A DNA stretch of 43,219 nt from positions 1 to 43,219 of the forward strand of contig NIVC01004529.1 of NCBI GenBank assembly GCA_002269645.1, read 5' to 3'. This document shows, in pieces, positions 1 to 43,219 of this stretch. The notes below the pieces were generated by a model. The model saw only the letters and a program-made list of their open reading frames with translations, was not told where the DNA came from and did no database searches. How positions within the stretch are numbered: position 1 is the first letter of the stretch; each line of letters starts with the position of its first letter. Made by a program: the position numbers and the translations under genes. Source of the stretch: Macrostomum lignano (Eukaryota).

Positions 1-137
1 TCATTTATATGTTGAACATAAAAATGAAATTTTGTCAAGAGTTAATGCTTGTAATTGACCGGAAGTGGGCGGGCAGAGAACTATAACAGTTTAAACAAAT
101 CGACAAATACAAATAAGTGGCCAGGTTAGAAACTTAC

Positions 138-197
138 GCAAGAACTACTGCGTTCCAAAACCACGTGCGCTTGATTGTGCCGATAAGGGACAGTTTA
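138..197 (-). CDS. EI24: EI24-like gene, second coding exon; gene continues beyond the window start
   Basis: CAG acceptor at 200-198 and GTAAGT donor at 137-132, phase-compatible with exon 1. Reads (D)KLSLIGTIKRTWFWNAVVLA, matching the EI24 segment IVSRIFQCCAWNGGVF (conserved I and WN). Confidence 0.65.
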
Positions 198-409
198 CTG
201 GAATACAATTTACAGCGGGGTTGCTATTGAACCGACCGGAGCGTGTCACAGGTTATGCAGCACTAGGGTGCGCAGAAATGTAGAAAAAAATGCGCTAAAA
301 TGCTGAATTTGAAATGTTAAACGATTCTGGTCTTGCCTTCAAGGCAAACGAAAGCTTCCATAGACAACTGAAGGACAAACCGCTAAATGACTCGCGAAAC
401 AGGTCATTG

Positions 410-745
410 TATTTCTTGAGCAGTCATTATCCACACTCCCATGAACTCTTGAGCATCTGTCGTTACCTGCACTCTCGTGAACCCTTGAGCATTGGTCATT
501 ACCCGCACTCCCATGAACTCTTGAGCATTGGTCATTATCATTACTCGCACTCCATGAACTCGTGAACATTGGTCATTACCCGCACTCTCACGAACTCTTG
601 AGCATTGGTCATTACCCGCACTCCCATGAACTCTTGAGCATTGGTCATTACCCGCACTCCCATGAACTCTTGAGCATTGGTCATTACCCGCACTCCATGA
701 ACTCGTGAGCATTGGTCATTACCCGCACTCCCACGAACTCTTTGA
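410..745. repeat. 36-bp tandem minisatellite (~9 copies) in EI24 intron 1
   Basis: Unit GAGCATTGGTCATTACCCGCACTCCCATGAACTCTT repeated head-to-tail with no spacers. Confidence 0.92.
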
Positions 746-836
746 GTATTTGTCATTGCCTGCAACCATCTACTGATGATTGGCACAAGTATAAAAAATA
801 AAACACCCTACTAATTAACTAAACATATTAACTTAC

Positions 837-1036
837 TCCTTTGTCTCCTTGGCCTGTATGTAGGATCTCTGCGATCTAGGATCCATCTGGCTTGCTCTGT
901 AAGCCTCTATGCGGGCATTGAGCGAGCGAAGCTGCACCAAGCCAGTAAAACAGTCGCGCAGGCCAGCAGCAAATCCATACAAATAATGAAGAGATGACAA
1001 CTCTGCTGCTGTACTGGGACTACTGGAGCTTTGCAT
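837..1036 (-). CDS. EI24: EI24-like (etoposide-induced 2.4) autophagy membrane protein, first coding exon
   Basis: YLYGFAAGLRDCFTGLVQLRSLNARIEAYRASQ aligns ungapped, from memory, to the EI24 N-terminus [33 protein letters not shown] (11/33 identical). The exon ends at a GTAAGT donor (836-831), phase 2. Confidence 0.72.
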
Positions 1037-1496
1037 TGCAGTAAAATTTCCCTATGTACAGTTAAACTTTTCAGTCAGACTGTATAGGTGCTGGTCAGGC
1101 ACAATATTATTCCACAGTATAGATTGAAGCACTTTAGCATGTGCCTAGATTATTTATCTGAAACTGAATGTTTTCAGCTTAGTATAAATAAAGGCTGAAT
1201 ATGAATCAAAATATACTACATGTCGATTTTATTAATGCAAAAAAGTTAAAATAAGCCAAATACTTGTTTTAATGCCTTCATATAAACAAAATCTAATGTG
1301 TTACATTTAAATATAAATGATAATATTTTAACACTAGCTACTTAAAATAAATGGGACTTAGAAGACTTAAAAGATCATACAGCCCTTGAGTATTGAGTTT
1401 ATGGATACATAAGGATAAAGGAATAGATATGAATGAATATAAATATTTTCAAAGCTTTTGTCAAAACTGTTAAGACTCCATAGTCACAGAAAATTC

Positions 1497-1705
1497 TAGC
1501 ATAGAAAATGGTCTAGCACTGCATTATCTAGCACAGTGCAGCATAGAAAATGGTCTAGCACTGCATTATCTAGCACAGTGCAGAATAGAAAATGGTCTAG
1601 CACTGCATTATCTAGCACAGTGCAGCATAGAAAATGGTCTAGCACTGCATTATCTAGCACAGTGCAGCATAGAAAGTGGTCCAACTCTATACTACCCAGT
1701 GCAGA
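1497..1705. repeat. 42-bp tandem minisatellite (~5 copies)
   Basis: Unit AGCATAGAAAATGGTCTAGCACTGCATTATCTAGCACAGTGC. Confidence 0.92.
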
Positions 1706-2409
1706 TAGCACAGTGAAGCATATACAAATTTGTAAGAAATAAAGCATATCTTGCACAATACCAAGAAGAAAAATGAATTATGCAAATCTTTATAAAATGC
1801 ATTTTTCTGTAAAAAAATTGTTTTTAGATTTATGCTGTGGCTTTTGGCCTAGCCACAAGGGGAAGGCAGCTATCCCCCTTTCCTAGCCCCCTCTCCTTTC
1901 CCTTAAATCCACCCTTGTAAGTTAGGCCTAAACTACCTTTTTGATTATGATAAGATTTAAGTCCCTAGGTTTAGAGATTTTTATGCTATATAAACATTGT
2001 TTGAGCTAAAATTAAGGCATAGGGCTAGGCCTAGGTCATAGATACTAGAACAACAAGATGTCACTCATGAAAAAATTGTGAAAAATTTAGTGTCTACTTT
2101 TTTGTAATAGACACATTTGGGACATGCCCCAAATTTTTAGCGCATGCTAAAATAAAAAAATATTTTCTTTCCTCACTGCCTGGCCGTGGTTGGCATCTTT
2201 GTCTTGTGTGGAATGTGTGTATATACAAAGTATAGCATATGAGCATAAGAATCATAAACAAGATTTAGATCCCCTCTCAGTAGGAAGAGTGAAATCATTG
2301 ATCCGCAGAAGACAAACTAGTGTGTACATAGGTCCCCTAATAAGAGAGAAAGGCTGATGCCAGGCTTCCCTTCTTACCATATGTAATCTTTTTAATTTTC
2401 CAGGAATTG

Positions 2410-4110
2410 ATATCCATGCCATTTTTCTATCACCCTGTGAGCTTAAAGTCTGTATATATCATTATAGATGTACCATATTGCCTTAAAAACCTGCAAAATT
2501 CTCTCAAAAGAACCACATGGCTTTTGACAATAATAAGCTTGCAAAATGGCTACATGTAGAAGAATGTAACAAAGCAGATAGCAACCATTCTTTTTGATTG
2601 GCAAATCAATTGAGTGACACACATATTACCTTGCCACTTGGCTAGAAGATGCATGTCTCAATTGCAGCTCAAGTACTTAGCCATTTGATATCTACTAGTA
2701 TTCAAACACTTGTGCACCATTGGGAAATGGAGCTCAGCACATTGCATATAGCTGAGTTTTTACAGCGAGTGAATAGCATGTTCAATATGCTGAACTCCAT
2801 GCACATGTTTGACAAAGGCTTCATGAAACCAATCTCTAATGAGTCCCTTTCTGCCCAAATAAATGAGCTGTGCAAGGCTAAAGACTTTCTAGAGAGCTTG
2901 GGGGTTTTCCCCAGGAATGGCAAAGCAGAAAAGTCCTTGAAGATGAAATTACAAGAGGCCTAGTGCTTTTCAGCTGCAGCGATATGCAAGCTATCAACTG
3001 CACTGATCAATGATAAAGGCTTTGACTTCATCTGTACTCGCAGGCTGACTCAAGATAATGTAGAAGTGAGTGAGCATATAAATCAATATGAGTAATAATG
3101 GGTATTAATTACATTGGAATATAATCACTTGCATTGTATCACATATCAATGCATTCCAAAATCTCTTTAGCATCATCAGAGGCTGAAATGTTTTTAATGA
3201 GAAGCCCAAACTCATAGCATTTATTGGAGCATTGAGATCTATGCAGTGGCATAGCCAGGGGGGGGGGGGGGGCTGGGGGGCCATCCCATTCCATCCCCTT
3301 CCAATCACCTAGGTGAGGTGAGGGTAGGGTTGGGTGTAGCGGGTACCAAAAACCATGAAGCAATTGAGTGTCTGTAGCACTAAAATGAGTGCCTGCAGTA
3401 CTAAAGTGAGTGCCTGCAGTGCCAAAATGAGTTCCTATAGCACTAGAAGTGGCAATGACATAAGGCATAGCCAGCCAGGCCAACCCACCCCCCCCCCAAT
3501 TGAAATTCCTGGCTATGCCACTGGATCCATGGCAGCAAGCAGACTCAATTGCCCTGATTCTGCAGCGTGGAATTGTGAAGATGACAGATGCACCACTGCT
3601 GTTACAATTGGTCTTGAGTCTGCTTCTGTTGAGTCTGCTTCAGCAAATGTCAGCTGAGTATCTCAAACTGGCTCTTAAAAAACCAGGGTCCAATTGAAGG
3701 CATTGCAGCCTGCATATAATATAGATATGATTCTCACTGTAGCCACCAAGTATATAGGCAGCTTTGTGCTCAAGAGCAGCTATGTCCTTAACTATTGTGC
3801 ATGCAAAGAGCTGCTGACTGGCACTGGCCTTTACGTGTGCATTTGATTTTGAAGAACAAGCTACACTTACATACAATTAGTGGATTGATGCAACCATCAG
3901 TTGCAGCCTTTAAAACATTTTCCAAAGTGGAAGCTTTCTTTGTGGTGCAAGTTAAGACCTACATTTTATATCTAAAAGTAGCTGCGCTGATTGTTGAGAA
4001 GCTTTTTTCTAATGAAATCCACTTTCCAACATGCAGTTCACACTCCAATAAAGCACATTGCAGTATCTTCACAGCATTTGTTTGCTTATAGTTGTACCAC
4101 TGGTGTTGCA
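2410..4110 (+). pseudogene. Decayed P-element/THAP9-type transposase
   Basis: Fragments in the expected order: PFFYHPV..VYIIIDVPYCLKNLQNSL (D.PH..K..RN.L motif), MHVSIAAQVLSH, AEFLQRVNSMFNMLNS, GFDFICTRRLTQDNVE, NEKPKLIAFIGALRSM, NCEDD, GLMQPS, FPTCSSH. Broken by stops, frameshifts and a MITE insertion. Confidence 0.78.
3244..3523. mobile_element. hAT-type MITE inserted in the P transposase relic
   Basis: TIR CAGTGGCATAGCCAGG / CCTGGCTATGCCACTG; 8-bp TSD GATCTATG / GATCCATG (1 mismatch). Confidence 0.85.
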
Positions 4111-6965
4111 AAAAGATACAGAGACTGTGAATTGCTGCCATCAAGTGATGTCCAACTCAAAAAGCAAAAAATCAACTAATTTTTGTTTTAAGATTTCCAT
4201 TAAGTATTCAGGCAATTAAGCATTTTTTGCTTACTTGAAAATGTTGAGCCCTTTAATTTGTTACTTTGTATTGCAGAAGTAATTAAAAAAACTCTTACTT
4301 AATCTTTTTAGTTTTGAAATTTGTGTATATAGGCCTAAGGCCTAATATAGTATAGTATAGCCTGTATAGGTGCAGTCCTATTAGGCCTTACCAATTTTTT
4401 CTTTTAAGCCTCATTTTTATGCCTTAAAGTTAAAATGAGAAAATAACTTTGATTAAGTCATAGGCTATAACAAATCCATTGTTCCATTTGCTAATATGCA
4501 ATATGTTCCAATATTAAAAATGATCAGAAGTTAAAAATTAGGCCTATTGACCAGATTCACTACCACCACAAGCTAAATGTGTTGGAAACCCTGTACTCTG
4601 TACATCAAACAGTTAAAGCCTACCCTAAATGTACAACTGACAGGAAAGGTGGCTAGTACTATTCTTTGAACTTTTGACTATTCTCTATGGCTAGACCTAC
4701 CTACTTAAACCTGTTTCAAAACTCTTGGCCCATACTTTCATTTTATTACCTTCCAATTACAAAATACTGTCACCCGACAATGCTGCAAATTGCACATGTG
4801 AATAAAAATAAAATATTTTCGTCATAATATTCGTCATAATACTTTCGTCAACAATATCAATTGAAAAAAATGCACATGTTTGCAATCATCTTCTTCGTTC
4901 TTTTTTTTTGCGTTCCTTATTTAAGCGAAATAGCATTCCTAAAATTTACTTTGAGATAGCCAATCGCTACGACAACATCTTCATGATTCAGTTGTCAAAA
5001 ACTCTGATTCAATTAAGCCGATGACAAAGTGAGCGAAATAAGTGACTTTTGAAAGTTAAGTCCTGAATGATGAATATCCACTTTTAACCTTTAAAACTAG
5101 TCAGTAATTCTATCGATAGTCTGAATTCAATTCTTACTCACCATTGTCGTGCTTTATTCAAATGATTATTTTTCTTTATATTGAGTTTTATATTCAGCTG
5201 GACTGCCTTTGACTCATTTTTACTAAATTCAGTATATTTTCTGTTTTAATTCAGAAAATAAATTTCAAAGTTTCTGTTTTCTATGAAGTATGCTCTAGTG
5301 CCTGCCGATAAAAGAAAGTTTTTAGCCTTGTAAATCGTTCACACTATTTACCAACATGAATTTGAGTACAGTGCAGGTTTTACTTTTTTAGCTTGATTTA
5401 GTAATGCCACTAAAGACAAAGTAAATCAATATTGAACTCACAGCATATTGTGTTTTTGACAGAAGCCAAGGGGGCCATGAGCCAAAAAAGGGCCATACTT
5501 TTTGGCCTGTAACTATTCAAGGTATATTTTTAATGTTAGAATTTATTTGCTTGGTATAGCTTGCCCCCCCCCTCAAAAAGTTTCTAGATCCACCCCTGAT
5601 TTTTTATATGTTGCTTAGTTCTTATGTTTTATTATTGTACTTGCTCCACTGGTTTTTAACCAAGCTTATTATTCTTTCTATAGATACTACATTTATATTA
5701 TATTAATATATTATATACTCAGCAACATCGAAAAGTCGCCATCACAGAATATTCTGTCTGTAGTTGCCATTTTTGAGAGTTCAGGTAAGTCTCAATCTTT
5801 GCAAGTGATGCAACTTAGCTACGCCCCGGCAGACTTGAGTTGAGGAATGAAGTGGGGGAGCGGTGTGTGAGGGATGGACAGATTAAAGCTACCCCGATAA
5901 ACTTTTTTGTATGTTTTAATTCAGAATAGTCCAAGAGAAATTGCCTACTGGGGCAAAGAGTGGCAACTTTTCAATGTTGCTGAGTATATAGTTCTACTGT
6001 AGCTACAGATATGGCTATGGGAAGTTATGGATAGGATATATAGGTTTTTTGGCAAAGCATATGGATATAGATTATGGTTACAGGAACACATAATTCCTAT
6101 ATCTAGTTCCCATATCTAGTAATACTACTCAATCAAGAATTGAAAGACTATCAAAGTTATTAATTTGATAAAGTTAAGATAGGCCTAGTAGAAATAAATG
6201 AAGGTTGCTAGTTTCAAAGTGAGGGGAACTCATAAGTCCTGGAAGTTAGGCCTAGGACTCAAGCATCAATAGATTGTCAATGCCATGTTGTGGTTAGGTG
6301 GTAAGAGCTAAAGTCAAGATAATTTTTTTTATTTTCAAAGGGGAGCTCTTAAGTCCCTACTTCCTGCATGGATTTAGGGACTTAGCAATAGGGTTTTAAT
6401 ACTACATACATGTTGTGGTAATTAAATGGTAGGGGGCTAATGTTAAGATTAGAGCCTAGAATGTTTTCACTTTCAAGGGGAGCTCCTAAATTCCTAGGGT
6501 TGGGGACTAGGATAGGGTTGGGATGTTGGAGACTGAATTTAAGATAAATAGCCTAAAATAGGCCCTATTTTCATTTTCAATGTAAGAGAAGCTCTTAAGT
6601 CATTACAATTAAGGACTCAAGCAAAAAAGACAGAAATGTTTTTACACTATATGCACATTGAGGTTGGATTAAAATAGGGGAAGTTAAAGTTAGGCCCCCC
6701 TACGATATGTTTTCACTTTCAATACAAAGGGAGCTCTCAAGTCCCTAGGGTTAGGGACTCAAACAACATTTTGACACTATATGCACATTATGGTTAGAAT
6801 GGTAGGGGTTTAAGTTAAGATAAATGAAGACAATGGGGAAGCCACTTAGCATCTGCCACTATCAAAGAAGGTAGATTGCAAAGGAGGCTTCTTGGAAGCC
6901 AACTGATAAGTAGGCTATCGCCATTGTAAATTTTGGTAAGAATTAGAGATTTTGTTACTTTAGTT

Positions 6966-7446
6966 CAGGGGTCGGCAAACTTTTTACCTCAAGGGCCAGA
7001 TAAATAATCTAAACCATTGATGCGGGCCAGATGAGAGTAGAAAGGAGTGGGAATGGGGGAGCAAGAAGAATAAAGAGGAGATAACAGATGACAGAATAGA
7101 GGAAAGGTGAAAGTCGATGGGAGGAGAGGAGGGAGAGAGGAGAGCAGTTCACTAAGAGGAGAGAGAGGAGAGTAGAAAGAAGAGGAGAGAGAATAGAGGA
7201 GAGAAGAGGAGAGAGGAGAGAAGAGGAGATGAGAAGAGAGAAGAGAGAAAAGGAGATGAGAAGAGAGAGAAGAGAAAATGAGATGAAAGGAGAGAGGAAA
7301 GAAGAGAAAAAAGAAAAAAGAGATAAGAAAACTGAGAAGCGAAATAAACCTTGGATCGCTATCATGAAGTTTCAAAAGACCTGAGGGCCGGATAGAGAGG
7401 CTTTGCGGGCCGCATGTGGCCCATGGGCCGAGTATGCCAAACTCTG
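6966..7446. mobile_element. hAT (Buster/Charlie-like) MITE with purine-rich interior
   Basis: Ends CAGGGGTCGGCAAAC ... GTATGCCAAACTCTG; perfect 8-bp TSD CTTTAGTT (nnnTAnnn target). Confidence 0.85.
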
Positions 7447-8429
7447 CTTTAGTTACTTAAACAATATAAAAAAGATAAAGGGGAGAGAAAGGAGAGAGAA
7501 AAGAGGGAGAAAATAATAAGAAGGGAACAGAAAAGAGAGGAGAGGGAGAGAAAAGAGATAAGATGGCAGAGAAAAGAGAAGAAAATAGACAAGATGGAAA
7601 AAGGGATAAAATAGAAGACATTTGCCCTTGGCCTCACCTATGTGGTCCCTGCAGACAAACAGTTTTAGAAAAAGGCTTTTTGTCTACCTAGCAAACAAAC
7701 TGTCAATGGACAAATGAACTAGAAACCAAATAGTTGTAGTACAATAGTATGTTCTATTGACATCACCAATACCAAATTGTAATGGTACTTGTTGTTCTAC
7801 CTTCTAAATGATCTCAACTCATAGCTATTACCAATATTGTTATAGTGTTCAATTCTACTTTTTTAGCAATGTATTAGCATAACTAGTATAGTTTTAGTAG
7901 TATCTTAATATAATTCTATAGTGTCTTAGTATATTTCTATAGGCCTAAGCAGTATATTCCTAGCATAAAATGGTTAGCATGGTTGTGACACTCAAGGACA
8001 CTTGCACTTTCACAGCCTTCCAGAAATGACACTAAATGACACTTATCTCTACTGTCGCTGGCATGACACTGACATGCGACACTGCCATATAACATTGGCC
8101 TAGACTGTTGCTGGCATGCTAAAATGTGACACTGCCTCACAACACTCATCCAACACTCATCTGACAGTCATTTGGCTCCTCCCTCACCTGTAACTTAGAT
8201 GTATATATTTCTGGCATTAAGTATACCGACTGTTGTTTACTTGAAAATAAACTGAAATTCGCTGCCAATCATGCAAAACAGTTAGTATCAGACTGTCAGT
8301 GGTTGACTTTCTTCATCTCAAAGGCCCTGCACAAAGCCCTGCACAAAGCCTCAATTTTCAAGGGCCCATACTCCACTAAGGGAGAATTGGAAGTTGCCTT
8401 CAAGTGCTGAAGGCTACAGCCGCTGGTAT

Positions 8430-9370
8430 CAAACATCAACTTGGCTAGTGGGTGCACTTGTTGCCCTGCTCTGCAGCAAGACCTTTTGAGTTTGTGCACC
8501 AAAATGGAAAAAAACATGTGGCTACGTGACAAAGAGCATTGCACTAAACATAGTCTGACTGCAAGCAGAGATCTTGTGGTTGCAAGAACAAGTTGAGAAG
8601 TTGCATTTGTCAGCAGCTGCCAACAGACAAAGCGCAGAACAGATACTATACAAATATAAATAGAGCGTCGAGATGCTTGAGACTGAGTGCTCCATCCTAG
8701 ATGAGGCATTCACTGATGCCTCACTGGCTATGATTTGAGATATAAATGTTGTTAAGGATAGCAAAAAGTCATAGCTACAATCTCCATCACTCAGTCACAG
8801 TCCGGAGATGACCGCCAGACTGCATGAGGCTACAAAAGCACTGGAGAGTATAGCAGTCTGCAGCATCATCCCAAACAGCAATAGTGCTGGAAATGATATG
8901 TCATTGCTACAGAGCAGTGGTCTGTTTGAAGTTGGCAAGGATGCTTCAACCAAGGCTCAGGCCAGTTATGCTAACCTGAATGCAGATATCAAAATTCCAG
9001 CCAGTAGCCTTGCCTTGCCATGGCAAAATGAGCTTTTTGTGAGCACTTAAAGGTTGCATCTGCCAGTTCTAACAAAGGTGACTCCCAGAAAACAATCAAG
9101 CAGGGAAAGAAAGGCTCACAGAAGTCTGATACCACAGCATTGGACAGAGGTCTGTTAGTTCTCCTTTGGGCATGTTTCACACCCAAGGAAATGGCCAAAA
9201 CATCTTACAAAGGAAGAGCCATCAAAGATAGTGCCAACAGACTGGCTGCCAACAAACATAAAAGAACAGCCATTTAATCTTATCTAGATTCAATGGGGCT
9301 GAAAAGCGTCAGTCTGCACATAATCCTGCATCTATAGAGTCACACGTCAGAAGCTGTGAGAAAGAAGATG
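8430..9370 (+). pseudogene. Degenerate coiled-coil plus BEN-domain-like ORF inside the EnSpm-like element
   Basis: Interrupted frames LQAEILWLQEQVEKLHLS...(coiled-coil-like) and LLVLLWACFTPKEMAKTSYKGRAIKDSANRLAANKHKRTAI*SYL (resembles the BEN pattern LL..LFT.EELA..S..G......L....I..Y). Confidence 0.4.
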
Positions 9371-9805
9371 AACATTGGCAATGACAAGGCATGTGACAGC
9401 AGCAATAAGGCAGGTGACAGCGGCAATAGGCAGATGATGGTGGCAATAAGGCAGGTGATGGCAGCGATAAGGCCGGTGACATCAACAACAAGGCGAGTGA
9501 TGGTGGCGACAAGAAAGATGACAACAGTGACGAGGAAGATGATGCCAGCAACAAGGCTGATATGGTAGGTGAAGCCAGTGGCAAGACTGGCATGGGAACT
9601 TACTGAAGTTTTCTTAAAATGCACTGACAGTGTATCGAGTGACCTGAATATCTTTTTGTGACCCAACATCTTTTTGTGCAATTACTTAGTGAATAAAAAA
9701 GAAATACACAATTTGCTTAATAGACAGACTAAGCAAACTTACTTCTTTGGATACAAAAATTCATTCCCTACTTCTTGATTAGCTTTGCTACACCAGTTTC
9801 AGGCA

Positions 9806-10110
9806 GTGTCAGATGACTGTCAGATGAGTGTCAGATGACTGTTGGATGAGTGTCAGATGAGTGTCAGGCAGTGTCGGATGAGTGTCAGACGTGTCAGACA
9901 AGTGTCAGATGAATGTCAGACAAGTGTTGGGCAGTGTCGGATGAGTGTCAGATGAGTGTTGGATGAGTGTCAGACAAGTGTTGGGCAGTGTCAGATGAGT
10001 GTCAGACAAGTATTGAGCAGTGTCAAATGAGTGTCAGACAAGTATCAGATGAGTATCAGACAAGTATTGGATGAGTGTCAGATGAGTGTCAGACAAGTGT
10101 CAGATGACTA
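9806..10110. repeat. 10-bp degenerate tandem repeat (AGTGTCAGAT/AGTGTCAGAC)
   Basis: About 30 imperfect copies visible; inverted counterpart at ~8135-8175. Confidence 0.85.
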
Positions 10111-11577
10111 GTGTCGTTAGGCAGTGTTGTTTTAGCCAAACTCAACAGTGATAACCACTGTCATATTTTAAGTGTCAGTCACCGTCAGTTCAGTGTCACT
10201 TTTTTACTTTTTCACATGGAGTGTCATTTTGCAGTGTTGGTGCAGACCCCTTTGCACTGTCACAACATTGTCATTTTGGCCCAATGTCAACAAGTGTCCT
10301 ATAGTGTGAAAAACGCCATACCATTTTCTGCTGGGATTATTAGTATAGGCCTAGTATATATTATCTCTAGTCCTAGATATTACCAAGATTAGAGAATCAT
10401 AGCACTAAAGCCTTAGTCTTTAGGTATAAATATTAATTATATTTTGCAAATTGAAACAACATTTTTTCTCACAAATTTACAAGTAAAACATTTCTAAGAA
10501 ACTAGAAACTTCCATAGTAGTATATAACAATCTTTGACTCAAATCTTAAGAAAGCTTTACTCTAATAAGTTATTTGTTTGGTTCTAAATGGAAAGATATT
10601 AAAAATCCAAAAGTTGATATAAATTATAATATGTTATATATAGATATTTATAGCAAACAATAAATCTTAAAGAATATAATATTTTTGTTATCTAATAGTG
10701 ATTGACTTGAGATTAATTTTTTATAGGATTGTACACTAGATTCAAGTTAGCTAATAGTGCCATATATTGATAGTTACAAACAATGCTATATAACTGTAGT
10801 ACTCTACTAATTCAACTTTGCTTATTTAATTTTTAATTTCCAGGCCTAGGCCATATTCTGCAACATGTCAATGACTTTATTTGCCATGAGGTTCTGCCGA
10901 AAACGATCAGGCATTCACTTAGAAGAGCATCAACAACTACAGTGGCAGACAATTCATATTCCATTAAAGAGACCAACAATTGTTGTTGAGTATAGTGCTA
11001 CTGCTGCTCAACTGAATAACATCAATTGTGATGCAAGTATGGCTAGGCCTAGTGTTGTACAGGCAGATATACCAGTCACTGTTGATGACTGGGATGAAGG
11101 ATATGTAGAGGATCCAGTCATGGAAAGTAATTGTAATTCCATACCAGATCAGGAAGCTATCCAATGTTGTCAAAATACTGACAATATTGATTTGGGTTTC
11201 GACGAGATCATTAACCATTAATTGACTAATGATTGATAGTTTAACTTTAATGCTACTTTCAGTTTCAGGTATTCATTCTGTGAAAAAATAATGTTGATTT
11301 AATTATTGTTACATTTTTCTCTGTAGCGCCCCTCTGACTATAGACCAAGAGGCATTCTTGTTCAGTTTGCATTTTTTTCTAGTTCTGACAACAATGTGTT
11401 GGCTTCTTTATTTATTGTTAGCTGGACGCAGTTTCGCGTTTTATATATTCTTTGTTGTGATTTTATGAACGCTCGAAAATTCTCGAGTGTGTCCTGTGTG
11501 AAGCATTTTTAATAGAAAACTCATCTTTGCCAAAAATCGGTTTGTAATATCTGCTTTGCAATTGGATAGGCCTAGCC

Positions 11578-12011
11578 CAGGGGTCGGCAAACTTCGGCCC
11601 GCAAAGCCTCTGTATCCGGCCCTCGGGTCCTTTTAAATTTCACAATAGCAATTCGGCCCGCTCAAGGTTTGTCTCTCTTCTCAGCTCTTCTCTCTAATCT
11701 CCTCATCTTTTCTCTCCTCTCCTCTCATCTCCTCTCCTTTCCTCTCCTCTCCCCTCCTTTCCTCTCCTCTCCTTTCCTCTCCTCTCCTCTCCTCTCCTCT
11801 CCTCTCCCCTCCTTTCCTCTCCTCTCCTCTCCTCTCCTCTCTCTTCCCTCCTCTCCCCTTCTTTCCTCTCCTCTTCTTTCCTCTCCTCTCCTCTCCTCTC
11901 CTCTCCATTCTCCTATCTCTCTTCCCTCTCCTCTCTCCCCTCCTCTGGCCCGCAATCATGCGCTATGTTCTCTATCCTAGCCCTTGAAGTAAAAAAGTTT
12001 GCTGAGCCTTG
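11578..12011. mobile_element. hAT (Buster/Charlie-like) MITE, same family as 6966-7446, opposite orientation
   Basis: Ends CAGGGGTCGGCAAAC ... GTTTGCTGAGCCTTG; perfect 8-bp TSD GCCTAGCC; interior (CTCTC)n. Confidence 0.85.
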
Positions 12012-13399
12012 GCCTAGCCTTTGTCTGCCCTGGTTTGCAATAAATCAGTTGTTAATTTTCAGTTTATTTTTGTTTCTAATGCTTATGAGCAATTTGTTTT
12101 CGATCCAGTTTTGGATTAGTTGATATTGATATTGATAATATACCTCTATCGAAACATGATCAAACGTTAGCCTTTTGCTAAACTGCTTGTTTCCGTTTTG
12201 AGTTAGTTTACCAGCAATCTTAGCCACTTAGCAGGCCAACAAAATGCCAATCATTAAAAGCCGAATTATAATATATTCTAGCACAGTTACCAAATAATCA
12301 GACAAACTTACAATAGTCGCAGTTTTTTAGTTTGTAGTTTTCGGACAGTTGCCAACTAGCCAGCTAGCAACTATATATTTCCAATGAAAACAAAACTCTG
12401 TACGGTCCGAATCCATCCATATTTTTCTATCATTTTTTTTCTGCCCGAGCCAGTGGGGATGAACTTTATGGTCATTACTGAACACCATTAATCAGCATGG
12501 GAGTCATCGCGAAAGTCTCGCATAAGTTGACCTGAACTTGAATCAACGGAAAAATCCATTCTTCGCTTTTAATAAATGTATTAGCTTATAATAAATAATA
12601 AATTTATTGTCCTTCGCTTTTCTTTTAATTGCTAATGCTTGATAGCAGCAGAAGCCATAGTCTATGGTCATAACACCAGCATGACAATTGATCAAACAGG
12701 TAAACAGTCATGTGCGATCTAATGGAAAAGTTCATATGGTCTACATTCTGCCTGGTAGACGACTAGCATCGCTAAGTTGATTGGAAAGTAAGCAGAACTG
12801 CCAGCAAAATACTGTCTATGGTCAAAAGGGAAGTGACCGACTGCGCGAAAATGGCTTCACTTACTTTAACTTTTGGCGATGGACAAGTATTTTGTTCGCA
12901 CATCTGCGTACTTCATGGTTACGCCGGTCATTGCCTCGCGTAGCCTGTAAGATGTGCTGCAGCCAAATTCAACAGTCGCCGAAAATCTGCACGAGTTCCC
13001 TCTTTCGCCTTGTCAATCGCTTTTGGAGCGATTCTGACTGAATAAAAATAAGATCGGCTTCACTTTCTCAGCACTTGTTGGAATTCTATAATAGCGCGCG
13101 ATGTTCTTTGGGTATAGCGTACGTTCGTCTACTTCAGTTTTCTATGAGTGCATGAAGTACTCGTACTTAAAAGTAGACAGAGCATGATTCGAACCCGGCA
13201 ATATATTTTCTACTATTCGTTTACACAATAATCTTTAAGTAAACTTATACTACAGTAACTAATTCAGGTTTTCCCAACCGGTTCCATAAGTTGCGAGATA
13301 TAGTTACTACTCGACATAGCGGTACTAATAACAGTAAAAATAAGGAAACTGAATTCTCTACTGAAACCGAGCATTAATTACAGACCATTTTCTCCAAAG

Positions 13400-14409
13400 C
13401 ATAAGCGTAGGAACGTTTTAAAAAGTGGGGGGGGGGCAGGTTCAGTGGCGGATTAGGGGGGGGGGGCGCACAGGGTGTACGCCCCCGTCGGGTTAGATTT
13501 TTTATATGGAAAATGCACATTACTATGTACCAATTATTTTCAGAATCCGTCTTGTCAGCACTCATTTTATAAAGCGCCGCAGGCACTCATTTTAGCGCCG
13601 CAGGCACTCATTTTAGCGCCGCAGGCACTCATTTTAGCGCCACAGGCACTCATTTTGGCGCAGCAGGCACTCATTTTAGCGCCACAGGCACTCATTTTAG
13701 CGCCACAGGCACTCATTTTAGCTCCGCAGGCACTCATTTTAGCGCCGCAGGCACTCATTTTAGCGCCGCAGGCACTCATTTTAGCTCCGCAGGCACTCAT
13801 TTTAGCGCCGCAGGCACTCATTTTAGCGCCGCAGGCACTCATTTTAGCTCCGCAGGCACTCATTTTAGCGCCGCAGGCACTCATTTTAGCGCCGCAGGCA
13901 CTCATTTTAGCTCCGCAGGCACTCATTTTAGCGCCACAGGCACTCATTTTAGCGCCGCAGGCACTCATTTTAGCGCCGCAGGCACTCATTTTAGCGCCAC
14001 AGGCACTCATTTTGGCGCCGCAGGCACTCATTTTAGCGCCACAGGCACTCATTTTAGCGCCACAGGCACTCATTTTAGCGCCGCAGGCACTCATTTTAGC
14101 TCCGCAGGCACTCATTTTAGCGCCGCAGGCACTCATTTTAGCGCCACAGGCACTCATTTTAGCGCCGCAGGCACTCATTTTAGCGCCGCAGGCACTCATT
14201 TTAGCGCCACAGGCACTCATTTTGGCGCTGCAGGCGCTATGTTTTGTTGCCCTGCAGCAAAATGCATTCATGCAAAGCAGCAAAAACCAAAAATAAGCAA
14301 GAAGTCTACATTTTACTTTTAAAATGGGGGGGCACATACCATTACTGGCCCCCATTTAAAAAGCGGAGGGAGGCCATGGCCCCACTGTCCCCCCGTTCCT
14401 ACGCCGATG
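13400..14409. mobile_element. hAT-type MITE carrying an expanded 21-bp minisatellite
   Basis: TIR CATAAGCGTAGGAACG / CGTTCCTACGCCGATG; 8-bp TSD CTCCAAAG / CTCCAACG. Confidence 0.78.
13572..14236. repeat. 21-bp tandem repeat (~31 copies)
   Basis: Unit AGCGCCGCAGGCACTCATTTT; produces the spurious LAPQALI / ACGAKMS ORFs. Confidence 0.95.
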
Positions 14410-14956
14410 CTCCAACGGCTCATCGAATATCTACCGGTCGAGGACACACATATACATGTCAAATTCTTGTGGATCACAGAGCTCGTATGCTCGTGGGCTT
14501 GTGTGTGCTCGAAAACTGACCAGTGGGTTTTTCGTGCGATTCACAGCCATGAGGGCCAACCCCCCGAGGCACAGAGAATGCCTGACGATTCAGAGGCCGG
14601 AGCCGCTGTACACCCTGTGTGAGCGAGTGTATGAGTGCGTGCCTATTTAGAGTATGGGCGCGCTTGCATGTGCTGATCGAGGAGTCAGCGGAAGAATTCA
14701 GCGCTGGTTGCGGGACGATGTTACCGAAGGCGTTGCGCCAGGGTGCCCGGGCGCAACCCTCCAGCGACTATTAACTGGACAATCAGGACCCGGTCCAAAT
14801 CGTAACCTGACGATTTTTAATCTACTTTATCACATAATTCATATGCTATAAAAGAGAAAATCAAGCAAACACCACGTTGCAAGAACCTGCACGGTACCTA
14901 TACATGTATGTTACTGGAGTTTAATATTGTTGGTGCTAATAAACGGTCGAATTTGC

Positions 14957-15551
14957 TCATTTGAAATTCGGCGGCCGTCTGCTATAGTACACAGCGCAGC
15001 TGGGACTCTTCATAGCCAGCTTATTGCTTCCGTCGGTCAGTTGGCAGCAAGCCAAAAACGGACGGACATCCACCGACCAGTGGCCGAAGATGTCCGCTCG
15101 TCGATCCGATGTTCCGGCGCCAACCGTCGGGTCCGTCAGCAGCTGACCATGATCGTCGTAGCAGCACTGCTGCCTGGCCGACGTTCCGTCAGGCAGCTCC
15201 AGCGGCCAGCTGCGCACGCAGAAGTCCGCCCCGATGTGGAAGCCGCAGTCTGGGCCGCCGCACAGCCAGGACTTCAGCCAGCTGGGTGCTGCTAGCCATG
15301 AGCCTGCATTCGTCGAACTAGACGCGGCGCCACGGCAGCAAAAGTCGCTCCGCCAGGTTCCATCGTTAACAGCAGCAGTAGCAGCGGTCGCATCGGTCGG
15401 ACAAGGATAGCGGATGCGCAGCCGGTGTAGCCAGTCTGGCACAGTTTCCGAGGCGGCTTCGGCGCGGGCCCACTCGGAGCAACGATCAGTGGCGACGTCT
15501 GACTTGGGTGGAACTTTGTTGCAGTCGCTGTCGTCGCGGCTAGTACAGAAA

Positions 15552-15584
<33 letters not shown>

Positions 15585-15664
15585 TTGTGGAGGCTGCTAA
15601 CAGAGGCTACAGACGTGGCTACCATGATGCAGCAAATCAGAATAGCGAGATAGTGCTTTGCCAT
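14957..15664 (-). CDS. Secreted AMOP-domain protein (isthmin-like, no TSR domain), 235 aa, single exon
   Basis: Hydrophobic signal peptide and a poly-Q tract, then AMOP hallmarks: C.EW..AE, CP, DFC, C.FH.GA.FCVRS, QQCCYD..G.L, GAGT, HW..DV.PF..CC, C..YY.RRPPN. Confidence 0.88.
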
Positions 15665-15996
15665 CGATGCAGACCGCCAGAGTTCTGCTGCGGAGATTCA
15701 GGCGGTTGTACAGCATTTTTTATTGAATTCATCAGAGATTTTTAACCGCCAGCCACTTTCCCATAGACATAGCCGCTGCTGTTCCCGCTCAGCCCCATAC
15801 AAGGGAGAATAAGCCAGTTAAAAATCAAGAATCCAGAAAATAGAGAAAATAGAGCCAGACAAAGAAATCCCTGAATTTTACCCGTAGACGACTGGTAGAT
15901 TACTCTATAGATTACTATATATTTTTTTGGTTGTAACAAGAGTTTCGAGCGTTTTTTACTCAACTTTGAATTCATTTTTCCAATCCCATAACAGTT

Positions 15997-16400
15997 TCAA
16001 TTCCAGGATATAATCACGATCCTGATCAATGACCTGTTGCCATCTGGCGATGAGATCGTGAATTCCCTTCTTGATAATTCAAGTGGCAGCAATTTGAAGT
16101 ATTGCTCGAGCCAGGCTTTCACCTCCTCGTCTTTTAACGTCACGCCATTTATGTGGTTCTGCATAGAGCGTAACAAGTGCAGGTGGTAGTCTGATGGCGC
16201 AAGATCAGGCGCGAGTATGGAGGGCGGGGCATGACTTCCCAGCCCAGCTCGAGCAGCTTCTGCAGTGTCTTTCCTTATTGAACTGCGCGAACCAGGCACG
16301 GCAGCGTTGCTCACAGTAAATATGCGCGAATGAGGTGACGTTGATCGTGTTGTTGCGTAGCCATTGTAGCTGAAGGTTTAGCATATCCAAGCGGATATAC
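15997..16400 (-). mobile_element. Internally deleted mariner (DD34D) transposase relic
   Basis: N-terminal-like HLIRAYLL and CRAWFAQF fragments joined directly to KLLELGWEVMPRPPYS and PDLAPSDYHL...RSMQNH...EEVKAWLEQYF (YSPDLAPSD motif). Confidence 0.85.
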
Positions 16401-19400
16401 GCTAGTGCGCACACTCTTACGAGCGTAAATGCCCCCCATAGAACATTGTCGTTCTGCTGATTTACCTAATTGTGTCATAACTGTGCCAAATGTGCCGAAA
16501 AGGACAGCTGAGGACAATTAAAATGTGCTAATTGGCATAACTGGGGTGGTACAGTTGGCAGAATTGCAGATTTTGCTAGGACAATTATTTCCCGCCGGGA
16601 GTACGAAGTACATTTAAGTCGATGATGGTGCGCGCATCATAGTAAATATAAGAGATAGCCAATTTTGATTATATGAATCAGCAAGAAACTACATATCTCG
16701 TAGATCAAGCGTTGTGCCCGCACCATACGAATATGTACTTTTAAAGTTCAAGACTCATCAAAGCCTAATTCATCTATCCAGCTAGCTTTATTAGTACATA
16801 GCATATGTTAGTTCATACACAAACGCCTTCTTTGCCGTAGGCGCCTTCCGTTGGATCTGATGATGCCGCTGATCGTAGAATCTTGCAGTTGAATTGCAGA
16901 CTTGCCGCCCAGTATGTAGGATTTCGGCTGGAGATGGACGCCAACAGGCATTGTCTTCGCGAACAAACCGACATCCTCAGGATTGTTTGCCACGTACTGG
17001 GTGCACAAGCTGCGTCGGGTGATCCGTTGCCCACCCTCGGACACCAGCCGACTAAATGCCTCACCCGACCGGGTCAAAAAAGCCTTGCCTCCGCAGCAGC
17101 ACGTGGGACGCGACTACGCTTTTTTATCTTTTATAACAAAAAAATGTCACGAAACGCGGCGATATCGGAGCACAGTCGATCTGGTAAGGTCAGGCTGGCG
17201 CATTCAATGGTGCCTGTCTTTTTGTGAGGCACCTCCCGGATGGGCAGGCTGAAATGCGACATTGGCGACGGCAGCGTCACTGCCACCAGAGGCGGGAACC
17301 CCATCCCCAGCGATGCGGCGACGGACGATGGGGTCGTCAAAGTGGAATTGATGAAGGCCAATTCAATCAATACTGCTGCTCCCATCGTTATTACCGCGCC
17401 TGATCGCGTCAGGCCGGAACCCTGTCTGCCCGACCACCAGCGGCATCCAGCAGCATGTCGCAGAAAGCCGGCCTCACAATGCATCCCTAACGATCGGCGT
17501 TCGGCGTCGTGAAGTGTCGCTTCTCGTAGGCTCGCTGGCGGGCAGCCTTGTCCAGCATGTACTCCGCTTAAAAGGCAAATTGGAGGTCGCCTGGCAGCGG
17601 TGCGCGGAGTCACCAGCTGACCACGAAGGGCAGCAATCATGGCCTGACGTTGGCGTTGTCCATCTGTCAAATCGTACAGCGTCGCGATCCCGAGACTGCG
17701 GATGGCTATTGTTAAGCAGTTCATAGCGCCCTAGGCCGACCAGTCGCCGCCCCGCATGGATACCGCGCTCTGACTTGCGGTCAATATACTCAATTAGTTT
17801 GCTATGCACCCTTGTTGTAGCCAGCGTGGACTGGTTCCATCCCTTTCTGCCACTGCCGCAGCCGTCGCCGCCATTGTCTTCGTCATCGGACTCGACGCTA
17901 CTCGTCTGCTGTTCTGATGCAGCTGGCGCCAGACCCCTCCAGCACAAGCCGAAGGGTGCGGCAATGCTTGTGAAAGCGATGGGAATGGCGCAGATTTTTT
18001 CTGTGCGTGACTCCAAAGAGCCAACCAGATGATGCTCAGACTATCTAAGCTCTCTTCAATTGTTTTTGGAAGCTGCTGCGAAGTCGCCGACTGCTCCTCC
18101 TCCGCTGCTGCAGCTGAGCAAGCTGATCCTACTGCTGAGATGCCCGCGGCCAATGAGGCGGGAATGTGACTAGCTTCCATCGTCAACCCATTCAGATTGC
18201 GCTGCGTTACCTGTGCGTGGGTGAGTATCGGGCACAGAGAAGCTTTAGCAGGGCTCGTGCATGCCTGCTGGACTGGCTTACATGCACTCAGTCGGACACT
18301 CACCGGTAAAGTGTAAGCAGCGTCCACAGGCATTTGCTGCCCAACCATCTAAATCAGCGGTGGCCTCCAAGTGAGTGTAACTCATTCTGCATGGCGATGG
18401 TCCGCATGTCTGCCGCGGCTCTGATGACCATCGCATCCGGCGGTGTACAGAGCGAGACGCTCTGCCAAAATCTTTACCATCCCAACGAAAATTTACATGC
18501 ACATTTTAAGATTAAAATCAATTAAAGCTGCCAGAGCTGGGAATGAAGCTTAATACTCAGTGCTGCCAGTCAGCCAAGGGTATGGAAAACTTGAGGTTTC
18601 AGCCATAGACATTACTATACTGAGGAGCGTCTGTGACACAAACTCCAACCCATGGCCGATTGATTTAGTCGCACAGGACAGGCTGCGAATTTGGGGTTTA
18701 TACCATAAACTAAAAAGCAAGACTGCGCCTGACATATATCCACTAGCGCTCGACCTCGGCCTCTGGCGTGGGGCAGACATTCAAGCGGAGAGTTTGCACC
18801 ATTGACAAAAACCACTTTACCGATTGAGTTGGTAGAAAGTGGAGCCACTCGGGGCAAGCAAAAGGAGCCATTGACTCTTCTCGCAACTCTTTTCAGCTAT
18901 ACTATACTTCTGTGAGTGAGCGCGATTTGATGTTATATACTGTTACATTTGCTATACAACTATAGTGTCAACTATGATCGAAAGTCCATTGCATTGCAGC
19001 ATTGGAGCTGTGCTACAGATTAATGGAATTGAAGCAGTTGAGAGGCACTTACTTGTCTTGAACTAATTAGTACGAGTAAATGGTGTCATGAAGGCTGTAG
19101 CTACTCACTCATGCGCAATCAGCATCTCCTACCTAATTTGTGAAATTGAAAACACAAGCATTATCTAATTCTATCGTTTTTGCTATGTTTAGTAACATGT
19201 GCCTTTAAGTTTTAGAAGGCCGAATTTTGAAGGGTAGAAAATATACTTCCGGATTCCGGAAAGTTTGTTGCATAAATAATATACACGCGTGTATTCTGAG
19301 ACTGTCTGTCAAGTAGATACAGTATATAATTAGTTGTTGAAATTTTAACATTATATACATGTACGTAGATGCGAGTGCAATGTAAAATACGACAATACTT

Positions 19401-20279
19401 ACTTTTTTAGCGTCTCAAAGGCCAGTTGTATGTTATAAATCCACTGTCAAATCAATATTTTGATAGTTTGAAGTGCTTTCTTCTTACAGCTTTGGCCTTG
19501 AATAGTGTTTTGTTTTACAGAACAAGCTACAACTACGAGCGTATGCTTATTTTCTATGCAAAAAAACTGTACTCTACATGTCCAAGGCTTACCAATAGAC
19601 TATCTTGTACGTAGTAGCTGGCCCAGTGCTCTACAAAGCACAAGTATAGAGTTGGTCTGTACATTGGCATCTGCTTGCACACTGTAATAGTGCGATTTTG
19701 ATAAAAAATGCTTTTTGCATGTTACCTGCAAGCTTTCAGGTTGAACGGTAACTTATCTCTGCTGCTTTGTGGCTCGCTAAGTTTAGTTAACGTTTAGCTG
19801 ATCAAAATAGCAGGGCCAGTCTTGACGCAGTTCCCATATCCATTTTTATGCTTTTAAATCTCTCAAAAAGACGTCACGCACGCAGTCTTGAAATAGAATT
19901 CAATTATGCCATTCGAAATTGACGTTCGGGATTAAATTAGTCTCCAGGCATCTCCTATTTTTAATGCAGTTTGAACCTCAGTCGAGGCTGAGATAAACAA
20001 GGGGCTAAAATTGAAATGTTTGATTTCCAAAGATTACTGAGTCTGTCTAGCAGCAGACTGCTAAACTTGTGGCCTCATCTGGCATGAGTTTAATAGAATG
20101 AAAAAATTCAAATCTGTTGAATAATCTGATTTAATCAACTTCATCCAGTCAGAACCGGGAGGCAGAGGCAGCGGATTTGTGTTTATATTCGGCTGGCGTC
20201 CGACTACCGCCAGAGATTCTTCGCGCCGCATTCGGAAACCTGTAGGAAAAAGCATCTCAGCCACCCTTGAAGACAGAAG

Positions 20280-20357
20280 GTGAGTCCTACTGTAGCTTCT
20301 GCCGCACTGCTTTCTGCATGAAGCCCATTCACACAGTGAAACTCGTCCCTCCCACAG
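20280..20357 (+). other. Probable 5'-UTR intron of the neuropeptide gene
   Basis: AAG|GTGAGT donor and CCCTCCCACAG acceptor ending 6 nt before the ATG; 78 bp, similar in size to the short ankyrin-gene introns. Confidence 0.55.
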
Positions 20358-20363
20358 TGAGAC

Positions 20364-20864
20364 ATGACTGCCCAGCTGGTTCGTCTAACTTGGCTGATTG
20401 CAGTGGCGACCATTGCCGCCTGTGCCATTCTCTGCAGGGAAGCATCGGGGACAACAATGCCGGCAGCGTCGCCAAACTTGCATGACTGGGAGGAGCAGGC
20501 AGGCGTTGATACGGAGCTCGACTTTAATAAGCGCGGCTTTATCAACAAGCGCGGCTTCATCAACAAGCGCGGCTTCATCAACAAGCGCGGCTTTATCAAC
20601 AAGCGCAGCTTCATCAACAAGCGCGGCTTTATTAACAAGCGCGGCTTTATTAACAAGCGCGGCTTTATCAACAAGCGCGGCTTCATCAACAAGCGCGGCT
20701 TTATCAACAAGCGCGGCTTTATCAACAAGCGCGACTACTTTAAAAAGCGAGGATTTTTTGATAAGCGGCAGGACGATCTGCTTTTCCCGATGAAGGTGCG
20801 AATGTGCGTCGCCTACGGCCTGTTCTGCGATCGCATCCACGTCTGGCCGTTCCAGCAGGGATAA
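20364..20864 (+). CDS. Achatin-like (GFxD/GFxN) neuropeptide precursor, 166 aa
   Basis: Signal peptide and acidic spacer, then KR-flanked GFIN x10, SFIN x1, DYF(K), GFFD x1. Synonymous-site variation between copies (TTT/TTC, ATC/ATT) preserves the peptide. GFFD is the sequence of Aplysia GdFFD. Confidence 0.88.
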   Translation: MTAQLVRLTWLIAVATIAACAILCREASGTTMPAASPNLHDWEEQAGVDTELDFNKRGFINKRGFINKRGFINKRGFINKRSFINKRGFINKRGFINKRGFINKRGFINKRGFINKRGFINKRDYFKKRGFFDKRQDDLLFPMKVRMCVAYGLFCDRIHVWPFQQG

Positions 20865-21710
20865 ATAGGCAATCCTGCGTCTGTCTTAGAGATCGAATCC
20901 CCCACTTCTATCGCTCTCCGAAAAATACAGCGACCTTTGTTAAACAAAAACTGTGAACTGAAGGCTGAAGCGTTACCGATGAAATTCTTTCAATTTGAGC
21001 TGCTGTTTGACGATATTAACAGTGAAAAAGTTATTAAGCTACCTAAATCCAGTGACTATTTAACTGATTATAGTTGATGAAGATAATAATTAAGCTGGTG
21101 CGATCCTAGAATTCCTGGAATTTTCATGTCTACTGACCAGTGTAGTCGGGATGAAGCTGTAAAATCAAACTTGGCTTTCTATAACCAATTCAGAGCTATG
21201 AGTGTTGGCAACACCAGCGCTAGCTGTTGTCTGGGAAATTTGCTATGAAGTAATTAATAAAATATGAATAAAGTTAAATATACCTTTCTGATATCGGACA
21301 CGTTACAGTTTCCGATAAAAAGTGCACTTTTTCTGCCAACATTTTGTTTATTTGAAAATAGGCGGCTTATTAAAAATATTCCCAAAGATTATGTCTCAAA
21401 TTAGTGTCACAGGCATCAGTTTCTCATATTTCTATAGCTAGCATGGGCGGATAATTATTTGTTTAACTTTTGCAAATGATTTTCAATCCGAAGTTTGCGA
21501 ATTTCTGAAAAAGCAGGGTTATTTTTAAAAAACGTTTTCCTTACAACCTGGCTATTAGAGTTCGGTTTAGGTATATATTGCGCTTTGCAACTGAAACTGG
21601 GACTTCAGGCTGCTTTTATAAAAATTATGGTTTCGATCGTCGGAAAATTTGTTAATCTCCCAAATTCTCCCAAATAAATTCTCCCAAGAAATCTGAACAA
21701 GTCTTTAATT

Positions 21711-21918
21711 CAGGGGTCGGCAAACCTTTTTAACGTAAGGACCAGAAATAAAATCTAGCACGTGAGACAGGAGAGATGAGGGGAGGGGAGTGAGGAGGAG
21801 AGGAGAAAAAGAAGAGACATAAACCTTAAGCGGGGGGGGGCGGATTGCTATTGTGAAGTTTCAGAGGACCCGCGTGTCGAATAGAGAGGCTTCGCGGGCT
21901 GGAGTTTGAGGACCCCTG
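21711..21918. mobile_element. Short member of the CAGGGGTCGGCAAAC hAT MITE family
   Basis: Ends CAGGGGTCGGCAAAC ... GTTTGAGGACCCCTG; degenerate TSD CTTTAATT / CCTTAACT. Confidence 0.72.
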
Positions 21919-22137
21919 CCTTAACTGCAAACGATAAACAAATAATTAAGAGCGACTGCTACCATCGTAGGGTGCGAAGCGACAAAAAACAAACAGTAAT
22001 ATTGTTGTGAAAAATTGTGAGAAGCGACGCGGGAGTTACAAAATAACTGGAAAGTATCAAAATGAAAATAGATTTCTGTAAAAAAGATAAGCATCAGTCG
22101 GAACTTTCGAACAAAAAACGCTGGATCAACCTTCACT

Positions 22138-25100
22138 TCAGGCGGCAGAGTCGATGGCCTCACGCAGCTGGCGAGGAGAGCCCGGATCCACTGCCTCGGC
22201 ACCAAGCCGGTCCGCGCTCGCTTCTTCCGCTTCTGCCCTGGCTTCGGCCTCGGCCGCCAGCCTGGCTAAGTACTGAGGCGTCTCGTTGCGCTCAGTCTCA
22301 AGCAGATCGCCGACCTGGGATTACGGGTGACTAATCTGTGTAATCACAGAGAATTTTTTTAAATGAACTTGAATCGATCTGTCCTCACCCTGTAGTCATG
22401 CGTCCGTCTGCCTCGAGTTTTCAGCTTTGTTGGCGTGGGCCTGTCTAGCTGATCAATGTATTCCAGCACGCTCAGGTTGTTCTGGTGAATTTAGGCATTG
22501 ATAGAAATGCTTTTCAAGTAAATATTCCACAATTTCTCGAGGTTTATGAAGCATATGCAGCTGACTAACACTGAATCTCGTTGAAGGAAAATTTTATGCA
22601 ATTATTATTCCAATAGGATTTGGATAATAATAAAATCAGCCGCAGCTATTCAGCTATCCTGGGCTGTTCAGTCCAAGGCCTGGCGGGGGGGGGGTTCAGT
22701 CCAAGGCCTGGGGGGGTTCAGTCCAAGGCCTGGGGGGGGGTTCAGTCCAAGGCCTGGGGGGGGGTTCAGTCCAAGGCCTGGGGGGGTTCAGTCCAAGGCC
22801 TGGGGGGGGTTCAGTCCAAGGCCTGGGGGGGGGGGGGGTTCAGTCCAAGGCCTGGGGGGGGGGTTCAGTCCAAGGCCTGGGGGGGGGGGGTTCAGTCCAA
22901 GGCCTGGGGGGGGGGGTTCAGTCCAAGGCCTGGGGGGGGGTTCAGTCCAAGGCCTGGGGGAGGGGTTCAGTCCAAGGCTGGCACCCATTTTACAACTGAG
23001 TGGACTGAAGCAATGCAGAGTTAAGTGTCTTTCTTGCTCAAGGACACAAACTGTTCCGAGTTTGGTCGAGAATCGAACCCCCGACCTTCAATTCGTGAGT
23101 CCGACGCTCTGACCACCAGGCTACAAGCCCCTAACTGGATAGCACACCTTCTATGATGGATCTTAATTACTATATGTTGAATCTAAAATTATATTCCCAT
23201 TCGCTACTACTTACAGCATCTTTTGCTGACATGTCGACGCTGTTGGAAGTTGAGATCACAGATAGAGTGGCGCGCTGATCGCGGATGCAGACAGCGTAGT
23301 GCACAGGCGTCCTCAGCAGGTTGTCGCCTTTGTAGATCATCTGGGGGAACTGCTCGCAGATGGCCGCCACCATGTCGTGGTTCTCCATTAGCACGGCCAT
23401 GTGGAGAAGATTCCTGCCACGCCTGTCAACGCCGAGAGGCACGCGTTTCTCATTGGCGAACTTGACGAAGCCCTTGCGATCGTCGTTGATGACGGCCGTA
23501 TGGATTAGCTCGATTTCCTCGTGGTACTTGGGCTCCTCATCCAGCAGCTCAAGCAGCTCCTTGTAGTACCGCAGCGTGGCCAACTCTTTTGCGGTCTTGT
23601 TTCGCGACGTGCCTCGAATGTCGTTGATGTGATTGTAGCCGTCGATGATCAGCTGCTCGATGGCGTCGATGTCGCCCACGTAGGACAGATTCAGGACGAA
23701 GTCATCGATAATCTGGCCGAGACGGGAGCCTCCAACGACGCCTCCCTTGGTGCAGTAGTCGCGAGGTGTCCAACCGCGCATGTCCCGAGCGGCCACGTTG
23801 GCACCGCGGGAGAGCAGCTGCTCAACCACGCGGCACTTCGCAGCCGGATTATCGTCCTTCATCACGGCCGCGTGCAGAATGGTCCGGCCAAGCTCGTCGC
23901 GCAGTCGGACGTCCACGTGAGCCGCGATCGCTTCAGTGACGTCGCTAGCGATGTCGTCTCTGAATGCCCAGAAGGCGACGGGTCCGCACGGCGCGCACTC
24001 CTCGTACTGGACGTCAAGCCGGGCGCCGAACTGCAGCAGGAAACTGGCAATCTTGGCAGAGCCGTACTCCATCACGCTAGCTATGAGCGGGCGGGGCACG
24101 AATTCGGCTCGCCAGTCGTCCGTGAAGCCAGCAAAGTAATAGCTGGAATAGTGACGACAGGGGCCTTTCAAAGAACTGTACACCACATGTTGTGTTCTTG
24201 AGTGTTACAAGAGTAAATCATGCTTTGAGAACAATAAGCGCATAACTTATTGAGCTTATACAATAATATGAGTAGATGCGACCCCCTTGACTGCCATTGC
24301 AAGTAGTAGATGCAACCTACCGGTAGCAGGCGTTGACCTTCTTTTCTCCCGCGCCCATAGCAATGTGGTGCTTCATTCGATCCAGGTCGCCGGCAATGGA
24401 CGCGGCCGCGAATTCGCAGCCGTGCAGGCTGTCCTCCAGATGCTGCTGGATGGCTTCGTCGCCAATGTCGCGCGCCAGTTCGGCCAGGCTGCGCCCGTTC
24501 TTGGAGACGTTGACGCGGCACAGGCAGCCAAGCCAGTGGCGCACCCGCTCCAAGTCGCCGTCTTCAACTGCCACGTGCAGACCCGGCAGCAGGCGTCGGG
24601 TGTGTCGGCGCTGGCGTACCAGGTCGCCCCGGGTGGCGTAGGTGTTCTGCATGATCACGTGACCGCTGTTGGAGCGCACCGAAGCGTCCACGCCCAGGCA
24701 GATAAGATGGTCGAGTAGGATGCGGTCCGGCGGCTGACTGTAGGCTGCCAGAAGAACCGTCTCGCCTTTGTTGTTGCGAGCGTGAACATCGACACCTTCG
24801 AGAGCGGTCTTGTACATCAGGCGGATGAGTAGGCGCTTCAGCTGTAGCTCTTCCGTTGCCAGGTAGCTAGGAACAATTAGGGAATGGAGCAACAAGCATA
24901 GAACTTAGCTGGCTTGAATTGAAAATAGCTAGCTTGTAAAAATATGACTCACTGCTGCACCAAGAAGTGCAAATAGGTGCCGCCAGTCTCAGGATCCGTG
25001 CAGTCAAGATCCACCCGGTGATTGTGCAACTGCTGCCAGGCGTCCTCCAGACTGTCGGCCGACATTTCTTCCACCAGGGCCACAAATTTGGCGGATCGAA

Positions 25101-28013
25101 AGGCATTCTTGCTGCTCTCCAGTTGCTCTGCGTCGGTATGAAGCACAAAGCAGATAAATTATATTTCTGATGAAGATACTTAACATCAACATATTCCCTT
25201 TTATTTCTGTTGCCTTCGAACTTCAGAACTCACCGAAGTATTCTTCCTCGCCTATCGCACCGGCCGCTTTGAGCAGCTGATAGACTTTGTCAGCCTCGGC
25301 TATGCCAGACAGGGTCTTCACCTCGGCTAGCAGAGGCTTCGGCACCTTCTGCGACGTATCCTTAGTGCGCAGGTTCGGCTTGTCTAGCGAAGCGGGACGG
25401 TTAAATTTGTTCGAGCTTTGCAGTGAGCTGCCATCCCCTTAACAACCCGTAGATCCTGTAATATTTGTTTTCCTTTGGGAACGCCTAGAGATTGTAGTGG
25501 CTGTTCCTCTTTGAGAACAACTAAACCTGCAGTGGCTGTCCTCCATTTGAGAACCTCAAGACCCTACCCTGCAGTGGCTGTTCCTCTTTGAGAACAACTA
25601 GACCCCACCCTGCAGTGGTTGTTCCTCTTTGAGAACAACTAGACCCCACCCTGCAGTGGCTGTTCCTCTTTGAGAACAACTAGACCCCACCCTGCAGTGG
25701 CTGTCCCTTTTTTCAGAACTCTGGACTAAAGTACTGCTTGAACTCATGAGCTGTATAGCTAATTGAAATAGGGTATTTAACTCATAAACCTGAATGCAAC
25801 GCCCTGTATCCAGGTTGCTACAACGAGCGCCCCATCTCACCGGACTTCAGAGCCAGCATCTGCTTCACCCGCTTGACGTCGCAGGCGAGCGCAGCGCAGA
25901 CCAGCTCATTAGTGCTGGTGTACTTTTTCAACAGCTCAACAATCTCGTAGTTTCCCGTCTCGAAAGCCAAATCCATCAGGGTCTTGCGTCGTCGTCGACA
26001 CTCGGTTCGAACCCAGGACGTCAGGTAGCGAATCATTAACTCTTTGTCCTCTCGAGCAACTATTGATTGTTTATTTTACAAGCATGCGAGTGATAGATAG
26101 AAGCTGTAATTGATGTCCTAAGTAAAGTAAATTACTAGCTTGAAATGCACCTCTGTCCGATATGAAAGTACATGTTTCTACAGATAAAACTACCCGTATA
26201 ATTTAGGTAGATAAGTTAAAACCGATTTTGAGACTAGAAGATCTTTTTGAGAGCATTCAAACAAAATTAAGTCAAATAAAGCTATATTTATAGCATTCAA
26301 AAATGCAGAACACAGGTTTTTTCTGTAATTAATGAGCCTGTAATCCTGAGCTGAAAATGCGAGAATTCGATCACGTGACAGAAACCCGAAAGGAAAAAAC
26401 TGTGCGCGCTCGCGACCGTGAGTGGTGGTGACTGCCAGATTCGAAAAGCTGCGTGCATGATTAGCATAAATAATGAGCAACCTTCCTTTCAGTGGGGCAT
26501 GCGGTTCGGTGACAGACAGTGTGTGAGCACAGAAACGAAAAGACAGAAATGAAAAAACAAACAATACAATGAAATAGAGTCAAACAAACGTCAGTCGAAG
26601 AGTTCAATATAAATTTTCCTGTGATCAGTTTTGCAAATCAACAATAAATTACACCATTTTTACCTGCATACCAGATGCCGTCGCAGACTTGAATAAAAGT
26701 TTTTTAGGATTAATTTCAGTGTTTTGGACTTATAAAATACATGTTTAAATGTGCTGTTTGAATTTAAAGTCGTTATTCTGCTCTTGATCAATATTAAAAT
26801 TAAATTTTTATAGGAATTCACTTATTTATTGCGGAATAATGATGCGGCTCGATCAGCGTCTCTTCCGGTGACGTCACTCACCTGCGCTCCACAGGCTGCA
26901 CTTTGCACCTTTCTGACCTCGCACCAGCCAGGCCTTGTGCTGAGCGTTGTCGTGGATGACCCGCGAGTTCATCTCGTTCGTGATGCCCGGGTCGATGCCT
27001 GATTGGTTGGAGGTGTTTCAGATGCACTCTTTCAGCCTTTGACTTCGTGCGCATTTAATTGACTTTTGCAAACGTTACGAGTAGCTAACGGACTTGTACG
27101 GACTGCATTGATGCCGCGTAATGGATTCATACAGACTTAAACGTGTACTCAGATGAGTACCACCGATTCTAATATTTACTTTCATATATCCCACAGGCTC
27201 TACCAGACTTCACGAGTGTCTAACAGACTCTTAGACTTTGCCTATATCTAACAGACTCTTACAGACTTTACCTATATCTAACAGACTCTTACAAACTTTA
27301 CCTATATCTAACAGACTCTTACAGATTTTACCTATATCTAACAGACTCTTACAGACTTTACCTATACCTAACAGACTCTTACAGACTTTACCTATATCTA
27401 ACAGACTCTTACAGACTTTACCTATATCTAACAGACTCTTACAGATTTTACTTATATCTAACAGACTCTTACAGACTTTACCTATACCTAACAGACTCTT
27501 ACAGACTTTACCTATATATAACAGACTCTTACAGACTTTACCTATATATAACAGACTCTTACAGACTTTACCTAAACCTGACATCCTTTTACAGACATGA
27601 AAACAGGCATATTAAGCAGTAAAGCAGTCAGAACCAATCGTTCAAAGAGATAGATAAGAAAACTGCAATAACTGGCGCGCACCCAGTCGGATCAGGTGTT
27701 GCACCAGCCGGTCGCCCAGCGGCCTGAAGCAGGCGGTGTGCAGCGCCGTGTTGCCCACTCGATTCTGCGCGTTCACGTCGCAGCCACGAAGTGCCAGCTT
27801 GTACAGCAGCGGCACCGCCGGCCGGACGTCGCCGCCGCACCTGCCGGCCAGAGCCTTTAGATTTAGCACCACCAAGTGCAGGTAGCTGTTCTGCTGATCG
27901 GTGGATCGACGCCGAACCTCGGTGAGCTCGAGCTCGTCAAGCAGGCTGAGGGCTCGCGCGTAGTTCGCCCGGCTGGGATTGCAGATGAGGCGGTAGAGCT
28001 CTGTGTCCTCCAT
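22138..28013 (-). CDS. Multi-exon ankyrin-repeat protein (~929 aa) with an internally duplicated module
   Basis: Phase-consistent GT-AG model: 28013-27683, 26998-26882, 26059-25841, 25437-25234, 25127-24953, 24866-24321, 24142(or 24175)-23215, 22481-22389, 22314-22138 (TGA). Ankyrin motifs include DVNAQNRVGNTALH, DVHARNNKGETVL, RDELGRTILHAAV, GANVAARDMRGWTP, DRRGRNLLHMAV, DNLLRTPVHYAV. The exon 4 and exon 7 acceptors are less certain. Confidence 0.85.
22622..23132 (-). mobile_element. tRNA-derived CORE-SINE in an ankyrin-gene intron
   Basis: Minus strand shows A box TAGCCTGGTGG (23123-23113), B box GGTTCGATTC (23079-23070), CORE-like GTGTCCTTGAGCAAG..ACACTTAACTCTG..TTCAGT..TGTAAAATGGG, and a (TTA)n tail. 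Confidence 0.78.
22667..22980. repeat. 13 copies of TTCAGTCCAAGGCCT(G)n with long variable G runs
   Basis: Counted in sequence; lies within the 3' part of the SINE. Confidence 0.92.
25490..25710. repeat. ~41-bp tandem repeat (4-5 copies), intronic
   Basis: Unit CCTGCAGTGGCTGTTCCTCTTTGAGAACAACTAGACCCCAC. Confidence 0.85.
27222..27585. repeat. 30-bp tandem repeat (~12 copies), ankyrin intron 1
   Basis: Unit CCTATATCTAACAGACTCTTACAGACTTTA. Confidence 0.93.
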
Positions 28014-28568
28014 GGTACACGACAGGCTCGAGAGCGTCTTGTCTGTGTCGTCTGTCTGCCCGTCTCTCCCTCTCTCTCTCGCCCTGTGTTTTGTGAGCCT
28101 TGGAAAGGTGTGGGGAGGCCCTTGGCAACCAAAATTGCTTAAAGATTTGCTCAAAAGAAGAGTACGAGATAGCGGGCTGGTGGTGGGGGTGGGCTGGACT
28201 GGCTTGTGCTCACGGCGACTGGGAGAGAGGGTTGAGCTGGGAAGGAGGAGAAGGCTGAGGCACTCCTGATGTTGCACTGAAATTTCTTCCTTGCTTGTGC
28301 ATCTCTGCTTTGTTAAAAAATGCTCATCTGCCCCCCTGCCTCCCCTGTCTCTCTGCCTGCTCTGCAGCTTGGCTTTTGAAAATGTGTAGAAATTTCACTA
28401 TTGCTGCAGGGAGGGTGGCTGAGTACTGTGGGTAGTGGGGGAGGGGATAGATATAGGCGTCAATATCGTACAGGTGGGCCGGTGGAGTGCGGGGGGGGGG
28501 GTCTGCTGCGAGTACCCGACAACCACTGCTATGGTTTTTATCAGAAATGAAAGGAGGGAGAGAACTGC

Positions 28569-28570
<2 letters not shown>

Positions 28571-28614
<44 letters not shown>
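28571..28614. repeat. (GT)n microsatellite
   Basis: About 22 GT units. Confidence 0.97.
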
Positions 28615-28617
<3 letters not shown>

Positions 28618-29115
28618 TGTTGCAAGGGGCGTGCGAGAGGAAGACAACGAGCTAACGAGAAATGAACAAAGCGAGACTACAATTATTGTACTACTACGAT
28701 TCGATTAAAACTACGCTCAATATTGGCGACCAATAAAATTAGCTGAAAATATCCGAAGCTTCTACTAAAAGTAGTTGATTTCTTGAAAAACTAATTTCTG
28801 TTCTCCTCTGCATGTAAAATGTTGAATAATATGACTTCGTATTACATAACTTTGCATGTTAATATTTGTTAAAATTGAACCATTTTTATCTCGAATTCGA
28901 ACTGGAACTGTGTCGATTCTTGATAATTTTTCACCTGCTATCTGGCTGTCAATCACCCCGTGAGGCGTCTGCAGATTTCGAGGTCAAAAGCATTTTCGGG
29001 TTCAGTTTTTGTAGCTGAGCTTGTTCCGATATTCACGTTTGGGGAAGACGATAACAGAAGATTGAAAGAATCAGCTGGAGCCCACTGAACCGTGAGAATT
29101 CTGAGCTAGACAGAA

Positions 29116-29465
29116 AGCACTGACAGACACTGACAGACACTGACAGACACTGACAGACACTGGCAGACACTGACAGACACTGACAGACACTGGCAGACAC
29201 TGGCAGACACTGACAGACACTGACAGACACTGAAAGACACTGACAGACACTGACAGACATTGACAGACACTGACAGACACTGACAGACATTGACAGACAC
29301 TGACAGACACTGACAGACACTGACAGACACTGACAGACACTGACAGACACTGACAGACATTGAAAGACACTTATAGACACTGACAGACACTGATAGACAC
29401 TGACATACACTGACAGACACTGTAATCAACTGACAGACGACACTGGCAGACAGACACTGACACAA
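29116..29465. repeat. 10-bp satellite ACTGACAGAC (~35 copies)
   Basis: Direct inspection. Confidence 0.95.
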
Positions 29466-29472
29466 TGACAAA

Positions 29473-31317
29473 CTAGATGAGGTTAGATGGGGCTAGATGG
29501 GGCTAGATGGGGCTAGATGGGGCTAAATGGGGATAGATGGGGCTAGATGGGGCTAAATGGGGATAGATGGGGCTAGATGGGGTTAGATGGGGCTAGATGG
29601 GGCTAGATGGTGATAAATGGGGTTGATGGGGCTAGATGGGGATAAATGGGGCTAGATAGAGATAGATGGGGCTAGATGGTGCTAGATGAGGCTAGATGGG
29701 GCTAGATGGGGCTAGATGGGGCTAGATGGTGCTAAATGGGGATAAATGGGGCTAGATGGAGATAGATGGGGCTAGATGGTGCTAGATGAGGCTAGATGGG
29801 GCTAGATGGGGTTAGATGGTGATAAATAGGGTTGATGGGGCTAAATGGGGATAAATGGGGCTAGATGGAGATAGATGGGGCTAGATGGTGCTAGATGAGG
29901 CTACATGGGGCTAGATGGGGCTAGATGGTGCTAAATGGGGATAAATGGGGCTAGATGGAGATAGATGGGGCTAGATGGGGCTAGATGGGGTGAGATGGGG
30001 CTAGATGGGGCTAGATGGGGTTAGATGGTGATAAATGGGGTTGATGGGGCTAGATGGGGCTAGATGGTGATAAATGGGGTTGATGGGGCTAGATGGGGTT
30101 AGATGGTGATAAATGGGGTTGATGGGGCTAGATGGGGTTAGATGGTGATAAATAGGGTTGATGGGGCTAGATGGGGCTAGATGGTGATAAATGGGGTTGA
30201 TGGGGCTAGATGGGGCTAGATGGGGCTAGATGGTGATAAATGGGGTTGATGGGGCTAGATGGGGTTAGATGGTGATAAATGGGGTTGATGGGGCTAGATG
30301 GGGTTAGATGGTGATAAATGGGGTTGATGGGGCTAGATGGGGCTAGATGGTGATAAATGGGGTTGATGGGGCTAGATGGGGCTAGATGGGGCTAGATGGT
30401 GATAAATGGGGTTGATGGGGCTAGATGGGGTTAGATGGTGATAAATGGGGTTGATGGGGCTAGATGGGGCTAGATGGTGATAAATGGGGTTGATGGGGCT
30501 AGATGGGGCTAGATGGGGCTAGATGGTGATAAATGGGGTTGATGGGGCTAGATGGGGTTAGATGGTGATAAATGGGGTTGATGGGGCTAGATGGGGCTAG
30601 ATGGTGATAAATGGGGTTGATGGGGCTAGATGGGGTTAGATGGTGATAAATGGGGTTGATGGGGCTAGATGGGGCTAGATGGTGATAAATGGGGTTGATG
30701 GGGCTAGATGGGGCTAGATGGTGATAAATGGGGTTGATGGGGCTAGATGGGGCTAGATGGGGCTAGATGGTGATAAATAGGGTTGATGGGGCTAGATGGG
30801 GCTAGATGGTGATAAATGGGGTTGATGGGGCTAGATGGGGCTAGATGGTGATAAATGGGGTTGATGGGGCTAGATGGGGCTAGATGGTGATAAATGGGGT
30901 TGATGGGGCTAGATGGGGCTAGATGGTGATAAATGGGGTTGATGGGGCTAGATGGGGCTAGATGGTGATAAATGGGGTTGATGGGGCTAGATGGGGTTAG
31001 ATGGTGATAAATGGGGTTGATGGGGCTAGATGGGGCTAGATGGTGATAAATGGGGTTGATGGGGCTAGATGGGGTTAGATGGTGATAAATGGGGTTGATG
31101 GGGCTAGATGGGGCTAGATGGTGATAAATGGGGTTGATGGGGCTAGATGGGGCTAGATGGTGATAAATGGGGTTGATGGGGCTAGATGGGGTTAGATGGT
31201 GATAAATGGGGTTGATGGGGCTAGATGGGGCTAGATGGTGATAAATGGGGTTGATGGGGCTAGATGGGGCTAGATGGTGATAAATGGGGTTGATGGGGCT
31301 AGATGGGGTTAGATGAT
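29473..31317. repeat. G-rich 10-bp satellite GCTAGATGGG with higher-order repeats
   Basis: Monomer variants GGGGCTAGAT, GGGGTTAGAT, GGTGATAAAT and the 9-bp GGGGTTGAT, recurring as ~39/49-bp higher-order blocks over ~1.85 kb. Confidence 0.95.
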
Positions 31318-32240
31318 CGAGGCTGAAAAAATCAATCTAGCAATAAAACAGACAATTTATGTAAAATATTAATAGATGATAATTTACTCTGTGTTTCCAA
31401 TAAAGACCTATAGAAGCATTTTTCGTGAGAAGCTAATTTGTAAACAGTTTCTTAGAAACGAAATGTTTCGTCCTTCTGCTACTCCAAGTCGTCCCTTCGT
31501 TAATAATTGAGCTCCAATGCAAGAACACTTCTTTCACACTTGTTAACCTAGACGGCAGCGGCTCCTGATCTCAATACAACATGCTAGGTGGTGCTCAAGG
31601 CATCTATTCAGATTGCTCCAGCTATCTAATCTAGAAACCTTATTTGTCCATGAAGTTGCCGCTAGCGTGTGCAGCTTGTGAGAAATCTGCTTTGCTACTC
31701 AGGACTCTGCCTCTATCGGGCAGAATCAACTCGAGTACATGCGCAGGGCCTGAAACAGCAGGAAAGAAGAGGTAAAAAGCGGTCTGATAAATCAAACCTA
31801 TTTCACAAGAGCCGGAAACTCTGAGAAGCAACAGAGAATAATAGCGCTTCTGTTTTGATATCGGCACTGAGAAAGAACTCAAGAAGTACAAAGAAAAACT
31901 ATCAGGAAAATTGCAGTAGGCAAGATTTCCGTTGCTTCACACAAGTGCACACAATTCTCCAGTGTCACCTTTGGCCTCTAAAGCAGAGTTCTGCCCCCCC
32001 CCCCACCGGGGTGGCGGTCATTCAGGTTACTGAAGTCTTATCGAGTTCCCCACAGCAGTTTATCAGCACCCCGTGTGAGCTGAGTAGCTGGCCGCTCAGT
32101 CCTCACCCACACGCCGTGCCCTCGGTAAAACCCGCAGCGCCACAGGCTGTTTGCACAAGCTGAGACCCGCCGCCTGCTCTGCTCCCGCTTGCCTTGTCTT
32201 CAGTTCTGTCAAAGTCAAGTGTTGAGAAGCCCCGAAAGAC

Positions 32241-32627
32241 ATGCGGCTGATCCCGTTGCTAAGCCTGTCGCTAATCCTTGCAATCGGAGGCGCTCGGGCC
32301 AGCTGGCCAGCCAATCACATCAACAGCCTGTCCGACATCCGCTGCCGCCAATGGTGCACCTTCCGGTTTCACTCGGGCTCGCGTCGCGTGTTTGTCGGTC
32401 CCGACGCCGAGCTGCGGCCGTTTCTTGTCAGCAACTATGTCAAGCGAATGCAGGACAGGCATCGGGCCGAGCTGACAGCCGAGATGAGCGACAACATGCG
32501 CCGGTTCCGCGAGTACTACTCGAGCCAGCGGGCGGGTGGCACGCTCCGCGAGTCCGGTGACAGCACCCTGGGCTGGTTCAACCTGTACCACGATTACCTG
32601 CACTGTCTGCGGGACTGCTTCGACTGA
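32241..32627 (+). CDS. Small secreted protein of unknown family (128 aa; CRQWC ... CLRDC)
   Basis: Clear signal peptide MRLIPLLSLSLILAIGGARA, GC3-rich codons like the other genes, and four Cys as two CX3C motifs at opposite ends of the mature chain. Confidence 0.78.
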   Translation: MRLIPLLSLSLILAIGGARASWPANHINSLSDIRCRQWCTFRFHSGSRRVFVGPDAELRPFLVSNYVKRMQDRHRAELTAEMSDNMRRFREYYSSQRAGGTLRESGDSTLGWFNLYHDYLHCLRDCFD

Positions 32628-32696
32628 GCGGTGTGGCTGCGCACCCTAACCTGCTGGGGACCGGCAGCGAGGCAGAGAAAATCTCAAATGCAACGT

Positions 32697-33051
<355 letters not shown>

Positions 33052-33311
33052 CTGCTTGACTTGTACTGGCGGTTGGCTAAAAAAACCAACAGCCATGTAC
33101 TTTCCGCAAAATCCAGTCAGACATTTTCCCCAACTCGCTGCCATTCCCACAGAGGCTCAGAGGTCCATGGACAAAGCCAGAGTCACACGCGCATGTATTC
33201 AAGTACATAGCAGTCTAAAGAATTGCGTGAATTATGAAGAGTCGCCCAGAAAATTCTTTGTTCTTTTACTGCATTGATTGGGGCAAAGTGTCTGGCCATC
33301 ACAGAGGGAAC

Positions 33312-36300
33312 ACTACTAAGGGATTCCGTAAGGCGCGATTTTGGAGGTGGGGTGGGTGTCAACCCTCCTCGCCTCTCATTGGCTGGCGCCCCGATCACTA
33401 GGTGATCGATACCCGTATCGATATCGGCGACTCGAACCCGCGACCCTCCCCAGCCGCAGGCGCACCTACCGATATTAGATCCCAATAAATCAATCAGATC
33501 CCAAATCAATCAGATCCCAAATCAATCAGATCCCAAGCGCACCCTCCCGAGCCGCAGGCGCCCATGCAGCAGGCGCCCATGCCGCAGGCACCCCGAGTGT
33601 ACACTCTCCCGATATGTGTGTACACCGATATGTAGTCATCGATACGGGCCTCTTCCCCTCTCTCACCTACATCTCAACTAGCGAAATCGAACCCAGGTCG
33701 CGCCCATACTAGGACACTACACGGTTGTGGGGTATAGGGAGCGAGAAGTTTCAACCCTAACGCTGACGCAGCCCTGTACAGTGAGAGTGTACGGGCAGAG
33801 AGGGGTGGGGCGGACAGAGAACCAGCCACTAGGTTGTTATACTGTTGAAGCATAGGGAGCGAGAAGTTTTAACCCCGATGCTGACGCAGCCCTGTACACT
33901 GAGCGTGTACGGGCAGAGGGTGGGTGGAAAGAGATGTGAATAACACAGCCTGCTGCAGGAGCCGGATAGAGAGGCGCATGCTAGGACAGAGAGGTAGTGT
34001 GAGTCACACACACCCCACAGAGAAAGCCATACAGAGGATAGAGAGCTCCCTCCCCAGTTGCAGGGGACAGAGAGGCAGGCAGGGTATGCAGGGGCATGCG
34101 AACCGTCAAGGGGCCACGCGAGGATAGAGTGGAGGAGCAGAGATGTGTTTGGACAGAGAGCCAGCCACGTGTGCGTAGTGTGAGGGAACAGAAACATATG
34201 GAGCAGGAGGGAGATAGGAAGCAAACGCGCAGGGTAAGGGAGCCATGCAGCAGGGAGCAGTGTACAGTGAGACACGGGCAGGGGTGGAGCCGTGCGTGGA
34301 CAGAGCTGAACGGCACGGTCAGCTGCAGGAATAAGATGATAGAGAGGCGCGGAGGGGACAGAGAGCAGTGTGCAGGGTAGGCAGCCACGCAGGCTGGGGA
34401 ACAGAGAGGCGCGTGTCAGCCAGTTACAGCCCGGGACAGAGAAGTATGAAGGGGGCCTGGGACAGAGAAGTATGAAGGGGGGCCTGGGACAGAGTTGCGA
34501 GCAAGGCACAGAGAGAGGTAGGGTCCGGTAGCTATGTATAGGCAGGGACCCACGCGAGGGCAGGACAGGGCATGCAAGGCATGCAAATTACATGCAAGGG
34601 CAGTGAGGTGTGCGCGGAGGGAGACAGAGAGCAGTGTGTAGGGGTAGGTAACAGCAAACTTTAGTAGAGGCGCGTGCGGGGACGGAGAAACCAGTCTGAG
34701 CGTACAGAGACGTTACAGAGAGGTACACAAACAGAGACCAAAGCGGGCAGAGCACGTGTAGGGACAGAGACGTGAGGGAGAATAGACCAAAACACGCTAT
34801 GTATTTTCAAAAGTTGGTTTTAGTGCAGCATATTTAATAGCGGGTAGTATAATAGTATGTACATAGTAGGTATAATGGTAGTAATAATAGTAAGTATATT
34901 AGCCCAAAAGGTAGGCTAAAACAGGCTAAACTGTGTGTACGCATCCTCATCACCCCACAAGCCCCCTCTCCCGCCAGACTCACTCTTCCATACCCTCCTG
35001 TATTGCTGTATGAAGGAAAATATAGTGTAAAAATACAGATCTTAACCGTCAGACCGCTGAAATCAGGGCACACTAGAGGGGTTTCGGGGTCTGCATGCTC
35101 TATGTAAGCTGTTTCAATTATGTTTTGAAAAAACTAGGGGCTTAAATACAACGTTTTATTCAAAAAGTAGGTTATTTTAATGAAATAGCTGACACAATCA
35201 TTGTCGAGAGTAGAAATTTTTATAAGAAACCAGGCATTTTAGCAAAAATAAACCTTCAAACCACATAAAATTGAATAAAAAGCAGACATTTTCAATTATA
35301 AACCGCAAGTATTTTAATAGAAAAGTAAGCAAACAAGGCACAAAACCAGCAAATTTTACCTTTTTATTTTAATGTTACTGATAAGGTAGAGAGTAGAAAC
35401 TTGTGAGCTGTACGGAGTTAGAAAGTATTAACCATTATGTATCGTATGAATTATTAGTTCAGTACCAGCCATTGGTCAAGCGAGCATTTATGAAGTTATT
35501 ACGAGTGATGAAGGGATAGAGAGCTATATACAGGAAGACAGTATCCTTCTAAACCACCACGAACAGATTGCTAATAGAGATAAGCTTTGTCTGTGTGCAG
35601 TATGAGTAAGCGAAGGCGGGGCAAATACTTTTCCACATGCCGGACAGAACAGTATTGTGCTAGGATTTCTCTCGAAATCACGGTACGTTACTAGTTTTTA
35701 TCACACCATCCAGATGCGTCAACTAGTCAGCAGTAGTCATTTATATGTTATTAGAACTTACAAACCCAGGTCAAGTAAATATTACAAAGAGTATATTACG
35801 TACACACGCCAACTCCGAATACCAAGCCATACTAGTCTACTTGCAGTGCTCCTGGAGGGAAGGGACGGCGGGGTGTACACCCGGCAGGGTGGGCGTCCAG
35901 CGAGTGTACATCTGACAGGATGGGTGTTCAGCAAGTATACATCTGACAGGGTGGGCGTTCAGCAAGTGTACCTTCAGCGTCGAGTAGGTGTACACCCGTC
36001 AGTGGGGAACTCCACCCCTCCCACCAATGTCGTGTGCATGCGGTTAGTCAGTATAGTGGTGGGGTAGACGGTGCAGGAAGGAAACCCAGATGCTGACGCT
36101 GCCCTGTACAGCGAGCAACCAGCCCCCTGTAGCAGGAGGGGGACAGAGAGTGCGTGGAGGCAGTAGGAGATAGAGGACGCTACCCGGCATGTCGCAGCAC
36201 GCGGCGCGGGACAGAGGCAGTGTGTAAGTCACCCCCGCGGAGAGAGCTCCCCTGGCAGGAGGCGCGGGACAGAGAGGCGGTGAATCACACCCCACGGAGA

Positions 36301-39300
36301 GAGCCGTACAACGAGCTTCCCCACCCGAGTCCGGTAAATATTACAGAGTATTACGTGCACACACCAGCCCTGAATACCAAGCCATACTAGTCTATCTGCA
36401 GTGCTCCCAGAGGGAAGGGATGGTCAGGAGTTACACACCAAGAATGCATTCATACAAAGAGTACACAACTCGAGCCCAGACACCAAGTCACAGTCTACTT
36501 ACAGTAGAGATGGTAGATTAATAGCAAGATTATATTACAATTAGACCTCTCTAGCACATGAGGAGTGAAATTCAATAATAATTGAATTCAATAATAATAC
36601 AACATTTAGACGTAGTAATTTAATTACAAAATACCACTAACACTGAGCCAACGAATTGTAGGTTACAAAGGAGTTGCCACTCATATGGAAAGCCAGTATA
36701 ATGCAGGTGTGTATTATTAAAACATAGACAAAAACGATGCAGACGTATATACACACTATTGATTTTGTACATGTACATTTCGGCATATTACCACACATCG
36801 CGGGCACATATTATATATCGGGGGATAGGTTAAAATACACACATCGTAGATGTAGAAGCAGACACAATGCAGGAAAATTATGATACGAGTGTACATATTA
36901 GTGCGTAAAAGTATCATATTATGACACCCTGTAGCACATATTGACATAATGCAGGGGAAAATATTGACAGAAATAGTACACAATTGTAGAGGTAACAACC
37001 AGCCAACTAGTAAGGGCATCCAGCACTTGTTCAGGTTTTTTTTATTTCGAGACGAGTGTCATGCCCCCGCAAGAGATCTTATCAGAAATTTGTTGAACTC
37101 CACTGCAACTCTCCCCAGAGCCTCCAAATGGGAGTTTTAACACTTGAGGGGATCCCGCTCAATGTACAGTGCGGACGGAGAGGGGTAACAGAAAGCGCTG
37201 CATCAGACCGCGGAGCTGCATTCCTCCCCGAGGTAGGCGCGTCAGCTCCCACTCCTCATTTAACCATCAAGTAAACTAAAGAAGTCAAGCAGAAAGCCTT
37301 ACAATCACCCGCAACCAGCACAAGTAAGAGTACTTTCCACTAGAGAGCCATAGTGCAAGATTCGCGAGCCAAGTTGAAGAAGCACACCAAATTACACTAA
37401 AGACATATGTATTAAAAAGCATACCGGCACCTCTACAAAAACACAGTATGTACCGATTAAAGTTGCTTTTGGTGCAGTGTATTTAATAAAAAGCAGGTAC
37501 CTAACACAAAAGTAGGCATCAATGCAGTGCACGGGCTAAACTGTATTTACAAACGCAGGGCAACGAACTACACACAATGTAGCGCATAGACATAATTGTA
37601 CACATAAATGTACGCAATTTCCGGTATATAGGACCAAATGTACGCAAATGTACACAATGTACACAAACACACACACACTCAGGCGTATTCACAGCAAGAG
37701 CTTCCTGCCGATGGCGCCATCGCCTGCGGCGATCGGTGCTGCAGGATGCGCTGCAGGATGCGCCTGAGTGTGTGTGTGTTTGTGTGCATTGTGTACATTT
37801 GCGTACATTTGGTCCTATATACCGGAGATTGCGTACATTTATGTGTACAATTATGTCTATGCGCTACATTGTGTGTAGTTCGTTGCCCTGCGTTTGTAAA
37901 TACAGTTTAGCCCGTGCACTGCATTGATGCCTACTTTTGTGTTAGGTACCTGCTTTTTATTAAATACACTGCACCAAAAGCAACTTTAATCGGTACATAC
38001 TGTGTTTTTGTAGAGGTGCCGGTATGCTTTTTAATACATATGTCTTTAGTGTAATTTGGTGTGCTTCTTCAACTTGGCTCGCGAATCTTGCACTATGGCT
38101 CTCTAGTGGAAAGTACTCTTACTTGTGCTGGTTGCGGGTGATTGTAAGGCTTTCTGCTTGACTTCTTTAGTTTACTTGATGGTTAAATGAGGAGTGGGAG
38201 CTGACGCGCCTACCTCGGGGGAGGAATGCAGCTCCGCGGTCTGATGCAGCGCTTTCTGTTACCCCTCTCCGTCCGCACTGTACATTGAGCGGGATCCCCT
38301 CAAGTGTTAAAACTCCCATTTGGAGGCTCTGGGGAGAGTTGCAGTGGAGTTCAACAAATTTCTGATAAGATCTCTTGCGGGGGCATGACACTCGTCTCGA
38401 AATAAAAAAAACCTGAACAAGTGCTGGATGCCCTTACTAGTTGGCTGGTTGTTACCTCTACAATTGTGTACTATTTCTGTCAATATTTTCCCCTGCATTA
38501 TGTCAATATGTGCTACAGGGTGTCATAATATGATACTTTTACGCACTAATATGTACACTCGTATCATAATTTTCCTGCATTGTGTCTGCTTCTACATCTA
38601 CGATGTGTGTATTTTAACCTATCCCCGATATATAATATGTGCCCGCGATGTGTGGTAATATGCCGAAATGTACATGTACAAAATCAATAGTGTGTATATA
38701 CGTCTGCATCGTTTTTGTCTATGTTTTAATAATACACACCTGCATTATACTGGCTTTCCATATGAGTGGCAACTCCTTTGTAACCTACAATTCGTTGGCT
38801 CAGTGTTAGTGGTATTTTGTAATTAAATTACTACGTCTAAATGTTGTATTATTATTGAATTCAATTATTATTGAATTTCACTCCTCATGTGCTAGAGAGG
38901 TCTAATTGTAATATAATCTTGCTATTAATCTACCATCTCTACTGTAAGTAGACTGTGACTTGGTGTCTGGGCTCGAGTTGTGTACTCTTTGTATGAATGC
39001 ATTCTTGGTGTGTAACTCCTGACCATCCCTTCCCTCTGGGAGCACTGCAGTAGACTAGTATGGCTTGGTATTCAGGGCTGGTGTGTGCACGTAATACTCT
39101 GTAATATTTACCGGACTCGGGTGGGGAAGCTCGTTGTACGGCTCTCTCCGTGGGGTGTGATTCACCGCCTCTCTGTCCCGCGCCTCCTGCCAGGGGAGCT
39201 CTCTCCGCGGGGGTGACTTACACACTGCCTCTGTCCCGCGCGCGTGCTGCGACATGCCGGGTAGCGTCCTCTATCTCCTACTGCCTCCACGCACTCTCTG

Positions 39301-42130
39301 TCCCCCTCCTGCTACAGGGGGCTGGTTGCTCGCTGTACAGGGCAGCGTCAGCATCTGGGTTTCCTTCCTGCACCGTCTACCCCACCACTATACTGACTAA
39401 CCGCATGCACACGACATTGGTGGGAGGGGTGGAGTTCCCCACTGACGGGTGTACACCTACTCGACGCTGAAGGTACACTTGCTGAACGCCCACCCTGTCA
39501 GATGTACACTTGCTGAACACCCATCCTGTCAGATGTACACTCGCTGGACGCCCACCCTGCCGGGTGTACACCCCGCCGTCCCTTCCCTCCAGGAGCACTG
39601 CAAGTAGACTAGTATGGCTTGGTATTCGGAGTTGGCGTGTGTACGTAATATACTCTTTGTAATATTTACTTGACCTGGGTTTGTAAGTTCTAATAACATA
39701 TAAATGACTACTGCTGACTAGTTGACGCATCTGGATGGTGTGATAAAAACTAGTAACGTACCGTGATTTCGAGAGAAATCCTAGCACAATACTGTTCTGT
39801 CCGGCATGTGGAAAAGTATTTGCCCCGCCTTCGCTTACTCATACTGCACACAGACAAAGCTTATCTCTATTAGCAATCTGTTCGTGGTGGTTTAGAAGGA
39901 TACTGTCTTCCTGTATATAGCTCTCTATCCCTTCATCACTCGTAATAACTTCATAAATGCTCGCTTGACCAATGGCTGGTACTGAACTAATAATTCATAC
40001 GATACATAATGGTTAATACTTTCTAACTCCGTACAGCTCACAAGTTTCTACTCTCTACCTTATCAGTAACATTAAAATAAAAAGGTAAAATTTGCTGGTT
40101 TTGTGCCTTGTTTGCTTACTTTTCTATTAAAATACTTGCGGTTTATAATTGAAAATGTCTGCTTTTTATTCAATTTTATGTGGTTTGAAGGTTTATTTTT
40201 GCTAAAATGCCTGGTTTCTTATAAAAATTTCTACTCTCGACAATGATTGTGTCAGCTATTTCATTAAAATAACCTACTTTTTGAATAAAACGTTGTATTT
40301 AAGCCCCTAGTTTTTTCAAAACATAATTGAAACAGCTTACATAGAGCATGCAGACCCCGAAACCCCTCTAGTGTGCCCTGATTTCAGCGGTCTGACGGTT
40401 AAGATCTGTATTTTTACACTATATTTTCCTTCATACAGCAATACAGGAGGGTATGGAAGAGTGAGTCTGGCGGGAGAGGGGGCTTGTGGGGTGATGAGGA
40501 TGCGTACACACAGTTTAGCCTGTTTTAGCCTACCTTTTGGGCTAATATACTTACTATTATTACTACCATTATACCTACTATGTACATACTATTATACTAC
40601 CCGCTATTAAATATGCTGCACTAAAACCAACTTTTGAAAATACATAGCGTGTTTTGGTCTATTCTCCCTCACGTCTCTGTCCCTACACGTGCTCTGCCCG
40701 CTTTGGTCTCTGTTTGTGTACCTCTCTGTAACGTCTCTGTACGCTCAGACTGGTTTCTCCGTCCCCGCACGCGCCTCTACTAAAGTTTGCTGTTACCTAC
40801 CCCTACACACTGCTCTCTGTCTCCCTCCGCGCACACCTCACTGCCCTTGCATGTAATTTGCATGCCTTGCATGCCCTGTCCTGCCCTCGCGTGGTCCCTG
40901 CCTATACATAGCTACCGGACCCTACCTCTCTCTGTGCCTTGCTCGCAACTCTGTCCCAGGCCCCCCTTCATACTTCTCTGTCCCAGGCCCCCTTCATACT
41001 TCTCTGTCCCGGGCTGTAACTGGCTGACACGCGCCTCTCTGTTCCCCAGCCTGCGTGGCTGCCTACCCTGCACACTGCTCTCTGTCCCCCTCCGCGCCTC
41101 TCTATCATCCTATTCCTGCAGCTGACCGTGCCGTTCAGCTCTGTCCACGCACGGCTCCACCCCTGCCCGTGTCTCACTGTACACTGCTCCCTGCTGCATG
41201 GCTCCCTTACCCTGCGCGTTTGCTTCCTATCTCCCTCCTGCTCCATATGTTTCTGTTCCCTCACACTACGCACACGTGGCTGGCTCTCTGTCCAAACACA
41301 TCTCTGCTCCTCCACTCTATCCTCGCGTGGCCCCTTGACGGTTCGCATGCCCCTGCATACCCTGCCTGCCTCTCTGTCCCCTGCAACTGGGGAGGGAGCT
41401 CTCTATCCTCTGTATGGCTTTCTCTGTGGGGTGTGTGTGACTCACACTACCTCTCTGTCCTAGCATGCGCCTCTCTATCCGGCTCCTGCAGCAGGCTGTG
41501 TTATTCACATCTCTTTCCACCCACCCTCTGCCCGTACACGCTCAGTGTACAGGGCTGCGTCAGCATCGGGGTTAAAACTTCTCGCTCCCTATGCTTCAAC
41601 AGTATAACAACCTAGTGGCTGGTTCTCTGTCCGCCCCACCCCTCTCTGCCCGTACACTCTCACTGTACAGGGCTGCGTCAGCGTTAGGGTTGAAACTTCT
41701 CGCTCCCTATACCCCACAACCGTGTAGTGTCCTAGTATGGGCGCGACCTGGGTTCGATTTCGCTAGTTGAGATGTAGGTGAGAGAGGGGAAGAGGCCCGT
41801 ATCGATGACTACATATCGGTGTACACACATATCGGGAGAGTGTACACTCGGGGTGCCTGCGGCATGGGCGCCTGCTGCATGGGCGCCTGCGGCTCGGAGG
41901 GTGCGCTTGGGATCTGATTGATTTGGGATCTGATTGATTTGGGATCTGATTGATTTATTGGGATCTAATATCGGTAGGTGCGCCTGCGGCTGGGGAGGGT
42001 CGCGGGTTCGAGTCGCCGATATCGATACGGGTATCGATCACCTAGTGATCGGGGCGCCAGCCAATGAGAGGCGAGGAGGGTTGACACCCACCCACCTCCA
42101 AAATCGCGCCTTACGGAATCCCTTAGTAGT
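33312..42130. mobile_element. 8.8-kb foldback (palindromic) non-autonomous element with target-site duplication
   Basis: Left arm 33312-37685 is the reverse complement of right arm 37761-42130, with a 75-bp spacer. GGGAAC lies at 33306-33311 and 42131-42136. Termini are ACTACTAAGGGATTCC...GGAATCCCTTAGTAGT. No recognisable protein is encoded. Confidence 0.85.
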
Positions 42131-43219
42131 GGGAACTGCTGCTCCCTTAGACTGGCCCCCGCTGTGAACCCCGCCTTTCAATGCTTGTTGCAGTACAATG
42201 CTTTTTTGTTTTCCCCTTAATTTGTTTCAAGCTCAGACAATTTTCACTATACCTGCTACCGACTGATTCCTGCAGGGCAACCTGCTTGACAAGAGTCACA
42301 GACAAATGCGAATTACGGATGAAAAATCTTTTTTAAGATTAAAATTTATTGTTTTTGTGTTTGTTTCTTAAATTTCCATGAACTTTGGGGTCCAACCCCT
42401 GTAAATGAGTGTATATGCTTGACAAGGACTTTTACTAGTTTAAATCTGCCTCGGGACGCTTTTATTCAACCCTTCACGTTTCCATTGGCAACAAAAGTTT
42501 CTGGATAAAATTCCTTCTCACACGCTGATCAAACAGTGCTTGCCGTGGAGAAGCCTATCTATCTGCTGGTACGTCGGCTGATCGAAGCCCAGTCAAGCAG
42601 GACAGCAATAAGACCCTGTCACAGCCCATGCAGTCTGAATCCGGTCGATTGTTTAATCAGTTTGAACCTATATGGAACAGTTGCAGTTGTAATTGCAATT
42701 GGCAAACGTGAGAGTCATTTCTAAGAAAATCGAGTCTAACGTCCTTCTATTTCAGCAGTTGAAAGACGCAATTTTTGCTTTCATATTCCATCTTTATCGA
42801 GAATGGAAGTTTTAAATTTTTGGCACTAAATTAACAATTTCTTACCGATTGTGGACTTAAAATTTGCAAAGTATTTCGATAAAAGCTAAATTTGAAAGTT
42901 GACCAATTTAAATTTGAAAATGCATCGATTGAAGATTGGAAACTGTGAGTGTTTTTTTTTCCTGTGTTTATATGTTTCTCATCACGGATTTTTCGTCACT
43001 TTTACATCAGTTATGCGATTTGATTGCTCACTTGATGGCAGTGTGAACAAGTCCTCAGTGTTGTTATCCAATGAATGCTGTAATCATGTAGGAATTACTG
43101 AGAGGTCAAGGCTCATGGGGGTTTCTGAAATGCTGTGACTCATGTGGGTTAAAAGTTACATGCAGTTTATTCAAAAAATTTTACTCCTCTGTTTGTTGCC
43201 TCCCCAGCGGGGGGGGGCA

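What the first reader, a model, noticed from the sequence alone, without database searches (positions are those of the whole stretch)
20364..20864. Achatin-family precursor with a new GFIN tetrapeptide and one exact GFFD
Seen: 10x GFIN, 1x SFIN, DYF(K) and GFFD, all between KR sites with no amidation glycine. Knowledge: achatins are non-amidated tetrapeptides (snail GdFAD, Aplysia GdFFD, annelid GFGD, hemichordate/xenacoelomorph GFGN) whose active form in molluscs and annelids carries D-Phe at position 2, made by an unidentified isomerase. Inference: GFIN is an unusual achatin variant (bulky Ile3 with Asn4). This animal may make D-amino-acid neuropeptides, which would be notable if the species is a flatworm.
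Basis: partly seen in the sequence, partly recalled or inferred. Interest (0 to 1): 0.75.

Follow-up and report, generated by a model that had tools for sequence, protein, structure and literature searches.

The report
Flatworm achatin-like neuropeptide precursor gene
This is a real gene of the flatworm Macrostomum lignano that encodes a secreted precursor carrying many copies of the tetrapeptide GFIN and one GFFD; by sequence it fits the achatin neuropeptide family, which had not been recognised in flatworms.

Summary
Window 20364-20864 (+) is a 166-aa ORF with a signal peptide, an acidic spacer, 10 GFIN, 1 SFIN, DYFK and GFFD. Every peptide lies between Lys-Arg sites and none has an amidation glycine. 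A Cys-containing tail follows. The window is contig NIVC01004529.1 of Macrostomum lignano, a flatworm. I found two further copies of the gene on syntenic contigs of the same assembly, with 18 and 37 repeat units. Their non-repeat coding sequence is identical although the flanks differ by 0.9-1.5%. All length differences are multiples of 18 nt, and 63 of 66 units encode GFIN. The GenBank gene models for this assembly come from RNA-seq. The gene is therefore real and under constraint. Its architecture and the G-F-x-N/D motif match published achatin precursors from a chiton, nemerteans and Xenoturbella. Ile at position 3 is new. Family membership rests on this short motif and the precursor layout; no statistical sequence homology exists. 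Whether M. lignano has an achatin receptor could not be resolved here, and D-Phe and neuronal expression cannot be tested with these tools. I found no earlier description. Verdict: a probable first flatworm achatin-type precursor, a new member of a known kind, of moderate interest.

The parts
20280..20357 (+). Putative 78-nt intron in the 5' leader (GTGAGT...TCCCACAG). The AG acceptor 6 nt before the ATG could instead be a spliced-leader trans-splice acceptor.
   Evidence: Sequence reading. Identical in all three gene copies. Inferred; no transcript was read here.
20364..20864 (+). Complete CDS of the precursor (166 aa plus TAA stop)
   Evidence: An in-frame TGA lies at 20358-20360. Annotated as a gene in the GenBank record, whose gene models derive from RNA-seq.
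20364..20450 (+). Signal peptide, residues 1-29. Arg7, then the hydrophobic core LTWLIAVATIAACAILC. Predicted cleavage after Ala-Ser-Gly29.
   Evidence: Hydropathy profile. The cleavage site is inferred from the -3/-1 rule; no predictor was available.
20451..20528 (+). Acidic N-terminal spacer peptide (TTMPAASPNLHDWEEQAGVDTELDFN)
   Evidence: Identical in all three copies.
20529..20726 (+). Eleven 18-nt units, each encoding KR plus a tetrapeptide: 10 GFIN and 1 SFIN (the SFIN unit is at 20601-20618).
   Evidence: The other two copies have 18 units (17 GFIN, 1 GLIN) and 37 units (36 GFIN, 1 SFIN).
20727..20744 (+). Diverged unit KR-DYFK. After cleavage at the following KKR and trimming of basic residues it would give DYF (or DYFK).
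   Evidence: Conserved in all three copies.
20745..20768 (+). Diverged unit KR-GFFD followed by a KR site. GFFD is identical to the Aplysia achatin-like peptide.
   Evidence: Conserved in all three copies. The K, R, G and F codons differ from the consensus unit only synonymously.
20769..20861 (+). C-terminal 31-aa peptide QDDLLFPMKVRMCVAYGLFCDRIHVWPFQQG. It has an N-terminal Gln after KR, a Cys-x6-Cys pair and a terminal Gly before the stop. It may be a second peptide carrying pyroglutamate, a disulfide and an amide.
   Evidence: Identical in all three copies. The modifications are inferred only, and no family match was found.
21256..21272 (+). Two AATAAA polyadenylation signals about 400 nt after the stop codon
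   Evidence: Also present in the second copy. Their use is inferred.

Best explanation
This is an expressed gene of the flatworm Macrostomum lignano. It encodes a secreted multi-copy peptide precursor of the achatin type.

Proposed mechanism:
1. The signal peptide sends the protein into the regulated secretory pathway (inferred).
2. Prohormone convertases cut after each Lys-Arg, and a carboxypeptidase removes the basic residues (inferred from the consensus sites).
3. This copy releases 10 GFIN, 1 SFIN, 1 DYF(K) and 1 GFFD as free-acid peptides, plus an N-terminal spacer and a Cys-containing C-terminal peptide. The two other copies carry 17 and 36 GFIN.
4. By analogy with molluscs, annelids and hemichordates, the residue at position 2 may be converted to the D-form, and the peptides may act on an achatin-type rhodopsin GPCR. 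This step is speculative and was not tested.

Shown here: the gene structure, the peptide content, the conservation across three copies, and the fit to the family motif. Inferred: processing, secretion, orthology, D-isomerisation and the receptor.
For: Sequence and anatomy.

Species and annotation. The window is NIVC01004529.1 of GCA_002269645.1, and its neighbours match M. lignano proteins. The GenBank CDS set of this assembly was built from RNA-seq transcripts; novel transcripts below 0.5 RPKM were discarded.

Constraint. Two more copies lie in the same gene order (AMOP / 197-aa ORF / precursor / ankyrin gene / 128-aa ORF) on NIVC01001985.1 (208 aa) and NIVC01001520.1 (322 aa).
- Their 303 nt of non-repeat CDS are identical, while the flanks differ by 0.9-1.5%. 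About 2.8-4.6 differences are expected per pair, giving P(0) of 0.01-0.06.
- 63 of 66 units encode GFIN.
- All length changes are multiples of 18 nt.

Fit to the family (one search compares the peptides).
- Published achatin precursors have the same layout and overlapping peptides: chiton GFGD/GFGN/GFGQ/LFFD/LFGN on one precursor, nemertean GFGD/GFGE/GYGE/GFVD/GISD, and Xenoturbella and nemertodermatid GFGN.
- Asn4 is the residue of the GFGN form shared by deuterostomes, priapulids and xenacoelomorphs.
- GFFD equals the Aplysia peptide.

Other support.
- The Aplysia isomerase accepts Phe, Tyr, Trp and Leu at position 2. These are the residue types at position 2 of GFIN, SFIN, GFFD, DYF and GLIN.
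- M. lignano also keeps vasotocin precursors that were not found in other flatworms, so retention of another ancestral peptide is plausible.
Against: - Homology rests on four residues and the architecture. phmmer against 5.8 billion clustered proteins found nothing. Against 1.84 billion representative proteins it found only low-complexity repeat noise: no hit had tandem KR-flanked tetrapeptides of the achatin type on a pattern screen of all 109, and the four the looser pattern flagged were repeat noise when read.
- Short peptides converge easily.
- Ile at position 3 has no precedent in the sequences I could read.
- No flatworm appeared among the 120 best relatives of the Platynereis achatin receptor. 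That list was cut at 352 bits, so this is uninformative rather than negative.
- Schmidtea was reported to lack achatin, so the family may have been lost before flatworms diversified.
- Repeat numbers (11, 18, 37) could be partly long-read assembly error.
- No direct evidence for processing, tissue of expression or chirality.
Confidence: 0.6

Rival explanations
1. A lineage-specific multi-copy neuropeptide precursor that converged on G-F-x-N/D. It would be made, processed and secreted as in the best explanation, but it would not be orthologous to achatin and would signal through an unrelated receptor, with all-L peptides.
For: No sequence homology is detectable outside the peptides. Clade-specific multi-copy peptides are common: Thiel et al. 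report 14 xenacoelomorph-specific types, including acoel MxGFG peptides that share GFG with achatin but are not classed as achatins. The dominant peptide has an unprecedented Ile3. Schmidtea was reported to lack achatin, and the planarian and schistosome prohormone catalogue holds no KRGF precursor.
Against: Strict tetrapeptide length, lack of amidation, Gly1, aromatic residue 2 and Asn/Asp4 are all met together. A conserved GFFD identical to the Aplysia peptide sits on the same precursor in all three copies. A chiton achatin precursor mixes D- and N-ending tetrapeptides in the same way.
Confidence: 0.28
2. A secreted repetitive protein that is not cut into peptides, for example a gland, adhesive, eggshell or seminal-fluid product, in which the KR-x4 periodicity has a structural role.
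For: M. lignano has many tandem repeats (15% of the genome), and this window has about a dozen arrays. There are no expression-site data. Repeat number varies threefold between copies, as in structural repeat proteins.
Against: Fourteen canonical dibasic KR sites are spaced exactly four residues apart. The KR codons are kept through synonymous changes in the diverged units. The protein is small and has no structural-domain hit. The layout is indistinguishable from known multi-copy neuropeptide precursors.
Confidence: 0.08
3. A non-coding 18-nt minisatellite whose open frame is an accident of a period divisible by three.
For: Other arrays in the window with periods of 21, 30 or 42 nt also give ORFs of more than 110 aa in several frames. 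All three forward frames and two reverse frames are open across this array.
Against: Only this frame has an ATG plus a signal peptide and extends 55 aa before and 45 aa after the eleven-unit array. The non-repeat CDS is identical in three copies although the flanks differ by 0.9-1.5%. There are no frameshifting indels in 66 units. Gene models derived from transcripts exist on all three contigs.
Confidence: 0.02

Closest known systems
Achatin / achatin-like neuropeptide precursors of molluscs, annelids and nemerteans (GdFAD in Achatina, GdFFD and GdYFD in Aplysia, GFGD in Platynereis and chiton, GFGD/GFGE/GFVD in nemerteans)
   Same: A signal peptide, an acidic spacer, then directly abutting KR-flanked, non-amidated tetrapeptides with Gly1, aromatic residue 2 and an acidic or amide residue 4. 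One peptide (GFFD) is identical to the Aplysia peptide. N- and D-ending forms are mixed on one precursor, as in the chiton Acanthochitona.
   Different: The dominant peptide is GFIN; Ile3 is not seen elsewhere, and Asn4 is rare in spiralians. There are up to 36 copies per precursor and three gene copies. The C-terminal peptide with a Cys-x6-Cys pair is not seen in the precursors I read. D-Phe and the receptor are unverified.
GFGN-type achatins of hemichordates, cephalochordates, priapulids, Xenoturbella and nemertodermatids
   Same: Tetrapeptide, non-amidated, Gly-Phe-x-Asn. Saccoglossus achatin-type receptors were identified by Bauknecht and Jekely 2015, who also found the D-amino acid conserved between protostome and deuterostome achatins.
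   Different: Gly3 rather than Ile3. In the Xenoturbella and nemertodermatid precursors read here, the few copies are separated by spacers or carry N-terminal extensions.
Acoel MxGFG multi-copy peptides (Thiel et al. 2018)
   Same: A clade-specific multi-copy precursor that shares part of the achatin motif.
   Different: Those peptides vary in length and sequence between copies and are not tetrapeptides. The M. lignano peptides are strictly tetrapeptides.
Other flatworm multi-copy precursors (M. lignano allatostatin-A-like GLLamide precursor; Schmidtea spp-15 and ppp-1)
   Same: The same general build: a signal peptide followed by many tandem paracopies between dibasic sites.
   Different: Those peptides are longer. 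The GLLamide and spp-15 peptides are amidated through a Gly before the basic site. None has the G-F-x-N/D motif.

Membership tests
Achatin-type neuropeptide precursor | N-terminal signal peptide (secretory precursor) | tested here: met
   Arg7 followed by a 17-residue hydrophobic core and an Ala-Ser-Gly motif. Judged by hydropathy and rule-based reading only.
Achatin-type neuropeptide precursor | Several copies of a tetrapeptide, each bounded by dibasic cleavage sites | tested here: met
   Thirteen four-residue units between 14 KR sites. Twenty and 39 such units in the two other copies.
Achatin-type neuropeptide precursor | Peptide motif Gly - aromatic (Phe/Tyr) - x - Asp/Asn/Glu | tested here: met
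   GFIN and GFFD fit at positions 1, 2 and 4 when compared with 10 distinct published tetrapeptides. The minor variants SFIN, GLIN and DYFK deviate at one or more positions, as the minor variants DFGD, LFGN and GISD do in published precursors. Ile3 is new.
Achatin-type neuropeptide precursor | No C-terminal Gly before the basic site (free-acid, non-amidated peptides) | tested here: met
   Every unit ends N-KR, D-KR or K-KR.
Achatin-type neuropeptide precursor | Statistically detectable precursor homology to known members | tested here: not met
   No hit at E<=0.01 in 5.8 billion clustered proteins. The 109 hits in 1.84 billion representatives are repeat noise. This is usual for precursors of very short peptides and is not used to define the family in the literature read here.
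Achatin-type signalling system | An achatin-clade rhodopsin GPCR in the same genome | tested here: inconclusive
   The Platynereis receptor AKQ62997 found 360 relatives, but only the best 120 (352 bits or more) are listed. None of the listed ones carrying a source name is a flatworm. The M. lignano proteome could not be searched on its own.
Achatin-type signalling system | D-aromatic residue at position 2 of the mature peptide, required for receptor activation | not testable with these tools
   Requires chiral LC-MS or ion mobility. The literature states that achatin receptors respond only to the D-form, and that the Aplysia isomerase accepts Phe, Tyr, Trp and Leu at position 2.
Achatin-type signalling system | Expression in neurons or neurosecretory cells | not testable with these tools
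   There is only indirect evidence of transcription: the GenBank gene models derive from RNA-seq.

The most novel reading that the evidence does not exclude
Macrostomum lignano makes D-Phe-containing GdFIN and GdFFD from this precursor and senses them through a conserved achatin GPCR. That would be the first D-amino-acid neuropeptide system in Platyhelminthes. The animal has transgenesis, and the substrate gene is very highly repeated (63 GFIN copies across three loci), which could make the long-sought neuropeptide L/D isomerase genetically tractable.
Probability: 0.3. Interest if true: 0.7.

Novelty: new member of a known kind. Interest (0 to 1): 0.5.

Why it matters
Achatin is one of about 30 ancestral bilaterian peptide systems and the best-studied case in which an L-to-D switch turns a neuropeptide on. 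Flatworms were not sampled in the spiralian surveys I read, and the planarian was reported to lack a recognisable achatin orthologue. A macrostomid achatin-type gene would show that the system survived into Platyhelminthes and was lost later. It would add a new ligand variant (Ile3/Asn4 next to a conserved GFFD) for structure-activity work on the receptor. It would also offer a small, transparent, transgenic animal in which to look for the peptide isomerase, whose protein identity is still unknown. If the resemblance is convergent, the gene is still an abundant, undescribed flatworm peptide precursor.

Tried and rejected
- Pfam scan of the precursor. It gave only a borderline hit to phage family Pam3_gp59 (27 bits, exactly at the cut-off, over the acidic spacer and first repeats) and noise. 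I rejected these as compositional.
- Rfam and tRNA scans of the window: nothing.
- phmmer of the precursor against both large protein libraries. There were no true relatives. I read 45 of the 109 hits and screened all 109 by pattern; none was a dibasic-flanked tetrapeptide precursor.
- Degenerate DNA pattern for KRGFINKRGFINKR in JGI metagenomes: 0 matches.
- Receptor search with the Platynereis achatin receptor. It was uninformative for M. lignano because only 120 hits are listed. I mapped motifs kept in at least 90% of the 122 aligned receptors (GYT..WQRK before TM5, CK..Y.Q..TL.STTFIL in TM3, CW.PYF in TM6). I judged that a second search could not push a fast-evolving flatworm sequence into the top 120, so the third protein search was not spent.
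- Literature. No paper in the library has GFIN as a peptide or links achatin with Macrostomum, apart from an unrelated figure legend. Koziol et al. 2016 (the flatworm neuropeptide catalogue) and Bauknecht and Jekely 2015 are not held, so a mention there cannot be excluded.
I reached the other gene copies through cluster members of neighbouring genes instead.

Full report
**1. Observation**

Window 20364-20864 (+) is a single uninterrupted ORF of 166 codons plus TAA. Its translation has these parts:
- a signal-like N-terminus (Arg7, then the hydrophobic run LTWLIAVATIAACAILC, then Ala-Ser-Gly);
- a 26-residue acidic spacer;
- eleven 6-residue units KR-GFIN, of which the fifth is KR-SFIN;
- KR-DYFK, KR-GFFD and a final KR;
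- a 31-residue tail, QDDLLFPMKVRMCVAYGLFCDRIHVWPFQQG.

No unit has a Gly before its basic pair.

**2. Is it more than chance?**

The eleven units are an 18-nt tandem array (11.4 copies, 94% match, no indels). The window has about a dozen other minisatellites. Arrays whose period is a multiple of three produce long ORFs in several frames, and all three forward frames are open across this array. Repetition and openness alone therefore prove nothing. Four other points do:
- Only this frame starts with an ATG followed by a signal peptide, and it extends 55 codons before and 45 codons after the eleven-unit array. An in-frame TGA lies two codons upstream of the ATG, immediately after an AG acceptor.
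- The ten GFIN units differ only at synonymous third positions (TTT/TTC, ATC/ATT).
- In the diverged GFFD unit and the KR that follows it, the K, R, G and F codons differ from the consensus unit only by synonymous changes (CGC>CGA, GGC>GGA, CGC>CGG). Positions 3 and 4 change (Ile>Phe, Asn>Asp). By my own count about 22% of single-base changes in those codons would be synonymous, so three out of three has a probability of about 0.01.
- The paralogue comparison in section 4.

**3. Source**

An exact look-up places the ORF on NIVC01004529.1. That contig is 43,219 bp, so it is the whole window, and it belongs to assembly GCA_002269645.1. Neighbouring ORFs cluster with proteins named Macrostomum lignano. 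The organism is a free-living macrostomid flatworm.

The 'called genes' of this record include a 911-aa ankyrin gene spread over 5.9 kb, so they are the spliced GenBank annotation. According to the genome paper, that annotation is a filtered RNA-seq transcriptome assembly in which novel transcripts below 0.5 RPKM were discarded. The precursor is one of these gene models, which is indirect evidence of transcription.

**4. Three copies**

The same paper reports heavy redundancy in the assembly, because the sequenced DV1 line carries extra large chromosomes. Using cluster members of the neighbouring genes as handles, I fetched two syntenic regions.
- NIVC01001985.1 carries a 208-aa copy with 17 GFIN, 1 GLIN, DYFK and GFFD.
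- NIVC01001520.1 carries a 322-aa copy with 36 GFIN, 1 SFIN, DYFK and GFFD.

The gene order is the same on all three contigs: AMOP protein, 197-aa ORF, precursor, ankyrin gene, 128-aa ORF. The comparison shows:
- The 303 nt of non-repeat coding sequence are identical in all three copies.
- About 3.7 kb of flanking DNA differs by 0.9-1.5% per pair. That predicts 2.8-4.6 differences in 303 nt, so P(0) is 0.01-0.06 per pair. Over the three-taxon tree I estimate about 6 expected differences and P of about 0.003.
- Of 66 repeat units, 63 encode GFIN, 2 encode SFIN and 1 encodes GLIN.
- Every length difference is a multiple of 18 nt.

The gene is thus conserved at the protein level while the array expands and contracts. 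Part of the copy-number difference could be long-read assembly error.

**5. What it most likely is and does**

The layout is that of a multi-copy neuropeptide or peptide-hormone precursor. The inferred steps are signal peptide removal, cleavage after each Lys-Arg by prohormone convertases, and removal of the basic residues by a carboxypeptidase. These would release free-acid GFIN (the major product), SFIN or GLIN (minor), DYF or DYFK, one GFFD, the acidic spacer and the C-terminal peptide.

The C-terminal peptide begins with Gln after KR, contains a Cys-x6-Cys pair and ends with Gly before the stop. It could therefore be a second peptide with pyroglutamate, a disulfide and an amide. This is inference only. 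It is identical in all three copies.

**6. Comparison with achatins**

- Achatins are 'usually tetrapeptides'. GFGN is shared by Saccoglossus, Branchiostoma, priapulids, Xenoturbella and nemertodermatids (sequences).
- Nemertean achatin precursors encode GFGD, GFGE, GYGE, GFVD and GISD as abutting KR-flanked units.
- A chiton precursor mixes GFGD, GFGN, GFGQ, DFGD, LFFD and LFGN.
- The Aplysia precursor gives GdFFD, GdYFD and SdYADSKDEESNAALSDFA.

Set against ten distinct published tetrapeptides, GFIN and GFFD match at positions 1, 2 and 4. Position 3 already varies (Gly, Phe, Val, Ser; also Ala in Achatina, from my own knowledge), but Ile is new. Mixing N- and D-ending forms on one precursor has a precedent in the chiton.

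Achatin receptors are reported to respond only to the D-form. An isomerase activity from the Aplysia CNS converts GFFD and accepts Phe, Tyr, Trp and Leu at position 2, but not Ala, Ser, Asp or Lys. Every M. lignano unit has one of the accepted residue types at position 2. The enzyme's protein identity remains unknown.

**7. What could not be shown**

- There is no statistical homology to any protein. This is expected for such precursors, but it means orthology rests on the motif and the architecture.
- The receptor test was inconclusive. The Platynereis receptor found 360 relatives, only the 120 best are listed, and all the listed ones that carry a name are annelid, mollusc, nemertean, arthropod or hemichordate.
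- Chirality, processing and the site of expression need experiments.

**8. Prior knowledge and novelty**

- Schmidtea was reported to have no recognisable achatin orthologue.
- The Schmidtea and Schistosoma prohormone catalogue contains no KRGF precursor.
- The spiralian surveys I read either did not sample flatworms or used only Schmidtea, Schistosoma and Taenia.
- No paper in the library prints the sequence or names a GFIN peptide.
- Koziol et al. 2016 was not available. From memory, its abstract lists pyrokinin, CCAP, myomodulin, NPY, NKY and SIFamide orthologues, but not achatin.
- M. lignano is already known to keep vasotocin precursors that were not found in other flatworms, which makes retention of achatin plausible.

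I therefore rate this a new member of a known kind.

**9. Verdict**

| Explanation | Probability |
|---|---|
| Real, constrained, transcribed, secreted multi-copy peptide precursor | about 0.9 |
| That precursor is an achatin-type orthologue | about 0.6 |
| That precursor is a convergent, flatworm-specific peptide | about 0.28 |
| Unprocessed repetitive secreted protein | about 0.08 |
| Non-coding minisatellite | about 0.02 |

Interest is 0.5. The finding fills a gap in the distribution of an ancestral bilaterian peptide system and offers a tractable animal for the D-amino-acid question, but the exciting parts are still untested.

Noticed in passing
window 33547-41897: A near-perfect palindrome. 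Nested inverted arms of 0.4-1.65 kb are 99-100% complementary around a centre near 37723 and fill most of the last 10 kb of the contig. It duplicates ORFs in mirror image (35657-36067 and 39377-39787). It looks like a long-read assembly artefact rather than biology.
   Followed up: partly
window 32241-32627 (+): A 128-aa annotated protein with a signal-like N-terminus and two CX3C pairs (IRCRQWC ... LHCLRDC). It has no Pfam hit. A copy in the same 90%-identity cluster (PAA66937.1) lies at the syntenic place on NIVC01001520.1. Function unknown.
   Followed up: partly
window 20769-20861 (+): The C-terminal peptide of the precursor starts with Gln after KR, has a Cys-x6-Cys pair and ends Gly-stop. 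These are hallmarks of a pyroglutamyl, disulfide-bonded, amidated peptide. It is identical in all three gene copies, and no family match was found.
   Followed up: partly
L002 4680-5306 (-) and L005 5977-6945 (-): The repeat array differs strongly between the three gene copies (11, 18 and 37 units), always in frame. One copy has GLIN instead of SFIN, and the SFIN unit sits at a different place in the third copy.
   Followed up: yes
window 17131-17724 (-); L005 10001-10174: A 197-aa annotated ORF without any Pfam hit lies next to the precursor. Its counterpart on NIVC01001520.1 is annotated as only 57 aa (PAA66934.1), so one copy may be decaying or the gene model may be doubtful.
   Followed up: no
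window 14957-15664 (-): A small secreted protein (235 aa) with a polyglutamine run and an AMOP domain (E = 3e-9). A 233-aa paralogue, PAA61939.1, exists.
   Followed up: no
window 22138-28013 (-): A multi-exon 911-aa ankyrin-repeat gene lies directly downstream of the precursor, on the opposite strand. It is present in all three syntenic regions.
   Followed up: no
window 29473-31315 and 32697-33051: A 1.8-kb minisatellite (10/39/78-nt periods) and a perfect (TAGA)89 microsatellite. Together with about ten other arrays, they show how repeat-rich this genome is.
   Followed up: no

What the first reader, a model, noticed from the sequence alone, without database searches (positions are those of the whole stretch)
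33312..42130. Giant 8.8-kb non-coding foldback element with 4.4-kb arms, inserted as a unit
Seen: the arms (4374 and 4370 bp) are near-identical reverse complements around a 75-bp spacer, and unrelated flanks share a direct repeat. I spotted about ten arm differences by eye: homopolymer-type indels plus at least four transitions (e.g. CAATTTCCGG vs CAATCTCCGG; AAGTATACA vs AAGTGTACA). No transposase, integrase or polymerase motif is visible in any ORF. Knowledge: palindromes this long with a tiny spacer are usually unstable, and ordinary MITE or Polinton TIRs are far shorter. Inference: this is a young, mobilised 'snap-back' replicon or foldback element. One end of a parent element was copied through a hairpin to give two functional ends, then integrated in trans. 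It may represent an undescribed family of giant non-autonomous elements.
Basis: partly seen in the sequence, partly recalled or inferred. Interest (0 to 1): 0.88.

Follow-up and report, generated by a model that had tools for sequence, protein, structure and literature searches.

The report
Young foldback transposon in flatworm genome
An 8.8-kb, protein-less DNA palindrome in the flatworm Macrostomum lignano is a genuine, recent insertion of a 'foldback'-type jumping gene; this kind of element is already known, but here the two arms are unusually long and almost identical.

Summary
Two 4.4-kb arms (33311-37685 and 37761-42131) are reverse complements around a 75-nt centre. They differ by 4 transitions and 8 one-base indels, 7 of them in G/C runs. 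The window is a whole contig of Macrostomum lignano (NIVC01004529.1). So this is a discrete 8.8-kb insertion with a target-site duplication, not an assembly fold-back. The duplication is ambiguous: 4 bp (GGAA, ends CACTACT...AGTAGTG) or 6 bp (GGGAAC, ends ACTACT...AGTAGT). No protein or RNA family is detectable in the arms. The terminal 400 nt holds a roughly 20-fold enriched CGATA/TATCG motif cluster. The 75-nt centre is itself a decayed palindrome, and arm mismatches concentrate next to it. That fits fold-back priming at a short inverted repeat that copied one transposon end. The arms (0.09 % diverged) are about 14 times more alike than the homeologous contigs (about 1.3 %). Best reading: a young, non-autonomous foldback-type cut-and-paste element, possibly of the CACTA/CMC type. 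It is a new family of a known structural class, not a new category. Copy number and the mobilising enzyme could not be tested with these tools.

The parts
33306..33310 (.). Left copy of the target-site duplication. It is GGAA (33307-33310) if the element starts at 33311, or GGGAAC (33306-33311) if it starts at 33312.
   Evidence: The empty site on the homeolog has this sequence once.
33311..37685 (+). Left arm of the palindrome (4375 nt).
33311..33351 (+). Outermost 41 nt, perfectly complementary to 42091-42131. Starts CACTACTAAGGG. This is the candidate terminal inverted repeat proper.
   Evidence: pair I15; only two matches in the window, with 0 expected by chance.
33400..33650 (+). Subterminal cluster of short motifs in both orientations (CGATA/TATCG 8 times, ATCGATA 3 times, CCGATAT 3 times), plus a 16-nt tandem array (33487-33536) and a 15-nt tandem array (33554-33593). 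These are candidate transposase-binding sites.
   Evidence: 20 per kb in the first 400 nt, against 0.9 per kb in the rest of the window and 0.5 per kb in the rest of the arm. for the arrays.
33730..34810 (+). Purine-rich domain of degenerate repeat units, each carrying GGACAGAGA-type cores in one orientation only. It includes a 118-nt duplication (33734-33805 and 33852-33923) and a 26-nt array (34429-34494).
   Evidence: GGACAGAGA occurs 10 times in the arm and 0 times in the other 33 kb.
34811..35660 (+). AT-rich (37 % GC) unique segment of the arm with no recognisable content.
35764..36423 (+). Internal 555-nt-spaced duplication (35764-35868 and 36323-36423, 82-87 % identical) bracketing a 31-nt array (35873-35971).
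37619..37685 (+). Innermost 67 nt of the arm, which carries 2 of the 4 arm substitutions. It reads as the outer part of an older, imperfect short inverted repeat.
   Evidence: Binomial p is about 1.4e-3 (my calculation).
37686..37760 (.). Centre ('spacer', 75 nt). It is itself a degenerate palindrome whose hairpin loop (about 37725-37727) lies within 3 nt of the arms' symmetry centre (37723). It contains a 12-nt tandem repeat (37738-37763).
   Evidence: self-complementarity score 14, against -6.6 +/- 6.3 in shuffles, reached by 1 of 500..
37761..42131 (-). Right arm of the palindrome (4371 nt), the reverse complement of the left arm.
42132..42136 (.). Right copy of the target-site duplication. 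It is GGAA (42132-42135) or GGGAAC (42131-42136).

Best explanation
This is a non-autonomous, foldback-type cut-and-paste DNA transposon. It inserted recently into one of the three homeologous subgenomes of Macrostomum lignano. Shown: the whole 8.8-kb palindrome is absent from the homeologous locus, which keeps one copy of the duplicated target. The element encodes nothing recognisable. Its two arms are about 14 times more similar to each other than the two homeologous contigs are. Inferred: it was moved in trans by a transposase that recognises the terminal 41-nt repeat and the subterminal CGATA/TATCG motif cluster. With the 4-bp reading, the ends (CACTA core, 5'-CA...TG-3') fall within the CACTA/Mirage/Chapaev/Transib clade. 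Inferred: the palindrome arose when a parent element broke just beyond a short imperfect inverted repeat. That repeat is now the 75-nt centre plus about 70 nt on each side. The 3' end folded back on it and primed synthesis that copied the remaining half out to its terminus. The result has two identical, functional ends. The asymmetric centre then protects the palindrome from cruciform-driven loss. If transcribed, the arms would form a 4.4-kb double-stranded RNA.
For: Empty site and duplication. Host and contig identity. DV1 has three subgenomes diverged 1.4-2.4 % with negligible heterozygosity (PMC10733133). The two contigs differ by 216 substitutions in 16,878 aligned unique bases, or 1.28 %. 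The arms differ by 4 in 4,369, or 0.09 %. Non-coding. No gene is annotated anywhere in 22241-42627 except the ankyrin gene and a 128-aa ORF. Subterminal motif enrichment of about 20-fold. Arm domains with internal tandem repeats, as in foldback elements: compared with Tetris (PMC4079207). End rule: CMCT-clade elements share 5'-CA..TG-3' termini and make 2-5 bp duplications (PMC12730594), and the CACTA core is the hallmark of the CACTA superfamily, which occurs in flatworms (PMC1636069). Centre anatomy. Fold-back priming at natural short inverted repeats next to a break gives inverted duplications in yeast (PMC10622511).
Against: Only one copy is known, and no flatworm DNA beyond two loci could be searched. 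So repetitiveness, other insertion sites and an autonomous partner are all untested. Any palindromic fragment has inverted ends automatically, so the 'TIR' is not independent evidence of a transposon. The case therefore rests on the duplication, the CACTA-type end and the subterminal motif cluster. The duplication length is ambiguous (4 or 6 bp). CACTA/EnSpm proper makes 3-bp duplications and the flatworm CACTA relative SmTRC1 makes 2-bp duplications with CCC ends, so neither matches exactly. The arms are mostly unique sequence and not the long tandem arrays typical of FB or Tetris. No read-level validation of the assembly was possible.
Confidence: 0.68

Rival explanations
1. An ordinary, asymmetric element with short inverted ends inserted here. 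It became a palindrome afterwards, in place. Intra-element template switching or gene conversion started from the terminal repeats and replaced one half with an inverted copy of the other ('TIR elongation').
For: The age of the insertion is bounded only by the subgenome split, whereas the arms are far younger. Elongation of TIRs with loss of the transposase gene has been proposed as the origin of foldback structures in several lineages (PMC4079207).
Against: It needs a conversion tract that stops exactly at the element boundary on one side and at a shared centre on the other. It does not predict that the centre is itself a decayed palindrome with mismatches concentrated next to it. There is no remnant of a different right half.
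Confidence: 0.14
2. A non-transposon palindromic DNA fragment, for example a fold-back product of broken DNA, was captured at a staggered chromosome break. Fill-in of the overhangs produced the 4-6 bp duplication.
For: Any palindrome has inverted ends without needing a transposase. Only a single copy is known.
Against: The CACTA-type end and the roughly 20-fold subterminal motif cluster are unexpected for a random fragment. The junctions are clean, with no filler or deletion. No donor sequence is visible in the 68 kb of M. lignano DNA available.
Confidence: 0.07
3. A defective 'snap-back' derivative of a self-synthesising, protein-primed element (Polinton/Maverick-like) integrated with a 6-bp duplication.
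For: The 6-bp reading (GGGAAC) is allowed. Six base pairs is the usual Polinton value (my own knowledge). Such elements have long terminal repeats and replicate through panhandle intermediates (PMC4046053).
Against: The defining feature is a protein-primed family-B polymerase with integrase and capsid genes in a 15-20 kb element. 4.4 kb copied from one end should contain remnants of these genes, yet 91 translated pieces have no Pfam match and two ORFs have no homologs. There is no match in the viral contig collection.
Confidence: 0.05
4. A sequencing or assembly artefact, in which a palindromic chimeric long read (missed hairpin adapter) was built into the contig.
For: The assembly is Canu on PacBio CLR reads (PMC5730564). 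The element lies 1.1 kb from the contig end. The arm differences are mostly homopolymer indels.
Against: A missed-adapter palindrome would return into the reverse complement of the left flank. Here the right arm instead joins the genuine right flank, which is collinear with the homeolog, exactly at a target duplication. The centre is an asymmetric 75-nt sequence with its own decayed symmetry. At most, the middle of the element could be misjoined.
Confidence: 0.05

Closest known systems
Foldback (FB-like) transposons: Drosophila FB, Galileo, Tetris; also described in sea urchin, midge and plants
   Same: Long inverted arms make up almost the whole element. The arms have an outer flanking domain, internal tandem or degenerate repeats and an inner domain. 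The middle domain is small and non-coding. There are no ORFs, and there is a target duplication. [quoted passage not shown]
   Different: The arms here are 4.4 kb, against up to 1,735 bp in Tetris. They are mostly unique sequence instead of long tandem arrays. The middle domain is only 75 nt. The duplication is 4 or 6 bp, not the 8-10 bp of the Mutator-like majority. The host is a flatworm.
CACTA/EnSpm-Mirage-Chapaev-Transib (CMCT) clade of DDE transposons, including SmTRC1 of Schistosoma mansoni
   Same: The end starts with the CACTA core and the termini are 5'-CA...TG-3'. A 4-bp duplication lies inside the clade's 2-5 bp range. Members exist in flatworms. Subterminal motif clusters are typical of CACTA elements (my own knowledge).
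   Different: EnSpm proper gives 3 bp. SmTRC1 gives 2 bp with CCC ends. Transib gives strictly 5 bp with a second conserved block in a 38-nt end. No transposase could be linked to this element.
Break-induced foldback inversions (inverted duplications) in yeast and cancer genomes
   Same: A short natural inverted repeat next to a break folds back and primes fill-in synthesis. This yields a large palindrome whose centre keeps the original short repeat and its loop (PMC10622511). That matches the decayed-palindrome centre and the mismatch gradient seen here.
   Different: Those products are chromosome-scale and end in dicentrics. Here the copied segment ends at a transposon terminus and sits as a bounded insertion.
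Mu killer of maize, a natural inverted duplication of part of MuDR that silences the family through hairpin RNA (my own knowledge, not checked here)
   Same: It is an inverted duplication of one end of a transposon and could produce long double-stranded RNA.
   Different: There is no evidence here of transcription, small RNAs or a target family.
Polinton/Maverick self-synthesising elements
   Same: The 6-bp duplication is possible, and these elements have long terminal inverted repeats.
   Different: There are no polymerase, integrase, ATPase, protease or capsid remnants. The size is 8.8 kb, not 15-20 kb.

Membership tests
Foldback-type transposons (structural class) | Long terminal inverted repeats that make up most of the element, around a short middle domain | tested here: met
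   Arms of 4375 and 4371 nt around 75 nt.
Foldback-type transposons (structural class) | Internal tandem or degenerate repeats within the arms | tested here: met
   16-, 15-, 26- and 31-nt arrays, 118- and 555-nt duplications, and GGACAGAGA cores 10 times in one orientation. They are a minority of the arm length.
Foldback-type transposons (structural class) | No coding capacity (non-autonomous) and a target-site duplication | tested here: met
   for coding capacity. for the duplication and the empty site.
Foldback-type transposons (structural class) | A family of dispersed copies in the genome | not testable with these tools
   No collection on hand holds flatworm DNA. There are 0 further copies in the window, the homeolog, or the metagenome and viral collections.
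CACTA/EnSpm (CMC) | [quoted passage not shown] | tested here: met
   CACTACT...AGTAGTG under the 4-bp reading. Rule taken.
CACTA/EnSpm (CMC) | 3-bp duplication (2 bp in animal TRC/Mirage-type elements) | tested here: not met
   Only 4 or 6 bp are compatible with symmetric ends. The wider CMCT range of 2-5 bp is met by the 4-bp reading.
CACTA/EnSpm (CMC) | A partner element with the same ends that encodes a Transposase_21-type DDE enzyme | not testable with these tools
   No way to search the M. lignano genome or proteome by terminus.
Transib | Precise 5-bp duplication | tested here: not met
   5 bp is possible only if the two ends are unequal. Rule taken from PMC1131882.
Transib | CAC at positions 1-3, plus two conserved A residues in a nonamer-like block of the 38-nt end | tested here: inconclusive
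   CAC is present. At the positions expected for 12 +/- 1 or 23 +/- 1 spacers, at most one of the two A residues is found (read; rule).
hAT (including the 5- and 6-bp variants) | The third base of the terminus is always G | tested here: not met
   The third base is C (CAC...) or T (ACT...). Rule from the Fig. S7 legend of PMC1131882. The hAT5 and hAT6 variants are noted.
Mutator/Foldback superfamily | 8-10 bp duplication | tested here: not met
   4 or 6 bp. Rule.
Polinton/Maverick | Protein-primed family-B polymerase, integrase and capsid genes in a 15-20 kb element | tested here: not met
   No Pfam match in 91 pieces. The element is 8.8 kb. Definition.
Polinton/Maverick | 6-bp duplication | tested here: inconclusive
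   GGGAAC is one of two symmetric readings. The 6-bp rule is from my own knowledge.
LTR retrotransposon | Direct long terminal repeats with TG...CA ends | tested here: not met
   The repeats are inverted and the ends read CA...TG.

The most novel reading that the evidence does not exclude
The element is not a derivative of a cut-and-paste transposon. It is an integrated 'snap-back' defective genome of a linear, self-replicating (protein-primed or hairpin-ended) element of flatworms, inserted with a 6-bp duplication. Alternatively, it is a transposon-end palindrome kept because its 4.4-kb hairpin RNA silences the parent family.
Probability: 0.08. Interest if true: 0.7.

Novelty: new member of a known kind. 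Interest (0 to 1): 0.38.

Why it matters
It is a clean, datable example of a very long near-perfect palindrome carried stably in an animal germline genome, and the unoccupied homeologous site is preserved for comparison. It indicates DNA-transposon activity in M. lignano after its recent genome duplication. Published repeat annotation for this species says little about DNA transposons, which are listed as 3 % of the genome without detail. The decayed-palindrome centre gives a concrete, sequence-level model for how foldback elements are born from one end of an ordinary transposon. Long insertions are also the main source of divergence between the subgenomes (32-36 % when they are counted), so elements like this matter for assembling and interpreting this model genome.

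Tried and rejected
1. I first misread the junction and noted a 5-bp duplication (GGAAC) pointing to Transib. A scripted enumeration showed that only 4 bp or 6 bp fit symmetric ends. The Transib lead was dropped and the notebook corrected.
2. Searches for other copies or a coding partner found nothing. These covered the arm against the rest of the window, the terminus with up to 3 mismatches in the window and the homeolog, exact terminus scans of the metagenome and viral contig collections, exact look-up of four arm ORFs, and homology searches with two arm ORFs. None of these collections holds flatworm genomic DNA, so the negatives say little about copy number.
3. The HMMER scan of 1.84 billion representatives returned two hits (E 1e-6 and 7e-6). 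They were rejected as spurious because 25-30-residue low-complexity stretches match five times in tandem-repeat proteins.
4. The Rfam permissive scan hit a miRNA-precursor model at the apex on both strands, at 45 bits against a gathering score of 100. This just reflects the hairpin with its (CA)n stem.
5. The third homeologous contig (274,883 bp) could not be reached. Its nearest recorded gene lies about 16 kb from the site, and the 128-aa ORF next to the site is recorded only on the window contig.
6. One literature search for Transib in flatworms was badly framed and returned nothing relevant.
All end rules cited here come from the papers read.


Full report
OBSERVATION

An inverted-repeat scan and a gapped alignment of the two halves confirm a palindrome from 33311 to 42131. 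The left arm is 33311-37685, the centre is 37686-37760 (75 nt) and the right arm is 37761-42131. The arms share 4365 matched positions. They differ by four substitutions, all transitions (at 34334, 35937, 37619 and 37660), and by eight one-base indels. Seven of the indels lie in G or C runs. The assembly is Canu on PacBio CLR reads polished with short reads (PMC5730564). Short reads cannot be placed uniquely in two identical arms, so I take most of the indels to be residual consensus errors (inference).

SOURCE OF THE WINDOW

Exact look-up of window ORFs shows that the window is the whole 43,219-bp contig NIVC01004529.1 of the Macrostomum lignano assembly GCA_002269645.1. The window carries an AMOP-domain gene, a 911-aa ankyrin-repeat gene and many minisatellites. 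The DV1 line has three homeologous subgenomes (S, L1, L2). They are diverged by 1.4-2.4 %, with negligible heterozygosity within each (PMC10733133).

THE EMPTY SITE

The ankyrin protein is also encoded on contig NIVC01001985.1. That contig is collinear with the window on both sides of the element. L003 3961-4452 matches window 42611-42128, and L003 4444-5056 matches window 33311-32697. At the junction it reads CATCACAGAGGGAACTGCTGC with nothing in between.

A scripted enumeration shows two symmetric ways to divide the junction:
- Element 33311-42131, with ends CACTACT...AGTAGTG and a 4-bp duplication (GGAA).
- Element 33312-42130, with ends ACTACT...AGTAGT and a 6-bp duplication (GGGAAC).
A 5-bp duplication needs unequal ends. 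I had first misread the junction as 5 bp and corrected this.

The empty site has no footprint, which favours insertion into the window's copy over excision from the other (inference).

This also disposes of the simple artefact hypothesis. A missed-adapter palindromic read would run back into the left flank. Here the right arm joins the true right flank exactly at the duplication.

AGE

Over 16,878 aligned bases of unique DNA the two contigs differ by 216 substitutions, or 1.28 %. This is in line with the published subgenome divergence. The arms differ by 0.09 %. So the arms were last identical far more recently than the subgenomes split, either because the palindrome is young or because the arms are kept alike by conversion.

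CONTENT

- None of 91 stop-to-stop translated pieces of one arm plus the centre matches Pfam.
- Two arm ORFs have no relative in 5.8 billion protein clusters.
- A full HMMER scan of 1.84 billion representatives gave only two spurious low-complexity hits.
- Rfam gave nothing at gathering thresholds and only a sub-threshold hairpin look-alike at the apex.
- No tRNA genes were found.
- The public annotation places no gene in the element.

ANATOMY OF THE ARM

- A 41-nt perfect terminal repeat.
- A subterminal cluster of CGATA/TATCG-type motifs in both orientations. There are 8 in the first 400 nt, or 20 per kb, against 0.9 per kb in the rest of the window.
- 16-nt and 15-nt tandem arrays.
- A 1.1-kb purine-rich domain of degenerate units. 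Each carries a GGACAGAGA core, 10 times in one orientation and never in the other 33 kb of the window.
- An AT-rich unique stretch.
- A further duplicated block with a 31-nt array.

This layout of flanking domain, repeat domain, inner domain and tiny middle is the layout described for foldback transposons (PMC4079207).

THE CENTRE

The 75-nt 'spacer' is not random. It is significantly self-complementary, with a score reached by only 1 of 500 shuffles. Its hairpin loop lies within 3 nt of the arms' symmetry centre. Two of the four arm substitutions fall in the innermost 67 nt (binomial p about 1.4e-3). So identity decays towards the centre: the middle is strongly diverged, the next 70 nt are about 3 % diverged, and the remaining 4.3 kb are about 0.05 % diverged.

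This is what fold-back priming predicts. A break occurs next to a pre-existing short imperfect inverted repeat. The 3' end anneals on that repeat, and synthesis copies everything beyond it. The old imperfect repeat survives as the centre of a new, otherwise perfect palindrome. The mechanism is demonstrated in yeast (PMC10622511). The asymmetric centre should also make the palindrome more stable than a perfect one (my own knowledge of palindrome biology).

CLASSIFICATION OF THE ENDS

Using rules taken from papers only:
- The CACTA core is the hallmark of the CACTA/EnSpm superfamily.
- The wider EnSpm-Mirage-Chapaev-Transib clade shares 5'-CA..TG-3' termini and makes 2-5 bp duplications. The 4-bp reading fits that envelope.
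- It does not fit EnSpm proper (3 bp), the flatworm relative SmTRC1 (2 bp, CCC ends) or Transib (strict 5 bp).
- hAT is excluded by the third base of the end.
- The Mutator-like majority of foldback elements is excluded by their 8-10 bp duplications.
- The 6-bp reading would allow Polinton-type integration, but the defining genes are absent.
- Because any palindrome has inverted ends, the transposon case rests on the duplication, the end motif and the subterminal cluster. It does not rest on the 'TIR' as such.

WHAT REMAINS UNKNOWN

- Copy number.
- Whether other copies are palindromic.
- The true duplication length.
- The mobilising enzyme.
- Whether the arms are transcribed.

None of the DNA collections on hand contains flatworm genomes, and the scans that were possible were negative. 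The third homeolog could not be reached.

VERDICT

The element is best read as a young, non-autonomous foldback-type transposon. It is a new family, possibly of CACTA/CMC type, within a known structural class, and is notable for 4.4-kb arms and a 75-nt centre. It is not a new category of element, and nothing supports a Polinton or replicon origin beyond the ambiguous 6-bp reading.

Noticed in passing
window 20364-20864 (+); L003 17119-17745: An annotated 166-aa secreted protein is built from an 18-nt tandem repeat that encodes the unit NKRGFI about 11 times behind a signal-peptide-like start. It resembles a repetitive pro-peptide precursor. The homeologous copy is 208 aa, so the repeat number differs between subgenomes.
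   Followed up: partly
window 42603-42821: The window carries about 219 bp in the right flank that the homeolog lacks. The boundaries share CAG, and there are no inverted ends. It is a plain indel between subgenomes. An AT-rich stretch near 42870 is in turn longer in the homeolog.
   Followed up: partly
window 32241-32627 (+): A 128-aa ORF with a signal-peptide-like start is annotated on this contig, 680 bp upstream of the element. It is intact (97.7 % identical) but unannotated on the homeolog. It has no Pfam match on record.
   Followed up: partly
window 29473-31315, 32697-33051, 13573-14235, 29118-29422: There are very large minisatellite and microsatellite arrays: a 10-nt unit repeated about 188 times with 39/78-nt higher order and strong G skew, (TAGA) about 89 times directly left of the insertion, a 21-nt unit about 32 times, and a 10-nt unit about 30 times. 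The arrays differ in length between the homeologs.
   Followed up: no
window 37661-37785: The apex hairpin gives a sub-threshold match on both strands to the Rfam miRNA-precursor model mir-3149 (45 bits against a gathering score of 100). This reflects hairpin shape and a (CA)n stem, not a family member.
   Followed up: yes
window 34334, 35937, 37619, 37660: At all four arm substitutions the left arm has A or T where the right arm (read in the same sense) has G or C. None is at a CpG. With only four sites the one-sidedness is not significant (1 in 8).
   Followed up: partly
window 14957-15664 (-) and 17131-17724 (-): An AMOP-domain protein and a 197-aa protein each have near-identical paralogs on the 215,985-bp contig. 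A 57-aa fragment of the latter is also annotated on a third contig of 274,883 bp, consistent with three homeologous copies of this region.
   Followed up: partly
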